Source: Myxococcota bacterium
Lineage (GTDB): Bacteria; Myxococcota_A; UBA9160; PR03
Direction: 5' to 3'
Length of the DNA stretch: 49,393 nt
Assembly: GCA_025453505.1 (NCBI GenBank)
Contig: JALOQG010000001.1
Coordinates: 1-49,393 of the forward strand
Shown here: one piece after another, positions 1 through 49,393 of the stretch
Position numbering within the stretch: position 1 is the first letter of the stretch
Layout: every line of letters begins with the position of its first letter
Made by a program: the position numbers and the translations under genes
The notes under the pieces: model-generated
Seen by the model: only the letters and a program-made list of their open reading frames with translations
Databases searched by the model: none
What the model was told of the DNA's origin: nothing

Positions 1-120
1 GCCAACGACTACTCGAGCGTCGCGTACTGGTATCAGCAGGGACGCAGCGAGCCGCTGCGCGCGCTGCCGCCGCTCGCCGAGCGGTTGCCGCGCCCGGATC
101 CGCCGGAGCTGCGCCGGTGA
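1..120 (+). CDS. 3' end of a CDS cut by the window edge; tail resembles DUF2961 / GH172-type proteins
   Basis: Frame 1 is open from the window edge to TGA at 118-120. Translation is ANDYSSVAYWYQQGRSEPLRALPPLAERLPRPDPPELRR. The SVAYWYQ tail matches my memory of DUF2961 C-termini. The stop overlaps the next start (GTGA). Confidence 0.4.
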   Translation, partial: ANDYSSVAYWYQQGRSEPLRALPPLAERLPRPDPPELRR

Positions 121-1121
121 CCGCGAAGAAGACGCCGCGCAAGAAGCCGCCCGCGCGGCGCGGCAGCGCGCGCAAGCGCATCACGCCGGCCCGCGAGGCA
201 CGTGGTCTCGCGGCGAGCGACGTCGCGCTCGCGCCGGGCGCCGTGGAGGTCGCGCCGTTGGCGGCGGAGGTCGCGCGCGCGGGCGGCGCGGCGCTCGGCG
301 CGTACCGCGAGCCGCTCTCCGGCCGGCCGATCCTGCTGGCCGTATTGCCGCGCGACGCGGTGGAACCGACGCCGTTCCAGCGCGATCTCTCGCCGACCCA
401 CGCGAAGCGACTCGCGCAGAAGATCGACGAGGCCGGCGCCTTCCTCGATCCGATCATCGTCGTGCGCGGCGCCGCGGGCGGATTCTGGACGCCGAACGGC
501 CGGCATCGTCTCGCCGCGGCGAAGGTGCTCGGCATGCGTCAGATCACCGCGCTGGTTTCGCCGAACGAGGATCTCGCGTTCCGCATACTCGCGCTCAACA
601 CCGAGAAGGCGCACAACGTGCGCGACCGCGCGATGGAGGTGATCCGGATGGCGCGCGCGCTCGCGAAGCGCGAGCCGAAGGCGAAAGAGACGGACTACGC
701 CGCGCAATTCGAGAGTCCCGAGCTGCTCACGCTCGGCATCGCGTTCGAGCGCGAGAGCCGCTTCGCGGCCGGCGCGTACGCACCCTTCCTGCGCAAGGTC
801 GACCGATTCGGCGATCGTACGCTGCCGGCCGCGCTGCGCGAGCGTGAGGGGCATGCGTCGCGGCTGCTCGCGATCGACGCGGAGGTGCGCAAGGTGGTCG
901 CGAAGCTCGAGCAGCGCGGCTTCCGCTCGCCGTACCTGCGCACCTACGTCGTCGCGCGCTGCAATCCGGTGCGCTTCCACAAGGCGAAGAAGGGGGACGC
1001 GAAGCCCCCGATGCCGGTCGCAGAGGCGCTGACGCGGATGCTCGGTGCCGCGAAGAAGTTCGACGTCGCGGCGGTGCGCCAGCAGGATCTCGCGCTCGTG
1101 GCGGCCGTCGCGAGCGAGTAG
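117..1121 (+). CDS. ParB-like nuclease / ParB N-terminal domain protein
   Basis: 334-aa ORF with a GTG start. It has a basic N-terminus, then PFQRDLSPTHAKRLAQKI and TPNGRHRLAAAKVLG (ParB/Srx-type GxxR box). No ParA gene is adjacent. Confidence 0.75.
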   Translation: MTAKKTPRKKPPARRGSARKRITPAREARGLAASDVALAPGAVEVAPLAAEVARAGGAALGAYREPLSGRPILLAVLPRDAVEPTPFQRDLSPTHAKRLAQKIDEAGAFLDPIIVVRGAAGGFWTPNGRHRLAAAKVLGMRQITALVSPNEDLAFRILALNTEKAHNVRDRAMEVIRMARALAKREPKAKETDYAAQFESPELLTLGIAFERESRFAAGAYAPFLRKVDRFGDRTLPAALREREGHASRLLAIDAEVRKVVAKLEQRGFRSPYLRTYVVARCNPVRFHKAKKGDAKPPMPVAEALTRMLGAAKKFDVAAVRQQDLALVAAVASE

Positions 1122-1127
1122 CGGGAC

Positions 1128-1679
1128 TCAGCCGAGGAGCTTCGTTCCCTCGGCGACCCAGCGCTTCACCATGCCGTCGAGCAGTTTGGCGAGCAGGGGA
1201 TCTTTCAAAGCGCCGTCGGTCATCGCCTCGTGGGCCGAGGCGAGCGAGAACATGTCGGGGTAGACGTGCACGCCGAGCGCCTCGAGCGGCATGCGCAGCG
1301 CCCACAGGCCGCGGTTGCCGCCGACCAGCGACAGCGACGCAGAGAGCAGCAGCGCGCGCTTGCCGCGCAGCGGCATCGGCTTCACGCGCGAGACGTGGTC
1401 GATCGCGTTCTTCAGCACGCCCGGCACCGAGTAGTTGTACTCGGGCGACGCGATCAAGAGCGCGTCGGCGGCCGCGACGCGGGCCGCGAGTGCGAGCGCG
1501 CCCGGCGGCGGGCCGGAGGCCGCTTCGACGTCGCCGTCGTAGAGCGGCACGTCGAGCATGCGCGGATCGGCGCGATCGACCGTCGCGCCTTCGCGCTCCG
1601 CGATCGCGATGGCGATCTCCAGCAGCTTGCGGTTCGAGGAATCGGCGCGCAGGGATCCGGCGAGGGCGAAGATCTTCAT
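1128..1679 (-). CDS. NAD(P)H-dependent FMN reductase family oxidoreductase
   Basis: 183 aa. MKIFALAGSLRADSSNRKLL and IASPEYNYSVPGVLKNAIDH are typical flavodoxin-like FMN reductase motifs. Confidence 0.85.
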   Translation of the reverse strand: MKIFALAGSLRADSSNRKLLEIAIAIAEREGATVDRADPRMLDVPLYDGDVEAASGPPPGALALAARVAAADALLIASPEYNYSVPGVLKNAIDHVSRVKPMPLRGKRALLLSASLSLVGGNRGLWALRMPLEALGVHVYPDMFSLASAHEAMTDGALKDPLLAKLLDGMVKRWVAEGTKLLG

Positions 1680-1703
1680 GCGGCGCAGTCTAGGAGACGT
1701 GTG

Positions 1704-2294
<591 letters not shown>

Positions 2295-2303
2295 GGGCCC
2301 CGT

Positions 2304-2798
2304 CTAATCCGCGAACAGCTTGTCGATGTCGTCGTCGGTGATCTCGGCGAAGGGGCTGGTCGCGCCGTTGCGCGCCCGTTCGCTCTTCTTCTGGATCTCC
2401 TCGAACACGCGTGCGAGCTCGGCGCCGGCCTTCTTGACGCGCAGGCGCACGAGGCCGAGCGAGGAGCGCTCGTCGAAGATCACGACCAGGATGATGCGCT
2501 TGGCCACCACGGTCATGTGGAGGTTGTCGCGCTGCCCCTGGTGGAAATGGATCGGGAACTCTTCCTCGCCGATGATCTTGGCGAGGCCGCCGGTCGCGGC
2601 GATGCAGCCGGCCGTGAGCGAGGCGAGGCTGGTCGTGTCCAGGCCGCGCAGATCGCCGGCTTCGGCCATCAGCTGGCCGTTCTTGTCCACGACGAACACG
2701 CCCTTCGAGTGCGCGTCGCGCGCCAGGCGCTCGCAGACGCCGAGGACTTTTCGATAGTCCTCGTCGAAGAGCACGAGCTGGGTGTCGACGAACGGCAT
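2304..2798 (-). CDS. mglB: Roadblock/LC7-domain protein MglB (GAP of MglA)
   Basis: 164 aa, immediately upstream of mglA on the same strand with a 9-nt gap. Roadblock/LC7-like core (VFVVDKNGQLMAEAGD...SLASLTAGCIAATGGLAK) and an acidic C-terminal tail. Confidence 0.9.
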   Translation of the reverse strand: MPFVDTQLVLFDEDYRKVLGVCERLARDAHSKGVFVVDKNGQLMAEAGDLRGLDTTSLASLTAGCIAATGGLAKIIGEEEFPIHFHQGQRDNLHMTVVAKRIILVVIFDERSSLGLVRLRVKKAGAELARVFEEIQKKSERARNGATSPFAEITDDDIDKLFAD

Positions 2799-2933
2799 CT
2801 ACGCTCGTAAGCCCCCACGCGACGGTTGGAATCGCCGTTCGGATCGCCGGCTGCCGCACTCTACCCCGCGCGCCTTCCGCAGGGCAAGCACTCCGAGTTC
2901 CTCGCAGCCCTTCGGCGTGTGCCGGCCGTGTCT

Positions 2934-3536
2934 TTAGGACTCGATCTCGCGGCGGCCCGAGAGCGAGCGGCCGATCGTCACGGGGTCGGCGTACTCGAGG
3001 TCGCCGCCGAGCGGCATGCCGTACGCGATGCGAGTCAGGCGCACGCCGCTGCTGCGCAGACGGTCGGCGAGGAAGTGGGCGGTCGCGTCGCCTTCGGTGG
3101 TGGGATTCGTCGCGAGGATCACTTCGCGAATGCCGCCGCGCCGCACGCGCGTCTCGAGATCGGCGATGCGCAGGTCTTCCGGGCCGATCCCGTCGATCGG
3201 CGCGAGCGCGCCGCCGAGCACGTGATAACGGCCGGTGTGTCCGCCCGTCGCCTCGATCGCCGCGAGATCGGCGGGCTCCTCGACGACGCAGATCTGGGAC
3301 GCGTCGCGGCGCGGATCGCGGCAGATCGCGCAGGGCGAGGCGTCGGTCAGATCGAAGCACTCGGCGCAGAGCACGATCTCCTGCTTGAGCCGCAGGATCG
3401 CGTCGGCGAGTTCGTGCACCTGCACGTCGGGCGACGAGAGCATGTGGAAGGTCAGGCGCGTCGCCGATTTCTCTCCGATGCCCGGCAGACGGCGCAGCGC
3501 GGCGACCAGCCGCTGGATCGGCGCGGAGCTCTTCAC
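2934..3536 (-). CDS. recR: Recombination protein RecR
   Basis: 200 aa. HhH motif LPGIGEKSATRL, C4 zinc finger CAECFDLTDASPCAICRD and Toprim segment EVILATNPTTEGDATA. GTG start overlaps the ybaB stop (GTGA). Confidence 0.97.
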   Translation of the reverse strand: MKSSAPIQRLVAALRRLPGIGEKSATRLTFHMLSSPDVQVHELADAILRLKQEIVLCAECFDLTDASPCAICRDPRRDASQICVVEEPADLAAIEATGGHTGRYHVLGGALAPIDGIGPEDLRIADLETRVRRGGIREVILATNPTTEGDATAHFLADRLRSSGVRLTRIAYGMPLGGDLEYADPVTIGRSLSGRREIES

Positions 3537-3867
3537 TCGGGGGTGCCCTGCGGCAGCACGCCGGCGGGCGCCTGCAGGGTCGCGGCCGCGCGCTGCATCT
3601 CTTCCTGCACCATGCGCTGCGCCCTCGCGAGCGCGGCGTTCACCGCCGCGGCGACGAGATCCTGCAGCATCGCGCGATCGTCGCCCGCGAAGAGCTGCGG
3701 ATCGATCGCGATCTCGAGCACGCGCAGCTCTCCCGACACGACGGCACGTACCAGCCCCGCGCCCGCTTCGCCTTCGACGCGCCGGCGCGCGAGCTCGCGT
3801 TGCAGCGCGCCGATGCGCTGCTGCACCTCCTGGGCGTGGCGCATCCAGGCTGCGAAATCGGGGGCGC

Positions 3868-3871
<4 letters not shown>
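3533..3871 (-). CDS. ybaB: Nucleoid-associated protein YbaB/EbfC
   Basis: 112 aa, MSAPDFAAWMRHAQEVQQRIGALQRELARRRVEGEAGAGLVRAVVSGELRVLEIAIDPQL.... ATG confirmed at 3869-3871 (cat on the plus strand), overlapping the dnaX stop (ATGA). It is the C-terminal part of the 928-aa track ORF. Confidence 0.93.
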
Positions 3872-5877
<2,006 letters not shown>

Positions 5878-5919
5878 AGCTCGCCATACTAGAGCACCTC
5901 CACCAACGCTCCGAGTACG

Positions 5920-5995
5920 CTTCCCGCGTAGCGAGCCGCAGGCGAGCGGCGAGCCCCAGAACTTCCCGCGTAGCGAGCCGCAGGCGAGCGGCGAG
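5920..5995. repeat. Two perfect 34-nt direct repeats (period 42 nt) of a dispersed intergenic element
   Basis: cttcccgcgtagcgagccgcaggcgagcggcgag occurs at 5920-5953 and again at 5962-5995. Inverted, near-identical copies occur at 26275-26306 and 26354-26385. Confidence 0.85.
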
Positions 5996-6249
5996 ATCCA
6001 TCAGGCTCGCGGTGGAAGCTCGGCAACGACCGAGCCGCCCGCTCCGAGGCAAAGAACTCCGTCCGAGGCGGGAAACGGCGGAGGCACGCTCGCAGCATCG
6101 AACGGCGTCTTGCAAGCGAGCGGCCCTCTTCCGGGGCCGCGTAAGCGCGCAGCGAGGCGGAGTCTTCGGAGCCGAGCGAAGCCCATCAGGCAGGCTCGCG
6201 GTGGAAGCTCGGCAATCGAGGTCGGGAAGAACGCAGCGCCGAGGCAAGA

Positions 6250-6349
6250 TCGCAGGGCACCCCCGCCCGCCGCCGATGTCTCGCTGCCGCTGCTCCCTTC
6301 CGGGTCTGACGGGGTTCACGGAACACCGAACTCGAGCGGGACCCTGCGA
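6250..6349 (-). ncRNA. ffs: Signal recognition particle RNA (small, 4.5S-type)
   Basis: The minus-strand sequence contains the conserved domain IV motif GUCAGACCCGGAAGGGAGCAGC. The 5' GCAGGGUCCCGC pairs with the 3' GCGGG..GUGCCCUGC to close a roughly 100-nt hairpin. It sits in the classical position upstream of dnaX-ybaB-recR. Ends are approximate. Confidence 0.8.
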
Positions 6350-6470
6350 TCACGCCTCGGCGCTGCGCCGAGAGAAGGCAACGTAGGGACGGCCCTCGGA
6401 CGGGTCAATTCGCAGGAGCGGCCGCAGCCGGCTCCTGCGCACGCCTCGCGAGGCTACGTTCCGCGCCATC

Positions 6471-7688
6471 GTGGCGCCGGCAGTCGATCGATCCGGTGAA
6501 GTGCTCGCGTCCCTCGCGACGCGCCTCGCGCGTGCGGGGGCGAACCTCACCGTCGAGCGGACCGATGCGCCGCCGCTCGCGATCGGCGCGCATCCCGGCC
6601 GCGCGCGCGTCGTGTTCCGCGACGCCGCGGCGCTCGCGCCGCTGCTGCGCGGTGATCACCTCGGGCTCGCCGAGGCGTATCTGCACGGGCGCATCGATCT
6701 CGCCGGCGATCTCGCGGAGATCGTGAAGGTCACCGACGTCCTCGCCATCGACGAGTCGCCCTGGGACCGCGTGCGCGTCGCGCTCGGCCTGCTGCTGCGC
6801 GGCCGCCGCGCGCTGAACCGCGACGCCATCTCCTTCCATTACGACCGCCCGCCCGACTTCTTCTTGCCGTGGCTCGAACGCTGGCGCTCGTACTCGCACG
6901 GCTTCTGGTCGGCGCCCGACGACGATCCCGCCGACGCCCAGGCCCGCAAGCTGCAGTTCGCGATCGATGCGCTCGATCTGCGTCCGGGCGACCGCGTGCT
7001 CGACATGGGGGCCGGATGGGGCTCGTTCGTCGAGTACGCGGGCCTGCAAGGCATTCGCGTGCACGGCATCACGATCTCGCGCGAGCAGCACCGCTTCGTC
7101 GAAACGCTGATCCGCGAGCGCGGGCTGCCCTGCACGGTCGAGTTCGTCGACTTCTTCCAGTACCGGCCGCGCGAGCGCTTCGCCGGCGCCGTCTTCCTCG
7201 GCACGCTCGAGCACGTGGTCGACTACGCGTACGCCGCGCGCTTCCTGGCGGAGCACCTCGCGCCCGGCGGCCGCGTCTACGCGGACTTCGTCGCGCGTTG
7301 CGCGGGCTTCCGCACCGGCCGCTTCCTCTCGCGCTGGATCTGGCCGGGCACGACGAGCTACGTCGATCTCGCAGCGCTCGTCCGCGCGCTCGGCGACGCC
7401 GGCTTCCACCTGCACGCGCTCGGCGACGACGGACTCTCGTACGCATGGACGGTGCGCGACTGGGCGCGGCGGCTCGAGCTGCACCGCAAGACGCTGGCCG
7501 AGCGTTTCGGCGAGCCCGCGGTGCGCGCGTTCCTGCTCTATCTCTGGGGCTCGTTCCATTTCCTCGAACGGGGACACACGCTCGCGTATCACCTCGTCGC
7601 CGCGCGCGAGCCGCGTCGCGCGGCTCCCCACGCGAGGACGGTCGCCACGACGCAAGCGAACGCGAACGCGTCGCCGACGCGTCCGTAG
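6471..7688 (+). CDS. Cyclopropane-fatty-acyl-phospholipid synthase family SAM-dependent methyltransferase
   Basis: 405 aa, GTG start. ISFHYDRPPDFF, SAM-binding LDMGAGWGSF, GITISREQ, AVFLGTLEHV and the C-terminal LYLWGSFHFLERG match the CFA/mycolic acid synthase layout. Confidence 0.85.
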   Translation: MAPAVDRSGEVLASLATRLARAGANLTVERTDAPPLAIGAHPGRARVVFRDAAALAPLLRGDHLGLAEAYLHGRIDLAGDLAEIVKVTDVLAIDESPWDRVRVALGLLLRGRRALNRDAISFHYDRPPDFFLPWLERWRSYSHGFWSAPDDDPADAQARKLQFAIDALDLRPGDRVLDMGAGWGSFVEYAGLQGIRVHGITISREQHRFVETLIRERGLPCTVEFVDFFQYRPRERFAGAVFLGTLEHVVDYAYAARFLAEHLAPGGRVYADFVARCAGFRTGRFLSRWIWPGTTSYVDLAALVRALGDAGFHLHALGDDGLSYAWTVRDWARRLELHRKTLAERFGEPAVRAFLLYLWGSFHFLERGHTLAYHLVAAREPRRAAPHARTVATTQANANASPTRP

Positions 7689-9148
7689 AACGAGCGGTCC
7701 GCGCGCGGCTCGATCCAGCCCGTCTCGACGGCGCGCTCGAAGGGCGTCGTGCGGACCTGCACGCGGCCCCACGGATCGACGATCGCGGAGGGACCCGAGG
7801 TGGACGCACGCACCAGCCAGCGGCGCTGCTCCACTGCGCGCAGCCGCACGATGTCGAAGAGGTGATCGGCGAAGCGGCGACTCGGAATCCAGGTGTCGTT
7901 CGACGGATTGAGCAGGAACTCCGCTCCTTCCGCGACGCGGCGGCCCGCCATCTCGGGCAGCATGGCCTCGTTGCAGAGCAGCACGCCGGCGCGTCCGGCG
8001 CGCGTCGCGAGGGGCGGCGTCGGCGCGCCGAACGAGAAGAAGCGAACGTCCGCGAAGCGCCGCCGCACGAAGTCGAACGCGCCGAGCGGCGGATACTCGG
8101 CGAAGGGCACCAGCGCCTGCTTGTCGTACGCGGCCGGCCGGCGCCCGCTCGCATCGACCACGAAGACGCTGTTGAAGAAGCGGAACGACGGCTCGTCACC
8201 TTCCCTGCGCGGCCCGCCGACGGCGATCTCGCCGCCTCCGCCGGCGGCCAGGCTGGCGATCGACGTCTCGTACTCCGGCTCCCGTTCGAGGAAGAAGGTG
8301 AGGGCGCTCTCCGGCCACGCGACGAGCGCGCCGGGCGCGCGGCGGAACGCCTCGACCGTTCCGTCGAAGTAGGCCTGGTACTCCGCCGCGTCGGACCGCC
8401 AGCGCCGCTCGAGGTTCACGTGACCCTGCACGACCGCGACGGGTCGCGCGTCCGCCACTGGAACGCCCGGCGGCGGTGCGTCGCGCAGCGTCCAGACGCC
8501 GAAGGCGAACAGCGCCGCGGCCGGCGCGACGCCCGCCGCGAGCAGCCCGGACAAGTGCGTGCGCGCGCGACCCTGCCGAGCGAGCGCGACGGCCTCGGCG
8601 AGCGCGGCGTTCGCGGCGACGATCGCAAAGCCGATCCCATGGACACCGAAGAGAGACGCCGCCTGCACGGCGACGTCGAGGCCCACCTGGGAATAACCGA
8701 GCAGGCCCCACGGATTCGACAGGAACGCGACCGCCGTGAAGAGGCGCCCGCGTCCCACTTCGGCGGCGGTCCACGCCGCAGCGGTGGCCCACGGCATCCA
8801 GCGCGGATCGAGGCGTTCCGCGAGCCCGCGGTACACGGCCGCGAACGCCATGTAGTAGAGCCCGGCCATTCCCGTCGAGATGCCGAAGAAGAAGAGCCAT
8901 CCGACCCAGCGCGGCTGGAGGAAATAGGTGGCGACCGCGTCCGGCATCCAGCTTCCGACCGTCCACGCGGCGAGCAGCGTCCAGACTTCGCCGAGCACGA
9001 GCGCGCGTGCGAGACCGGCGCCGCGCAGCGCGAGCAGGAAGGGCACGAGCGCGATCCAGGCGAGCGGCTTCACGCTCGCGGGCGGGAAGGCGAGCCCGAA
9101 GGCGATCGCCGACCCGGCGGTCGCCGCGATGCGCACGGGCCCCGTCAC
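7589..9148 (-). CDS. lnt: Apolipoprotein N-acyltransferase
   Basis: 519 aa, the C-terminal part of the 1735-aa track ORF. Multi-TM N-terminus (LAWIALVPFLLAL...), then a CN-hydrolase domain with VAWPESAL, YDKQALVPFAEY and GVLLCNEAM (catalytic Glu/Lys/Cys context). The GTG at 9148-9146 overlaps the cyclase stop (GTGA). Confidence 0.92.
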   Translation of the reverse strand: MTGPVRIAATAGSAIAFGLAFPPASVKPLAWIALVPFLLALRGAGLARALVLGEVWTLLAAWTVGSWMPDAVATYFLQPRWVGWLFFFGISTGMAGLYYMAFAAVYRGLAERLDPRWMPWATAAAWTAAEVGRGRLFTAVAFLSNPWGLLGYSQVGLDVAVQAASLFGVHGIGFAIVAANAALAEAVALARQGRARTHLSGLLAAGVAPAAALFAFGVWTLRDAPPPGVPVADARPVAVVQGHVNLERRWRSDAAEYQAYFDGTVEAFRRAPGALVAWPESALTFFLEREPEYETSIASLAAGGGGEIAVGGPRREGDEPSFRFFNSVFVVDASGRRPAAYDKQALVPFAEYPPLGAFDFVRRRFADVRFFSFGAPTPPLATRAGRAGVLLCNEAMLPEMAGRRVAEGAEFLLNPSNDTWIPSRRFADHLFDIVRLRAVEQRRWLVRASTSGPSAIVDPWGRVQVRTTPFERAVETGWIEPRADRSFYGRVGDAFAFACVVATVLAWGAARRGSRAATR

Positions 9149-12100
9149 GTGCGGTCGCAGAGCGCTGCGGCGACGTCGCGTTCGGCGGCGAGGCCGAGCG
9201 CGGCGAATCCGTCGCGGGCGGCGGCGAGCAGGGCGACGGCGGAGTCGTTCGTTGCCGCGAGCCGGCGGCCCATCTCGAGCCGGGTGCGCGCGAGCTCGGG
9301 CCGCATGCCCAGCGATCCAGCGACGTCGAGACTCTCGTTCCAGCGTCGCTGGGCGGTGTCGTGGCGGCCGACGATCCATGCTTCCGTGCCTGCACTCCGC
9401 AACACCTCGGGCCGCCGCCACGCCACGCGCGTCGCGAGTCGCAGGGCGGCGCTCCGGCTGCGCGCGGCGTTGCGCCGCTCGCGGCGTCCCGCGCCGGGTT
9501 CCTCGAGACGCGCGACGTCGAGGATCTGTCGCGCACGCAGCAAGTCGCAGGCGTGGTACGGCAGCAGGCGCCCGGCTCCCTGCAGCCGCTGCTCGCCGCG
9601 CGCGAGGCTCGCACGTGCACCCTCGGCGTCGCCGGCCAGCCACTGCGCCACCGCGCGGTGTCCGAGCGCCGAGACCTGGAACGCAGGCTCGGCGTGCTCG
9701 TCGAGATACTCGTCGAGCGCGGCGATCGCGCCGCCGAGATCCCGGCGTTCGAGCCGCGTCATCGCGACCAGGAATCGCTGCGCAGACGCCGCGAGGTCGT
9801 AGCGATACTGGTCGGCGATCTTCGCGAGCCGCTCGGCGCAGGTCGCGGCGGCGTCCCAATCGCCGCGGTAGAGGCGGCGCAGGCCGTCGAGGTTGAGCGA
9901 GTTGGTCACCTCCCAGAGGCGGCCGTAGCGGAGCCCGTCCTCGAGCAGCGCTTCGTCGGCGACGTGGGCGTCGCTCCAATGCCCGGCCAGCACGTGGTGG
10001 AGCTGGCTCATCATCCGGTAGTGGACGCGATCGCGGACGTCGTCGTCGCGCACGAGCCGGCGCGCGCGCGCGAGGAAGCGCCGCCCGATCGCGAACGACA
10101 CGCCGCCGTACGAGAAGATCCCGACCGCGCCCGCATACATCGCGCCGGCGCCCGGAACCGTCGAAGGATCGACACGCCCGAGTCGCGCGAGCGTCGCGAC
10201 CGAATCGAACACGAAGCGCGTCGGCGACGCGGTCGTCTGCGTCTGCGCGCGCTCGTACATGATCGCGATGATCTCGCGGTCCACGTCGCGTGCCGGTCGC
10301 GCGGCCATGCGCCCGGGCGACACGAGCTGCGCGAGCACCGCGAGGGCGTCGCGCGCGAACGCCGCGACCAGGCGCCCGTTGCTGCGCGGCACCCGCACGC
10401 CGAGATGTTCGAGCGCCTGCTGGTAGTGCTCGTCCGCCTCGAGCAGGCGCCCGCGGTGGAAGAGTGCGAGCGCGACGTGATGCGCGAGGCGCGCCTTCCT
10501 GGCGGGGTCGCCGCCCGCGCCGTGTCGCGCGAGGTAGAGCTTCGAAGCCTCCTGGAAGAAGTGGAGCGCCTCGCTCGACGCCGCGACGCGCGCGGCGTCC
10601 TCGCCGGCGCGGAACAGGAACTCCTCGGCGCGCGTGGCGTCGCCGCCCTTTCCGTAGTGCCACGCCAACATGCCCGCGCGGCCGGGCACGGTATCGGGGA
10701 GGCGTTCCTCGATCGCCCTCGCCACCGAACGGTGGAGCTCCTCGCGCCGCGTCTCGAGCAGTCCGTCGTAGACGACCTCGTGCAGGAGCGGATGCGCGAA
10801 CGCCCACTCGACGCCGCTGCTGCGATCCCACGGCACGAGGAACTCGGCCTCCGCGAGGCGGAGCAGGTCCTCGGCGACACGCGTCGCTTCGCCGAGCACG
10901 CCGACGAGCACGGCTTCGTGGAAGCTGCGTCCGATCACCGACGCGAGCTGGAGCAGGCTGCGCCGCTGCGCCGGCAGCCGGTCCACGCGCGCCATCACTA
11001 CGCCGTGCAGCGTGTCCGGGATCGTGACCTCGTGGATGCGGTCGGTGGCGCGGAAGCGGCCGTCCGGATCGTGCTCGACGGCGCCTGCGTCGACGAGCGC
11101 GCGCACGACCTCCTCGAGGAAGAACGGATTGCCCTGCGCCCGGTCCTCGATCGTCGCGCGCGTGGCGTGCGGCAGCGCATCGGTCGCGAACAGGTTCGCG
11201 AGCAGCTCGCGCGCCGCGCCGCGCGGCAGCGGCTCGAGACGCACCACCAGCAGATCGACGCCGGCGGCGCGCGCCGATGCTTCCGCGCGGTCCGCCGTCG
11301 CCGTGTGACCGGGCCGCGCGACGAACGCGAAGAGGATCGCGTGCTCGCGCGCGAGCGGCAGCAACGCCGCGAGCAGCTCGATCGACGACTCGTCGGCCCA
11401 GTGCAGGTCGTCCATCACGAAGACGACGGGCCGGTCGCTCGCGGCGCCGCGCAGCAGCTGGCCGATCGTGCGGTGCAGCAGCTTCTCGCGCGCATCGCCC
11501 GCGATGCGTTCGATGCGCGCGCGCTGCGGGGCATCGAGGCGCAGGCCGACGAGGTTGGCGAGCAGTGGCGCTGCATCCTGCGCTTCGCCGGGCAGCCAGC
11601 GGCCGGCGAGCGCGTCGAGCTTCGCGCGCGCCGCGCCCTCGTCGTCGGCGTCGCCGATGCCCGCCCAGCCGCGCAGCAGGTCTGCGAAAGGGTGGAAGCG
11701 CAGGCTGCGGCCGGTCGAGAGCGAGCGTCCCTCGAGCCACGTGAGCGACGCCGCCTCGGGGCTCGCGGCCAGCTCCGCGACGAGCCGCGACTTGCCGAGT
11801 CCCGCTTCGGCTTGCAGCGCGACGGCGCCGCCGTGACCGCCGGCGAGTGCGACGAGCCGCTCGCGCAGCGTCGCGAGTTCGCTGCCGCGGCCGACCAGCG
11901 GCGAGAACACGCGGCGTCCGCGGCCGGCGCGCTCCCGGTGCCGCTGCACGCGATCGGAGCGCAGCTCGAACGCGGCGATGGGCGCGTCGTGTCCGGCGAG
12001 CGTGAGCGGGGCGAGCGGCGCGAACTCGAAGACGCCGCGCACGAGCCGCTCGGTGTCGGCGCCGACGAAGATCTGTCCGGCCTCGGCCCAGTCGGTGAGC

Positions 12101-13848
12101 TGCGAGGCGACGTCGACGGGATCGCCCATCACGGCGAACTCGCGCAGCAGCGGACCGCTGACGTCGCCGGCGATGCCGAGCCCGGTGTGGATGCCCGCGT
12201 GCACGGAGAGCGGCGGCTCGATGCCCCGCTCGGCGTTGTAGGCGCGCACCCGCTCGCGCATCTCGATCGCCGCGTTGATCGCAGCGCGCGGCGCGTCCTC
12301 GATCGCCTCGGGCACGCCGAAGGTCGCCATCACGCAGTCGCCGAGATGCTTCTCGACGTGCCCGCCGTGATCGCGTGCGATGCCGTCGAGCAGATCGAGA
12401 CAGCCGGCGACGACCGGGTAGGCCGCCTCCGCGCCGAGCCGCTCGGTCATCGCGGTGAAGCCGCTGATGTCGGCGAACAGGATCGTCGCGCGACGCCGTT
12501 CGGCGTCGGCAGAGCGGGCGGCGCGATCGGCCTGCGCGCGTTCGGTCGCGAGCGCCGGCGCGAGGTGGACGCCGAGCACGAGACGTCCCGGGTGATCGCC
12601 GGCCCGTTCGAGGAGCAGCGCGCGCGCGTCCGGTGCGAGCGCGGCGTCCGGTGCGAGTGCGTCGACCAGACGCTCGGCGTCGGCTCGGCCCAGTCGGCCG
12701 AGCCGGATCTCGCGGCAGCATTCGCCGAGCGCGCGCGCGCACACGGCCAACGGCGCGTCGCTCGTCTCGGCCGTCACGACGAAGAGCAGCGGGCACTGCG
12801 TCGCGAGCGCGAGCGCCGGCGCCAGCGCGGCGAACGATTCCGGGTCGAGTCGCTCGACGTCCTCGATCACGACGAGGAGCGGCCGGGCCCGGGCGGACGC
12901 GGAGAGAGCGGTCGCCACGGCGGCGGACAGCGAGGCGGGATCCGTCGTGTCGATCGAAGCGCCGCCGAGCGCCGCGACGAGATCACGGGCGGCGCTTCCG
13001 CGCGCGGCGTCCTCGGAGGCCGGATGCAGGACGACGACCGCGATGCCGGCCAGCGCGGGCTCGGTGGCGAGATCCGCGAGCAGCCGCGAACGCCCCGAAC
13101 CGTCTTCGCCGAGCAGCGCGATCGCTCCGCCGCGGCCGCCGGCGAGCGCACCGATCGCATCGGCGAGCGCCGCGCGTTCGGCGTCGCGGCCGATCAGGCG
13201 CGCGGCGGGCGGATCCTCCGGCGCGAGTGTGCGTACCGCGCGCGAGCCGCGTACGCCGATCAGCTCCGCCGCTGCGACCGTCCGCGATTTGCCCTCGAGC
13301 GCGAGCGCCTCGAGCGGCGTCCAAGCGAAGCGGTCGCCGGCCTCGCGCACGCTCGCCGCGTCCCCGCGGATCGCGTCGAGACGGGCGCGCGCCTTGAGGC
13401 GCGCCGCGACATTGACGGTGTCGCCGAGCACGTGGAACTCGCGAACGACGCGGCCGCCGACGTCGCCCGCGACGATCGCGCCGGTCGCGATGCCCCCCTG
13501 GAGCGCGAGACGCACCGGGAGCCCGAGCGCGCGGTCGTAGGCGCGCACCTGCCGGCGCATGTCGAGGACCGCCTCCGCCGCGGCGCGCGCCGGACGCGCG
13601 AGCGGTGCGGGATGTCCGAACACGACCATCAGGCTGTCGCCCTGGTACTTGTCGACCGCGCCGCCGTGGCGGCGCGCGATCGCATCGAGCAGACGCAGAC
13701 AGCCCGTCACCGCGAGGTACGCGCGCTCCGGGCCGACGGATTGCGACAACGCCGTGAAGCCCGCGACGCCGACGAAGACGATCGTGGCGTCGACCCGGCG
13801 TGCCGCCGGCGGCTCGGGTCGGTGGCCGTCGCGTGCGGGGACATCCAT
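9145..13848 (-). CDS. Multidomain signalling protein: class III cyclase domain 1, degenerate P-loop NTPase, class III cyclase domain 2, STAND/AAA ATPase, helical/TPR-like C-terminal region
   Basis: 1567 aa. CHD1 spans about aa 20-195 (IVFVGVAGFT, KYQGDSLMVVFG, GDTVNVAARL). NTPase-like 1 has GEDGSGRSRL. CHD2 spans about aa 452-630 (ILFADISGFT, KHLGDCVMATFG, GDPVDVASQL). NTPase 2 has Walker A AEAGLGKSRL and Walker B VVFVMDDLHWAD. A helical region of about 650 aa follows. Confidence 0.9.
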   Translation of the reverse strand: MDVPARDGHRPEPPAARRVDATIVFVGVAGFTALSQSVGPERAYLAVTGCLRLLDAIARRHGGAVDKYQGDSLMVVFGHPAPLARPARAAAEAVLDMRRQVRAYDRALGLPVRLALQGGIATGAIVAGDVGGRVVREFHVLGDTVNVAARLKARARLDAIRGDAASVREAGDRFAWTPLEALALEGKSRTVAAAELIGVRGSRAVRTLAPEDPPAARLIGRDAERAALADAIGALAGGRGGAIALLGEDGSGRSRLLADLATEPALAGIAVVVLHPASEDAARGSAARDLVAALGGASIDTTDPASLSAAVATALSASARARPLLVVIEDVERLDPESFAALAPALALATQCPLLFVVTAETSDAPLAVCARALGECCREIRLGRLGRADAERLVDALAPDAALAPDARALLLERAGDHPGRLVLGVHLAPALATERAQADRAARSADAERRRATILFADISGFTAMTERLGAEAAYPVVAGCLDLLDGIARDHGGHVEKHLGDCVMATFGVPEAIEDAPRAAINAAIEMRERVRAYNAERGIEPPLSVHAGIHTGLGIAGDVSGPLLREFAVMGDPVDVASQLTDWAEAGQIFVGADTERLVRGVFEFAPLAPLTLAGHDAPIAAFELRSDRVQRHRERAGRGRRVFSPLVGRGSELATLRERLVALAGGHGGAVALQAEAGLGKSRLVAELAASPEAASLTWLEGRSLSTGRSLRFHPFADLLRGWAGIGDADDEGAARAKLDALAGRWLPGEAQDAAPLLANLVGLRLDAPQRARIERIAGDAREKLLHRTIGQLLRGAASDRPVVFVMDDLHWADESSIELLAALLPLAREHAILFAFVARPGHTATADRAEASARAAGVDLLVVRLEPLPRGAARELLANLFATDALPHATRATIEDRAQGNPFFLEEVVRALVDAGAVEHDPDGRFRATDRIHEVTIPDTLHGVVMARVDRLPAQRRSLLQLASVIGRSFHEAVLVGVLGEATRVAEDLLRLAEAEFLVPWDRSSGVEWAFAHPLLHEVVYDGLLETRREELHRSVARAIEERLPDTVPGRAGMLAWHYGKGGDATRAEEFLFRAGEDAARVAASSEALHFFQEASKLYLARHGAGGDPARKARLAHHVALALFHRGRLLEADEHYQQALEHLGVRVPRSNGRLVAAFARDALAVLAQLVSPGRMAARPARDVDREIIAIMYERAQTQTTASPTRFVFDSVATLARLGRVDPSTVPGAGAMYAGAVGIFSYGGVSFAIGRRFLARARRLVRDDDVRDRVHYRMMSQLHHVLAGHWSDAHVADEALLEDGLRYGRLWEVTNSLNLDGLRRLYRGDWDAAATCAERLAKIADQYRYDLAASAQRFLVAMTRLERRDLGGAIAALDEYLDEHAEPAFQVSALGHRAVAQWLAGDAEGARASLARGEQRLQGAGRLLPYHACDLLRARQILDVARLEEPGAGRRERRNAARSRSAALRLATRVAWRRPEVLRSAGTEAWIVGRHDTAQRRWNESLDVAGSLGMRPELARTRLEMGRRLAATNDSAVALLAAARDGFAALGLAAERDVAAALCDRT

Positions 13849-14021
13849 GCGCGCGACAGGATATCGGCGTGAGACGGTGTCGCCGCGGCGGGTCGGCCCT
13901 GCAGCATGCGACGGGCGCGGATCGCGCGAGGCGTGCTAGTCGTTGCCGCCGCCGACCGGAGCCGCGTCGCACTCCGCGGCTCCCTCTCGGCTCCGGCCAT
14001 CCGCAACAGGAGAGGGCGCGC

Positions 14022-14849
14022 GTGCAGACCTTCGTCCTTCCCGGCTACCGCTCCCTGCGTCGCGTGGCGATCGGGCTGCTCTGTGCCGCAGCGCTCGGGG
14101 GCGCGTTCGCGCCCGAGGCGCGCGCGCAGGCGTCCGCCGAGGACGTCGAGCGCTGTCTGCGCCAGAACCTGCCGAAGCGGTCGAGCGTCCAGACGATGCG
14201 CTTCGACACGCGCGATCGCATGGGCAACACGCGCCGCATCGAGGGGAAGATCTTCTGGCGGCGCGGCGAGAGCGACGCGCACTCGAAGACGCTGGTCCGC
14301 ATCGAGGCCCCGCCCGAGCTGCGCGGATCGTCCTATCTGCTGCTCGAGAAGCCCGACGTGCTCGACATCTTCGTCTACCTGCCCGAGTTCCAGAAGGTGC
14401 GCCGCATCACGCCGCACGCGCTCGCGGGCTCGCTCTTCGGCACCGACTTCTCGTACGAGGACATGATGCGCCTGCGCCACGTCTTCGAGCGCCAGCGCGC
14501 CGAACGCCTCGCCGACGAGCGCGTCGGCGAGCGCGACGCGTTCGTCGTACAGCTCGTGCCGCCGCCGGAGTCGGGTTCGGCGTACGAGCGCGTCAAGGCG
14601 TGGGTCGATCAGAAGAGCTGCGTGCCGCTGCGCATGGAGTTCGTCGCGAAGGGCGGCTCGCTCGCCAAGGAACTCACCTCGGATCCCGCGACGTTTTCGC
14701 AGCGCGGCTCGATCTGGGTGGCGAGCGCCTTCGTGCTGCGCGACCTGCACGAGCAGACCGAGACCGCGCTCGAGCTCGGCGAGATCGAGGCGGACGTCGA
14801 CCTGCCCGACCGGCTCTTCAGCGAGCGGGCGCTCGCCCAGGGCAACTGA
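14022..14849 (+). CDS. Periplasmic LolA-like outer membrane lipoprotein-sorting family protein
   Basis: GTG at 14022 follows AGGAGAG (14008-14014). Signal peptide is RRVAIGLLCAAALGGAFAPEARAQ. The body (LLLEKPDVLDIFVYLPEFQKVRRI...GTDFSYEDM) resembles the LolA_like family that is usually encoded next to MMPL/RND exporters. Confidence 0.8.
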   Translation: MQTFVLPGYRSLRRVAIGLLCAAALGGAFAPEARAQASAEDVERCLRQNLPKRSSVQTMRFDTRDRMGNTRRIEGKIFWRRGESDAHSKTLVRIEAPPELRGSSYLLLEKPDVLDIFVYLPEFQKVRRITPHALAGSLFGTDFSYEDMMRLRHVFERQRAERLADERVGERDAFVVQLVPPPESGSAYERVKAWVDQKSCVPLRMEFVAKGGSLAKELTSDPATFSQRGSIWVASAFVLRDLHEQTETALELGEIEADVDLPDRLFSERALAQGN

Positions 14850-17485
14850 TTCGGCTGCTGGCGGGCATCGCGTCGCGACCGGGCCGGGTGCTCGCCGTCG
14901 CCGCGCTGGTCACGGCGGGCGCGCTCGCCGGGCTCGTCGATCTGCGCACCGGCGCGGTGCGGCTGAGCGTCGATCCCTCGGCCGTGCACCTGCTCCCCGC
15001 CACCGGCCCGGAGCGCGATCAATACGAGCGCGCCCGCCAGCTCTTCGGCGCCGAGGAGCCGTTCGTCGTCGCGCTCGCGGCCGACGACGTGTTCCGTCCC
15101 GACGTCCTGCGCCGCGTCGCGACGCTGAGTGCGGAGCTCGCGGCGCTGCCCGAGATCCACCACGTCGTGTCGCTCGCGACGGCGCCCGACGTGATCGCGA
15201 GCGAGAACGGCGACATCGAGCTGCGTCCGATCCTCGACGCGATTCCCGAGCGTCCCGAGGAGCTCGCGGCGCTGCGCGCGCGCACGCTCGGCAATCCGCT
15301 CTACCGCGGCACGCTGGTCGCCGACGACGCTCGCACCGTGGCGCTCTTCGCGTACCCGGATCGGCTCTCGTCGCGCGATCTGCTGGCCAGCGGCGTCGCC
15401 GATCGCGTCGAGGTCGCCGCGCGCGCGCACGCCGGAGCCGGCGTCGAGGTGTTCGTCAGCGGCATTCCGTTCGCGACCGCGAAGCTCTCCGACCTGCTGC
15501 TGCGCGAGCTGCGCACGCTGTTGCCGCTCACCGTGCTCGTGCTCTGCGTCGTGCTCGCCTTCGCGTTCCGATCGGTGCTCGGCGTCGTGCTGCCGATCAC
15601 GTCGGTGTCGCTCGCGCTCGTGTGGACGCTCGGCGTGATGGCCTGGACGGGCCGCTCGCTGAACCTCGTGACGGCGATCCTGCCTCCGCTCGTCGTCACG
15701 GTCGGCCTCGCGTACGCGATGCACGTCGTCGCGGATTTCGGCGCGCGGCTCGCCGAAATTCCCCGCGATCGCGCGGGGCGCATGCAGCTCGCCGGCGAAG
15801 TGGTCGGCGAGATCGGCGTCTCGGTGCTGCTGGCGGGCATGACCACGCTCGCGGGCTTCCTCTCGCTCGCGCTCTCGCCGATCGCGGCGATCCGCGAGCT
15901 CGCGCTCTTCGCGGTGCTCGGCGTCGCGTTCGCGGTCGTGTCGGCGATCACGGTCACGCCCGCGCTGCTCGCGGTACTGCCCGGCACCCCGGTGCGCGCG
16001 CCGCGCGGCGGCGATTGGCTGGGACGCAAGGCCGGCTCGCTCGCGGACTTCGCGGTGCGCCGCCGCGCTCTCATCGTGTCGGTGGCGGCCCTCGCGGTCG
16101 CTTTCGGTGCGTGGGGCGCACGCCGCATCGAGACGGCGACCGAGTTCGTCGGCAACCTCGATCGCAGCACGCAGATGCGCGCCGACTACGAGGCGATCAA
16201 CGCGCGGCTCGGCGGCGCCAACCTGATCCAGATCGCGATCGATTCGCCGCTGGAGCAGGCGTTTCTCGAGCCGGCGAACCTGCGCGTGCTCACCGAGCTG
16301 ACGCAATGGCTCGGCGCGCAACCGGAGATCGGCGGCGCGGTGTCGCTGGCCGACTACGTGGCGCTGGTGAATCACGCCATGTCGGACGGCGATCCCGCGG
16401 CGCTGCGTGTGCCCGACACGAAGCGCGCCGTCGGTCAGCTCCTGCTCTTCGGCGCCAGCGACGAGACCGAACGCCTGACCGACGCGCGCTATCAGACCGC
16501 GAACGTCGTGGTGCGTGCCAGCGTCGGCGACTCACGCGGCGTGGCGGCGCTGGTCGATTGCATCGAGACGCGGCTCGCCGCGCTGCCCGAGCCCCTGCAC
16601 GCGACGGTGACGGGCAACGTCGTGCTCTTCGGCAAGAGCCTCGACGACCTCGCCGGCGGCCAGTGGGCGAGCCTCGGCGCCGCCTTCCTGATGATCTACG
16701 CGTGTCTCGCCGCGCTCTTCACCTCGCTCCTCGTCGGTTCGATCGCGCTCGGCATCGCCGCCGACGACACGATCCACACCATGGCGCGCTTCAACACCGA
16801 GGCGCGCCGGCTCGGCGACGAGCGGCGCGCGATCGACGCGGCCCTGCGCGGCGTGATCCGGCCGATCACGTTCACGCTCGTGGGACTCTGCCTCGGCTTC
16901 TCGGTGCTCGGATTCTCCGAGCTGCGTTCGCAAGCGGAGTTCGGCCTGCTCGCGGCCGCGACGCTGGCGGTCGGCTGGGTGGTGGACATGACGCTGACGC
17001 CGGCGCTCTGCGCGGGCGTGCGCGTGGTGACGCTGTGGGACGTGCTGACGCTCGATCTCGGCGCCGATCCCGCGCGCGAGATCCCGCTCTTCGCCGGCAT
17101 GAGCCGCCAGCAGATGCGGATCTTCGTGCTGCTCGCGTCGCCGCGTACGCTCGCCGCCGGCGAGCTGCTCTTCCGCGAGGGCGATCCGGCGCGGCACGGA
17201 TACCTGGTCCTGGAAGGACGCCTCGAGACGTCGGTGGACCGCGACGGCGAACGCATCGTGCTCGAGCCGATCGAACGCGGGGACACCACGGGCGAGATCG
17301 GCCTTTTCGCGATGCGGCGCAGCGCCGACGTGCGCGCGCTCGCGCCGACGCGGCTGGTGCGCTTCGACGGCGAAGATCTCGAGCGGCTGCGGCTCCGCTC
17401 GCCGCGCACCGCCGCGCTGCTGTATCGCAACCTGAACCGGATCCAGTCCGAGCGCCAGCTCGTGACCAGCGTCCGGGTGCGCTGA
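14846..17485 (+). CDS. MMPL/RND-superfamily exporter (COG1033-type) fused to a C-terminal cyclic-nucleotide-binding domain
   Basis: Two-lobed RND layout. The first bundle has FRSVLGVVLPITSVSLALVWTLGVMAWTGRSLNLVTAILPPLVVTVGLAYAMH and the second has IALGIAADDTIH. The C-terminus (about 17078-17470) has a CAP-type cNMP domain (LFAGMS..., GEIGLFAMRRSADVRA). The start is uncertain: no ATG/GTG/TTG precedes the conserved N-terminus. Candidates are CTG at 14846 (overlapping the upstream TGA) or GTG at 14888. Confidence 0.85.
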   Translation: MIRLLAGIASRPGRVLAVAALVTAGALAGLVDLRTGAVRLSVDPSAVHLLPATGPERDQYERARQLFGAEEPFVVALAADDVFRPDVLRRVATLSAELAALPEIHHVVSLATAPDVIASENGDIELRPILDAIPERPEELAALRARTLGNPLYRGTLVADDARTVALFAYPDRLSSRDLLASGVADRVEVAARAHAGAGVEVFVSGIPFATAKLSDLLLRELRTLLPLTVLVLCVVLAFAFRSVLGVVLPITSVSLALVWTLGVMAWTGRSLNLVTAILPPLVVTVGLAYAMHVVADFGARLAEIPRDRAGRMQLAGEVVGEIGVSVLLAGMTTLAGFLSLALSPIAAIRELALFAVLGVAFAVVSAITVTPALLAVLPGTPVRAPRGGDWLGRKAGSLADFAVRRRALIVSVAALAVAFGAWGARRIETATEFVGNLDRSTQMRADYEAINARLGGANLIQIAIDSPLEQAFLEPANLRVLTELTQWLGAQPEIGGAVSLADYVALVNHAMSDGDPAALRVPDTKRAVGQLLLFGASDETERLTDARYQTANVVVRASVGDSRGVAALVDCIETRLAALPEPLHATVTGNVVLFGKSLDDLAGGQWASLGAAFLMIYACLAALFTSLLVGSIALGIAADDTIHTMARFNTEARRLGDERRAIDAALRGVIRPITFTLVGLCLGFSVLGFSELRSQAEFGLLAAATLAVGWVVDMTLTPALCAGVRVVTLWDVLTLDLGADPAREIPLFAGMSRQQMRIFVLLASPRTLAAGELLFREGDPARHGYLVLEGRLETSVDRDGERIVLEPIERGDTTGEIGLFAMRRSADVRALAPTRLVRFDGEDLERLRLRSPRTAALLYRNLNRIQSERQLVTSVRVR

Positions 17486-17486
17486 G

Positions 17487-20400
17487 ATGGCGCGACTCGT
17501 CGACGTGCGCGCCGACGAGCGCGAGCGCTTCGGCTGGTTCGCCGCGCTGGCGGCGCTGCTCGCGTTCGGACAGATGCTGGGCCAGGCCGGCACCGAGTCG
17601 CTCTTCCTCGCGCGGCTCGGTGCGGAACGCCTGCCCGAGGCGTTCGTATTCGCGTCGATCTCGACGGTGGCGGCGTCGCTCCTCTACGCGATGCGCGTCG
17701 GGCACGCGCGCAACGACCGCGTCGCCGTCGAGCTGCTGGGGCTCGCCGTCGTCGCGATCGGCGCCGGCGCCTTCGCGCTGCGGCAGGGCTCGGAGATCGC
17801 GCTCGTCGCGCTCTTCTGTCTCTTCTTCGCGACGCAGGCGGTGCTGATCGGTCACTTCTGGACGCTGCTCGGCGACTTCTTCGACACGCTGGCGGCCAAG
17901 CGCGTGGTGCCCCTCTGTACCGTGGGACTCTCGTTCGGCGGCGCCCTCGGCGGCGGAGCGGCGCTCGGCGTCGTGTCGACGTTGCCGGCGGAGATGTTGC
18001 TGGTCGGCTGGGCGCTGGGTCTCGTGGCCGCGGCGGTGCTGGTCGCGACCTCGCACGGCCGGCTCGCGCGGTGGCGCGCCGTCTCGCAGGGCGAGGAGGA
18101 CGAGACGTCGGTCGAGGGGCTGCGCGCCGCCGTGCGCTACCTGCGCGGCTCGCGGCTCGGCCGCCGGCTCTTCGTATCGGCGCTGACGATGGTGCTCGCG
18201 CTCTTCGTCGCGCAGTACCTCTACTCCGCGCGGATCGCGGCGGCGTTTCCGGACGAAGCGGAGCTGGCGCGCTTTCTCGCGATCTACCTGATGGTGAGCA
18301 ACGCCGTCGAGATCGGGGTCGAACTCTTTGTGACGCCTTTCGCCATCCGGCGCCTCGGCGTTCCCGCGGCGAACCTGATCCAGCCGCTCGCGACGCTCGC
18401 GACCTTCGTCGGACTCGGCTTCGCGCCGGGGCTGCCGGTGGCGGTGCTGGCGCGCGCCAACCGCGAGCTGCTGGACAACGCGCTCGCCGCGCCCGTGCGC
18501 ACGCTCGCGGCGAACGCGCTGCCCGATCGCTTCCGCGCCCGCGTGCGCGCCTTCCTCGAAGGCATCGTGGTGTATGCGGGCATGTCGCTCGCCGGCGTCG
18601 TCCTGCTGCTCGCGCGCGATCTCCCCGCCGAATCGCTGGTGCTCGCCGGTGCGGCGCTCGCCGGGCTGCATTTCCTCGCGAATCTCGGCGTGCGACGGCA
18701 GTACGTCGCGGCGATCGTCGGCGAGCTGCGGGCCGGTCGCTTCGACTGGCACGCGCTCGGCGACGAGATCGGCGCGCACGAGGTCGAGTCGCTGGCCGCG
18801 CTCTGGGAGCGCCTGGTCCGCGAGACGCCCGGCGATCCGGGACCCGCGCTGCTCGATCTGCCTCCGCTGCTCGTGCGCCACGGTCTCACGGCGCCGGTCC
18901 GCACGGCACTCGGACATCCGAGCCCGGCGCTGCGCGCGGCGTGTCTCGCGGCGCTCGCGGCTGCGCCCGAGGCGCAGGCGGATCCGGCGTTCTGGTTGCG
19001 CGTACTCGGCGACTCCGACGCAGACGTGCGTCGCGCGGCGCTGCGCCTGCTGCCCGACGCGCTGCTGGCCGGACCCGAGGTCCACGGCGCGCTGCGCGCG
19101 CTGCGCGACGACGCGGACCCGCGCGTGCGCGCCGCCGCCGCGCGCCGCCTCGGCGCCGAGGGCGAGCCGCTCTTCGCCGCGTTGCTGGCGTCGCCGGACA
19201 CCGGGAACGTCGCAGCGGCGCTCGAGTCGCTGCCGCCGGCGCTCGCCGGTGCGGCGGTCGCGCGGCTCGCGGATCCGGATGCGCGCCTGCGCGCGGCGGC
19301 GCTCGACGCGCTCGCGCGCGGTGGCGCGGAAGCGTCGCTCCAACCGCTCGCGACCTCGCGCCTCGCCGATCCGGACGCGCGCGTGCGGCGCGCGGCGGTT
19401 CGCGCCGTGGCCGGTACGGGTGCAGACGCGGCGGCGATCGCGCCGGCGCTTCGCGACCCCGCCCGCGAGGTGCGCAGCGAAGCGGTGCGCGCACTGGTGG
19501 AGCAGGGGGATCGCGGCGCCGTCGCGGCGCGTCCCTTGCTCGACGCGGGCGAGGAGTTCGCGGTGGGCGCGGCGTTGCGCGTGCTCGGCGCGGTGGGCTC
19601 GCCGTGGGCGGTCGCTTCGTTGCGCGAGCACTACGCGGCGCGCGTGCGCGAGGCCGTGCAGGCGTTCCTGTGCGCTCGCGTGTTCGCGACGACCGACGGC
19701 GTGCCCGTCTTCGTCGCGGCGGCCGGCAGCGACGCCCTCGCGCGCGCGCTGCGTCTCGCATGGCGTTCGCTGGCGCGGATCGAGGACGAGCGCGTCGTGC
19801 GCAGTGCCGAGCGTTCGCTGCGCGGCGCCACCGGCCGCATGCGCGCGGACGCGCTCGAAGTGCTCTCGCAGCTCGGAGACCGCGAGGCCTCGCAGCGCCT
19901 CGTGCTGCTGCTCGAGCCGATGCCCGTCGAAGAGAAGATCGAGGCGCTGCGTTCGTGGGGGCGTGTGCCGCGCGATGCGGCCGAAGCCATGACGCATGCC
20001 GCGGCGCTGTCGTCACCATGGATCCGGCTCGCGGTGCGCCGCCGGACGGATGCCGAGGAGATCCAGATGGAACGCCTGCTCTCGCTGCGCCAGGTCTCGT
20101 TGTTCGCGCACATGAGCCTCGAACGCCTGCACGCGGTCGAGCGCATCCTGCGCGACGCCGAGTACGTGCAGGGCGAGGTGATCCTGCGCGAACACGAGCC
20201 CGGCGACGACCTGTACCTGCTGGTCGAAGGCCACGTCGACGTGCTGCGCGGCGCGGGCACGCCGGGCGAGATGCTGCTCAACCGGCTCGGGCCGGGCGCC
20301 TACTTCGGCGAGATGGCCGTCCTCGACGGCACGCCGCGCAGCGCGACGATCGTCGCGGCGGGACCGGTGCGCGTGCTGGTGCTCGAAGGGGAGCGCCTGC

Positions 20401-20504
20401 GCGAACTCGTGCACGAGATGCCCGAGCTGGCGTTCGATCTGCTGCGCGTGCTGGCGGAGCGGGTGCGGAGGGCGGAGGAGCGGCTGGCGGCCGGGGAGTC
20501 GTGA
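17487..20504 (+). CDS. TLC/ATP-ADP-translocase-like MFS-type permease fused to HEAT repeats and a C-terminal cyclic-nucleotide-binding domain
   Basis: 1005 aa; the ATG is 1 nt after the upstream stop. The N-terminal polytopic domain has HFWTLLGDFFDTLAAKRVVPLCTVGLSFGGALGG (TLC-family FW...AKR motif). The central part has repeated ADPDARVRRAA-type HEAT units. The C-terminal CNB domain has LFAHMS..., FGEMAVLDGTPRSATIVA. Confidence 0.85.
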   Translation: MARLVDVRADERERFGWFAALAALLAFGQMLGQAGTESLFLARLGAERLPEAFVFASISTVAASLLYAMRVGHARNDRVAVELLGLAVVAIGAGAFALRQGSEIALVALFCLFFATQAVLIGHFWTLLGDFFDTLAAKRVVPLCTVGLSFGGALGGGAALGVVSTLPAEMLLVGWALGLVAAAVLVATSHGRLARWRAVSQGEEDETSVEGLRAAVRYLRGSRLGRRLFVSALTMVLALFVAQYLYSARIAAAFPDEAELARFLAIYLMVSNAVEIGVELFVTPFAIRRLGVPAANLIQPLATLATFVGLGFAPGLPVAVLARANRELLDNALAAPVRTLAANALPDRFRARVRAFLEGIVVYAGMSLAGVVLLLARDLPAESLVLAGAALAGLHFLANLGVRRQYVAAIVGELRAGRFDWHALGDEIGAHEVESLAALWERLVRETPGDPGPALLDLPPLLVRHGLTAPVRTALGHPSPALRAACLAALAAAPEAQADPAFWLRVLGDSDADVRRAALRLLPDALLAGPEVHGALRALRDDADPRVRAAAARRLGAEGEPLFAALLASPDTGNVAAALESLPPALAGAAVARLADPDARLRAAALDALARGGAEASLQPLATSRLADPDARVRRAAVRAVAGTGADAAAIAPALRDPAREVRSEAVRALVEQGDRGAVAARPLLDAGEEFAVGAALRVLGAVGSPWAVASLREHYAARVREAVQAFLCARVFATTDGVPVFVAAAGSDALARALRLAWRSLARIEDERVVRSAERSLRGATGRMRADALEVLSQLGDREASQRLVLLLEPMPVEEKIEALRSWGRVPRDAAEAMTHAAALSSPWIRLAVRRRTDAEEIQMERLLSLRQVSLFAHMSLERLHAVERILRDAEYVQGEVILREHEPGDDLYLLVEGHVDVLRGAGTPGEMLLNRLGPGAYFGEMAVLDGTPRSATIVAAGPVRVLVLEGERLRELVHEMPELAFDLLRVLAERVRRAEERLAAGES

Positions 20505-20657
20505 TCAGCGAGCGAGTGGCCGCTCGGCGAATCGCACCGGCCGCCGCGCCACCGGCGTGCAGCGCGGGCAGAGCGGATTCGAGACGTCGGTGATCGCGGG
20601 CGTGTGGAGCTGGTGGCAGCCCGAGCAGCTCACGAGGACCAGCGGGGCGTTTTGCAT
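20505..20657 (-). CDS. Possible small (50 aa) zinc-ribbon protein, below the ORF-track size cutoff
   Basis: My translation is MQNAPLVLVSCSGCHQLHTPAITDVSNPLCPRCTPVARRPVRFAERPLAR, with CxxC...CxxC. GGGAG lies 6 nt upstream of the ATG. About 45 of 50 codons end in G or C, as in real genes here. No homology evidence. Confidence 0.3.
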   Translation of the reverse strand: MQNAPLVLVSCSGCHQLHTPAITDVSNPLCPRCTPVARRPVRFAERPLAR

Positions 20658-20873
20658 GGGGGGCTCCCGGGAGGATGCTCCCGCATCGACCGCCCATCGG
20701 GCTCGCTTGAGACCTCGACACCGACCTGTGATCCGATCTGCGAGGGCGTCGCACGATGCCTGCGCATCCGCTGCCGCCGCGACGCGATTCGCAGCGATCG
20801 CGGGCGTCGCACGCGGCGCGCGTCGCGTGCGCTAGGGTGCCGCCCCGGCGGCGACGTCCGCCCGGAGGATCCC

Positions 20874-21233
20874 ATGCCTCGTTTCCTTCCCGTCCCCTGG
20901 TTCCGTTGGAAGCGGTTCCGGATCGACGGCGTGGTGCGCGAACGGAGCAGCGCGCGTCCTCTGGCGGGCTTCCAGGTGCGCGCATTCGACAAGGACGCCG
21001 TACGCGACGACTTCCTCGGCGACGCGACCACCGACGCGGACGGCCGCTTCGCGATCCACTTCACGGACGCGCAGTTCAAGGACGTCGTCGAGTCGCGTCC
21101 GGACATCTATCTGTGCATCTTCGCCCCGGGCGTCGACGAGCCGGTCCACGACACCTCGTACGCGATTCGCGAGAACGCATCGCACGAGGAGTACTTCGAG
21201 ATCGAGGTCGACGCGGAAGCGAACCAGCCGTAG
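20874..21233 (+). CDS. Hypothetical protein (119 aa), possibly a transthyretin / carboxypeptidase-regulatory-like beta-sandwich
   Basis: ATG at 20874 is preceded by GGAGGA. The pattern GFQVRAFDKDAVRDDFLGDATTDADGRFAIHF is typical of small beta-sandwich domains. No signal peptide is evident. Confidence 0.6.
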   Translation: MPRFLPVPWFRWKRFRIDGVVRERSSARPLAGFQVRAFDKDAVRDDFLGDATTDADGRFAIHFTDAQFKDVVESRPDIYLCIFAPGVDEPVHDTSYAIRENASHEEYFEIEVDAEANQP

Positions 21234-21280
21234 CTCGTCGCATCGTCGATCGTTCGCAGGTGAAGAGCGGAAGCGGGAAG

Positions 21281-21372
21281 TGGCGGAGAGGGAGGGATTC
21301 GAACCCCCGGTACCCTTGCGGGTACTCCTGATTTCGAGTCAGGCCCGTTCAACCAGGCTCCGGCACCTCTCC
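21281..21372 (-). tRNA. tRNA-Ser (anticodon CGA), CCA encoded
   Basis: The reverse complement reads GGAGAGGUGCCGGAGCCUGGUUGAACGGGCCUGACUCGAAAUCAGGAGUACCCGCAAGGGUACCGGGGGUUCGAAUCCCUCCCUCUCCGCCA. It has a 7-bp acceptor stem, an anticodon loop CU-CGA-AA, a long variable arm and a GGUUCGAAUCC T-loop. Confidence 0.93.
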
Positions 21373-21499
21373 GCGCGGAGGGCGCTGACCTTACCCGGCG
21401 GATTCGCCGTGCGCGAGCCGCGCCACCGCGCGCGCCCTGCGGCTCCGACGGCCGCGTGCTAAACCCGTCGCGTCTGCGGCAGCGAGGGATTGCCATTCC

Positions 21500-21760
21500 G
21501 TGTCACGCGAAGATCTGATCCAGGCGACGGGCGCAGTCGAGAAGATTCTCGGCGGCGGCCGCTATCAGGTCGGGCTCGATTCGGGCCAGACCGTCACGGC
21601 GCAGCTCTCCGGCCGCATGCGCCGCTTCCGGATCCGCGTGATTCCGGGCGATCGCGTCCAGGTCGGGCTCTCGCCCTACGATCCCACCCACGGGTTCATC
21701 ACCTTCCGCCTGCGCGAAGGGCAGATGGGTCCCGGCCCGGCGGACGCCGGCCCGGCCTGA
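21500..21760 (+). CDS. infA: Translation initiation factor IF-1
   Basis: 86 aa, GTG start. S1-like fold motifs: EDLIQATGAVEKILGGGRYQVGL, LSGRMRRFRIRVIPGDRVQVGLSPYD. It carries a short Gly/Pro/Ala C-terminal extension. Confidence 0.93.
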   Translation: MSREDLIQATGAVEKILGGGRYQVGLDSGQTVTAQLSGRMRRFRIRVIPGDRVQVGLSPYDPTHGFITFRLREGQMGPGPADAGPA

Positions 21761-21909
21761 GCCTCGCGCTGCCGCGTCGCCGCGACGTCTGGCTGCTGCG
21801 CGCGATCCAGGCCTGGGACCGCCGCCGCCTGCGCGACTTCGCCGCGCGGCATCCCGGCTTCCACCTGCACCCGACCGCGAGCACCAATTTCGCGGCCGCC
21901 CGCATCCAG

Positions 21910-22419
21910 ATGGGAGCGGGCGCCGTGCTCGAGATCGGCGCGCGCGTCGCGACCGAGCGCATGCCGGGCGGATTGACGCTGCTGCTCGGCGCGGGCGCGC
22001 GGGTCGAGATCGGCGACGACACGTGGCTGCGCACGGAGCTCCAGCCCATCCACATCTCGGTGTTCGACGGCGCGCGGCTCGTGCTCGGGCGCGACTCGTG
22101 GTTGAACGGCTGCCATCTCTCGGCGAAGCACGCGATCGTCGGCGGGCGCCGCACCTGGATCGGACCGGGTTGCCGCGTCATCGACTCCGATCAGCACGAT
22201 CTCGACGCGACGCACCGCGAGCAGGGCGGGCCGATCGCGATCGGCGACCACGTCTGGATCACTTCGGACGTGACGGTGCTGCGCGGGGTGCGGATCGGCT
22301 CGCACGCGGTGATCGGGGCGAAGTCGCTCGTGAACCGCGACGTGCCCGATCACACGCTCGCCTTCGGGCAGCCCGCGACGGTGCGCGGTACGGTCGGCGA
22401 CCGCTCGCAGACCCCCTAG
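21910..22419 (+). CDS. Hexapeptide-repeat (left-handed beta-helix) acyl/acetyltransferase
   Basis: Hexapeptide repeats: IGDDTWL, LGRDSWLNGCHL, IGPGCRVIDSDQHD, IGDHVWITSDVTVLRGVRIGSHAVIGAKSLV. Coordinates use the first ATG. Coding-like sequence in the same frame extends up to about 21757, where the only start-like codon is a CTG overlapping the infA stop. Confidence 0.75.
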   Translation: MGAGAVLEIGARVATERMPGGLTLLLGAGARVEIGDDTWLRTELQPIHISVFDGARLVLGRDSWLNGCHLSAKHAIVGGRRTWIGPGCRVIDSDQHDLDATHREQGGPIAIGDHVWITSDVTVLRGVRIGSHAVIGAKSLVNRDVPDHTLAFGQPATVRGTVGDRSQTP

Positions 22420-22427
22420 GAGGCTCG

Positions 22428-23357
22428 ATGGCCCGGCGGATCGCGCTTTTCGGACAAGCGGCATTCGCAAAGGACGTGCTCGTACGGTTGCTCGACGCCG
22501 GCCACGAGATCGTCGCCGTGTACACGCTGCCCGCGGGCGGGGGCAAGCCCGATCCGCTCGCCGCGGAGGCCGAGGCGCGCGGCCTGCGACTGCTCCGCTA
22601 CAAGGCGTTCCGTCGCCAGGGCGAGGCGATCCCGGAACGTGTCGCGGAATACCGCGCGCTCGGCGCCGAACTCAACGTGATGCCCTACACCACGGTGATC
22701 CTGCCGCCCGAGATCGTGGACGCGCCGCCGCTCGGATCGTTGTGCTTCCATCCGTCGTTGCTCCCCGCGTTCCGCGGCGGAGCGGCGATTCCGTGGCAGA
22801 TCATCCTCGGCGCGCGCGAGACCGGCGTCACGGTCTTCGTGCCCGACGCCGGCGTCGACACCGGTCCGATCGTGGTGCAGAAGGGCGGCGTCCCGATCGC
22901 CGACACCGACACCGCGGCGAGCCTCTACTTCGACAAGCTCTATCCGCTCGGCGTCGAAGCGGTGCTCGAGGCGGTGGACGCGATCGATCGCGGCACCGCG
23001 AAGCCGCGCGCGCAGGGCGAGGCCGGCGCGAGCTTCCAGGGACTCGTGACGGACGCCGTCGCGCGGATCGACTGGACGCGGCCGGCGATCGAGATCGACC
23101 GCCTGGTGCGCGGCTGCGATCCGAACCCGGGCGCGCGCGCCGAGCGCGCATCGGGTGCGAGCGTGCGGCTCTTCGACGCGCGACTCGAGCCCGGAGAATC
23201 CGGAGCGCCCGCCGGGACCGTGCTCGGCAGCGACGGCGGACGCGTCGCGATCGCGGCCCGCGGCGGTCGCGTGACGGTCGGGAAGCTGCGCATCGACGAT
23301 GGTGCGAAGCTGCCCGCGGGCTCCGCGGGGCTCGAAGCGGGCGAGCGTCTCCGCTAA
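22428..23357 (+). CDS. Formyltransferase family protein (Fmt / 10-formyl-THF dehydrogenase N-terminal-domain-like)
   Basis: 309 aa; ATG is preceded by [30 protein letters not shown], catalytic-type [18 protein letters not shown] and [10 protein letters not shown], plus the C-terminal Fmt-like beta-barrel. Confidence 0.88.
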
Positions 23358-23460
23358 GTTGCGCGCCCCAAAACCCCGTTCTTCCGGGGCCACTCGCGAC
23401 GATCAACAGCCAGCCGTTCGGGCCCGCCCTCCGGGTTGCCCGAGTCCCAGGGCCGCAGCC

Positions 23461-25557
23461 ATGACCACCGACCTCAACCGCATCCGAAACATCGGCATCA
23501 GCGCCCACATCGATTCGGGCAAGACGACCCTGTCGGAGCGCATCCTCTTCTACACCAAGCGGATCCACAAGATCAGCGAGGTGAAGGGCAAGGACGGCGC
23601 GGGCGCGACCATGGACTTCATGGAGCTCGAGAAGGAACGCGGCATCACGATCCAGTCCGCCGCGACCTACACGACCTGGGACGATCACCACATCAACCTG
23701 ATCGACACGCCGGGCCACGTGGACTTCACGATCGAGGTCGAGCGGTCGCTGCGCGTGCTCGACGGCGCGATCCTGGTGCTCTGCGGCGTGGCGGGCGTGC
23801 AGTCGCAGTCGCTCACGGTCGACCGCCAGATGCGGCGCTACAAGGTCCCGCGTCTCGCCTTCATCAACAAGCTCGATCGCTCGGGCGCCAATCCGCATCG
23901 CGTCACCGAGCAGCTGCGCGAGAAGCTCGCCCACAACGCCGTGATGATGCAGATCCCGATCGGCGTCGAGGCCAAGCACGAAGGCGTCATCGACCTGATC
24001 ACGATGGAGGCCGTGAACTTCCACGGCGACCAGGGCGAAACCGTCGTGCGCGGTCCGATCCCGGCCGACATGCAGGACGAGGCCGCGGCGGCGCGCGAGA
24101 CGATGCTCGACGCGGTCTCGATGTTCTCGGACGAGCTGACCGAGGCCATCCTCGGCGAGGCCGTGACGCCCGAGCTGATCCACGAGGCGGTGCGGCGCGG
24201 CACCATCTCGCGCGAGCTGACTCCCGTCTTCATGGGCTCGGCCTACAAGAACAAGGGCGTCCAGCTGCTGCTCGAGGCCGTGGTCCGCTATCTGCCGAGC
24301 CCGCTCGAGGTCGAGAACACGGCGGTCGATCTCTCCGCGGACGAGGCGCCGATCGTGCTGCCTTCGGATCCGAACAAGCCGCTCGTCGCGCTCGCCTTCA
24401 AGCTCGAGGAGGGCCGCTACGGCCAGCTCACCTACACGCGCATCTACCAGGGCACGCTCGCCAAGGGCTCGAACATCGAGAACATGCGCAGCGGCAAGCG
24501 CCACAAGGTCGGCCGCCTGGTCCGCATGCACGCGGACTCGATGGAGGACATCGAGACCGCCGGCGCCGGCGACATCGTCGCGCTCTTCGGCATCGAGTGC
24601 GCTTCCGGCGATACCTTCACCGACGGCACCATCGAGGTCGCGATGTCGTCGATGCACGTGCCGGCGCCGGTGGTGTCGATCGCGATCAAGCCGAAGGACA
24701 ACAAGGCGCAGGACAACCTCGCCAAGGCCCTCGGCCGCTTCGTGCGCGAGGACCCGACCTTCCGCACCCACGTCGATCCCGAGAGCAACGAGACCGTGAT
24801 CTCGGGCATGGGCGAGCTCCATCTCGACGTCTACATCGAGCGCATGAAGCGCGAGTACAAGGTCGAAGTGCAGACGGGGGCCCCGCAGGTCGCGTACCGC
24901 GAGACGCTCTCGCAGCGCGCCGACTTCTCCTACACGCACAAGAAGCAGACCGGCGGCTCGGGCCAGTACGCGAAGGTGGCCGGCTACATCGAGCCGCTGC
25001 CGGAAGGCGACGACCGCGTCTGGGAGTTCGTCAACGACGTGCGCGGCGGCGCGATTCCCACCGAGTTCATGGGCGCGGTCCAGAAGGGCTTTGCGAGCGC
25101 GCTCGACAAAGGCCGCCTGATCGGCTTCCCGACCATCGGCGTTCGCGTGGTCGTCAACGACGGCCAGTCGCACGCCGTGGACTCGTCGGAAATGGCGTTC
25201 GTGTCGGCGGCGCGCGGCGCGTTCCGTTCCTGCTACGGCGCTGCCAAGCCCATCATCCTCGAGCCGGTCATGAAGCTGGTGGTCGAGGGGCCGGCCGAGT
25301 TCCAGGGCGCGGCGCTCAAGACGGTCATGCAGCGCCGCGGCACCGTGATCGGCACGACCGAAGAGGCCGGCTTCTGCCGCGTCGAGGCCGAAGTGCCGCT
25401 CGGCGAGATGTTCGGTTACGCGACCGACCTGCGTTCGCAGACGCAGGGCAAGGCCGAATTCAGCATGGAGTTCGCGCGCTACCTGCCGTGCCCGAACGAG
25501 GTCACGAAGGAGCTGCTCGAGAAGTACGCCGACCGGCGCAAGATCGAGGAAGAGTGA
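23461..25557 (+). CDS. fusA: Elongation factor G family GTPase (EF-G paralog located outside an rpsL-rpsG-fusA-tuf context)
   Basis: 698 aa. G1 [10 protein letters not shown]2 RGITI, G3 DTPGHVDF, G4 NKLDR. Domains III-V have [13 protein letters not shown] and [15 protein letters not shown]. Confidence 0.95.
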
Positions 25558-26246
25558 TGTATCAGCGCTACCTGACCGCCCGATCGCCGCTGCGTCTGCT
25601 CGAGAAGGGCCTCCACGGGGGCCTGGGTCGCGGCAACCTGGGTCTCGTGCTCGCGGCGCCCGGCGTGGGCAAGACCTCGTTCCTGGTCGGCGTCGCGCTC
25701 GACGACCTGCTGCGCGGCAAGCCGGTGCTGCACGTCGCGCTCGATCACAACGTCCAGCACGTGCGCGACCACTACGACACGGTCTTCGAGGAGCTCGCGC
25801 ACTCGACGCACCTCGAGAACGCCGCAGTCGTGCGGGCGGAGATCGACCGCCTGCGCTGCATCCGCGCCTATCCGCACGGCTCGTTCGACGCCAAGCGGCT
25901 GCGCGACGCGCTCGCGCTCGAGGCCGAGGTCGGCACGCGGCCCGAACTCGTCGTCGTCGACGGGCTCGACGTCGCGCAGCGCACGCCGGCGGAGCTGGAA
26001 GAGTGGGCGAAGGCGGCGCGCGAGAGCGACGTCGAGGTGTGGATGGCGGCGAGCGCCGCCAGCGAGCGCATCGCCGTGCTGCCGGCGGACCTGAAGCCGC
26101 TCGCGCCGAGTTTCGGCGTGATCCTGACGCTCGAGCCGCAGGCCGGCTCGGTCGCGCTGCGCGCGCTCAAGGACCACGACAACCCGGACGTCGCCGCGCT
26201 GCACGTCGCGCTCGACCCGAAGACGCTCCTCCTGGTCCGGTCTTAG
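25557..26246 (+). CDS. RecA-superfamily (KaiC/DnaB-C-like) P-loop ATPase, function unknown
   Basis: 229 aa. The ATG overlaps the EF-G stop (TGATG). Walker A APGVGKTSF and Walker B-like ELVVVDGLD. Confidence 0.7.
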   Translation: MYQRYLTARSPLRLLEKGLHGGLGRGNLGLVLAAPGVGKTSFLVGVALDDLLRGKPVLHVALDHNVQHVRDHYDTVFEELAHSTHLENAAVVRAEIDRLRCIRAYPHGSFDAKRLRDALALEAEVGTRPELVVVDGLDVAQRTPAELEEWAKAARESDVEVWMAASAASERIAVLPADLKPLAPSFGVILTLEPQAGSVALRALKDHDNPDVAALHVALDPKTLLLVRS

Positions 26247-26250
26247 GGAC

Positions 26251-26269
26251 GGGGCGCCTGGGGCGCCCC
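26251..26269. terminator. GC hairpin just after the stop of the ATPase gene, between convergent genes
   Basis: GGGGCGCC-tgg-GGCGCCCC: an 8-bp perfect stem with a 3-nt loop, 5 nt after the TAG at 26244-26246. No U-tract follows, so terminator function is uncertain. Confidence 0.3.
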
Positions 26270-26274
26270 TCCCC

Positions 26275-26385
26275 CTCGCCGCTCGCCTTTGGCTCGCTAC
26301 GCGGGAGGGGCGTTGATCCTCTGCGATGCCGGTGCGACCGCGGCCCCATGGGTCTCGCCGCTCGCATTCGGCTCGCTACGCGGGG
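26275..26385. repeat. Two inverted-orientation copies of the dispersed element seen at 5920-5995
   Basis: ctcgccgctcgcctttggctcgctacgcggga (26275-26306) and ctcgccgctcgcattcggctcgctacgcgggg (26354-26385) are reverse complements of the 5920/5962 repeat. They differ only in a central 3-4 nt. Confidence 0.8.
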
Positions 26386-26408
26386 ACGGGGCGCGGCGGT
26401 GGCGCGGA

Positions 26409-26645
26409 CTACGAGTTGAGGAGGCGGCCGAGCAGGCCCTCGCCGATCGAGCGGCGCAGGTCGCTGTAGACCACGCCCGGCGTCGCAGCTTCCACGCGAG
26501 CCGCACGCTTCTTCGGGGCCTTCGCCTTCGCGCGCTTCGGCTGCGCGGCGGCGCGACGCGACGGACTCTTCTCGGTCTTCTTGCGCGCCGCGGGCTTGCC
26601 ACCCTTGCGCTTCGTCGACGGTCTCTTGCTCTTCTTCGCGGACAT
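26409..26645 (-). CDS. Small, highly basic Lys/Arg/Ala-rich protein (78 aa)
   Basis: MSAKKSKRPSTKRKGGKPAARKKTEKSPSRRAAAQPKRAKAKAPKKRAARVEAATPGVVYSDLRRSIGEGLLGRLLNS. A strong AGGAGA lies 5 nt upstream of the ATG (26643-26645). High GC3. Confidence 0.62.
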   Translation of the reverse strand: MSAKKSKRPSTKRKGGKPAARKKTEKSPSRRAAAQPKRAKAKAPKKRAARVEAATPGVVYSDLRRSIGEGLLGRLLNS

Positions 26646-26692
26646 GGTTTCTCCTGGCGGATCGCGCAATGTAGGAGTCGCTTCGCGCGGCG

Positions 26693-27235
26693 CTAGCGGG
26701 TGGCCTTCGGAAGCTGCTGAAATTCGGCGAGCGAGTCGCGCCAGCGTGCGCGCAAGGCGTTGCTCTCTTCGCGCAGAAAGCCGAGTTCCTCGGCGATCTT
26801 TCCGATCTCGGTGCTCTCCTGGCCGGAGATCGTGCCGTCCGCGGCCGCCACTGCGTACAGGCACTCGAGGAGCTCGACGCGCTGCTCGCGTGAAGAGATC
26901 TCGCGGAACTCGCGCGTCACGACGTAGTTCTCGGTGCCGCCGAGCAGCCGCGCCTGCGACTTCGCGATCTCGACCGCGAGCGCCGCCTCCTCGTCGGAGA
27001 GATGCGCGTGGTCGCGCACGAGTCCGTGCATCTTCTCCGACTCGGTCTCCGTGATGCGCAGGTCCGCGTGCGCGACGCGCGCGAGCACGTAGGCGAAGGC
27101 GGCGAGGTGCCGAGCGCGCTCCGGGGGCAGCCGCTCGAGTCGGGCGGCGATGCGCCGCACCGTCTCGGTCTCGCCGCTCGTGTTCGTGCCGCCGCCGCCC
27201 TGGCCGAAAAGACGCGTGAAGAAGCTCACGACCAC
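26693..27235 (-). CDS. TerB-family (tellurite-resistance TerB-like) protein
   Basis: About 180 aa with a GTG start (27235, or alternatively 27229). AFAYVLARVAHADLRITETESEKM and LLECLYAVAAADGTISGQESTEIGKIAEELG match the TerB repeat pattern. Confidence 0.78.
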   Translation of the reverse strand: MVVSFFTRLFGQGGGGTNTSGETETVRRIAARLERLPPERARHLAAFAYVLARVAHADLRITETESEKMHGLVRDHAHLSDEEAALAVEIAKSQARLLGGTENYVVTREFREISSREQRVELLECLYAVAAADGTISGQESTEIGKIAEELGFLREESNALRARWRDSLAEFQQLPKATR

Positions 27236-27267
27236 AGCTTGGCGCGCCGCGCCGCTATCGTCGAGCG

Positions 27268-27636
27268 ATGATCGCGCTACCCGCTTCCGACGCCGAGTTC
27301 GTCCTGCTCCACAACCCGCGCTGCTCGAAGTCGCGCGCCGCGCGGGCGCTGCTCGAAGAGCGCGGCGTCGCGGTGCGCGAGCGCTCGTATCTCGAGGATC
27401 CCCTGACACTCGCCGAGCTGCGCGATCTCGCCGCGCGTCTCGGCGAGCCGCCGTCGCGCTGGCTGCGCCGCGGCGAGGCGGCGTTTCACGAAGCGGGACT
27501 CTCTCCGGACGCAGACGACGCCGCGATCCTCGCCGCGATGGCGGACCACCCGATCCTGATCGAGCGGCCGATCCTCGTGCGCGGCGCGCGTGCGGTCGTC
27601 GGACGTCCGCCGGAGCGCGTGCTCGAGCTGCTCTGA
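27268..27636 (+). CDS. arsC: ArsC/Spx-family arsenate reductase-like protein
   Basis: 122 aa. LLHNPRCSKSRAARALLEERG (active-site Cys context) and HPILIERPILV at the C-terminus. Confidence 0.88.
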   Translation: MIALPASDAEFVLLHNPRCSKSRAARALLEERGVAVRERSYLEDPLTLAELRDLAARLGEPPSRWLRRGEAAFHEAGLSPDADDAAILAAMADHPILIERPILVRGARAVVGRPPERVLELL

Positions 27637-27718
27637 GCGCAAGCGACCCTGCAACCGCTTGCTCGCGCCCGAGGCGGAGCGCAACATCGCGCGAGCGCGC
27701 GCCCCGGAGCCCCAGACC

Positions 27719-28561
27719 ATGTCCTCCAGCGATTCCATTTCACACGCCGCATCCGCCGAAGACGCTTCGGGCGGTCCGCGGCGACTCGCGATCGTGACCG
27801 GCGCTTCGGCCGGCATCGGCGCGGCCTTCGCCGAACGTCTCGCACGCGACGCCTACGATCTCGTGCTCGTCGCGCGCCGCCGCGATCGGCTGGATGCTCT
27901 CGCCGAACGGCTGGTGCGCGCGCACGAACGCCGCGTCGAGGTGCTGGTGGCGGATCTCGGCTCGGACGACGGCGTGCGCGCGGTCGAAGCGCGCATCGCG
28001 GCGGAGCCTTCGCTCGAGCTGGTCGTCAACAACGCCGGTTTCGGCACCAGTGGCGCCTTCGTGGACCTCGATCGCGACGCCGAGGCGGACGAGGTGCGGC
28101 TGAACGTGCTGGCGCTGCTCCGCCTGACGCACGCGGCGGTCGCCGCGATGCAGCCGCGTGGACACGGCTCGGTGATCAACGTCTCGTCGCTGGCCGGTTT
28201 CCAGCCGGCTCCGTTCAACGCGACCTATGCGGCGACCAAGGCGTTCGTGAACTCCTTCACGCAAGCCGTCAGTGAGGAGCTGCGCGGCACCGGGGTGCGC
28301 CTGCAACTGCTCTGTCCCGGCTTCACCCGGACCGAGTTCCAGGAGGTCGCCGGCGTACGCACCGACGATCTGCCCGAGTTCGCCTGGATGTCCGCAGAAG
28401 CCGTCGTCGAGATTTCGCTCGAGGCGCTGCGCCGGGGCGAGCTGCTCGTGATCCCGGGCGGCGGGAACAAGGTGATCGGGGCGCTCTTCCGCGCGATGCC
28501 GAACTCCGTGGCGCGCCGGCTCGGCGCTGCGCTCTTGCGCCGCACCCTCGCCGGATCCTGA
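27719..28561 (+). CDS. SDR family oxidoreductase
   Basis: 280 aa. TGASAGIG cofactor motif, NNAG, catalytic S...YAATK. Confidence 0.9.
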   Translation: MSSSDSISHAASAEDASGGPRRLAIVTGASAGIGAAFAERLARDAYDLVLVARRRDRLDALAERLVRAHERRVEVLVADLGSDDGVRAVEARIAAEPSLELVVNNAGFGTSGAFVDLDRDAEADEVRLNVLALLRLTHAAVAAMQPRGHGSVINVSSLAGFQPAPFNATYAATKAFVNSFTQAVSEELRGTGVRLQLLCPGFTRTEFQEVAGVRTDDLPEFAWMSAEAVVEISLEALRRGELLVIPGGGNKVIGALFRAMPNSVARRLGAALLRRTLAGS

Positions 28562-28653
28562 GAGCCATCCGGTCGGCGCGCGCGGCGTTGCCGGGCTCGC
28601 CGGGTGGGTCTAGCCTGCACCTGCCCTTGCTGAACCGGGTTTCAGTGTCTGAG

Positions 28654-29301
28654 ATGAGCTTCACTCCGAGCGCCGGGGCCGCGAACGCCGACGTCCCGAC
28701 CGAGCCGGTCGGCGCCGCGGCGCGCAGCCGCGCGGAGACGCGCCGACGCCTCGTCGAGGCGGGCACGGAGCTCTTCGCCCGCCACGGACTGCACGCGACC
28801 ACGAGCACGCAGATCGCGCGCGCGGCCGGCGTCGCCGCGGGCACCTTCTACCTGCACTTCGCGGACAAGCACGCGCTGTTCCGCGAGATCGCCTTCGCCG
28901 CGCTGTCGGAGCTGCGCCAGCGGATGGAGGCCGCCCATTTCGCGCTCGCGCCCGACGCGGCCGCGCAGCTGCGCGCCCGCATGGAGACGCTGGTCGCGTT
29001 CGCCGACGAGCGGCGTGATCTCGTGCGGATCGTCTTCGGCCGGGGCGCCGAGGCCGGCACGATCGCCGCGGAGATGACCGACGAGCTCTTCCCCGGCGTC
29101 GAGTCGCGGCTGCGCGAGCGCATCGATGCTGGTCGCGCCGACGCCGGCCTGCATCCCGCCGTCGCGGCGCAGGCGTTGATCGCGACCTGGATGCGCGTCG
29201 TCGCCTGGTGGGCCGAAGACCCGTCGCGCGCGCCGCGCGACGCGGTCGTCGAGACGCTCGTCCGCCTCCACCCCGTCTTCACGTTCCAGCGCGCCCGCTG
29301 A
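28654..29301 (+). CDS. TetR/AcrR family transcriptional regulator
   Basis: 215 aa. The N-terminal HTH region is RRRLVEAGTELFARHGLHATTSTQIARAAGVAAGTFYLHFADK. Confidence 0.9.
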   Translation: MSFTPSAGAANADVPTEPVGAAARSRAETRRRLVEAGTELFARHGLHATTSTQIARAAGVAAGTFYLHFADKHALFREIAFAALSELRQRMEAAHFALAPDAAAQLRARMETLVAFADERRDLVRIVFGRGAEAGTIAAEMTDELFPGVESRLRERIDAGRADAGLHPAVAAQALIATWMRVVAWWAEDPSRAPRDAVVETLVRLHPVFTFQRAR

Positions 29302-29330
29302 AATCGAACCCGAACCACCCGGAGCACCTC

Positions 29331-30458
29331 ATGGCCGACCACATCACCCACGACGCCATCTACGACGCGGTCGATCGCGACGACTTCGACGCGATGATCG
29401 AAGTCGATCGCTACGCGCGCCGCACGGGCGCCTTCGACGAGATCATCTCCGCGACGGAGGACCACTTCTGGGATCCGCTCGATCCCACCTACGTGGACTT
29501 CACGCAGCCCTTCGACCTCCGCGAAGACACCATCATGCCGCGCGACTTCACGATCGAGCTCAACTGCGCCGTCGCGGACAAGCTCGACGAGGGCCAGCAG
29601 ATCGCGCTCGCCAACGAGGTCACGCGCTTCAGCGTCTCGCAGCTGCTGCACGGCGAGCAGGGCGCGCTGTCGCTCTCAGCGAGCCTGTGCCACGTGCTCC
29701 ACGATCCGGGCGCGCAGGAGTACGCCGCCAACCAGGCGCGCGAAGAGGCGCGCCACGTGACGGCCTTCTCGAAGTACGTCGGCGCGCGCTGGGGCACGCC
29801 GCTGCCCGCGGGCCAGACGCTCGGCGCGCTGATGAACGAACTGGTGCTCGCGCCCGAGGTCTACAAGAAGCTGGTCGGCATGCAGATGCTGATCGAGGGG
29901 CTCGCGATGGGCGCTTTCGCGACGCTGCACTCGCGCACGCGCGATCCCGTGCTGCGACGCACCGTGCAGCTCGTGATGACCGACGAGGCGTTCCATCACC
30001 GCTTCGGCCGCATCTGGGCCAAGCGCACCGTCCCCAAGCTCAGTGAAGAGGAACACATCAAGGTCGAGGACTGGGCCGCGCAGTGCTTCCACAAGGTGTT
30101 CATGAATCTCGTGAACGCCGAGCAGAAGCAGGCGATCTATCCGCAATTCGGACTCGACTGGAAGTACGTCCGCTCCGCCGTGATGGAGGCGTTCACCGAC
30201 GCGGATCGCCGCCGGATGATGAAGGAGAACACCAACATCTTCCGCGTGCTGATCAAGACGCTGCTGCACGGCGGCATCATCACCGACCGTACGAAGCACC
30301 TCTACGAGGCGTGGGTCGATCTCGGCGAGCTCGGCCGCGAGCCCGAAGGCGTGGTCGGCGACGCGGTCGCCGACGCGGCGATGGAAGAGCTGCGCGAGAT
30401 CAACCGCGGCAAGAAGAAGATCGGTCGCGCGTTCAAGGAGATGGCGACCGCGAACTAG
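29331..30458 (+). CDS. Ferritin-like di-iron carboxylate oxygenase (AurF-like family)
   Basis: 375 aa. Paired metal motifs LLHGEQGA ... AREEARH and MLIEGLA ... MTDEAFHH (E / ExxH twice). It lies 29 nt downstream of the TetR gene. Confidence 0.75.
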   Translation: MADHITHDAIYDAVDRDDFDAMIEVDRYARRTGAFDEIISATEDHFWDPLDPTYVDFTQPFDLREDTIMPRDFTIELNCAVADKLDEGQQIALANEVTRFSVSQLLHGEQGALSLSASLCHVLHDPGAQEYAANQAREEARHVTAFSKYVGARWGTPLPAGQTLGALMNELVLAPEVYKKLVGMQMLIEGLAMGAFATLHSRTRDPVLRRTVQLVMTDEAFHHRFGRIWAKRTVPKLSEEEHIKVEDWAAQCFHKVFMNLVNAEQKQAIYPQFGLDWKYVRSAVMEAFTDADRRRMMKENTNIFRVLIKTLLHGGIITDRTKHLYEAWVDLGELGREPEGVVGDAVADAAMEELREINRGKKKIGRAFKEMATAN

Positions 30459-30610
30459 CGCTGGCCGGCGCGCTCGGTCCGGGGCCCCGCCCGTCGTCGC
30501 GAGGGGCGGATTTCCCTAGACTCCGCCCGCTCTTCCCCTCCGGACCGCCGCGGCCGCGCGAGGCGCGCATCTCCCCGGCGTGTACCCCAGCGTATCGAGA
30601 AGGACTGCAA

Positions 30611-31516
30611 GTGAGCGACATCCGTTTCGACGGCAAGGTGGCCCTGATCACGGGGGCCGGCGGCGGCCTCGGCAAGACCTATGCGATGGACCTGGCGCGA
30701 CGCGGCTGCAAGGTCGTGGTCAACGATCTCGGCGGCAAGGCCGACGGCACCGGCGCGAGCGCCAGCATGGCCGACACCACCGTGAAGGAGATCGAGTCGG
30801 CGGGCGGCATGGCCGTCGCGAACTACGACTCGGTCGCGACGCCGGAAGGTGGCAAGGCGATGGTGCAGGCCGCGATCGACAACTTCGGTCGCATCGACAT
30901 CGTCATCAACAACGCCGGCATCCTGCGCGACAAGACCTTCGCGAAGCTCGAACCGGCCGAACTCGAGATCGTGCTCGACGTCCACCTGAAGGGCGCGTTC
31001 TACGTGTCGCAACCCGCCTTCATCAAGATGAAGGAGCAGAACTTCGGTCGCTTCATCTTCACCGCCTCGGCGGCCGGTCTGCTCGGCAACTTCGGCCAGA
31101 CCAACTACGGCGCGGCGAAGATGGGCCTCGTGGGCCTGTGCAACGTGCTCGCGCTCGAAGGCGCCAAGAACAACATCAAGAGCAACGTGATCGCGCCGAT
31201 CGCGCGCACGCGCCTCACCGAGCAGCTGCTCGGGCCGATGGCGGAGACGCTCGACGCCGAGTGCGTGACGCCGCTCGTGACGTATCTGGTCTCGGAGCAG
31301 AGCGACCTCACCCACAACATCTTCTCGGTGGGCGGGGGCCGCTACGCGCGGATGTTCGTCGGGCTCACGAAGGGCTGGTTCGCCGGCAAGGGCGCCAAGC
31401 CGTCGGCCGAACAGGTCCGCGACAACATGGCCCGCATCCGCGACACCGAGGGCTACCTGATCCCCGACAGCATCGCCGACGAGATGAAGGAGATGCTGAA
31501 GGCCTTCAGCGCCTAG
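30611..31516 (+). CDS. SDR family oxidoreductase, MFE-2-type 3-hydroxyacyl-CoA dehydrogenase-like
   Basis: 301 aa, GTG start after GAGAAGGA. FDGKVALITGAGGGLGK, NDLGG, VINNAGILRDK, NYGAAKMGLVGL. Confidence 0.9.
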   Translation: MSDIRFDGKVALITGAGGGLGKTYAMDLARRGCKVVVNDLGGKADGTGASASMADTTVKEIESAGGMAVANYDSVATPEGGKAMVQAAIDNFGRIDIVINNAGILRDKTFAKLEPAELEIVLDVHLKGAFYVSQPAFIKMKEQNFGRFIFTASAAGLLGNFGQTNYGAAKMGLVGLCNVLALEGAKNNIKSNVIAPIARTRLTEQLLGPMAETLDAECVTPLVTYLVSEQSDLTHNIFSVGGGRYARMFVGLTKGWFAGKGAKPSAEQVRDNMARIRDTEGYLIPDSIADEMKEMLKAFSA

Positions 31517-31540
31517 TCTCGCGACGGCTCGGATCGAAGC

Positions 31541-31570
31541 GGCGCGTCTGCACACCGGTGCAGGCGCGCC
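31541..31570. terminator. Strong hairpin between convergent genes (possible bidirectional terminator)
   Basis: ggcgcgtctgcac-accg-gtgcaggcgcgcc: a 13-bp stem with one G-U pair and a 4-nt loop. It lies between the TAG at 31514-31516 and the minus-strand stop at 31574-31576. Confidence 0.5.
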
Positions 31571-31573
31571 GTC

Positions 31574-32101
31574 TCACTTCGAGGGGGCGAGCAGGGCGTC
31601 GAGCGCGGGCCACTCGATCGAGGTCTGCGCCGCAAACGCGCGCAGCAGCAGCTCGCGGTCGGCGCGATCGGCGTCGCTGGCCTTCGCGCGGTACACCTCG
31701 ACGGCTGCGCCGAGTTTCGCGGCGGGCGGCTCGACCGGGGCCTCGTCGCCCTGCAGCGTGCCCTTGTCGTGCTCGAGGCCGAGACCGTCGAGCCATTCGG
31801 TCAGCAGCTCGTTGCGACACTCGAGGAAGTAGACGGCCAGCATTTCCTCGGCGATCGGATCCGCCACCACGCGTCCGAGCGACTTGCGCACCAGCTCTGC
31901 GCGCCGCTCCACGGGCTGGCGCTGCAGGAACACGGGCCGCGCCTTGAGCGCGCCGGCCGTGGCGCCGAGCGCCTGTGCATACGCGATCGGCGCCTTTTCC
32001 TTGAGCGCCTCGAGCAGCGTGCGGGCGTGTTCGGGCGCCATCGCCCCGAAGATCTGATGAGGTCGCATGGCGCCGCTGTCTAGCAGACGCGCCGGGGTCA
32101 T
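31574..32101 (-). CDS. Hypothetical protein (175 aa), translationally coupled to the CtaA-NDH-2 gene
   Basis: The ATG at 32101-32099 overlaps the upstream stop (ATGA). Non-repetitive, balanced composition (MTPARLLDSGAMRPHQIFGAMAPEHARTLLEALKEKAP...). I recognise no family. Confidence 0.65.
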   Translation of the reverse strand: MTPARLLDSGAMRPHQIFGAMAPEHARTLLEALKEKAPIAYAQALGATAGALKARPVFLQRQPVERRAELVRKSLGRVVADPIAEEMLAVYFLECRNELLTEWLDGLGLEHDKGTLQGDEAPVEPPAAKLGAAVEVYRAKASDADRADRELLLRAFAAQTSIEWPALDALLAPSK

Positions 32102-34323
32102 GCCGCGTCGCTGGCGCGCGGCTCCGCGGTCCCGCTGGAGGCCGGGGCCGACGCCGCGCGCCGCCCTCCGATGATCGAGCGCAGCCCGAGGTCGTAGCTG
32201 AAGTAGTGGTAGATCCAGTTGACGAAGACGACGGCGCGATTGCGGAAGCCGGCGAGGAACAGGATGTGGACGACGAGCCAGAGCAGCCACGCGAGACGCC
32301 CCGCGATGCGCACGCCGAAGACCTGCGCGACCGCGCGATCGCGCCCGATCGTCGCCATCGCGCCGAGATCGCGATACGCGAACGGCAGCGGCGGCGCACC
32401 GCAGAGCGCGCGCTGCACGTTGCCTGCGACGCGCTGGCCTTGCTGGATCGCGACCTGTGCGACCTGCGGGAGCGTCTCCATCCCGCGCACCAGCGCGAGG
32501 TCTCCGATCGCGTACACACCGGGCGCGCCGGCCACCTCCAGCGTCGGCAGGGCCGGAACGCGTCCGCCGCGTCCGAGCGGAACGCCGAGCGCCGCGCCGA
32601 TCGGTGCGCCGCGGATGCCGGCCGCCCACACCACCGTGCGCGCGCGCAACGCCTCGCGCGAGGAGAAGCGCACGCCGTCCCCGTCGACGCGTTCCACCAG
32701 CGTGGACAGCCGCACCTCGACGCCGAGTTCGCGGATCTGTTCGAGCGCGCGGCGGCAGAGATCTTCGGGAAAGGCGGCCAGCAGGCGATCGCGGCCCTCG
32801 ACGAGCACGACCCGCATCGACGCCTCGAGGCCGGGGAAGTCGCGCGGCACGACGTGGCGACGCAGCTCCGCGAGCATGCCGGCCAGCTCGACGCCGGTCG
32901 GTCCGCCGCCGACCAGCACGAAGCCGAGCAGCGCCTCGCGCTCGTTCGCGTCGTCCGTCTGCGACGCGCGTTCGAGGCAGCGCAGGACGTGGTTGCGCAG
33001 CTCGATCGCGTCTTCGACGTGGCGCAGCCCGAACGCCAGCCGTTCGACGCTCGCGTTGCCGAAGTACTCGGTGGCGCTGCCGCCCGCGAGCACGAGCACG
33101 TCCCAGGGCAGGTGCTCTCCGTCGGCCGTTTCGATGCGACGCGCCGTCGTGTCGATCGCCACGACTTCGCCGAGCCGGAAGCGGGCGTTCGGGATCGGCC
33201 GCAGGATCGATCGCACCGGATGCGTCACGTCCTGCGCCGAGAGGCCCGAGGTCGCGACCTGATAGAGCAGGGGCAGGAACGTGTGGTAGTTCTCGCGATC
33301 CACGATCTGCACGTCGACGGCCGTGTCGGCGAGTGCGCGCGCGACCGCCAGACCGCCGAAGCCCGCCCCGACCACGACGACCCGCTGCCGGGGACCGTCC
33401 GTTCCCACCGGACGCCGGATCGCCTCGCGCAGCGCGGCCGCCAGCGAGAGTGCGATGCACGCCGCGACGCCCGTGTGCAGCGCGGTCACCGCCACGTGGA
33501 GATCGAGCGCGACGTTCGCGACGCCCACGGCGACCTGCGCGAGCGTCAGCGCGCACGCGAGCCGCAGCGGTCGCGCGACGCCCGGATGGCGCCGGTTCCA
33601 CGCGAACGCCACGAGCATCGCGACGACGACGAGATACGCGTTGGTGCGATGCACGAGATGCAGACCCACGCCGCCCTGCAGCGAGGGGAACCACACACCA
33701 TCGCGACACGTCGGCCAGTCGGGGCAGTCGAGCCCCGCGTAGTGCGCCGAGACGAGGCCACCCAGCCCGATCTGCAGCACGAGCAAGAGCAGCGCCGCGA
33801 CGAGCGAGCGGCGCGCGCGGGTCGGCAGGGCAGGGCGCGGGCGCGGCGCCGCGGTCTCGCGCACGGCCGCGCGCGTCCAGAGCAGCGCGGCGGCGAACGA
33901 GGTGCCGGTCAGGAGATGGGCGGTCACCGTCCAGGGCGCGAGCCCGAGCAGCACCGTCAGCCCGCCGAGCACGATCTGCACCGCGAGCAGCGCCGCGGCG
34001 ATCGCGAGCGGCCCGCCCGCCGCGCGTCGCAGGACGGGATCGCGCAGGACTGCGACTCCGAGTCCGACGAAGAGCAGGGAGATCGATCCCGCCATCACGC
34101 GATGCGCCCACTCGAAGCCGATGCGCAGATCGAGCACCGGGACCCAGACGCCGAAACAACGCGGCCAATCGGGGCAAGCGAGGCCGGCGCCGTGCGCGCG
34201 AACCAGGGCGCCGAGCACGATCAGGCCGAGCGTCAGCGCGACCAGCGCCGAGAGCGACCGCGCGACGCGCCTCACGCGACTCGCATGGGCGAGCGGATCG
34301 CGGCTCGAAGCGGGATCACGCAT
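32098..34323 (-). CDS. Fusion protein: heme A synthase (COX15/CtaA) membrane domain + type II NADH dehydrogenase (NDH-2) flavoprotein
   Basis: 741 aa from the ATG at 34323. The N-terminal half has CtaA hallmarks: GAGLACPDWPRC, EWAHRV, TAHLL, a second copy HYAGLDCPDWPTC, LVHRTNAY and ALHTG. From about aa 345 there is RVVVVGAGFGGL, a second Rossmann LVGGGPTGVE, GDLA, and a C-terminal amphipathic/hydrophobic anchor. No in-frame stop separates the two halves. Confidence 0.85.
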   Translation of the reverse strand: MRDPASSRDPLAHASRVRRVARSLSALVALTLGLIVLGALVRAHGAGLACPDWPRCFGVWVPVLDLRIGFEWAHRVMAGSISLLFVGLGVAVLRDPVLRRAAGGPLAIAAALLAVQIVLGGLTVLLGLAPWTVTAHLLTGTSFAAALLWTRAAVRETAAPRPRPALPTRARRSLVAALLLLVLQIGLGGLVSAHYAGLDCPDWPTCRDGVWFPSLQGGVGLHLVHRTNAYLVVVAMLVAFAWNRRHPGVARPLRLACALTLAQVAVGVANVALDLHVAVTALHTGVAACIALSLAAALREAIRRPVGTDGPRQRVVVVGAGFGGLAVARALADTAVDVQIVDRENYHTFLPLLYQVATSGLSAQDVTHPVRSILRPIPNARFRLGEVVAIDTTARRIETADGEHLPWDVLVLAGGSATEYFGNASVERLAFGLRHVEDAIELRNHVLRCLERASQTDDANEREALLGFVLVGGGPTGVELAGMLAELRRHVVPRDFPGLEASMRVVLVEGRDRLLAAFPEDLCRRALEQIRELGVEVRLSTLVERVDGDGVRFSSREALRARTVVWAAGIRGAPIGAALGVPLGRGGRVPALPTLEVAGAPGVYAIGDLALVRGMETLPQVAQVAIQQGQRVAGNVQRALCGAPPLPFAYRDLGAMATIGRDRAVAQVFGVRIAGRLAWLLWLVVHILFLAGFRNRAVVFVNWIYHYFSYDLGLRSIIGGRRAASAPASSGTAEPRASDAA

Positions 34324-34479
34324 CGGGGCTCCAGGGGGACGGGCGGCCTTCTCCGGCCGCAGCCACCCCGACCGTAGAGGATGGCAACGGCACTGCAATG
34401 CGCGGGCGCGGAGCAGGTCGTAGTCTCGCGACGCGCGTTGCTTCAGCGCGGCGCATGTTCCGTCGATACGACAGGCGTG

Positions 34480-34896
34480 ATGAACACGATGCCGCATCAA
34501 GGATCCGACGATCCCCGCAAGCTGCGCGAGGTTCTCGCGCGCACCCAGACGCTCGCCTCCGAGCACGCCGTGGCTTCGGTCGTGGTGGGCTTTGCCGCGC
34601 GCGAGGGCAGCCTGCTCTTCCCGGACTTCCTCGCGTATCTCGAGAGCGAGCTGCGCGTCGAGGATCAGATCTTTCGGCTCACCCGCGAGCGCGCGCTGCT
34701 GATCCTGCGCGACGTCGAGGTGCGGCAGGCGGAGTCCGTGGTGGAGCGACTGCGCGCCAACTTCGAGCGCGAGTTTCCGTCGTCGCGCGGCGTGGACGTC
34801 TCGATCCGCTACCTCGCCGTGCCGCCGGGTCCGGTGTCGATCAGCGTGAAGAGCGTGCTGCCGGCCGTCTTCGGCGGAGCCGCCGAACCCGACTGA
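34480..34896 (+). CDS. Hypothetical protein (138 aa), possibly a degenerate GGDEF-like domain
   Basis: ATG at 34480. VVVGFAAREGSL ... RVEDQIFRLTRERALLILRDVEVRQAESVVERLRANF aligns by eye to the GGDEF core, with RERAL in place of GGDEF. Weak. Confidence 0.5.
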   Translation: MNTMPHQGSDDPRKLREVLARTQTLASEHAVASVVVGFAAREGSLLFPDFLAYLESELRVEDQIFRLTRERALLILRDVEVRQAESVVERLRANFEREFPSSRGVDVSIRYLAVPPGPVSISVKSVLPAVFGGAAEPD

Positions 34897-34902
34897 ATCG
34901 AC

Positions 34903-35493
34903 TCAGGCCGGCTCGCGTCGGCGCCCGAGGCGGCGCAGCGATCGCACGATCCAGGCGATCGCGAGGCTGCCGACCACGAGGGTCCCCGCCGCGATCGCGA
35001 CGGCGATCAGTGGATGCGCGACCAGCAGATAGAGCAGGCCGGCGAAGGAGAGATCCTCGCCGAGCGAGACGCCCCAGTTCGAGAACGGCTCGGGGCTGGT
35101 GTTGACCGCGAGACGCGTGCCGGCCTTCAGTCCGTGCACCGAGAGTGCGACGCCACCGGAGAGCAGTCCCGCGATCACGCGCCACGTCTCGGGCGCGTCG
35201 CCGAGCGCGGCGAACGCGAGCAGCGCCGCCGCGGGAATCCGCACGAAGGTGTGGATGCCGTCCCAGAACGAGTCGAACGCAGGGATCTTGTCGGCGACGA
35301 ATTCGACGACGTAGAGCGACGTGGCGATTCCGACGACCCACGGCGACGCGAGCGCGTCGAGTGCGTCGGGCAGCTGGAGTACGCCGAGGCGATGGAACCA
35401 GCCCAGCGCCGCGACCGTTCCGTACACGCGCAGCCCCGATGCCGTCGCGCCGCCGGCCGCGATGCCGAGTTCCGCGAGCAGCTCCGGCGTCAC
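34903..35493 (-). CDS. DUF4126-family integral membrane protein
   Basis: 196 aa. The GTG start overlaps the upstream stop (GTGA). SLYVVEFVADKIPAFDSFWD is the family's signature segment. Several TM helices. Confidence 0.78.
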   Translation of the reverse strand: MTPELLAELGIAAGGATASGLRVYGTVAALGWFHRLGVLQLPDALDALASPWVVGIATSLYVVEFVADKIPAFDSFWDGIHTFVRIPAAALLAFAALGDAPETWRVIAGLLSGGVALSVHGLKAGTRLAVNTSPEPFSNWGVSLGEDLSFAGLLYLLVAHPLIAVAIAAGTLVVGSLAIAWIVRSLRRLGRRREPA

Positions 35494-36677
35494 GTCAGCG
35501 ACTCGAAGAACGCGACGAGCCGCGGACCGTGCACGCGCGTGTCGAACGCGCGCAGCGCGACTTCGCGGCCCCGCGCGCCGATCGCGTCCGCGCGCGCGCG
35601 GTCGCCGAGCGCCTCCGCGAGACCCCGTGCGAACGCAGCGACGTCGTCGGCCGGCACGACCCAGGCGGAGTCGCCGTGCTCGAGGTAGAGCGGGATGTCA
35701 CCGATCGCGGTCACGACCACCGGGCGCCCCGTCGCGAGATACTCCGCCAGCTTGGCAGACAGGCCCGCCTCGGACCACGGCGTCTTCGGGCGTGGCAACG
35801 CGACGACGGCAGCGCTGCCGATCGCACGGCCCGCGCTCGCGCGATCGACGGCGCCCGCGAGCGTCACGCGATCGCCGACGCCGAGTCGCGTCGCATGCGC
35901 GCGCAGGCGCTCGATCGCTCCGCTGCCCGGATCGTCGCCGAGGATCAGGAGCGCGGCGTGCGGAACGCTGCGGGCCGCGAGCGCGAAGGCCTCCAGCAGC
36001 GCGGCGAGTTCGCCGGCATGCGCGAGGTTGCCGGCGTACACGATGCGATCGGCCTCGATCGCGCCGGGTGCGAGCGGCGCGAAGCTCGCGACGTCGACGA
36101 GGATCGGAACGCGCAGCCGCGGCGCAGGTGCGTGCGCGGCCCAGTGGCCATCGAGCAGCGTCGATACGCACAGGATGCCGTCCGTGCGGCGCGCGAGTCG
36201 CGCATAGAGCCGGCGATGCAGCGCGCGACGCGTGCCGTCGCGGACGAAGCCGGACGGAAGCTCGCAGGCATCGAGCACCGTGCGTGCGCCGGCCGCGTGC
36301 GCGGTCGCGAGCGCCAGCGCGAGGCCCGAGAGCGTCTGCGCCGTGGCGAGGACCACGTCGGGAGCGGCGCCCCGTGCCGACGCCTCGCGTGCGACGGCGC
36401 GCAGGCGTCGCGCCGAGCGTACGCGCAGCCAGCGTCGCTCGACGAGCCCCACCGGCAGCGAACTCGTTCCACACACGTACTCGAACGCGACGCCGTCGTG
36501 GATGCCCTGCGCCGCCGGGTTCAAGCTCGGGCGTCCCGGCAGCTCCGTCGGAGTCGCGCAGAAGATGCGCAGCTCTGCGCCGGCCGCGCGCAGCGCGCGC
36601 GCGAATCCGTGCACCCGCGCCGTTGCGCCCGCGCCGTTGGGAAAGCCGAAGTTGTCGCCGACGATCCAAACGCGCAC
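35490..36677 (-). CDS. Glycosyltransferase family 1/4 (GT-B fold)
   Basis: 395 aa from the GTG at 36677. VWIVGDNFGFPNGAGATARVHGFARAL at the N-terminus. The C-terminal half has the EX7E-type region (PRPKTPWSEAGLSAKLAEYLATGRPVV). Confidence 0.85.
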   Translation of the reverse strand: MRVWIVGDNFGFPNGAGATARVHGFARALRAAGAELRIFCATPTELPGRPSLNPAAQGIHDGVAFEYVCGTSSLPVGLVERRWLRVRSARRLRAVAREASARGAAPDVVLATAQTLSGLALALATAHAAGARTVLDACELPSGFVRDGTRRALHRRLYARLARRTDGILCVSTLLDGHWAAHAPAPRLRVPILVDVASFAPLAPGAIEADRIVYAGNLAHAGELAALLEAFALAARSVPHAALLILGDDPGSGAIERLRAHATRLGVGDRVTLAGAVDRASAGRAIGSAAVVALPRPKTPWSEAGLSAKLAEYLATGRPVVVTAIGDIPLYLEHGDSAWVVPADDVAAFARGLAEALGDRARADAIGARGREVALRAFDTRVHGPRLVAFFESLT

Positions 36678-36750
36678 GCGCTGCGCTCCTCTGGCCGGGG
36701 CCCTACCATGCCGCCCGCTCGGCGATTTGTCAGCGAAAGGACGGCACGCG

Positions 36751-37716
36751 ATGCGCATCCTGATCACCGGCGGCATGGGCACGCTGGGCCGTTTCCTCGC
36801 GAAGGAACTCGTCGCGCGCGGCAACGACGTGTTCAGCGTCGACGTGGGCCACGGTCCCGACGAGATCGGCTTCTCGCTGCGCACCGACGTGCGTGCTCCA
36901 CGCTACGCGCGTTGCGACGTCGGCGAGTTCCGCCAGCTCGAACGCGTCTTCGATGCCGCCGGCCCCTTCGACGTCGTCTACCACCTCGCCGCCGAGTTCG
37001 GGCGCTGGAACGGCGAGGACTTCTACGAACAGCTCTGGCGCACCAACGTGGTCGGCACCAAGAACGTGATCCGGCTGCAGGAGAAGCGTCGTTTCCGGCT
37101 GGTGCACTTCTCGTCGTCGGAGGTCTACGGCGACTGGCCCGAGCTGATGGTCGAGACGGTCATGGACGAGCACGAGATCAAGCAGATGAACGACTACGCC
37201 ATGACCAAGTGGGTGAACGAGATGCAGGTGCGCAACTCCGCCGAGCAGTACGGCACGGAGTCGGTCGTCGTGCGCATCTTCAACACCTACGGACCCGGTG
37301 AGTACTACAGCCCGTACCGCTCGGTGAACTGCCGCTTCATGTACTGCGCGCTGATGGGACTTCCCTGGGTGGTGTTCCGCGGCTACGGCCGCACCTCCAC
37401 CTACGTCGAGGACACCGTGCGGACTCTCGCGACGATCTCCGATCGCTTCCGGCCCGGTGAGGTCTACAACGTCGGCGGCGACGCCTATCACACGATCGAG
37501 GAACTCTCGGACCTGATCGTGCGTGCGACGGGCGCCGACCCGGGCCTGGTCGAGTATCGGGATTCCGAGGTCCTGACGACGCGCTTCAAGCGCGTGGACG
37601 TCTCCAAGGCGATCCGCGACCTCGGGCATCGCACCACCGTGTCGCTCGAGGAGGGCGTCGAGCGCACCGTGGCCTGGATGCGAGACGCCTACCGCGACGT
37701 CCTGCCGCGTCGCTGA
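36751..37716 (+). CDS. NAD-dependent epimerase/dehydratase family protein
   Basis: 321 aa. MRILITGGMGTLGRFL, SSSEVYG, YAMTK catalytic motif. Divergent from the glycosyltransferase. Confidence 0.92.
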   Translation: MRILITGGMGTLGRFLAKELVARGNDVFSVDVGHGPDEIGFSLRTDVRAPRYARCDVGEFRQLERVFDAAGPFDVVYHLAAEFGRWNGEDFYEQLWRTNVVGTKNVIRLQEKRRFRLVHFSSSEVYGDWPELMVETVMDEHEIKQMNDYAMTKWVNEMQVRNSAEQYGTESVVVRIFNTYGPGEYYSPYRSVNCRFMYCALMGLPWVVFRGYGRTSTYVEDTVRTLATISDRFRPGEVYNVGGDAYHTIEELSDLIVRATGADPGLVEYRDSEVLTTRFKRVDVSKAIRDLGHRTTVSLEEGVERTVAWMRDAYRDVLPRR

Positions 37717-37929
37717 GCAGCTGACGCTGCGTCGGCGAGATCGCGCGCCCGACGGCTCAAGAGCGTGCAAGACGCCGCGCAAACGCTCGTATCGGGCGGC
37801 GCGGCGCGGTGTCGTTGCGGATTCCCGTCGAAGCCGCGTCTCATCGAAACTTCGCCACGCCGCCACGCCATCCGCCACCTCTTGCACGTGAGGGGCAACC
37901 CACATCCAGGGGGGCGAGAGGCATTGGCG

Positions 37930-38676
37930 ATGAAGGCGATCCGAAACTTCGTTCTGCTGACGATCGTGGCGTTCGGCGCTGCGGCGCCCGTCGGCGCGAC
38001 GCCGATCACGGTGGGCGGCGCCGGCGGCCCCTCGCTCGAGGTCGATCCGCTCTACTTCGCGGGCTACGGCGTATTCGGGCTCAGCGGGCCCGGCACGGGC
38101 GCGAACTACTTCGCCTCGTCGCCCGTCACGTGGCTCTCCGTCGCCAACGCGGCGGGCGTGGATCTGCAGGTCACGCAGGTGCTGCAGCTTCCGCCGATCC
38201 AGTTTCCGCAGCAACCGAGCCTGTCCCAGAACCCGGGCACGAACGGAGGCGTCCCCTCGACGGCCACGACCGCGCAACCGGTGGTGGTCGACTCGATGTG
38301 GACCGTTCGCAACGCGACCGATCGCACGCTCGACGACATCCTCTTCCTGATCACGCGGACGGTTCCGCAGCCGGGCTATCCGGCCCTCGACGTCGCGCTC
38401 GACGACAACCTCGTGGGCGTGCTGGAGTACACGACCGCCACTTCGACGCGGTACTACGGCGCGATCCCGCTCGGCGATCTCGATCCCGGTGAGACGGCGA
38501 CCTTCACGATGCGCTACATCGTCGCGGGCAACCTGCCCGTCATCGACTCCCGCTGTCTGCTGCCCCAGCTCGCCGCCGCTGCCATGGAAGGGGAGTACTA
38601 CGTCCCCGAGCCGACGACGGCCCTGCTGGTGGCGCTCGGATTCGTCTCGATCGCCGCGCGACGGAGATTCGCTTGA
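37930..38676 (+). CDS. PEP-CTERM sorting-domain secreted protein
   Basis: 248 aa. Signal peptide MKAIRNFVLLTIVAFGAAAPVGA. The C-terminus VPEPTTALLVALGFVSIAARRRFA has the PEP motif, a TM helix and a basic tail. Confidence 0.85.
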   Translation: MKAIRNFVLLTIVAFGAAAPVGATPITVGGAGGPSLEVDPLYFAGYGVFGLSGPGTGANYFASSPVTWLSVANAAGVDLQVTQVLQLPPIQFPQQPSLSQNPGTNGGVPSTATTAQPVVVDSMWTVRNATDRTLDDILFLITRTVPQPGYPALDVALDDNLVGVLEYTTATSTRYYGAIPLGDLDPGETATFTMRYIVAGNLPVIDSRCLLPQLAAAAMEGEYYVPEPTTALLVALGFVSIAARRRFA

Positions 38677-38690
38677 ATTCAGGCCTCCAG

Positions 38691-40349
38691 ATGCGGATCT
38701 TCGCATCGGCGTTCACCTTCTCGTTCGCGTTCGGACTCGGGATGGGCGCCACCTCGGCGCTCGCGCAAGCGGATGCCATCGCGCGTGCACGCGCCGAGCG
38801 CTTCGCCGCGGCGGGTCGCTGTGAAGAGGCGCTCGCGGTGCTCGACGAGATGGCGGCGAGCGGGCCGCTCGACGCCGCCGGCCACACCGTCGCCGGACAG
38901 TGTCAGCTCCGCCTCGAGCGATACCCCGACGCGGCACGTTCGTTCGAAGCAGCCCGCGCGCTCGATCCCGCGATTCCGCAGATCGATCTGCAGCTCGGCA
39001 TGGCGCAATTCCTCTCCGAGGACATCGCTGCGGCCGAGCAGTCCTTCGCCGCCGCACGCGCCGGCGGCACGACGGGCCCCGAACTCGACTTCTACGAGGC
39101 CCTGATCGCGCTCTCGCGCAACACCGATCCCGCCGGCGCGGCGGCGTCGCTCGAGCGGGCGGGGCGCGATCGTCCCAACTCGCTCGATCCGGCGGCCAGC
39201 TACTACGCGGGCCTCGCCTGGCGCTCGGCGCAGGACGAGGAGCGCGCGCGCGCCGCACTCGAGCGCGTGATCGAGACGCATCCGGACACCGTGTGGGCAG
39301 ACTCCGCTCGCCAGGCGCTGGAGCAGACGCAGGCCGCCGGCATCGGGGTCACCAGCCGTCCGTGGGCGAGCCTGCGGCTCGGCATCGAGTGGGACTCGAA
39401 CGTCGCGTTCCTCGGCAACGGTCTCGCGACGCCGGACGAGATCGGCTCGAAGTCCGACGTGCGCGGCGTGTGGGGCGTCGACGCGGGAACGCCGGTCGTG
39501 CACGTCGGCGAGGGCGTCATCGGCGTGCGCGGTTCCTACACGGGTAGCGCGCACACCGACGTCACCGACTACGACCTGCACTATCCGTACGCCGGGATCT
39601 GGTGGGACCAGCCGACCGGCGAGCGTTCGCTGTTCCGGCTCGAAGTCGGCGCCGGCTACGGCTGGCTCGGCTACGACCCCTACGTGATCGCGGCACCGGT
39701 CGTTTCGCCGCAGTGGTACTACGACCACGGCGAGTGGGGCGTGACGCGCCTGCACGCGAGCGCGGCCCGCTACGACTTCCGCCAGAACGACGGCGACGAG
39801 CCCGACGGCGTCGGCGTCGGGCTGCCGTGCCCGGGCGGCGCGCCGCGCTGCGGCCCGGCAGGCGTCGACGAGCGCGACTACCGCGACCGCGACGGTGTCG
39901 GCGTCGTGGCCGGCGTCCAGCACACCTTCCCGCTGCGCGACGGCCAGACGCAGCTGCGCACCGGTCCGGTCTTCGAGTACTACGGCGCGGAAGGCGACGA
40001 ATGGGACGGCTGGGGCGTCGGCGGCGAGCTCGGCGTACGCCAGGCGCTTCCCTGGTCGCTCACGCTCGACACGTCCGTGCGTTACCTCTACCGGCCGTAC
40101 TCCAACCCGTCTTCGTATCCCGACCCGGACGACGAGATCTTCGGCATCCAGAGCGAGCTCAGCGACTCCGACCGGCGCGATCACTACGTCGACGTCGACG
40201 TGCAGCTCGAGCGTCCGATCACGCGCTGGCTGACGGCGTCGGTCCGGTACAACTATCTGAACAACGACAGCAACGTGAAAGTCTTCGACTACGACCGGCA
40301 TCTCGTGGGGGGATATCTCACCTTCACATGGCAAGGAGCACCGCGATGA
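38691..40349 (+). CDS. Outer-membrane protein: N-terminal TPR domain + C-terminal beta-barrel (DUF560/Slam-like or PgaA/BcsC-like architecture)
   Basis: Signal peptide MRIFASAFTFSFAFGLGMGATSALAQ. About 200 aa of TPR-like helices follow. Alternating beta-strand patterns run from RLGIEWDSNVAF to the terminal YDRHLVGGYLTFTW. An alternative TTG start at 38673 overlaps the upstream stop. Confidence 0.72.
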   Translation: MRIFASAFTFSFAFGLGMGATSALAQADAIARARAERFAAAGRCEEALAVLDEMAASGPLDAAGHTVAGQCQLRLERYPDAARSFEAARALDPAIPQIDLQLGMAQFLSEDIAAAEQSFAAARAGGTTGPELDFYEALIALSRNTDPAGAAASLERAGRDRPNSLDPAASYYAGLAWRSAQDEERARAALERVIETHPDTVWADSARQALEQTQAAGIGVTSRPWASLRLGIEWDSNVAFLGNGLATPDEIGSKSDVRGVWGVDAGTPVVHVGEGVIGVRGSYTGSAHTDVTDYDLHYPYAGIWWDQPTGERSLFRLEVGAGYGWLGYDPYVIAAPVVSPQWYYDHGEWGVTRLHASAARYDFRQNDGDEPDGVGVGLPCPGGAPRCGPAGVDERDYRDRDGVGVVAGVQHTFPLRDGQTQLRTGPVFEYYGAEGDEWDGWGVGGELGVRQALPWSLTLDTSVRYLYRPYSNPSSYPDPDDEIFGIQSELSDSDRRDHYVDVDVQLERPITRWLTASVRYNYLNNDSNVKVFDYDRHLVGGYLTFTWQGAPR

Positions 40350-41230
40350 AGCGCACTCGAAGCTGGATGATGGCGGGTCTCGCGCTGACGCTGCCGGCCC
40401 TCGCGCACGCCGACGAAGTCGACGTGCCGGCCTACACCGCCGTGCCGCCGTGCCACGAGCTGAGCGGCGAGCCGGTGATCGGAACCGTGGTCGCGATGAG
40501 CGGGCCGGTTTCGATCGCGTCTCCCGGTTGCGCGCCGGCGCTGGCGGAATGCGGCACGGCGCTGCACGCCGGCCAGCATCTGATCACCGGCGGCGGCGCA
40601 TCGGTCGGAATGCTCGCCGGCAACCACTACGTGCAGATCGCGGAAGGCTCGCGGGTCGCGGTCGCCACGACCGACGCCGGCGCGACCCGCGTCGCCGTGG
40701 AGGCGGGTACGGCGCGCGTGATCGACGTCGGTGCGCAGCCCGGCCCGGGGCTCGAGGTCACGACGCCGAAGCTCGCGAGTACGAATCCCGGTGCCGACGT
40801 CGTTGCGGCCGCGCCCGCGCAGGGCCCGGGCACGATCTGCTCGTATGCGGATCCGATCGAAGTGCGGCAGGGCGATCGCGTCACTGCGGTGCCGGCCGGC
40901 AGCTGCATCGGCGCGACGACTGGCCCGAGCGTGCCGCCGATCGTGACGCCGGGTCCGACGGGGCTCGTCGCTCTCACGTCGGGACCTTCGGTGCCGCCGC
41001 TCTCGATCGCCGGCGTCGCGCGCTGCGACGTCGCAACCGGCGACCCGGGGATCTCGAACGTGGCGAGCGGTCCGGTGACGGCGCTGCTGCCGCCGGATCC
41101 CACGCCGCTTCCGCCGACGCCCTACTGCGTCGGTGGCTCCTGCTCGCCGAAACCCCCGCCGCCGCCGCCGAGCTGCTGCCCGGGCGGCATCGCCGAGCAG
41201 CCGGTCATCTTCGAGCCGCCGCCGGACTAG
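40346..41230 (+). CDS. Secreted protein with a FecR-like beta domain and a Cys/Pro-rich C-terminus
   Basis: 294 aa. The ATG overlaps the upstream stop (ATGA), with AAGGAG 8 nt upstream. Signal peptide MMAGLALTLPALAHA. GTVVAMSGPVSIA...LHAGQHLITGGGASVGMLAGNHYVQIAEGSRVAV is FecR-like. The tail is PKPPPPPPSCCPGG. Confidence 0.62.
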   Translation: MKRTRSWMMAGLALTLPALAHADEVDVPAYTAVPPCHELSGEPVIGTVVAMSGPVSIASPGCAPALAECGTALHAGQHLITGGGASVGMLAGNHYVQIAEGSRVAVATTDAGATRVAVEAGTARVIDVGAQPGPGLEVTTPKLASTNPGADVVAAAPAQGPGTICSYADPIEVRQGDRVTAVPAGSCIGATTGPSVPPIVTPGPTGLVALTSGPSVPPLSIAGVARCDVATGDPGISNVASGPVTALLPPDPTPLPPTPYCVGGSCSPKPPPPPPSCCPGGIAEQPVIFEPPPD

Positions 41231-41264
41231 GAGACCGACCCGAGGAGCGGTTCGGGTCAGTCTC
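41231..41264. terminator. Hairpin between convergent genes (possible bidirectional terminator)
   Basis: gagac-c-gacccga-ggagcggt-tcgggtc-a-gtctc: a 5+7 bp stem with one internal mismatch. It lies between the TAG at 41228-41230 and the minus-strand stop at 41272-41274. Confidence 0.45.
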
Positions 41265-41271
41265 GTGGCAC

Positions 41272-42186
41272 TCAGCGCAGCTCGGACTCGAGCGCTTCGG
41301 CGAGCTGCTGCACGCGGAACCGGAAGCCGAGCGCCGTCGCTCGCGCCGGTACGACGCGCCGCGAGCCGAGCAACTCGTCCGCGAGTTCGCCGAGCAGCGC
41401 GCGCAGCGCAAAGGCCGGCACCGGGATCAGCGCCGGTCGCCGCACGGTGGCCGCGAGCGTGCGCGTCAGCTCGTCGTTGCGCACGGGATTCGGCGCGACG
41501 GCATTGAAGGCGCCCGTCCAGCGCTCGTCGGTGATGGCGGCGCGGAGCATGCCGACGAGATCGTCGACGTGGATCCAGGGGAACCACTGGCGCCCGTCGC
41601 CGAGACGTCCGCCGACGCAGAGCTGGAACGCGCGCGCCATCGGAACCAGCGCACCGCCTTCGCGCGCGAGCACGATGCCGATGCGCAGCGAGGCGGTCCG
41701 CACGCCGTGGTCCGCCGCTGCCCGTGCGGCCTCTTCCCACGCGACGCAGACGTCGGCGAGGAAGCCGCTCCCGGGCGTCGCCGATTCCTCGAGCAGCGTA
41801 TCGCCACGCGATCCGTAGTAGCCGACCGCCGACGCGCACACGAAGGCGCGCGGCCGCGACGCCGCCGGCAGGGCGGCCATCGATTCCACCAGCGCACGCG
41901 TCGAGGCGATGCGGCTGTCGCGGATGCGCGCGCGCCGCGCATCGGTCAGGAGTCCGCCGAAGACCGGCTCGCCGGCGAGATGCACGACGGCGTCGAGATC
42001 CGCGAGCGCTTCGGGCGCGACGCGCAAGCCGTCCCAGACGACCGCCTCGACTCCGTTCGGGAAGCGCTTGCCCGCCGAACGCGTGACGGCGTGGACGGCA
42101 ATGCCGTCGGCGCGCAAGGCGCGCACGAGGCGCGCGCCGACGAGTCCGGTCGCGCCGGTGACGAGGACGCCGCGCCCCGCCGTCAT
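41272..42186 (-). CDS. TIGR01777/YfcH-type NAD-dependent epimerase family protein (SDR with C-terminal DUF1731)
   Basis: 304 aa. VLVTGATGLVGARL, VVHLAGEPV, GDGRQWFPWIHVDD. The ATG overlaps the upstream stop (ATGA). Confidence 0.88.
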   Translation of the reverse strand: MTAGRGVLVTGATGLVGARLVRALRADGIAVHAVTRSAGKRFPNGVEAVVWDGLRVAPEALADLDAVVHLAGEPVFGGLLTDARRARIRDSRIASTRALVESMAALPAASRPRAFVCASAVGYYGSRGDTLLEESATPGSGFLADVCVAWEEAARAAADHGVRTASLRIGIVLAREGGALVPMARAFQLCVGGRLGDGRQWFPWIHVDDLVGMLRAAITDERWTGAFNAVAPNPVRNDELTRTLAATVRRPALIPVPAFALRALLGELADELLGSRRVVPARATALGFRFRVQQLAEALESELR

Positions 42187-43187
42187 GCGCCGCTCCGCGC
42201 GGGCGCGAACGCCTCGAAGACCGCCTCGACGCTGCGCCGGTCCATCGCGAGCGGCGAGAGCACCGGCGTCGTGACCCCGGCGGCCACGAACTCCGCGATC
42301 TGCTCGCGACAGCGCTCCGCGGGGCCGAGGATCGTGATGCGATCGACGAGGTCGTCGCTCATGGCGGCCGCGACCCCCGCGCGGTCCTTGCGCGCGAAGG
42401 CGCCGGCGACGGCGCGCATCTCGTCCTCGAAGCCGCACCACGCCAGGAACTTGTTGTAGACCGGAGCCGACATGTATCCCCCGAACGCCATGCGGACCAC
42501 GTTCCGCGCCATCGCGACGTCGTCCGTGACCATCACCTGGAACCGGCACACGACCTCGTGTCGCGAGACGTCGCGCTCCGCCTCGGCGCCGCCGGCGCGA
42601 TACGCCGCGAGAATCTGCGGCAGCGCGGAGCTCGGGAACAGGTTGACGATCAATCCGTCGCCGATCACGCCCGCGAGCCGCAGCATCTTCTCGCGCAGCG
42701 CGGCCAGGTAGATCGGCACCGGCTGCTTCGGCACGTTGCCGAGCCGGAAGCCCTTCGATCGGAACGCCTCGCCCGCGAAATCCGTCTTCTCGCCGGCCAG
42801 CGCCTGGCGCAAGATCGCGACGCTCTCGCGCACGTGCGCGAGCGGCCGTTCGAACGGGACGCCGTTCCAGTCGCCGACGATGGCGTGGCTCGACGAGCCG
42901 AGGCCGAGCACGAAGCGGCCGCCCGAGAGCTGCTGCAACGTGGCGGCCGACATCGCCAGCACCGCAGGCGTGCGGTTGTACACCGGCACGATCGCGGTCC
43001 CGATCGTCGCGCGTTCGGTCGCCGTCGCGAGCGCGCCGCCGAGCGCGAACGAATCCGGCCCGCTCGTCTCGGCCAGCCAGATCGCGTCGTAACCCCACTC
43101 CCGCTCCGCCTTGCGCGCCACCTCGACGCACGCCCGCGCATCGAGCCCCGGCGCCGGCAACGAAATCGCGAGACGACCGAGGTCCAT
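42183..43187 (-). CDS. LLM-class (luciferase-like) flavin/F420-dependent oxidoreductase
   Basis: 334 aa. YDAIWLAETSGPDSF, GRFVLGLGSS, typical TIM-barrel LLM pattern. Confidence 0.9.
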   Translation of the reverse strand: MDLGRLAISLPAPGLDARACVEVARKAEREWGYDAIWLAETSGPDSFALGGALATATERATIGTAIVPVYNRTPAVLAMSAATLQQLSGGRFVLGLGSSSHAIVGDWNGVPFERPLAHVRESVAILRQALAGEKTDFAGEAFRSKGFRLGNVPKQPVPIYLAALREKMLRLAGVIGDGLIVNLFPSSALPQILAAYRAGGAEAERDVSRHEVVCRFQVMVTDDVAMARNVVRMAFGGYMSAPVYNKFLAWCGFEDEMRAVAGAFARKDRAGVAAAMSDDLVDRITILGPAERCREQIAEFVAAGVTTPVLSPLAMDRRSVEAVFEAFAPARSGA

Positions 43188-43188
43188 C

Positions 43189-43959
43189 CTATTTCGGTTG
43201 CATCCGGATGGCGCCGTCGATGCGGATGGTCTCGCCGTTGATCATGCCGTTCTCGATCAGGTGGCACGCGAGCGCCGCGTACTCGGGCGGATTGCCGAGC
43301 CGGCGCGGGAAGGGGATCTGCGACGCGAGATAGTCGCGCCCTTCCTGCGGCATCATCATCAGCATCGGCGTCGCGAAGAGCCCCGGCGCGATCGTGTTGA
43401 CGCGGATGCCGACCGCCGCGAGATCGCGTGCGATCGGCAGCGTCATGCCGACGACGCCGCCCTTCGACGCCGAGTAGGCGCACTGCCCGATCTGGCCCTC
43501 GAAGGCCGCGACCGACGCGGTGTTGACGATCGCGCCGCGTTCGCCGTCGGGTCCCGGCGCGTTCTGCGTCATGCGCGCCGCCGCGAGCCGGATCACGTTG
43601 AAGGTGCCGACGAGATTCACGCGCAGCGTCAGCTCGAAGAGTTTCAAGTCGAAGGGTTTGCCGCTCTTGTCGACGGTGCGGCCTGCCGTGCCGATGCCCG
43701 CGCAGTTGACCGCCGCGTGGATGCCGCCGAAGCGGCCGACCGCCTCGTCGAGCGCCGCCGTGACCTGCTCTTCGCTGGCGACGTCCGCTTCGCAGAAGAT
43801 CGCCGCGTCCCCGATCGACTTGGCGACCTCGGCGCCCTTCGAGCGGCCGAGATCGAGGATCGCGACGCGCGCGCCCTTCTCCGCCAGCAGGCGCGCCGTC
43901 GCCTCGCCGAGTCCCGATCCGCCGCCCGTCACGATCGCCCCGATGCCCTGGATCTGCAT
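43189..43959 (-). CDS. SDR family 3-hydroxyacyl-CoA dehydrogenase type-2-like oxidoreductase
   Basis: 256 aa. AIVTGGGSGLGEAT, VNCAGIG, YSASKGGVVGMTLPIARDL, NGETIRIDGAIRM. Confidence 0.92.
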   Translation of the reverse strand: MQIQGIGAIVTGGGSGLGEATARLLAEKGARVAILDLGRSKGAEVAKSIGDAAIFCEADVASEEQVTAALDEAVGRFGGIHAAVNCAGIGTAGRTVDKSGKPFDLKLFELTLRVNLVGTFNVIRLAAARMTQNAPGPDGERGAIVNTASVAAFEGQIGQCAYSASKGGVVGMTLPIARDLAAVGIRVNTIAPGLFATPMLMMMPQEGRDYLASQIPFPRRLGNPPEYAALACHLIENGMINGETIRIDGAIRMQPK

Positions 43960-44019
43960 GAATGCCTCCGCGCCGCCGCTCTCGTGGGCGGGGCGCGCAG
44001 CTTACCACTGCGATCGTCG

Positions 44020-44736
44020 CTACGCGTCGGGCGCGAGCACGTCTGCGAGACGCTCGCACCAGGGTCCCGCGTGCCCGCCGCCGATCGTGTGTCCGTCGAG
44101 CGACGTGATGGCGCGCGCGCCGCGCACGGCGTTCACGGCGATCACCTCGCGTGCGCGCCGCAGGTCGAAGAGCGACACGTCGGCTTCGCGAAGCTCGGAG
44201 ACCTTCTCGAGCAGGATCTCGCGCGCGATGCCGGCCTGTCCGCCGCGCGCGAGCGGCGGCGTGACGAGTGCGCCTTCGACGCGGTGCACGATCACGTTCG
44301 TGCGCGCGCCTTCGACGAGCATGCCGGCCGCGTCGAAGAGCAGCGCTTCCTCGGCGCCAGCCGCGCGCGCGGCGGCGATCGCGGGATCGTAGACGCCGCG
44401 ATCGGTGCTCTTCGCCGTGGACGTCGCAGAGGGCCCCGGGTGGCTGCCCGCAACGGCGCGCCAGGCCGGGCGATCGGGATCGAGCTCGGTGGCCGCGCCG
44501 CGCAGCCGCACTCCGATCTCCGCGTCCGCGTGCGCCTCGACGCGGACCTTCAGATCGCCGCGCACGCGACTCGGCGCGGCGAGCTCGTCGAAGAGGCGCC
44601 GGCACGCCGCCACGTCGAACGGCGGCAAGCCGATGCAGAGCGCGTCGCGCGAGAGCCGTCGCAGGTGGCGGTCGAGATGCCGGACGCGGCCGCCGGAGGC
44701 GCGGGCGCTGGTGAAGCAACCGCGCCCTGCCGCCAC
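44020..44736 (-). CDS. Aminotransferase class IV family protein (PabC/aminodeoxychorismate lyase-like)
   Basis: 238 aa, GTG start. LDRHLRRLSRDA, STAKSTDRGVYD, TNVIV..G.LVTPPL..G.QAGIAR. The N-terminus is shorter than in typical family members. Confidence 0.78.
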   Translation of the reverse strand: MAAGRGCFTSARASGGRVRHLDRHLRRLSRDALCIGLPPFDVAACRRLFDELAAPSRVRGDLKVRVEAHADAEIGVRLRGAATELDPDRPAWRAVAGSHPGPSATSTAKSTDRGVYDPAIAAARAAGAEEALLFDAAGMLVEGARTNVIVHRVEGALVTPPLARGGQAGIAREILLEKVSELREADVSLFDLRRAREVIAVNAVRGARAITSLDGHTIGGGHAGPWCERLADVLAPDA

Positions 44737-44740
44737 GGTC

Positions 44741-46039
44741 TCAGCGCTTCTCGATCGGAATGAACGATCGCTGCGTCGCGCCGGTGAAGATCTGGCGGGG
44801 CCGCCCGATCTTGAAGTCCGGATCGCGGTGCATCTCCGCCCACTGCGCGATCCAGCCCGGCAGGCGGCCGATCGCGAAGAGCGCCGTGAACATGTTCTCT
44901 GGCGTCCCGATCGCGTTGTAGATGACGCCCGAGTAGAAGTCGACGTTCGGGTAGAGCTTGCGCTCGACGAAGTACTCGTCCTTCAGCGCGATCTCCTCGA
45001 GCTCCTTGGCGATCTCGAGCAGCTTCGAGTTGACGCCGAGCTTCTCGAGCACGCCGTCGCAGGCCTTCTTGATGATCTTCATGCGCGGGTCGAAGTTCTT
45101 GTAGACCCGGTGCCCGAAGCCCATCAGTCGCGACGTGTCGTCCTTGCTCTTGGCCCGCTCGACGAACTCGCGCGCCGAGATGCCCTCGTCGCGGATCCGC
45201 ACCAGCATCTCGATCACCGCCTGGTTGGCGCCGCCGTGCAGCGGGCCCCAGAGCGCGTTGATGCCGGCCGAGATCGCGCCGAAGAGATTCACCATCGACG
45301 AGCCGCAGAGCCGCACGGTGGAGGTCGAGCAGTTCTGCTCGTGGTCCGCGTGCAGGATCAGAAGCAGGTCGATCGCCTTCTCGATCACGGGGTCGACGTG
45401 GAACGGCTCGCAGGGCGTCGCGAACATCAGGTGCAGGAAGTTCCCGACGTAGCGCAGCGAGTTGTCGGGGTACATGAACGGCTGCCCGATCGAATGCTTG
45501 AAGGCGTAGGCCGCCATCGTCGGGAGCTTCGCGATCAGCCGGTGCACGGACACTTCGACCTGGCGCGGGTCGCGCGGGTCGAGCGAGTCGGGGTAGAAGG
45601 TCGCGAGCGCGCCGACCATCGCCGACGAGACCGCCATCGGGTGCGCGTCTTTCGGCATCGCGCCGTAGAAGCGCTTGAAGTCCTCGTGCAGCATCGTGTG
45701 GCGGCGGATCGACTCGGTGAACGCGCGCAGCTGCGCTTCGGTGGGCAGCTCTGCGTAGATCAGCAGATAGGCGACTTCGAGGAAACTGGCGCGCTCGGCG
45801 AGTTCCTCGATCGGGTAGCCGCGATAGCGGAGAATGCCCGCGTCGCCGTCGATGAAGGTGATCGCGCTCTTGCAGGCGCCGGTGTTCGCGTAGCCCGGGT
45901 CCATCGTGATGTAGCCGGTCTGGTCGCGGAGCTTGCGGATGTCGATCGCGCGCTCGCCCTCGCTCCCGACGATGACGGGAAGCTCGATCTTCTTGTCGCC
46001 GATGCGGAGCTCGGCCCGCAGGTCGCCTGATTCGGCCAT
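44741..46039 (-). CDS. gltA: Citrate synthase (type II)
   Basis: 432 aa. ILRYRGYPIEELA, LLILHADHEQNCSTSTVR, GPLHGGANQAV, GFGHRVYKNFDPR, VDFYSG. Confidence 0.97.
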   Translation of the reverse strand: MAESGDLRAELRIGDKKIELPVIVGSEGERAIDIRKLRDQTGYITMDPGYANTGACKSAITFIDGDAGILRYRGYPIEELAERASFLEVAYLLIYAELPTEAQLRAFTESIRRHTMLHEDFKRFYGAMPKDAHPMAVSSAMVGALATFYPDSLDPRDPRQVEVSVHRLIAKLPTMAAYAFKHSIGQPFMYPDNSLRYVGNFLHLMFATPCEPFHVDPVIEKAIDLLLILHADHEQNCSTSTVRLCGSSMVNLFGAISAGINALWGPLHGGANQAVIEMLVRIRDEGISAREFVERAKSKDDTSRLMGFGHRVYKNFDPRMKIIKKACDGVLEKLGVNSKLLEIAKELEEIALKDEYFVERKLYPNVDFYSGVIYNAIGTPENMFTALFAIGRLPGWIAQWAEMHRDPDFKIGRPRQIFTGATQRSFIPIEKR

Positions 46040-46058
46040 GGCGCTGCCTCCAACTGGG

Positions 46059-46106
46059 CTGGATCCTGGCTGGCTGGATCCGGGCTGGATCTCGGAACAC
46101 TGGATC
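46059..46106 (-). promoter_or_regulatory. Four phased copies of CTGGATC (GATCCAG on the gltA sense strand) in the gltA leader/promoter region
   Basis: CTGGATC occurs at 46059-46065, 46074-46080, 46085-46091 and 46100-46106 (spacings 15, 11 and 15 nt). The nearest copy begins 20 nt upstream of the gltA ATG. Function unknown. Confidence 0.35.
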
Positions 46107-46173
46107 GCTGGTTTCGGAGCCCGGAACCTAGCCGAGGCGCCGCGCGAGGGACACCCGCGCGATGACGGTTCCG

Positions 46174-47817
46174 TCAGCCCTCCGGACCGAGGTCGGGTAC
46201 CAGGACGAGCACCGCTCGGCGCCCCTCGCGCGCACGAAAATGCACGCGTGTCGGCATCACGCGATCGACGCGATCGCGTTTCTTTTCCGCCACCACGATC
46301 GCGCGTCCGCCGGCCGCGATGAAGCGCGCGACGTCGTGCGGGTTGTCGAGCAGGTCGACGCGCCGCCCGCCGTAGTACACGAGGCCGCCCGCCATCTGGG
46401 CGTCGCCGACGAGACCGATCGAACGTTCCGGCGCAGTGAGCGAAGCCGCGGCTTCGGCGATCGGCCGCGGCGACTTGTCGGCGTCGCGGGCGGGATACAC
46501 CAACTGGAAGACGACCATCAGCACCGCCCACGCCGCGACGACCGGCACCGCGAGGCGCGCGCGCAATCGGGCGCGTGCGCGCGCGAGACCGAGCTGCGCC
46601 AGCACGGCGAGGCCCACGATCGCGATCACGCACACGCCGGCCGTGATCGAGACGCTCGCGTCGCGCAGCGGATCGCGCAGCGCGAGCCAGGCGCCCGCAC
46701 CGGCGAGCGCCGCGCCGATCGCTCCCGTGACGACGTGGAACAGCGGCGGGATGCGCCGCGCCGATTCGACCCAACGCCCGAGTGCGTCGGCCAGCAGCAG
46801 CGAAGTCGCCGGCAGCAGGGGCAGCAGGTAGAGGCCGCGCTTGCCGCTCGAGAGCGAGAAGAAGAGCAGCGTGGCGCCGACCCAGGCCAGCAGCAGGCGC
46901 CACGCGCGCTGCTCTTCGGCGTCGGCGTCCGTGCGGAAGATCCGCGTGCGCGCGGCCCACGCGACGGCGGGCGCGAATAGGATCCACGGCAGCGTCTCCG
47001 CGGGGAACTGCCACACGTAGTAGTAGAACGGGCGCGCGTGCGAGGTGCCGGAGAAGAAGCGCCCGAGCAGGTTCTCGACGACCGCATCGCCGAAGAATCC
47101 CTCCGGTGCGAGAGCGACCGCCGACGCAATCCACGCGAGTCCCGGTCCGATCGAGATGGCGAGTCCCCACCACGGAAACGCGCGTGGCAGATCGCGCAGG
47201 CGCCGCTCCCAGGCGAGGAAGCTCGCGATCACGAGCAGCGGGACCAGGAAGCCGACGGGTCCCTTGGTCAGGACCGCGAGGCCGAGCGATGCGTGCAGGC
47301 CGAGTTGCGCGATGCGGCGGCGGCCGATGCCGCGGTCCACGCGCCAGAAGGCGACCAGCGCGAGCGTTTCGAAGAGCGCGAGCAGCACGTCGAGTTGTGC
47401 GCGCCGCGCGTTGTGCGCGAACTCGAACGTGGTGAGCAGCAGCGCGGCCCCGAGCGCCGCCGCGGCTCCGCCGAGCAGTCGCGTGCCGAACGCCAGCGTG
47501 ACGCCCACCAGCGCGACGCCCGCGAGCGCCGACGGCACGCGTGCGGCCGCTTCTCCGACGCGCCCGAACGGCGCTCCGGCGGCCGCCGCGAGCCAGTAGT
47601 AGAGGGGAGGCTTCTGTGTGTAGGGCTGTCCGTTCAAGTGGAGCAGCAGGAGGCCGGGAGGTCCGAACTCCATCGAGCGCAGCGTCTCTGCGACGTGTCC
47701 GTAGCGCGGCTCGTCGGGTGCCCAGAGTCCCGTCGCGTCGAGCCTCGTGCAGAGCAGCAGCAGCGCTCCTGCGAGGAGCAGCGCCTGGACCCAGGGGCTC
47801 GCCGGTGCGGCACGCAT
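46174..47817 (-). CDS. ArnT-like / GT39-GT83 family polyprenyl-phosphate-sugar-dependent glycosyltransferase
   Basis: 547 aa with about 11-13 TM helices. The first periplasmic loop is LWAPDEPRYGHVAETL ... YTQKPPLYYWL (DExRY-type motif). Confidence 0.88.
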   Translation of the reverse strand: MRAAPASPWVQALLLAGALLLLCTRLDATGLWAPDEPRYGHVAETLRSMEFGPPGLLLLHLNGQPYTQKPPLYYWLAAAAGAPFGRVGEAAARVPSALAGVALVGVTLAFGTRLLGGAAAALGAALLLTTFEFAHNARRAQLDVLLALFETLALVAFWRVDRGIGRRRIAQLGLHASLGLAVLTKGPVGFLVPLLVIASFLAWERRLRDLPRAFPWWGLAISIGPGLAWIASAVALAPEGFFGDAVVENLLGRFFSGTSHARPFYYYVWQFPAETLPWILFAPAVAWAARTRIFRTDADAEEQRAWRLLLAWVGATLLFFSLSSGKRGLYLLPLLPATSLLLADALGRWVESARRIPPLFHVVTGAIGAALAGAGAWLALRDPLRDASVSITAGVCVIAIVGLAVLAQLGLARARARLRARLAVPVVAAWAVLMVVFQLVYPARDADKSPRPIAEAAASLTAPERSIGLVGDAQMAGGLVYYGGRRVDLLDNPHDVARFIAAGGRAIVVAEKKRDRVDRVMPTRVHFRAREGRRAVLVLVPDLGPEG

Positions 47818-47856
47818 CTCGATGCGACGTTACCTTCGCGCCAGCGGAGGTGCCCC

Positions 47857-48465
47857 ATGGCGTCGGACCCGATTCACTCGTTTCTCGGCCCGCTGCGCGA
47901 GGCCGTCGTGAAGCCGATCGAGATCGCGCGCGTGCTCGACGACATGACCCACGCGGAGCGCGTCGCCGCGATCCGAGCCGCCGGTCGCAACGAGCAGCGC
48001 CGTCTCTACGAGGCCGTCGCCGGGCAGCGCGAGCTGCGCATGACCGACATGGTCGCGCCGCACGTCGCGGCGATGACGCAGGTGCGACACCACGGCAGGA
48101 ACACGCTGCCCGCCTTCTCGAACTTCGAGAAGCGTTTCTGCCGGCCGAGCGACGTCGATCCCGCGTCGCCTGCGCTGCTGTGGGGCTACAACGAAGGCAG
48201 CATGCGCTGGCTCACGGGGCCCGGTTACTTCGTGCTGCGGCCGGATGCCGAACGCGGCGAGCTGCTCGTCGACTACAATCAGGTGCCGCCCGCGCATCCC
48301 GCCGCCTGGCCGGCGATCCGTTCCAACGAGCGCGGCCTCTCGCAGTTCGTCTACGGCTTCATGATCGACCGCCTGCGTGGCGTCTCGAAGCACGTCACGG
48401 TCGGATCGGCTGCCCGCAAGGGCAAGGATCTCGGCTCCTGGTTCCTGCTCTGCCGCGAGGACTGA
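47857..48465 (+). CDS. Hypothetical protein (202 aa)
   Basis: ATG preceded by GGAGG. Non-repetitive composition. I recognise no family. It lies between the ArnT-like and GT2 genes. Confidence 0.62.
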   Translation: MASDPIHSFLGPLREAVVKPIEIARVLDDMTHAERVAAIRAAGRNEQRRLYEAVAGQRELRMTDMVAPHVAAMTQVRHHGRNTLPAFSNFEKRFCRPSDVDPASPALLWGYNEGSMRWLTGPGYFVLRPDAERGELLVDYNQVPPAHPAAWPAIRSNERGLSQFVYGFMIDRLRGVSKHVTVGSAARKGKDLGSWFLLCRED

Positions 48466-48475
48466 TCCTTCCGCG

Positions 48476-49222
48476 ATGAGCACCGGCGGCCCGGCGCCGC
48501 GCGTCTCGGTGGTGATCCCCGTCTTCGACGAGGAGGAATCGATCGGGACGCTGCATCGCGAACTCGACGCCGCGCTCGCGAAGGTGGCCGGCGGCGTCGA
48601 GATCGTCTTCGTGGACGACGGCAGCCGCGATCGCAGCCTCGCACGCCTCCGCGCGATCGCCGCCACGGACGCGCGCGTGCGGATCGTCGAGCTCGACGGC
48701 AACCAGGGGCAGACGGCGGCATTCGCCGCCGGCTTCGCGACGGCGCGCGGCGAGATCACGGTGACGCTCGACGCCGATCTCCAGAACGACCCGGCCGACA
48801 TTCCGCGCCTGCTCGACGCCTTCGAGGCCACCGGCGCGGACGTCGTGAACGGCGTGCGTACGCAGCGCAACGACTCGTGGCTGCGCAGGCTGTCGTCGCG
48901 CGTCGCCAACGGCGTGCGCAATCGCGTGACGCACGATCACGTCACCGACGTCGGTTGCTCGCTGCGCGCGATGCGCACCGCGCAGCTCCGCCGCATCCGC
49001 CCGTTCCGCAACATGCACCGATTCCTTCCCACGCTGCTGCGGCTCGAGGGCGCCACGCGGGTCGTGGAGATTCCCGTGTCGCACCGGCCGCGCCGTCACG
49101 GCGTCTCGAAGTACGGCATCGGCAACCGGCTCTGGGTGGGGATCGCGGATCTCTACGGCGTTCGCTGGCTGCAGGCGCGGCACCTCCCGGTGCGCGTCCG
49201 ACGCGTGGAGCCCCCGGACTAG
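48476..49222 (+). CDS. GT2 family polyprenyl-phosphate glycosyltransferase (ArnC / Dpm1-like)
   Basis: 248 aa. VSVVIPVFDEEESI, IVFVDDGSRD, TLDADLQNDP, C-terminal RRHGVSKYG motif. Confidence 0.9.
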   Translation: MSTGGPAPRVSVVIPVFDEEESIGTLHRELDAALAKVAGGVEIVFVDDGSRDRSLARLRAIAATDARVRIVELDGNQGQTAAFAAGFATARGEITVTLDADLQNDPADIPRLLDAFEATGADVVNGVRTQRNDSWLRRLSSRVANGVRNRVTHDHVTDVGCSLRAMRTAQLRRIRPFRNMHRFLPTLLRLEGATRVVEIPVSHRPRRHGVSKYGIGNRLWVGIADLYGVRWLQARHLPVRVRRVEPPD

Positions 49223-49393
49223 AGTCGGCTAGGAGCCTGACCCAGGATTCGCTCGCCGAGATGCGGTGAGGATCCGAGGGACAGGTTGGTTGTTGAGGGT
49301 GTTCCCGGTGATGCAGGCGGCGAAGTGTCGGTTCTCACGCCGCGGCCACGGCGCGGAGCCGGCTCCGGAGGCAAAGAGAGGCCCGTTCATGCC

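Follow-up and report, generated by a model that had tools for sequence, protein, structure and literature searches.

Cyclic nucleotide-binding (CNB) domains are found at the cytoplasmic C-terminus of the MloK1, SthK, CNG and HCN channels, of the SLC9C1 Na+/H+ exchanger and of PycTM from the Pycsar system, where a conserved linker connects them to the part of the protein that carries out transport; the locus described here shares this arrangement and the cyclase/CNB-membrane-protein logic. The membrane domains of those systems are channels, a CPA1 exchanger or small pore-forming effectors, not RND or NTT proteins, and our literature search found no report of an RND or NTT transporter under CNB control. 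On the signalling side, mammalian membrane and soluble adenylyl cyclases carry two complementarily degenerate class III domains per chain, which make one active site, and full-length sAC also has a P-loop NTPase/TPR-like region at its C-terminus. In mycobacteria, Rv0386 and similar cyclase-ATPase-TPR(-LuxR) proteins join a class III cyclase with non-canonical substrate-specifying residues to an AAA_16/STAND NTPase and a TPR region; they contain one cyclase domain each and end in an HTH output.

Among transporters, MmpL/HpnN-type RND proteins (MmpL3/4/5; HpnN; TC 2.A.6 HAE2/HAE3) have two MMPL halves and membrane-embedded acidic and His residues. Pairs of LolA-like and HAE3/MMPL proteins have been linked to hydrophobic compounds in AmeABCD of Castellaniella (PMC6394551) and TOL_3187 of Thalassolituus (PMC6304351). 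In these systems, and in aryl-polyene export genes, a periplasmic LolA-fold protein (LolA-like/DUF1329) is paired with or fused to HAE3/MMPL, and the substrates are hydrophobic molecules such as monoterpenes and long-chain alkanes. NTT-HEAT-cNBD proteins were described in 2017 (Major, Embley & Williams; PMC5381601) and have remained uncharacterised since; that paper speculates that cAMP tunes ATP uptake by these proteins, and the sections drawn on here make no mention of a linked cyclase, RND transporter or lnt.

The window (the whole stretch of 49,393 nucleotides of Myxococcota DNA that was analysed) contains a gene for a tandem STAND-type class III nucleotidyl cyclase of 1567 aa (9145..13848, minus strand), divergent from three plus-strand genes for a LolA-like protein, an RND transporter and a permease. 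The original prediction had interpreted these genes as a cyclic-nucleotide-gated envelope transport module, and the Pfam families that it named for checking the cyclase, AAA_16, cNMP_binding, MMPL, LolA_like and HEAT regions were all matched in the window. The divergent intergenic region is 173 bp long (13849..14021) and carries a GGAGAGG ribosome-binding site 5' of the lolA-like GTG start; a sigma-70 consensus scan of this region gave no match, which at 72% G+C is uninformative. Downstream of the cyclase gene lies lnt, encoding an apolipoprotein N-acyltransferase of 519 aa (7589..9148, minus strand; LNT_N E=9.4e-19, CN_hydrolase E=1.6e-22), whose GTG start in the window overlaps the TGA stop of the cyclase gene as GTGA. 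Convergent with lnt is a CFA-synthase-like methyltransferase gene of the CMAS family (6471..7688, plus strand; PF02353, E=1.3e-36). The same 4-nt cyclase-lnt overlap was seen in three relatives (L086, L088, L089) and the CMAS gene also adjoins cyclase-lnt in four (L088, L089, L091, L094), so the predicted coupling of cyclase and lnt and its envelope-lipid theme are real and conserved.

Pfam matches in the cyclase protein were to Guanylate_cyc (residues 20-162), AAA_16 (217-357), Guanylate_cyc (453-620) and AAA_16 (650-834), followed by a C-terminal half with a weak TPR_12 match (8.6e-4). The Guanylate_cyc profile PF00211 was matched in two stretches (E=3e-34 overall, 3.7e-14 for domain 1 by itself). 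An AAA_16-type NTPase followed by a TPR-like region is a STAND signature, and the earlier label of a tandem-cyclase STAND protein was correct as to domains, although it understates the presence of two tandem cyclase-ATPase modules. The second NTPase (E=2.5e-32) and the long C-terminal helical/TPR region (9148..11901, minus strand) are presumed to form the sensor or oligomerisation part. This full-length architecture is common to more than 100 clusters. Membership of the TOMM_kin_cyc equivalog was considered and rejected, the match being partial (319 bits against a cut-off of 706). The Rv0386-like proteins differ from the window cyclase, which has two cyclase-ATPase modules, no HTH and, as its presumed output, the CNB transporters.

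Mapping of catalytic residues against CyaB (3r5g) showed that the two cyclase domains are complementarily degenerate. Domain 1 ('C2-like', residues 20-162; 13363..13791, minus strand) reads G-K-D-H-N-R: it retains the Lys, Asn and Arg, has His at the second specificity position, and its first metal Asp is replaced by Gly. Domain 2 ('C1-like', residues 453-620; 11989..12492, minus strand) reads D-K-D-A-D-Q, retaining both metal Asp residues, with the catalytic Asn changed to Asp and the Arg to Gln. Neither domain in the window therefore holds all six catalytic residues, as in the homodimer type; a complete set is reached across the domains, from the metal Asp residues of domain 2 and the Lys, Asn and Arg of domain 1. 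This holds family-wide: among 108 tandem proteins, domain 1 has the Asn in 108 and the Arg in 106, whilst domain 2 keeps its pair of metal Asp residues in 108, the Asn in only 10 and the Arg in 24. An AF2 model of residues 1-640 (pLDDT 91.6, pTM 0.90) had as its best structural matches the single-chain C1+C2 cyclases, with TMt 0.71-0.73 for the soluble domain of AC9 and about 0.64 for human sAC, both over more than 630 aligned columns. In the model the domains pair as a C1:C2 pseudo-heterodimer of the mammalian style that has one active site. Compared with the mammalian cyclases on which it superposes, the bacterial protein has the reverse domain order (C2-like first), an AAA_16 module between the domains and no membrane anchors.

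The specificity residues are also unusual. The window cyclase has Lys/His instead of a canonical purine-specifying pair (Lys/Asp for ATP, Glu/Cys for GTP), compared with Lys/Asp in mammalian cyclases or Lys/Thr in sAC; the His is present in 84 of the 108 family members, whilst one relative (L086) has Lys/Pro and the gammaproteobacterial operon cyclases have Gln/Thr. Because these residues are non-canonical, the product cannot be named with confidence. Judged by the Lys at the purine-selecting position it is most likely cAMP; a non-canonical nucleotide is a possible product of the Gln/Thr and Lys/His cyclases.

The first gene of the plus-strand cluster (14022..14849; GTG start) encodes a LolA-like periplasmic protein (PF17131/TP_0789-like; LolA_like E=1.1e-42) with a Sec signal peptide (ARA/Q) that lacks a lipobox. 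Its nearest solved structures are 3bk5, 4z48, 9tp6 and 3buu. Identity with LolA proper, the lipoprotein chaperone of the Lol pathway, was rejected, as the protein matched only PF17131 LolA_like and DUF1329 and no NCBIfam family, and its partner is an RND protein, not LolCDE. Nor is lipoprotein export, as suggested earlier, indicated, the RND partner having an MmpL/HpnN-like fold. The pair resembles the LolA-like/DUF1329 and HAE3 systems, from which it differs in lacking a DUF1302 outer-membrane protein and a Ycf48-like AmeC; for those systems a CNB domain or cyclase is unreported.

The second gene (14846..17485, plus strand; Pfam, NCBIfam) encodes an RND transporter of the MmpL/HAE3 type that ends in a CNB domain. 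Its true start, CTG 14846 or GTG 14888, is uncertain from the sequence. The predicted 4-nt overlap with the lolA-like gene requires a start at 14846, where the codon is CTG and not ATG, GTG or TTG, and no canonical in-frame start lies between 14771 and 14887; the NCBI start at GTG 14888 leaves a 38-nt gap. Homologues, however, align from residue 1-3. The protein has the two MMPL halves expected of the predicted MMPL/RND exporter (PF03176 in two stretches, E=5e-27), and its best-scoring NCBIfam family was HAE3 (TIGR00921), at 138 bits against a curated cut-off of 351.9. With an AF2 model (pLDDT 88), Foldseek returned MmpL4 (9b43) as best match (E=6e-22, TMt 0.74), then MmpL5/3, HpnN (5khn, E=2e-17) and NPC1, whilst HAE1 drug pumps scored only about 0.4. 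The modelled fold is thus nearest to lipid transporters. The window protein shares with the MmpL/HpnN-type transporters the MMPL halves, the predicted fold and conserved membrane-embedded acidic and His residues; it is only 14-16% identical to them, has a LolA-like partner in place of MmpS or AcpM, and ends in a CNB domain found in none of their solved or characterised members. Our literature search found no publication describing an MMPL-CNB fusion.

Comparison with the family (64 members) revealed that the window RND copy carries a 99-nt in-frame deletion (site at 16727..16732, plus strand). This takes out 33 residues, corresponding to a conserved TM helix (TM9) with a PN...LNPxTS motif, ahead of the DDTxH helix. 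The deletion is unique to the window copy, as the helix is present in all 63 other members, and it coincides with a segment of low AF2 confidence (residues 627-633). The window copy has 11 TM helices, whereas its relatives have 12, with two large periplasmic loops. Loss of this helix suggests that the window copy may be inactive, unless the deletion is an assembly artefact, which it may be.

The third gene follows after a 1-nt gap (TGA-g-ATG), exactly as predicted, and encodes an NTT-like permease-HEAT-cNBD protein of 1005 aa (17487..20504, plus strand; Pfam HEAT_2/HEAT, with HEAT_2 at E=1.6e-16, and cNMP_binding). The prediction that this is a TLC permease holds at family level only, judging from the profile matches: PF03219 was matched by 18 of 25 relatives (best E=9.6e-10; MFS_1 by 2), but the window protein scored below threshold (E=0.034, 13.4 bits against a cut-off of 21). 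No solved structure matched its NTT/TLC domain by sequence. HEAT repeats and a C-terminal cNBD were present in 25/25 relatives, and the architecture is common to more than 150 clusters. It is the same three-part architecture and length class as that of the NTT-HEAT-cNBD proteins of PMC5381601, so the architecture of the CNB-fused permease is not new. The split form given there, NTT-HEAT followed by a separate cNBD gene, also occurs in L024, L039 and L078.

On balance we lean towards explaining the locus as a whole as a cyclic-nucleotide signalling module attached to envelope-lipid genes, and gene linkage across genomes bears on this directly. MMPL-CNB fusion relatives were found in at least 578 GTDB species genomes, and neighbourhoods were counted at the 80 loci listed, of which 38 have full flanks; in all 80 the match extends to query residues 864-879, through the C-terminal CNB region. 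The LolA-like gene lies directly upstream of the RND gene in 66 of the 80. A class III cyclase was found within 10 kb of the LolA-like/MMPL-CNB pair at 32 of the 80 listed loci (20 of the 38 with full flanks), and the cyclase-STAND gene at 26 of the 80. At about 20 gammaproteobacterial loci the cyclase gene immediately precedes the pair in the same orientation, separated from it by at most about 125 nt or with overlapping called ORFs (4 nt of cyclase/lolA overlap in L033 and L066, nominally as much as 389 nt at loci with an uncertain longest-ORF start for lolA), and in Gammaproteobacteria it is often the first gene of the transporter operon. The divergent layout of the window recurs in L058. 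L005 (72% identity) also retains it, as does L086 (71%) in rearranged form. Three unrelated cyclase types lie beside MMPL-CNB genes: tandem STAND, single STAND with the Gln/Thr pair, and CHASE2. In L024, L039 and L078 the CHASE2-cyclase adjoins a stand-alone CNB protein as well as MMPL-CNB and NTT-HEAT; in L035 it adjoins MMPL-CNB alone. The predicted co-conservation therefore held for cyclase with CNB-RND; the trio with CNB-NTT is not general, being seen in the window, in L005 and L086, which are related to it, and in the group of L024, L039 and L078.

The same counts can be read differently, as two separate modules merely side by side: the cyclase, lnt and CFA-synthase-like genes would form an envelope-lipid/lipoprotein circuit whose cNMP acts elsewhere (e.g. 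on a CRP-type regulator), whilst the CNB transporters would read the general cAMP pool. No cyclase was found within 10 kb at 48 of the 80 listed loci, which counts against a dedicated cyclase; the cNMP read by many members of the family must come from a distal or global pool. Within the lineage of the window, lnt and CMAS are more faithful neighbours of the cyclase than the transporters are, which weakens the earlier claim of dedication: the cyclase-lnt and CMAS arrangement is conserved at identities from 78% down to about 39%, whether CNB transporters lie near it or not (L088, L089, L091, L092, L094, L112), two of these loci (L089, L094) having no CNB transporter nearby. In L085 (87-93% identical, in an error-prone assembly), most of the cyclase and the lnt N-terminus are apparently deleted and the transporters kept. 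Against this, the three cyclase types appear to have been recruited independently beside MMPL-CNB, often in the same operon, which is hard to explain without a functional link. In L088, where the RND pair is absent, the NTT-HEAT-cNBD gene is still directly divergent from the cyclase. The background rate is also very low: among about 70 generic metagenomic STAND-cyclase loci, about 1 adjoins a LolA-like gene and about 5 any CNB protein. We consider two unconnected modules unlikely.

A signalling module also requires that the CNB domains be receptors, and both C-termini were confirmed to carry them. The PF00027 matches cover residues 767-849 of the RND protein (17144..17392, plus strand; E=6.1e-20) and residues 892-976 of the permease (20160..20414, plus strand; E=1e-20), at 71.4 and 73.9 bits against a gathering cut-off of 27.5. 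The phosphate-binding cassettes, predicted to be intact, are so at exactly 17291-17338 and 20304-20357, each with Gly-Glu and Arg-(Ser/Thr)-Ala (GEIGLFAMRRSA and GEMAVLDGTPRSA). The domains might nonetheless bind another ligand or none and serve in dimerisation, docking or autoinhibition, like some CAP-family domains. Consistent with this, the cassette of the RND protein falls one or two residues short of those of CAP and PKA, the cyclase specificity residues are non-canonical, and the two CNB domains are only 29% identical, suggesting independent acquisitions with possibly different ligands. However, the anchors are at least 92% conserved in the RND family (G816 1.0, E817 0.95, R825 0.94 and A827 0.92 over 64 sequences) and invariant in the permease family (G941, E942, A944 and R951 over 25 sequences), and the genomic linkage to cyclases is recurrent, making a non-receptor role quite improbable. 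The TM12-to-CNB linker (residues 720-739; 17003..17062, plus strand) is the most conserved 20-residue stretch of the RND family (mean top-residue frequency 0.81), with the membrane DDTxH helix next in conservation.

A Pycsar-like anti-phage system, in which an infection-activated STAND cyclase makes a cNMP that triggers CNB membrane effectors and membrane collapse, is scarcely credible here. STAND NTPases are common in defence systems, and the PADLOC models for PycC hit each of the cyclase domains (best E=2e-29), those for PycTIR/effectors each of the CNB domains, but these matches span only the shared cyclase and CNB folds. Pycsar would call for a compact PycC and a small CNB-TM or CNB-TIR effector, placed in a defence island; the would-be effectors here are instead transporters of full size (12 TM) that have conserved proton-relay-like motifs and a periplasmic protein dedicated to them. 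They sit amid housekeeping genes in the window (dnaX, fmt, EF-G, lnt) and in syntenic chromosomal contexts in Nevskiales and Salinisphaerales (greB-like, SDR and exbBD/tonB neighbours).

Returning to the signalling module, direct gating of both transporters by cNMP, which we infer from these domains and linkages, is the best-supported reading. The two cyclase domains would pack against each other in a C1:C2-like manner, an intramolecular pseudo-heterodimer whose one composite active site would draw the two metal-binding Asp residues from domain 2 and the Lys/His, Asn and Arg from domain 1. Activation of the cyclase on some cue would presumably come from its pair of NTPase modules and its long TPR-like C-terminus. 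Its cNMP would be bound and read by the cytoplasmic C-terminal CNB domains of the two secondary transporters encoded next door. One, the MmpL/HpnN-like RND protein with its soluble periplasmic LolA-like partner, probably moves a lipid or other hydrophobic molecule from the inner membrane; the second receiver would be the NTT-like permease with its HEAT-repeat arm. Ligand binding would pass via the highly conserved linker to the membrane domain, and transport would be altered, in whichever direction, without new gene expression. In the window lineage, co-translation of the cyclase with lnt beside the CFA-synthase-like gene would tie the signal to lipoprotein and lipid remodelling.

More generally, and with somewhat less assurance than for the locus itself, we tentatively propose that the LolA-partnered MmpL-like RND-CNB transporters, widespread (at least 578 species) and undescribed in the literature found, are a family gated directly by cNMP from a co-encoded sensor cyclase, and that in Myxococcota the same signal also controls an NTT-HEAT-cNBD permease and is coupled to lipoprotein N-acylation and lipid cyclopropanation. 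If so, this would be the first second-messenger-gated RND transporter, and in Myxococcota it would constitute a post-translational circuit for envelope remodelling. The recurrent pairing of cyclases with CNB transporters points to an undescribed on/off switching of lipid-type transporters.

Profile searches found cNMP-binding (CNB) domains at the C-termini of both transporters, with E=6e-20 for gene 3, the plus-strand MMPL/RND protein, and E=1e-20 for gene 4, a plus-strand protein of 1005 aa that also carries HEAT repeats. Both phosphate-binding cassettes lie where the original prediction had placed them, and genes 3 and 4 are indeed separated by a 1-nt gap. Recent duplication was rejected as the origin of the two CNB domains, as their mutual identity is only 29%. 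The window is one contig from a Myxococcota MAG (49,393 bp, G+C content ~72%); its reading frames were checked by GC3 and profile searches. The plus-strand LolA_like protein carries a Sec signal peptide and lacks a lipobox. Across a divergent gap of 173 bp lies the tandem cyclase gene (9145-13848, minus strand), whose 1567-aa product contains Guanylate_cyc (20-162), AAA_16 (217-357), Guanylate_cyc (453-620) and AAA_16 (650-834) domains, after which comes an extended C-terminal part that profile searches match only weakly to TPR. The cyclase TGA stop overlaps the GTG start of lnt (7589-9148, minus strand; LNT_N and CN_hydrolase domains) as GTGA, and a CFA-synthase-like (CMAS) gene (6471-7688, plus strand) is convergent with lnt. 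Scans for a promoter in the divergent region and for a terminator 3' of gene 4 found none, which is uninformative at 72% G+C.

Downstream of the module the window encodes housekeeping genes (hexapeptide transferase, fmt, EF-G). An SDR gene at 27590-28561 was dismissed as a partner, being 7 kb distant and of a generic family. Elsewhere, an 822-aa ORF (32098-34566, minus strand) is a fusion of COX15/CtaA (heme A synthase) and an NDH2_C-bearing pyridine-nucleotide-disulphide oxidoreductase of the NDH-2 type. At 1704-2798 (minus strand) an Arf/Ras-like small GTPase adjoins a Roadblock/LC7 protein, forming an MglA/MglB-like pair beside an FMN reductase, an arrangement that is syntenic in L085 and L088, two homologous loci from other genomes.

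Gene 3 had been predicted to start at 14846 with a 4-nt lolA overlap. The codon there is CTG, which would give a CTGA overlap with the lolA stop, and an in-frame canonical start is absent from 14771-14887; the NCBI start is GTG 14888, which would shorten TM1. Because homologues align from residue 1-3, yet no canonical start lies ahead of those conserved residues, the start is uncertain, although the tight packing of the genes holds with either codon. An exact-protein look-up of gene 3 gave no match because the start codon chosen differed from NCBI's. Gene 3 also carries a 99-nt in-frame deletion near 16727-16732, with GTCGG microhomology on its flanks, which costs the protein 33 residues (a conserved helix and PN...LNPxTS motif directly before the DDTxH helix) and so leaves the window copy with 11 helices. 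The deleted residues are present in 63/63 other aligned family members, including relatives at 72-97% identity, making the window copy the sole exception of 64; the one low-confidence spot of its AF2 model (residues 627-633) is the deletion junction. The window RND copy is damaged: either the allele itself is defective, or the assembly collapsed at this site and the deletion is an artefact.

The MMPL-CNB fusion was found in ~80 protein clusters, with identity down to 31%, and when GTDB species, each represented by a single genome, were scanned by pattern, relatives were recovered in at least 578 genomes. Among the best 80 of these, all matches extend to query residues 864-879, that is, across the C-terminal CNB region; this set includes the cultured Nevskiales/Salinisphaerales Hydrocarboniphaga effusa, Fontimonas, Panacagrimonas, Sinimarinibacterium, Stenotrophobium and Spectribacter. 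The original observation is real and wider than one window. By sequence, the RND part of gene 3 gave only weak TM-segment matches to solved structures. The folds nearest to its AF2 model (pLDDT 88.3, pTM 0.79) were the lipid-handling RND proteins MmpL4 (TMt, the structural-match score, 0.74), MmpL5, MmpL3 and HpnN, then NPC1 and Patched, in contrast to multidrug HAE1 pumps, for which TMt was only ~0.4. Over stretches of 20 residues, conservation in the family peaks in the linker from the last TM helix to the CNB domain (residues 720-739, 0.81); next are the DDTxH helix in the membrane (0.79) and the C-terminal helix of the CNB domain (0.75). This pattern is the one that would be expected if the CNB domain were mechanically coupled to the transport domain.

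Searches of a literature library found no paper combining MMPL with cyclic nucleotide-binding, and nothing relevant on CNB domain-architecture surveys or on Nevskiales. The pairing of a LolA-like/DUF1329 protein with an HAE3/MMPL transporter has a precedent in AmeABCD, a monoterpene tolerance system (PMC6394551), and TOL_3187 is a LolA-like-MMPL fusion with 42-fold induction on n-C28 alkane (PMC6304351).

To view the neighborhood from the transporter, window proteins were run by tblastn against 80 genome loci and all ORFs were clustered. A LolA-like gene lies directly upstream in 66/80 loci. A STAND-type cyclase occurs within 10 kb in 26/80, and a class III cyclase of any type in 32/80 (20/38 of those with full flanks). 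As a control, ~70 generic STAND-cyclase loci from metagenomes were inspected; 1 neighbors a LolA-like gene and ~5 neighbor a CNB protein. At ~20 gammaproteobacterial loci the cyclase shares the strand of lolA, and its ORF either stops no more than ~125 nt from the called start of lolA or nominally runs into it (a 4-nt overlap in L033, an 81-nt gap in L069); the order cyclase, lolA-like, mmpl-CNB is consistent with one operon. In four Oceanococcus loci (L015 2397-8884; L023 2465-8982; L028 2527-9014; L049 2502-9052) lolA is preceded by a tandem pair of STAND-cyclase genes, which overlap each other by 4 nt in 3/4 loci. Other layouts include that of L058, from a distant deltaproteobacterial MAG, which is divergent like the window's, that of L035, with a CHASE2-cyclase directly after MMPL-CNB, and that of L024, L039 and L078, which encode a LolA-like protein, MMPL-CNB, NTT/MFS-HEAT, a stand-alone CNB protein, a 283-aa ORF and a convergent CHASE2-cyclase.

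ORF clustering also returned SDR, a GreB-like factor and ExbB/ExbD/TonB as recurrent neighbors, which were judged clade synteny and not module parts. In two distant lineages (L002 12774-14902; L003/L004 14481-16609) a two-gene ADP-forming acyl-CoA-synthetase-like pair (ATP-grasp_5 and CoA_binding_2/Succ_CoA_lig) lies downstream of MMPL-CNB; frequent lipid-metabolism neighbors elsewhere are acyltransferase, GDSL lipase, FA desaturase, MaoC and luciferase-like monooxygenases. A 1904-aa gene following lnt in L002/L011 (16801-22730) has a Ycf48/PSII_BNR-like match and was ruled out as a cyclase in L002; AmeC of the AmeABCD HAE3 system is another Ycf48-like protein.

Viewed from the cyclase, the full-length tandem architecture belongs to a large family of >100 clusters whose most faithful neighbors are lnt and CMAS. 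In L088, where the cyclase is 76% identical to that of the window, an NTT-HEAT-cNBD gene (the architecture of gene 4) is divergent from cyclase-lnt with CMAS adjacent, and the RND pair is absent. L089 (cyclase 61%) has CMAS and cyclase-lnt, and a CNB transporter is absent within 10 kb. In L086 (cyclase ~48%, MMPL 71%) cyclase-lnt, FA desaturase, lolA-like, MMPL and NTT-HEAT-cNBD genes share one orientation, whilst L091, L092, L094 and L112 (cyclase 39-49%) have lnt nearby in varying arrangements. In L085 (MMPL 87%, LolA-like 93%), a contig from a frameshift-rich long-read assembly, a ~5 kb deletion joins cyclase residues 11-99 to lnt 192-519 (7261-8363), and the lolA-MMPL-NTT transporters are retained. 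These layouts indicate that the window lineage juxtaposes two conserved modules, cyclase-lnt-CMAS and lolA-MMPL-CNB(-NTT). The three-way module of cyclase, CNB-RND and CNB-permease is lineage-restricted. An NTT-HEAT(-CNB) gene is adjacent to MMPL-CNB in 9/80 loci. The cyclase had been called dedicated to the transporters; in this lineage the dedication is not strict. The same cyclase-side data give real weight to an alternative in which the modules are separate and the transporters read the global cAMP pool, a reading that we consider unlikely though far from negligible.

Catalytic positions of the cyclases were anchored on CyaB (3r5g) and Cya2 (2w01). In the order metal 1, specificity 1, metal 2, specificity 2, Asn and Arg position, window domain 1 reads G, K, D, H, N, R and domain 2 reads D, K, D, A, D, Q. 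This complementary degeneracy holds family-wide (relatives P0240-P0359): of 108 tandem proteins compared, all 108 have Asn and 106 have Arg in domain 1, with Lys in 93 and His in 84 at its specificity positions, whilst domain 2 has both metal Asp residues in 108/108, Asn in 10/108 and Arg in 24/108. The AF2 model of cyclase residues 1-640 (pLDDT 91.6, pTM 0.90) was best matched by single-chain C1+C2 cyclases, namely the AC9 soluble domain (TMt 0.71-0.73) and human sAC (~0.64), each spanning >630 aligned columns. Such TMt values are out of reach for a single domain. We conclude that the two cyclase domains probably pair within the chain as a pseudo-heterodimer that has one composite site, to which domain 2 would contribute the metals and domain 1 the K/H/N/R residues. 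Among bacteria, the tandem STAND cyclases would be the counterpart to the C1:C2 design of mammals, and their Lys/His specificity pair is unusual. ATP is suggested as substrate by the Lys in the first of the two specificity positions, but no pair is canonical. L086 has one detectable cyclase domain, yet its catalytic residue set is complete (D, K, D, P, N, R).

The gammaproteobacterial operon cyclases and that of L058 read D, Q, D, T, N, R. Their Gln/Thr specificity pair is conserved (L015, L023, L027-L033, L040, L043, L046, L048, L049, L052, L054, L055, L057, L058, L063, L066, L067, L069, L072, L083) in STAND cyclases of Gammaproteobacteria and one deltaproteobacterial MAG that are linked to lolA/MMPL-CNB. 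As Gln/Thr fits neither the ATP type nor the GTP type, it does not allow the product to be predicted. The lolA-proximal paralogue of the tandem pairs reads D, Q, D, T, G, R, and this loss of the catalytic Asn to Gly in Oceanococcus hints at an obligate heteromer from two separate genes.

Gene 4 had been assigned to the TLC family. Its N-terminal half matches only weakly in the window (E=0.034), and the assignment stands at family level only, where 18/25 relatives match PF03219 (best E=9.6e-10); a sequence search of this half against solved structures gave no match even at E≤10. The permease-HEAT-CNB architecture is that of the NTT-HEAT-cNBD family which Major, Embley and Williams described in 2017 (PMC5381601), so the family of gene 4 is already in the literature. 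That paper presents it as monophyletic, widespread (including in Deltaproteobacteria) and uncharacterised, with the authors speculating on cAMP control. Here it comprised >150 clusters.

That the CNB domains have a non-cNMP role is quite improbable, given that the cassette anchors are conserved at ≥92% in the MMPL-CNB family. A Pycsar-like defence system was rejected, as PADLOC PycC/effector matches reach no further than the fold, and the proteins partnered with the cyclase are transporters of full size, encoded in syntenic, housekeeping contexts. We infer that cyclic nucleotides gate the transporters, which would place the case among CNB-regulated membrane transport. CNB-fused MmpL-like transporters are a widespread family, repeatedly linked to sensor cyclases, for which we found no literature description.

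MmpL/HpnN-type RND transporters build bacterial envelopes and are drug targets; to our knowledge, almost nothing is known of their acute regulation. The operon of the CNB-fused transporter includes its cognate cyclase in many genomes. If gating is true, a transporter with its own cyclic-nucleotide sensor would be a genetically compact system for RND pump allostery, with cultured hosts that have the operon with its cyclase (Sinimarinibacterium, Stenotrophobium, Panacagrimonas, Spectribacter) and one, Hydrocarboniphaga, whose transporter pair has no cyclase beside it. Such a system would also open a first way into the function of the orphan NTT-HEAT-cNBD family, whose range reaches cyanobacteria, chlamydiae and oomycetes.

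Follow-up and report, generated by a model that had tools for sequence, protein, structure and literature searches.

A putative asymmetric class III cyclase with two cyclase-NTPase units in a Myxococcota genome

The gene located at positions 9145..13848 on the reverse strand of the studied window (the whole 49,393-nt stretch of contig JALOQG010000001.1, assembly GCA_025453505.1, from a Myxococcota bacterium) encodes, with a probability that we estimate at about 0.7, a soluble STAND-type class III cyclase, in which two cyclase domains of the same chain, CHD1 and CHD2, form a head-to-tail pair with one competent site and one dead pseudo-site, and which has arisen by duplication of a whole cyclase-NTPase unit. 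The in silico support for this reading covers the residue assignments, the conservation across the family, the duplication, and the predicted geometry of the dimer; the cyclase activity itself, the role of the first NTPase (NOD1), and the downstream targets we infer. The product would most likely be cAMP.

Domain layout and catalytic residues

The cyclase gene is complete (1567 aa), and its start is the first ATG past the upstream stop in the open reading frame (ORF) list. According to this list and Pfam, the protein consists of CHD1, NOD1, CHD2, NOD2 and a helical/TPR tail, with two PF00211 (Guanylate_cyc) matches, each followed by a PF13191 (AAA_16) match; all these features lie on the reverse strand. 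The Guanylate_cyc matches in the C2-like CHD1 (13249..13800, aa 17-200; match at aa 20-187, 5e-15, 56 bits) and in the C1-like CHD2 (11950..12501, aa 450-633; match at aa 453-620, 2.9e-20, 73 bits) both pass the PF00211 cut-off of 21.9. The AAA_16/STAND NTPase domains are NOD1 (12529..13206, aa 215-440; 3.5e-15, 57 bits) and NOD2 (11119..11916, aa 645-910; 2.4e-21, 77 bits). The C-terminal helical region (9148..11118, aa 911-1567) has weak TPR matches (TPR_12, 2.6e-4, under the Pfam cut-off) and presumably serves the STAND module as its arm for sensing or oligomerisation. It is kept full-length in the family members, comprising 110 full-length homologues with 41-78% identity to the query, and in the closest single-unit relatives. 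All conservation counts given below refer to 111 sequences, that is, these 110 homologues and the query. An exact-match look-up did not find the query sequence in the collection searched.

Other long frames, such as 9007..13872 on the forward strand (1621 aa) and 7589..12796 on the reverse strand (1735 aa), look spurious and were rejected, since open frames are expected in DNA with 72-75% GC and the translations are rich in Arg and Ala. The 3' part of the latter frame is the genuine lnt gene.

The catalytic residues were placed using phmmer alignments with cyclases of solved structure, namely CyaB of P. aeruginosa (3r5g) and the adenylate cyclase chains 4p2f/4p2m. In CHD1, Gly27 (GGC, 13768-13770) stands opposite the first metal-binding Asp of 3r5g and 4p2f, while CHD2 has Asp460 here (GAC, 12469-12471). 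K67/D71 and K500/D504 are the Lys and Asp of the KxxGD motif. The Asn and Arg positions are occupied in CHD1 by N146 (AAT, 13411-13413) and R150 (CGC, 13399-13401), and in CHD2 by D579 (GAC, 12112-12114) and Q583 (CAG, 12100-12102). The same residues and codons had been listed in the earlier note, and the profile alignment that it proposed as a check puts all of them at canonical class III positions. The complementary degeneracy that it described holds as well: CHD2 has the metal-binding Asps but no Asn/Arg, whereas CHD1 has Lys, Asn and Arg but no first Asp.

The resulting catalytic sets are G-K-D-H-N-R in CHD1, where R136 is kept too, and D-K-D-A-D-Q in CHD2, where R569 is kept. As judged by sequence placement, the full set is found at one composite site only, comprised of D460/D504 from CHD2 and K67/N146/R150 from CHD1, while the mirror site is devoid of the first Asp, Asn and Arg. 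The second substrate-specifying position, canonically Asp or Thr, is occupied by His139 in CHD1 and by Ala572 in CHD2. CHD1 retains the KGK-motif Lys that binds the gamma-phosphate (K187, 104 of the 111 sequences), while its equivalent in CHD2 is hypervariable and is gone in the query. Close to K187, the query has E185 at a position where 106 of the 111 sequences have Lys.

In the proposed mechanism, CHD2 would supply the metal-binding D460 and D504 together with the phosphate-binding R569, and CHD1 would supply the base-contacting K67 with the non-canonical His139, the transition-state N146/R150, and the gamma-phosphate-binding K187. The pseudo-site would be formed by G27/D71 of CHD1 and K500/A572/D579/Q583 of CHD2 and would not catalyse.

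Conservation, domain pairing and the two NTPases

The residues of the putative composite site are strongly conserved. N146 of CHD1 and both D460 and D504 of CHD2 are invariant (111/111 for the two Asps), R150 is present in 109 of the 111 sequences, and R569 in 103. In contrast, positions 579, 583 and 620 are among the most variable ones of CHD2, although this domain as a whole varies less than CHD1 (mean entropy 1.20 vs 1.37), which argues for site-specific relaxation rather than general decay. These data bear on the alternative that the protein is a pseudo-enzyme with no catalytic site, the CHD pair only binding nucleotide or acting as a scaffold for the STAND ATPase. Indeed, each of G27, D579 and Q583 takes out a canonical catalytic residue, His139 and Ala572 are non-canonical, and Glu185 replaces Lys; but all residues of the composite site are present in the query and are (nearly) invariant in the family, whereas the pseudo-site positions drift, as expected from selection for one working site, so that we regard a pseudo-enzyme as very improbable.

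The two losses differ in their distribution. The 110 homologues generally lack Asn/Arg in CHD2, while the loss of Asp27 in CHD1 is limited to the small clade of the query: Asp occupies position 27 in 100 of the 111 sequences, and approximately 90% of the family have both metal-binding Asps in CHD1. In the rooted tree, both domains read DKDANR in the early-branching proteins (P0119, P0104, P0108, P0109, P0081, P0085), CHD2 is degenerate in the crown group, the query clade adds S27 or G27, and its innermost part adds the GRS Walker A of NOD1. Judging by these sequences, the fully complementary loss came late and is specific to this lineage. The intact Asps of CHD1 in most of the family suggest that a second site or CHD1:CHD1 pairing still matters in the relatives, and the Asp27-less state of the query may be recent drift. 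The combination of G27 and GRS is common to P0001 and P0002, located on different contigs, and thus is not a sequencing artefact; these two proteins represent separate clusters at 90% identity and are 77-78% identical to the query.

The pairing of the two domains was addressed with an AlphaFold2 monomer model of aa 1-640, built from an alignment of 107 sequences. The model is compact (pLDDT 93.3, pTM 0.92), and its best Foldseek matches in the PDB are single-chain C1-C2 cyclases, namely the soluble domain of AC9 (7pdf_A, TM 0.72) and sAC (approximately 0.65, both target-normalised). The query-normalised TM is about 0.5 for C1-C2 chains vs 0.28 for single-CHD chains, meaning that both CHDs superpose at once. 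The prediction thus agrees with the C1/C2-like pairing for which AlphaFold had been suggested as a check: the model is confident, with both CHDs superposed on AC9 and sAC. Given these global TM-scores and the known geometry of class III dimers, the predicted CHD1:CHD2 interface would hold the composite site.

A monomer prediction does not tell intramolecular pairing apart from pairing between protomers, and the same complementary chemistry could be realised between chains, with CHD1 and CHD2 meeting on STAND oligomerisation and the activity reporting assembly. STAND proteins generally signal by nucleotide-dependent multimerisation, which is in favour of such an arrangement, and the complete CHD1 of most family members would permit additional inter-chain pairs. 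Still, we consider it unlikely, as the monomer model is compact and superposes on cyclases that form the C1-C2 pair in a single chain, and as two homologues, P0097 and P0091, lack NOD1 entirely, with CHD1 joined straight to CHD2 by a short linker, much like in sAC.

The absence of NOD1 in these two proteins also indicates that this domain is dispensable. It is the most variable module of the family (mean column entropy 2.17). The Walker motifs reported earlier were found unchanged, GEDGSGRS in NOD1 (R253, CGT) and AEAGLGKS with DDLHWAD in NOD2, and the motif check confirms a degenerate first NTPase and a canonical second one. The Walker A motif of NOD1 is GK[ST] in most family members, while the replacement of Lys253 by Arg is observed in the query, P0001, P0002, P0005, and also in P0055, P0072 and P0096; such a replacement need not abolish nucleotide binding. 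NOD1 probably serves as a structured (in the proposed mechanism, rigid) linker or scaffold between the CHDs. NOD2 has the motifs of a STAND domain (Walker A GxxxxGK[ST], an acidic Walker B, followed by a helical/repeat region), and both its Walker motifs are almost invariant across the family. Together with the C-terminal helical/TPR arm, NOD2 would act as a working STAND switch that gates the output.

Origin of the two units and relation to known cyclases

The two cyclase-NTPase units of the query are colinear (34% identity over 467 columns, E 5e-51, 173 bits), and in 193 of 200 bootstraps, units 1 and 2 group together to the exclusion of 68 single-unit relatives. Single-unit relatives carry the complete D-K-D-T-N-R set. 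Thus, the phylogeny supports the internal duplication of a cyclase-STAND unit suggested in the earlier note. We propose that a homodimeric single-unit ancestor with D-K-D-T-N-R would have undergone tandem duplication of the whole CHD-NOD unit, followed by the loss of Asn/Arg/Lys from CHD2, then of Asp27 from CHD1, and then of the Walker Lys from NOD1.

An alternative concerning the origin only is the fusion of two already diverged paralogous single-unit genes. Against unit 1, some single-unit proteins reach up to 195 bits in the representative search, slightly more than unit 2 of the query itself (173 bits), and in a tree extended by the closest single-unit relatives, a few of these nest with unit 2. 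The latter may be a secondary loss of unit 1 or a neighbour-joining artefact of the fast-evolving unit 1, and the tree with these relatives does not cleanly separate duplication from either. However, the monophyly of the two units relative to 68 diverse single-unit proteins argues for duplication, as does Ala at the substrate position in both units of basal members, where the outgroups have Thr. Moreover, unit-level re-copying within the gene does happen, as seen in the P0075/P0077 lineage. Fusion is therefore quite improbable, and we retain tandem duplication. Among the listed matches of the GTDB genome scan, two clear family loci, L005 and L006, came from a Deltaproteobacteria MAG and a Myxococcota MAG, respectively; the others were mostly single-unit and were reused as outgroups.

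The single-unit CHD-AAA_16-TPR cyclases (P0154-P0259, approximately 1100-1160 aa; L007-L083) have the same CHD-NOD-helical/TPR unit, and the closest of them share the entire C-terminal region with the query. They are evidently the ancestors of both query units, from which they differ by having one CHD with the complete D-K-D-T/S-N-R set, with no duplication and no division of labour; judging from these residues, they are expected to be active as symmetric, two-site homodimers. We take the Rv0386 group of M. tuberculosis (CHD-ATPase-HTH) to be their characterised analogue. P. aeruginosa CyaB (3r5g) is the best-scoring solved structure for both CHD1 (62 bits) and CHD2 (95 bits), and shares their fold (target-normalised TM 0.88), but it is a class IIIb homodimer with two complete sites, the Lys/Thr pair, and no STAND module.

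As in mammalian AC1-9, there are two CHDs per chain, the metal-binding Asps come from one of them and Lys, Asn/Arg and the gamma-phosphate Lys from the other, and there is one active and one degenerate site (in the query, by sequence). The differences from tmAC are numerous. The latter have the TM1-C1-TM2-C2 organization with two six-helix membrane domains, while Pfam identifies only CHD, AAA_16 and weak TPR in the query; the query CHDs are separated by an NTPase of about 230 residues instead of a 6-TM bundle; and the substrate pair is Lys/His instead of Lys/Asp. The domain order is reversed relative to both tmAC and sAC, the N-terminal domain of the query being C2-like. The bacterial single-unit D-K-D-T-N-R relatives are much closer, which indicates an origin independent of the mammalian cyclases.

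The tail of sAC (ADCY10) contains a predicted STAND P-loop NTPase region (PMC12802110). Like sAC, the query is presumably soluble and has two complementary CHDs and a tail containing a STAND-type NTPase. Still, sAC has C1 (metal-binding) joined directly to C2 and one NTPase, whereas the query has the order C2-like domain, NOD1, C1-like domain, NOD2; even in P0097 and P0091, where the CHDs are adjacent, the C2-like domain comes first. Within sAC, CHD1 aligns best with C2 (292-418, E 3e-7) and CHD2 with C1 (42-189, E 2.4e-4); both alignments are weak, and bacterial homodimeric cyclases score far better. The Arg of the bicarbonate site of sAC presumably corresponds to Gln583 of the query.

Complementary degeneracy is also observed in tandem CHD-CHD-NOD-TPR proteins of the STAND-cyclase subfamily (P0141-P0143, P0149-P0151, P0153, P0156, P0161, P0187; 1300-1415 aa). 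Here the CHD alone is duplicated, not the NOD, and the order is sAC-like: the first CHD keeps the Asps without Asn/Arg, and the second one keeps K/T/N/R without the Asps. As they fall outside the clade of units 1 and 2, they seem to be a second, independent invention. Their orthology to sAC is not supported (with sAC, P0141 reaches only about 43 bits, compared with 110 bits for CyaB). Kobayashi et al. are said to have described sAC-like tandem cyclases in Chloroflexus in 2004; their paper is cited in PMC11006738.

The sole NCBIfam match of the query, to the TOMM kinase/cyclase model TIGR03903, was rejected: it reaches 318.8 bits against the cut-off of 705.75 and spans only the CHD-NTPase-helical part of the profile (positions 279-919), and the query has no kinase domain. 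No description of a CHD-NTPase-CHD-NTPase-TPR cyclase was found in the literature searched, a weak evidence of absence, as many subscription papers were outside the reach of this search.

Genomic neighbourhood and implications

The cyclase gene is followed by the gene for apolipoprotein N-acyltransferase Lnt (7589..9148, reverse strand; LNT_N and CN_hydrolase), whose GTG start overlaps the cyclase stop by 4 nt. Lnt is downstream of the cyclase in all seven considered loci (the query and L001-L006), and this synteny is held from 77% down to 43% identity. On the forward strand, a divergent operon begins with the gene of a LolA-like outer-membrane lipoprotein-sorting protein (13800..14849, PF17131, 2e-42), the true start of which is probably downstream of 13800. 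The next genes of the forward strand encode an MMPL/RND-type transporter (14846..17485, also divergent; PF03176, 5e-27) and a HEAT-repeat protein (17487..20504; PF13646), both with C-terminal cyclic-nucleotide-binding (cNMP-binding) domains (PF00027, 6e-20 and 1e-20, respectively) and intact phosphate-binding cassettes (GEIGLFAMRRSA in the transporter and GEMAVLDGTPRSA in the HEAT-repeat protein). Orthologues of the latter adjoin the cyclase-Lnt pair in L001 and L006, and cNMP-binding genes are found near the cyclase in five of the seven loci (the query, L001, L003, L004, L006). Based on their domains and location, the MMPL and HEAT-repeat proteins are candidate receivers of the cyclase product. 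In the proposed mechanism, it would be read by these next-door proteins, with a tie to lipoprotein and envelope functions (Lnt, LolA-like, MMPL).

A cyclase next to cNMP-binding proteins could also serve in anti-phage defence, as a Pycsar or STAND (Avs-like) system signalling to these neighbours as effectors. The PycC models of PADLOC match the CHDs (2e-29), and the cNMP-binding domains of the neighbours weakly match the corresponding part of the PycTIR and Effector models (24-43 bits). But these matches span generic CHD and cNMP-binding domains only, and the locus lacks the Pycsar combination of PycC with an adjacent cNMP-binding effector whose killing domain is either a TIR or a small transmembrane one: neither a TIR domain nor a small transmembrane effector is present, and MMPL or HEAT modules are found instead. 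Moreover, the surrounding genes (Lnt, LolA-like, MMPL) have housekeeping functions in the envelope, and the long-held cyclase-Lnt synteny points to vertical inheritance on the chromosome and not to a defence island. Hence a defence function is extremely improbable.

A broader reading joins several of these observations. The family would then be a still-segregating record of the transition from a symmetric homodimeric cyclase to an asymmetric C1/C2-type enzyme with all intermediates extant; the pseudo-site, with conserved K500 and D71, and the pseudo-NTPase NOD1 would have taken on a new role as a module for allosteric ligand binding; the Lys/His pair would lead to a product or regulation unlike canonical cAMP synthesis; and the signal would be wired to lipoprotein/envelope biogenesis via Lnt and the cNMP-binding MMPL and HEAT proteins. 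Taken as a whole, this reading is speculative and rather doubtful.

Textbooks derive the asymmetric pseudo-heterodimeric class III cyclases (tmAC, sAC) from a duplication with subsequent complementary decay, and, to our knowledge, the intermediates of this route in animals are long gone. The family described here, with more than 110 members from uncultured bacteria, holds proteins with both domains complete, with CHD2 alone degenerate, with both domains degenerate (as in the query), with a dead NOD1, and with NOD1 deleted. This series lends itself to testing how one of the two sites is abandoned and what happens to the pseudo-site afterwards; hypothetically, the latter could have a regulatory role, which was a part of the mammalian parallel drawn in the earlier note. 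The family also indicates that whole cyclase-STAND units can duplicate, while a separate group of tandem-CHD proteins has reached the opposite domain order. Finally, the coupling with Lnt and the nearby cNMP-binding transporters may, as a hypothesis, point to an unexplored cyclic-nucleotide input into the lipoprotein biology of the envelope.

Catalytic residues and predicted structure of the two cyclase domains

The cyclase gene (9145..13848, minus strand) encodes 1567 aa. Pfam assigns to it a first Guanylate_cyc domain (aa 20-187, 5e-15), AAA_16/AAA_22 (~aa 217-360), a second Guanylate_cyc domain (aa 453-620, 3e-20) and a second AAA_16 (aa 650-834), and the TPR matches in the last ~650 residues are weak. 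The cyclase homology domains are denoted here CHD1 and CHD2, the STAND NTPases NOD1 and NOD2, and the two CHD-NOD pairs unit 1 and unit 2. As the GC content of this DNA is 72-75%, spurious long open frames are expected, and two ORFs overlapping the gene, 9007-13872 (+, 1621 aa) and 7589-12796 (-, 1735 aa), look spurious, having Arg/Ala-rich translations; the real part of the latter is its 3' end only, which is lnt.

The earlier note claimed that the two CHDs had lost complementary parts of the active site. The residues on which this claim was based (G27, K67, D71, N146, R150 in CHD1 and D460, K500, D504, D579, Q583 in CHD2) are all correct, together with their codon coordinates, as are Walker A GEDGSGRS in the first NTPase and Walker A AEAGLGKS and Walker B DDLHWAD in the second one. 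A profile alignment might have shifted these residues, but their canonical placement held in phmmer comparisons with PDB sequences. In particular, in alignments with CyaB from P. aeruginosa (3r5g) and adenylate cyclase chains 4p2f/4p2m, the first metal-binding Asp of FxDIxGFT corresponds to G27 (whose codon, GGC, differs by a single transition from GAC, a codon for Asp), Lys and Asp of KxxGD correspond to K67/D71 and K500/D504, and the catalytic Asn and Arg correspond to N146/R150 of CHD1, the same positions of CHD2 being filled by D579/Q583. In human soluble adenylyl cyclase (sAC), C2 (292-418) aligns to CHD1, and C1 (42-189) to CHD2.

Two further asymmetries were found. The gamma-phosphate Lys of the KGK motif is retained in CHD1 (K187) and absent in CHD2, and the second specificity position is occupied by His139 in CHD1 and Ala572 in CHD2, being Thr in single-unit relatives (bacterial CHD-NOD-TPR proteins with one CHD). 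Separately, residue 185 (window 13294-13296), the first Lys of KGK beside Lys187, is Glu here and Lys in 106/111 family members, a lineage-specific change near the active site.

In the head-to-tail class III dimer, each site is formed by the Asps of one domain and Lys, Asn and Arg of its partner; given these residues, the protein can build one site only. This site would consist of the CHD2 Asps and CHD1 Lys, His, Asn, Arg and Lys. For this protein, the alignments to solved cyclases thus confirm complementary degeneracy, with CHD2 Asps set against CHD1 Lys/Asn/Arg.

The AlphaFold2 model of aa 1-640 (CHD1-NOD1-CHD2), built from the 107-sequence family alignment, has mean pLDDT 93.3 and pTM 0.92. 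In a Foldseek search against PDB, the top ranks are taken by single-chain two-domain cyclases, with target-normalised TM 0.72 and 0.67 for AC9 (7pdf_A and 6r4p_A, respectively) and ~0.65 over ~460 residues for human sAC. The query-normalised TM is ~0.5 for two-domain cyclases, versus only 0.28 for single-domain chains such as CyaB. Since the two CHDs account for ~58% of the 640 modelled residues, these scores require the simultaneous superposition of both, arranged head to tail in the canonical manner. The predicted structure, by its pTM of 0.92 and superposition on AC9 and sAC, thereby supports the arrangement proposed for the CHD1-CHD2 pair, the geometry of the composite site being inferred from these TM scores and from known class III dimers. 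In two relatives of ~1360 aa, P0097 and P0091, NOD1 is precisely deleted and CHD1 is joined straight to CHD2, yielding the order CHD1(C2-like)-CHD2(C1-like)-NOD2-tail, which is consistent with NOD1 being a linker or scaffold and the CHDs pairing within one chain.

Conservation in the family and the order of losses

The database search yielded at least 120 relatives among the matches listed, 110 of them full-length (>=1400 aa), with 41-78% identity across nearly the entire protein. The few source names given are Candidatus Binatia, Myxococcota, Deltaproteobacteria and "Proteobacteria" MAGs. With so many full-length relatives from several source groups, the architecture represents a real, widespread family.

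Over 111 sequences, CHD1 retains Asn146 (111/111), Arg150 and the second metal-binding Asp71 (109/111 each), the phosphate-binding Arg136 (108/111) and Lys187 (104/111), and His is found in position 139 in 85/111. In CHD2, both metal-binding Asps, 460 and 504, are invariant (111/111 each) and the phosphate-binding Arg569 is present in 103/111, while Asn is found in position 579 in only 10/111 and Arg in position 583 in only 24/111. CHD2 is better conserved overall (mean column entropy 1.20 vs 1.37 in CHD1), yet some of its most variable columns are those of Asn, Arg and Lys; hence the constraint was lifted at specific sites, not domain-wide.

Asp is still present in position 27 of CHD1 in 100/111 sequences; Gly is restricted to the protein studied here, P0001 and P0002, with Ser in P0004, P0006, P0007 and P0009, and Asn in P0096 and P0102. 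Nearly all members have GK[ST] in the NOD1 Walker A motif, and GRS occurs in our protein, P0001, P0002, P0005 and three others (P0055, P0072, P0096).

To order these states, a tree of CHD2-NOD2-tail sequences was built with single-unit relatives as the outgroup. The early-branching P0119, P0104, P0108, P0109, P0081 and P0085 have DKDANR in both CHDs; a large crown group combines His139 in CHD1 with a degenerate CHD2; in the clade of our protein, nested in the crown, Asp27 is also gone, and in its innermost part the NOD1 Walker Lys is gone too. According to this nested order, the losses occurred step by step, and strict complementarity is the most derived outcome. The claim of complementary degeneracy stands for this protein, with the caveat that full complementarity is recent and confined to its clade.

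Probable duplication of the cyclase-NTPase unit

Unit 1 (aa 16-420) and unit 2 (aa 449-908) are colinear, with 34% identity over 467 columns (E 5e-51), and the alignment spans the CHD, the NTPase and the helical domain following it. In a neighbour-joining (NJ) tree with 68 single-unit CHD-NOD-TPR proteins from many phyla, taken from among the matches listed in the GTDB scan, units 1 and 2 form one clade in 193/200 bootstraps and fall into separate subclades. The exception is P0075, whose unit 1 clusters with its own unit 2, and probably P0077; in both (1665-1678 aa), the NOD1 Walker motifs are NOD2-like (A..GVGKS, DDLQxAD), which indicates that the unit was later copied again or underwent gene conversion.

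When unit 1 was used as query in an exhaustive search of the representatives, closer single-unit relatives (1120-1160 aa) emerged that share the entire C-terminal region. When they were added, the unit 1 clade received 83/100 bootstraps, and a few single-unit proteins were placed beside or within the unit 2 clade, as could result from NJ artefacts or from a later loss of unit 1. As single-unit relatives have the complete D-K-D-T-N-R set, the ancestor was a symmetric homodimer. The internal duplication of a cyclase-STAND unit, also proposed earlier, is well supported by the colinear alignment and the NJ bootstraps, at a level below the maximum-likelihood standard of proof.

The same search yielded CHD-CHD-NOD-TPR proteins of 1300-1415 aa (P0141-P0143, P0149-P0151, P0153, P0156, P0161, P0187). 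Here Asn/Arg are gone from the first CHD, where the Asps remain, and the Asps are gone from the second one, where K/T/N/R remain; this is the sAC order and the reverse of that in our family. A sequence comparison of P0141 found no specific similarity to sAC. As this group lies outside the unit 1/unit 2 clade in the tree, the STAND-cyclase subfamily has evolved pseudo-heterodimers at least twice. By domain architecture, loci L060 and L084 (Archangium lansingense) encode tandem CHDs of this kind as well.

Other arrangements include P0140 (1708 aa; CHD-NOD-partial tail-CHD-NOD-tail), P0165, with two complete CHD-NOD-tail units, and P0244 and P0249, each with four matched stretches, the last three proteins being ~2250-2330 aa long. 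Unit duplication appears to be recurrent among STAND cyclases.

Neighbouring genes and relation to known cyclases

The lnt gene (LNT_N + CN_hydrolase, minus strand) begins with GTG at 9148, overlapping the cyclase stop by 4 nt (window 9145-9148). It lies downstream of the cyclase in 6/6 loci examined (L001-L006), with identity from 77% down to 43%. In L003, a 1582-aa ORF without a Pfam hit on record (12886-17634), absent from the window, separates the two genes, and L005 has a gap of similar size there (~14640-19540). CMAS genes (cyclopropane/mycolic-acid-synthase-type methyltransferases), another lipid-modification neighbour, adjoin the cyclase-lnt pair in L001 (16254-17414), L002 (7505-9989) and L004 (14277-15440). 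The PADLOC matches are generic, and conserved chromosomal synteny speaks against a defence island. The cyclase-lnt link is an unusually stable, unexplained tie of a signalling cyclase to lipoprotein N-acylation.

The divergent operon (window 13800-20504, plus strand) codes for a LolA-like protein, an MMPL/RND transporter ending in a cNMP-binding domain, and a 1005-aa fusion of HEAT repeats with a domain of this type. The phosphate-binding cassette is intact in both of these cNMP-binding domains (GEIGLFAMRRSA and GEMAVLDGTPRSA) and ends in R-S-A, an ending characteristic of cAMP receptors like CAP, which may weakly hint at cAMP as the ligand. By plain count, cNMP-binding genes are also found nearby in L001, L003, L004 and L006.

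Like C1/C2 of mammalian membrane adenylyl cyclases (tmAC) and like sAC, the protein is predicted to have one catalytic site and one pseudo-site per chain. Unlike tmAC, it has no membrane domains, and it differs from both in its reversed domain order, the NTPase between its CHDs, and its nearest relatives, bacterial single-unit STAND cyclases; it belongs to neither family. Kobayashi et al. (2004; cited in PMC11006738) reportedly described bacterial sAC-like tandem cyclases. In full-length sAC, a STAND P-loop region is predicted after C1-C2 (PMC12802110), so that the two proteins genuinely resemble each other in their overall logic. Our literature search found no published description of a doubled CHD-NTPase unit. 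The interpretation of the earlier note is upheld within the limits of a recent, clade-specific complementarity, with activity, product and physiological role being predictions.

Follow-up and report, generated by a model that had tools for sequence, protein, structure and literature searches.

A heme A synthase fused in frame to a type II NADH dehydrogenase in an uncultured lineage of Myxococcota

Described heme A synthases, NDH-2 enzymes, and their fusions

The heme A synthase CtaA of Bacillus subtilis (PDB 6A2J/6IED) has eight transmembrane (TM) helices arranged as two four-helix halves in an N-in/C-in topology, Cys pairs in both outer loops, an ExxHR motif in TM2, and histidines in TM4, TM6, and TM8. 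We take its key residues to be the histidines H60, H123, H216, and H278 and the catalytic glutamate E57. The gene described here encodes a protein whose first half shares this architecture, although it is only about 25-30% identical to the B. subtilis enzyme, bears a C-terminal type II NADH:quinone oxidoreductase (NDH-2) of 430 aa, and is encoded away from ctaB and ctaCDEF. Synthases whose outer loops L1 and L5 each hold a Cys pair are called type 1B, or class B (PMC12808453). The electron donor of bacterial CtaA has been stated to be undetermined (bioRxiv 10.1101/2020.03.01.968255), and yeast Cox15 depends on the ferredoxin pathway, Yah1/Arh1 (PMC7140478). On both points the literature agrees with the first-pass annotation of this locus, which was made from the sequence alone.

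Natural fusions of heme A synthases have been described. Etp1 of Schizosaccharomyces pombe is a Cox15-ferredoxin fusion (PMC11408685). Like the protein studied here, it extends a heme A synthase at the C-terminus by a redox protein from the pathway thought to feed it. However, the partner in Etp1 is a soluble [2Fe-2S] ferredoxin, whereas here there is no ferredoxin and the partner is a flavoprotein with membrane quinone as its normal acceptor. The ferredoxin part of Etp1 is reportedly cleaved off, and this fusion was reportedly part of the argument for a partnership between Cox15 and ferredoxin. Fusions of CtaA to CtaB occur in Halobacteria and in some bacteria (PMC9145763, PMC12808453). They also join CtaA to another enzyme of its pathway, but that enzyme catalyses the preceding biosynthetic step (substrate channelling) and is not a redox enzyme. 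Cytochrome P450 BM3, a functional analogy only, unites a heme oxygenase with an NAD(P)H flavoprotein reductase in a single chain. Its flavins and heme share one side and are close enough for electron transfer, whereas in the protein described here they would be on opposite faces of the membrane.

The second half resembles the NDH-2s of known structure (9MQY, mycobacterial Ndh; 4NWZ, C. thermarum; 5NA1, S. aureus), with which it shares two Rossmann domains, a Glu after the second GxGxxG, an AQxAxQ motif, and C-terminal amphipathic membrane helices (Foldseek TM-scores of 0.84-0.89 normalised to target). It differs from them in that its N-terminus is joined to a polytopic heme enzyme and that its subclade is usually co-transcribed with ctaA. 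In the literature that we searched, we found no report of a CtaA-NDH-2 fusion.

The fusion gene and its two halves

The window analysed is a stretch of 49,393 nucleotides of contig JALOQG010000001.1 (assembly GCA_025453505.1, Myxococcota bacterium), and the features of the locus are given in Table 1. By its sequence, one gene in the window joins a complete type 1B heme A synthase in frame to a complete NDH-2. The first-pass annotation had its coordinates and content right, and no stop codon interrupts the translation of its 741 aa. The mechanical ORF extends upstream to a GTG at 34566. The start at the ATG 34323 matches both the N-termini of the homologues and a database protein (P0001, 741 aa, 100% identity) named 'COX15/CtaA family protein [Myxococcota bacterium]'. 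Profile searches matched COX15-CtaA and Pyr_redox_2, together with NDH2_C, far beyond chance, and all the motifs listed in the first-pass annotation were found (CPDWPRC, CPDWPTC, EWAHR, TAHLL, LVHRTNAY, ALHTG, GAGFGG, and GGGPTG).

Table 1. Coordinates of the fusion gene, its domains and motifs, and the neighbouring genes in the window
Feature	Position	Strand	Remarks
Downstream partner gene 'small'	31574..32101	-	175 aa (start at the ATGA overlap) or 164 aa (start at M12, 32068)
ctaA-ndh fusion gene	32098..34323	-	continuous ORF, 741 aa + stop codon
NDH-2 domain	32101..33384	-	aa 314-741
C-terminal membrane-anchoring amphipathic helices	32203..32367	-	aa 653-707; PF22366 NDH2_C
Quinone-site motif PQVAQVAIQQG	32437..32469	-	aa 619-629
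NADH-binding GxGxxG, GGGPTG	32893..32910	-	aa 472-477, then E479 and E509
FAD-binding GxGxxG, GAGFGG	33352..33369	-	aa 319-324
Junction, TM8 end and short linker to Rossmann strand beta-1	33385..33438	-	aa 296-313, ...REAIRRPVGTDGPRQR
Heme A synthase (CtaA, type 1B) domain	33409..34323	-	aa 1-305, 8 TM helices
Outer loop 3 cysteine pair C200-PDWPT-C206	33706..33726	-	invariant; aligns with B. subtilis C191/C197
Outer loop 1 cysteine pair C50-PDWPR-C56	34156..34176	-	invariant; aligns with B. subtilis C35/C42
Shine-Dalgarno-like GGAG	34329..34332	-	6-9 nt 5' of ATG 34323; read from sequence
Divergent gene 'up'	34381..34896	+	about 138-171 aa; weak, degenerate GGDEF-like

The Pfam profile COX15-CtaA (PF02628) matches aa 25-292 (E 4.3e-42, 144.7 bits for a cut-off of 29.9), covering its positions 5-319 of 322, and a phmmer sequence search matches B. 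subtilis CtaA (6A2J) at E 1e-9. Hydropathy and the AF2 model both give eight TM helices in two four-helix halves (AF2 helices at aa 10-43, 66-94, 96-126, 132-158, 168-193, 217-242, 247-273, and 276-303), and hydropathy together with the positive-inside rule gives an N-in/C-in topology. Nine residues, C50, C56, E71, H74, H136, C200, C206, H225, and H283, are invariant in 27 fusion proteins of 61-87% identity. Their counterparts in 6A2J are C35/C42/E57/H60/H123/C191/C197/H216. The glutamate and the first three histidines align directly, and H283 is assigned by its position in TM8. The histidine ligands in EWAHR (E71/H74), TAHLL (H136), LVHRTNAY (H225), and ALHTG (H283) are kept, as first noted, and the two invariant Cys pairs place this half in type 1B.

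These data bear on the idea that the CtaA-like half no longer makes heme A and has become a cytochrome-b-type membrane anchor or partner of an NADH oxidoreductase specialised for another substrate or acceptor. The scanned parts of the window contain no ctaB or cox genes nearby, and the partner genes 'small' and 'up' have no assigned function, which would suit such a role. However, none of the residues with a recognised role in heme A synthases varies (the Glu and His of ExxHR, the three other His, and both Cys pairs), the domain is a typical type 1B sequence, and its orthologues in loci lacking ndh are annotated as, and resemble, ordinary CtaA. We therefore consider such a change of function very improbable.

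The NDH-2 half is equally well supported. Pyr_redox_2 matches aa 314-629 (E 1.8e-44) and Pyr_redox is matched at E 3e-16 (Pfam), the mycobacterial NDH-2 9MQY is matched in sequence at E 7.5e-83, and Foldseek matches NDH-2 structures at E 8e-33 with a TM-score of 0.84 normalised to target. Across 90 fused and free NDH-2 sequences, the FAD-binding motif has G319, A320, G321, F322, and G324 invariant and G323 nearly so. At the NADH-binding site, G472, G473, G474, T476, G477, E479, and E509 are invariant and P475 nearly invariant. E479, taken as the catalytic Glu, is aligned with E172 of the S. aureus enzyme, and E509, at the end of the second strand, presumably reflects a preference for NADH. We take PQVAQVAIQQG to be the AQxAxQ quinone motif of NDH-2 structures; its A622, A625, Q627, and G629 are invariant in fused and free NDH-2. 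Since this site is conserved, we argue that quinone remains the acceptor of the NDH-2 half. The NDH2_C profile (PF22366) matches at 32.2 bits for a cut-off of 27.7, and AF2 places amphipathic helices at aa 676-690 and 696-709, around a hydrophobic peak at aa 673-701.

The frame is kept across the junction, which contains no stop codon, and the distance from TM8 to the first Rossmann strand is only about 18 residues. With the C-terminus of CtaA on the cytoplasmic side, the fusion makes topological sense, as had been proposed. In unfused relatives, the stop of ctaA and the start of ndh lie at the position of the junction (GTGA overlap in locus L006, 5-nt gap in L003). The AF2 model of the 741-aa chain (pLDDT 87) has a pTM of 0.87 and a pLDDT above 90 over aa 301-320, i.e. 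the linker, which suggests that the two domains of the model are docked in a fixed manner and are not beads on a string.

The first-pass annotation went further and proposed a possible self-sufficient heme A synthase. In its strict form, FADH2 would reduce the heme b of CtaA directly or via protein residues, as in P450 BM3. The covalent attachment, by a very short and confidently modelled linker, and the analogy with the Cox15-ferredoxin Etp1 argue for this. The predicted geometry does not: the heme ligands H74, H136, H225, and H283 are about 0-7 residues away from the outer ends of TM2, TM4, TM6, and TM8, whereas the flavin domain is cytoplasmic, some 20 helical residues and the height of a Rossmann domain away. 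Direct transfer from FAD to heme is unlikely for this reason, because the gap, as estimated from topology, would be well beyond the range of single-step tunnelling. In addition, a Pfam domain scan of the fusion revealed no further redox cofactor motif between the FAD domain and the CtaA half, and the quinone site, needless for a direct wire, is fully conserved. A strictly self-sufficient enzyme is thus very improbable.

Distribution, unfused relatives, and gene neighbourhood

A search for the same fusion in other genomes, as the first-pass annotation had suggested, identified at least 50 protein clusters (90% identity) with this architecture in NCBI, JGI, ENA, and Logan assemblies, including a contig of 1.59 Mb. 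The fusion is limited to one uncultured lineage. As some unfused relatives have overlapping genes, a single indel error could mimic a fusion, and we considered a sequencing or assembly artefact in which a frameshift merged two genes. This is effectively refuted: the in-frame architecture recurs in these clusters across independent projects and assemblers among members of 61-90% identity, long-read-scale contigs of 1.59 Mb and 155 kb carry it, and GC3 is even along the whole ORF.

In the NDH-2 tree, the fusion is found in two branches, at the same chromosomal locus. The main fused clade is monophyletic, and fused and unfused forms interleave. Six unfused relatives (NDH-2 59-69% identical) have ctaA immediately 5' of ndh, with a 4-nt overlap in three of them (L006, L085, and L086) and gaps of 5-50 nt in the others (L003, L089, and the contig of P0081). 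A seventh locus (L087) has only a fragment of ctaA upstream of ndh. The linkage persists to about 53% identity for CtaA and 59% for NDH-2, and NDH-2s at 53% identity or less are not adjacent to ctaA. The origin of the fusion is a ctaA-ndh operon of an uncultured Myxococcota lineage, in which the two genes were neighbours beforehand and often overlapped by 4 nt.

The pairing is not universal. Ten sister loci of Myxococcota (CtaA 48-55% identical) carry ctaA and 'small' without ndh, so NDH-2 is not an obligatory partner in cis. Conversely, one NDH-2 nested within the ctaA-linked clade (P0063) is encoded beside TetR and nitroreductase genes, with no ctaA, which shows that the enzyme can work alone. 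In two cyanobacterial loci, an NDH-2 is encoded just upstream of ctaA-ctaB, an independent placement.

The gene 'small' lies directly 3' of ctaA or ndh in every variant of the locus. It has 412 homologues, all hypothetical, and no match in Pfam or NCBIfam. Its AF2 model is all-helical (pLDDT 93) and the predicted fold has no PDB match (best E 3.6). The ATGA overlap reported in the first-pass annotation is present at 32098-32101, but translational coupling is not a conserved feature, because most homologues start 11 codons later (32068), 20-80 nt behind the fusion gene. On the other side, 'up' precedes ctaA on the opposite strand, whether the locus is fused, unfused, or ndh-less, and its matches to PelD_GGDEF (E 0.036) and to a diguanylate cyclase model (E 6e-4) are all under the cut-offs. 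In terms of gene order, the conserved module is a divergent gene of ~140 aa, ctaA, an optional ndh, and a gene of ~160 aa; its core is made of ctaA and the two small genes.

Outside about 7.7-9.0 kb and 44.7-46.2 kb, the Pfam scan of the window took in every ORF whose codon composition satisfied a filter and every ORF called on the corresponding JGI contig. It revealed no cox or ctaB gene, in line with the first-pass annotation, and the flanks of related loci also lack ctaB and cox genes. Because ctaA is not linked to ctaB or cox there, its pairing with ndh is not simply a cluster of respiratory genes.

More distant NDH-2s (39-47% identity) are also fused to membrane proteins: to DoxX in nine of the ten long representatives tested, or to FTR1 (P0267, P0277, P0280, P0291, P0308, P0320, P0353, P0270, and P0282; P0302). 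These proteins share with ours a polytopic N-terminal domain (about 250-320 aa) that leads straight into a complete NDH-2 with NDH2_C, but the membrane domains are unrelated and the NDH-2s belong to other sequence clusters. We found no literature on DoxX-NDH-2 or FTR1-NDH-2 fusions. That this NDH-2 group is repeatedly joined to polytopic membrane proteins may reflect generic anchoring. Hence, the CtaA-NDH-2 fusion is by itself weaker evidence of a specific redox partnership.

In the main rival account, an ordinary respiratory ndh is co-expressed or co-localised with ctaA in one operon and passes no electrons to it. The loss of an overlapping stop codon would have produced the fusion, the two activities would otherwise be independent, and the fusion would do no harm, or bring a slight gain as an additional membrane anchor or by equalising dosage. 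It would be tolerable because CtaA ends in the cytoplasm and NDH-2 associates with the membrane peripherally. With 4-nt stop/start overlaps in unfused relatives, fusion is a one-step accident, and the interleaving of fused and unfused forms fits this. So do the retention by the NDH-2 half of all that autonomous function requires (including its own anchor and quinone site), the modules without ndh and the one ndh outside the module, the unrelated DoxX and FTR1 fusions of the same NDH-2 group, and the position of the heme sites on the far side of the membrane. On the other hand, accident alone does not readily explain the depth of the linkage and the retention of the fusion in so many clusters with a monophyletic main clade, a ctaA linked to ndh and not to ctaB or cox, or the confident, fixed arrangement of the domains in the AF2 model. 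In addition, conservation of a cytoplasmic loop of CtaA (PRPRPALPTGxRRA, aa 160-172) is confined to the main fused clade. We regard mere co-expression as a serious possibility, though less than probable.

Proposed electron supply to the CtaA half

In our preferred reading, which we rate as just short of probable, the NDH-2 domain passes electrons from NADH to quinone, and the resulting quinol supplies CtaA. The CtaA half would turn heme O into heme A at heme sites close to the outer face of the membrane. The NDH-2 half would oxidise NADH at the cytoplasmic face and reduce membrane quinone at its conserved site. The quinol formed beside CtaA, and not the flavin directly, would then give electrons to the heme b of CtaA, whose reduction would serve the activation of O2. 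Fusion or coupling would set a 1:1 stoichiometry and the proximity of the synthase to its source of reductant. This would be a tethered supplier and not an internal wire of the P450 BM3 type. The Cox15-ferredoxin fusion Etp1 is a precedent for it, while the sister loci without ndh, the ndh of P0063 away from ctaA, and the DoxX and FTR1 fusions weigh against it. CtaA is not known to have a quinol site. On balance, a reductant from outside may not even be needed, since the formyl oxygen of heme A derives from water and the chemistry is possibly radical or oxidase-like (PMC9145763, PMC12777560).

The interpretation in the first-pass annotation is partly supported: the association of ctaA with this NDH-2 clade extends beyond the fusion to the six unfused relatives, three of them with 4-nt overlaps. 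The idea of a direct, self-sufficient donor is weakened by the misfit in geometry, the ten sister loci without ndh, the ndh found elsewhere, and the DoxX and FTR1 fusions. The stronger claim, that the fused or co-translated NDH-2 is a dedicated supplier of reductant via local quinol and that quinol is the donor of type 1 bacterial CtaA, is possible but doubtful. What can be said is that NADH, probably via quinol, is a testable candidate reductant for bacterial heme A synthesis.

If mere co-expression is the explanation, the fusion is a modest curiosity of one uncultured lineage. Two other elements of this work seem undescribed: the family of ~160-aa proteins with a novel predicted fold, which accompanies this CtaA with or without NDH-2, and the habit of this NDH-2 group of fusing behind DoxX, FTR1, and CtaA, which would cast NDH-2 as a portable membrane reductase module. 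Should the NDH-2 be a dedicated supplier, quinol regenerated from NADH would be the long-sought donor of type 1 bacterial CtaA, and the ~160-aa protein would be suggested as another, unrecognised participant in the synthesis or delivery of heme A. In mitochondria, the electrons come through ferredoxin and ferredoxin reductase. The natural CtaA-NDH-2 fusion provides an analogous lead for bacteria, backed by a conserved, translationally coupled ctaA-ndh operon. It also offers a construct in one polypeptide for testing the supply of NADH and quinol to CtaA.

The fusion gene and its two conserved halves

The fusion gene comprises 741 codons in one reading frame without interruption (coordinates in the table). 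The mechanical ORF reaches upstream to a GTG at 34566. The start was placed at the ATG at 34323, which has a GGAG 6-9 nt on its 5' side and agrees with the N-termini of homologues and with the database entry (P0001, 741 aa, 100% identity). This entry is labelled "MAG: COX15/CtaA family protein [Myxococcota bacterium]" at NCBI and "NADH dehydrogenase" at JGI; the fusion proteins are already public, under generic names. The first-pass annotation had claimed an in-frame fusion of heme A synthase (CtaA) to a type II NADH dehydrogenase (NDH-2). The stop-free frame and three Pfam domains bear this out, and all the motifs that it named are present. The Pfam scan covered the ORFs of the window outside 7700-9000 and 44740-46170. 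The G+C content of the window is ~72%, and the GC3 of the fusion ORF is uniformly high. In most fusion proteins, a tail that is variable and poorly modelled closes with Asp-Ala-Ala; the C-terminus of the free NDH-2 from locus L003 is different.

In an alignment of 27 fusion proteins, C50, C56, E71, H74, H136, C200, C206, H225, and H283 of the CtaA half are invariant. Loss of the histidine ligands had been named as a reason to doubt the assignment, and all four are thus retained. A phmmer match to Bacillus subtilis CtaA (PDB 6A2J, E 1e-9) aligns these residues on C35, C42, E57, H60, H123, C191, C197, and H216, with H283 assigned by position as the TM8 histidine. Since two cysteine pairs define the type 1B (class B) heme A synthases (PMC12808453), the CtaA half belongs to this type. 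Judged by its residues, this half looks catalytically intact, and a repurposed CtaA-like domain seems highly improbable.

The closest solved relative of the NDH-2 half is a mycobacterial NDH-2 (9MQY, E 7.5e-83), which an AlphaFold2 (AF2) model matches in Foldseek with a TM-score of 0.84, normalised to the target. Among 90 fused and free sequences, all glycines of both GxGxxG motifs are invariant except G323, which is nearly so. E479, aligned with E172 of Staphylococcus aureus, and E509, the acidic residue ending the second strand, are also invariant; we take the position of E509 to suggest a preference for NADH. The same holds for AQxAxQxG, presumably the quinone motif of NDH-2, and for many residues of the C-terminal amphipathic helices. 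Hence, the NDH-2 half also appears, from sequence, to be catalytically intact.

Coordinates of features in the window and in related loci, with members of the comparison groups (aa, residues of the fusion protein)
Feature	Sequence	Position	Strand	Remark
Fusion ORF	window	32098-34323	-	
COX15-CtaA	window	aa 25-292	-	Pfam, E 4.3e-42
Pyr_redox_2	window	aa 314-629	-	Pfam, E 1.8e-44
NDH2_C	window	aa 653-707	-	Pfam
Helices 1-4	window	aa 10-43, 66-94, 96-126, 132-158		AF2 model
Helices 5-8	window	aa 168-193, 217-242, 247-273, 276-303		AF2 model
First Rossmann strand	window	aa 313-318		AF2 model
PRPRPALPTGxRRA loop	window	aa 160-172; 33808-33846	-	
AQxAxQxG	window	aa 622-629		
Asp-Ala-Ala end	window	32101-32109	-	
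"small"	window	31574-32101	-	conserved start probably 32068
"up"	window	34381-34896	+	~140 aa
Di-iron protein	window	29328-30455	+	~375 aa
Di-iron protein	L002	14061-15194		
Di-iron protein	L090	10604-11731		
Arf-like GTPase and Roadblock/LC7 pair	window	1707-2798	-	
Signalling cluster	window	9148-20501		
Adenylate/guanylate cyclase, AAA_16 domains	window		-	1567 aa, in cluster
MMPL/sterol-sensing transporter fused to cNMP-binding domain	window	13943-17482	+	in cluster
HEAT-repeat protein with cNMP-binding domain	window	17487-20501	+	in cluster
ABC_tran + ABC2_membrane pair	L003	5212-6974		beside ctaA
ABC_tran + ABC2_membrane pair	L086	1153-2933		beside ctaA
ABC_tran + ABC2_membrane pair	L089	1220-2970		beside ctaA
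ABC_tran + ABC2_membrane pair	L090	4203-5932		beside ctaA
ABC-2 exporter pair	L035	6567-8597		downstream of ctaA-ctaB
ABC-2 exporter pair	L040	9343-10368		ATPase gene alone scanned
ndh to ctaA-ctaB	L035	1676-6479		cyanobacterial MAG
ndh to ctaA-ctaB	L040	3709-9122		cyanobacterial MAG
HAD-family hydrolase	L085	5260-5907		opposite strand
ndh-less loci	L065, L067, L072, L073 (chromosome OZ245015.1), L075, L076, L078, L080, L082, L083			
DoxX-NDH-2	P0267, P0277, P0280, P0291, P0308, P0320, P0353, P0270, P0282			
FTR1-NDH-2	P0302			

Spread of the fusion and history of its locus

The same fusion, which the first-pass annotation had proposed to look for elsewhere, recurs in independent assemblies. 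A search of 5.8 billion proteins, clustered at 90% identity, gave at least 50 clusters with PF02628 and PF07992 in a single chain of ~720-780 aa. Each shares 61-90% identity with the protein of the window, and their sources are assemblies from NCBI, JGI, ENA, and Logan. Among the fusion genes, that of L002 sits on an ENA contig of 1.59 Mb and that of L090 on one of 155 kb (GCA_041611735.1). The number and independence of these homologous fusions rule out, for practical purposes, an artefact of sequencing or assembly. In GTDB, with one genome per species, true in-frame fusions occur in two representatives only (L005, JANLTC01, and L032, CAWDFQ01), because a third candidate from a merged tblastn match (L006) is an unfused pair: frame arithmetic and the sequence gave a GTGA stop/start overlap. 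In L007 and L008 the match seemed to reach the CtaA C-terminus, but the NDH-2 gene stands free in each. When 1.84 billion cluster representatives were searched exhaustively, no more divergent CtaA-NDH-2 fusion came up, the architecture forming a single 50% cluster, and the CtaA-domain search returned no cultured organism.

The flanks are syntenic among the window, L002, L003, L085, and L090. They share, in this order, citrate synthase, Aminotran_4, adh_short, often Bac_luciferase, Epimerase/DUF1731, a divergent gene ("up"), in some loci an ABC-2 exporter pair, then ctaA(-ndh), a gene for a protein of ~160 aa ("small"), adh_short, and a di-iron protein resembling AurF. The exporter pair, which stands beside ctaA in several Myxococcota loci, is absent from the window. 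In fused genomes, the gene for the ferritin-like di-iron protein, which weakly matches AurF, RNR-small, and aldehyde decarbonylase, keeps synteny with the ctaA module. It adjoins a short-chain dehydrogenase gene and also a regulator, of the TetR family in the window and L090 and of AraC type in L002.

We inspected the contigs of free NDH-2 proteins with 59-69% identity to the fused domain. Six of these loci have ctaA directly upstream and "small" downstream, with gaps of 5, 9, and 50 nt (L003, the P0081 contig, and L089), overlaps of 4 nt (L085 and L086), or the GTGA overlap of L006. Elsewhere, ndh follows a ctaA fragment (L087), lies in a locus cut by the contig start and lacking "small" (L004), or stands without any ctaA (L088, encoding P0063). 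In L085, a HAD-family hydrolase gene lies between ndh and "small" and overlaps the called end of ndh; this call (476 aa) may be over-extended. Where NDH-2 identity drops to 53% or below, in genes drawn from many phyla, ctaA was not a neighbour save in two cyanobacterial loci. These have the order ndh, 125-aa ORF, ctaA, ctaB, ABC-2 exporter and are an independent ndh-ctaA neighbourhood; ndh lies 0.7-1.9 kb upstream of ctaA-ctaB on the same strand, and the intervening ORF matches no known family. A neighbour-joining (NJ) tree built on the NDH-2 region unites the ctaA-linked sequences in one clade and recovers the main fused group as monophyletic. The other fused group is small (P0050-52), and its sister comprises the unfused P0056 and the escaped P0059, P0062, and P0063. 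From this layout, fusion or fission must have happened at least twice, and escape once.

Ten Myxococcota loci carry "up", ctaA, and "small" with no ndh between or near them, their CtaA being 48-55% identical to that of the window. The part that stays constant is up/ctaA/small; in cis, NDH-2 is optional. Rooted on cyanobacterial sequences, an NJ tree of CtaA set the fused clade as sister to the rest and split the ndh-less loci into two groups; this tree gave no direction, gain or loss, for ndh.

The most faithful companion of this CtaA is "small", found downstream of it in all cases, with or without ndh. Its 412 homologues are all unnamed, and neither it nor they match Pfam or NCBIfam. Its invariant residues (homologues P0121-P0240) include C84, H100, W92, and W153. 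The AF2 model is confident and all-helical (pLDDT 93), with no fold match in the PDB (Foldseek, best E 3.6). The protein may be an unrecognised factor for heme A synthesis or delivery. The "up" gene is conserved beside ctaA in fused, unfused, and ndh-less loci, and gave only weak, degenerate GGDEF-like matches in Pfam and NCBIfam, all sub-threshold (E 0.04 to 6e-4). Elsewhere, the window encodes a cyclic-nucleotide signalling cluster and an MglA/MglB-like pair, the latter consistent with a Myxococcota origin.

Predicted topology and a proposed reductant of CtaA

Hydropathy and the positive-inside rule predict eight helices with both termini cytoplasmic and both Cys loops outside. The C-terminus of CtaA would thus lie on the same side as the flavin domain, in agreement with the earlier view that the fusion is topologically sensible. 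AF2 on the 90-sequence alignment gave a pLDDT of 87 and a pTM of 0.87; so high a pTM in a chain with two domains suggests that these dock in a defined way. The junction is short and confidently modelled, since the first Rossmann strand soon follows helix 8 and the pLDDT exceeds 90 over aa 301-320. CtaA has PRPRPALPTGxRRA as its second cytoplasmic loop, and the main fused clade conserves this sequence. Neither the P0050-52 fusions nor the CtaAs of the unfused ctaA-ndh loci and of the ndh-less loci do so. The NDH-2 domain may dock on this loop.

In this prediction, H74, H136, H225, and H283 are placed 0-7 residues from where their helices end on the outer side, and ~20 helical residues separate them from the cytoplasmic surface with its flavin domain. 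Such a geometry would make direct electron transfer from FAD to heme implausible. Of the "self-sufficient" synthase proposed by the first-pass annotation, the single chain stands, and the direct internal donor fits the predicted geometry poorly; an enzyme strictly wired within itself is improbable. Tentatively, we prefer to read the protein as a heme A synthase tethered to an NADH:quinone oxidoreductase whose quinol reduces CtaA. NADH would reduce FAD on the NDH-2 half, FAD would pass the electrons to quinone at the conserved Q-site, on the cytoplasmic face of the membrane, and the quinol made beside CtaA would serve as reductant of its heme b near the outer face. Beside the observed architecture, residue conservation, operon history, and topology, we infer both the mediating quinol and any electron flow to CtaA whatever.

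The main rival, which we consider a serious possibility, is co-expression or co-localisation without electron hand-off. It is favoured by the ten ndh-less loci, in which ndh is dispensable in cis, and by other fusions of the same NDH-2 group. The search of 1.84 billion representatives returned many other NDH-2 proteins of 690-740 aa without CtaA. Among the ten tested, the N-terminal membrane domain is DoxX in nine and the iron permease FTR1 in one. They have the same layout as the CtaA fusion, a membrane domain then NDH-2, and are 39-47% identical to the window's NDH-2 domain. Hence, NDH-2s of this group have repeatedly become joined to the C-terminal side of polytopic membrane proteins, which could mean generic anchoring or the use of NDH-2 as a portable reductase module. 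We found no relevant literature on DoxX-NDH-2 or FTR1-NDH-2 proteins. Together with the ndh-less modules, these fusions weaken the reading as a partnership, and what the genomes offer in favour of a specific redox partnership is suggestive, not compelling.

The chemistry itself may need no net external electrons; the formyl oxygen of heme A derives from water, and radical mechanisms have been proposed (PMC9145763; PMC12777560). NDH-reduced naphthoquinones have been proposed as Cox15 inhibitors (PMC12777560), which we treat as a lead and not as evidence here. Ferredoxin dependence is documented for eukaryotic Cox15 (PMC7140478), as is a Cox15-ferredoxin fusion in Schizosaccharomyces pombe (PMC11408685), and the bacterial electron donor to CtaA has been described as not yet determined (bioRxiv 10.1101/2020.03.01.968255). 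Reviews and surveys of heme A synthases mention CtaA-CtaB fusions alone, and one survey explicitly excluded "fusion proteins" from the set it analysed (PMC9145763, PMC12808453). Our full-text search for heme A synthase fusions to NDH-2, and for NDH-2 domain fusions, returned nothing relevant. The lineage is uncultured, and a single fusion construct would make the question of the bacterial CtaA donor directly testable.
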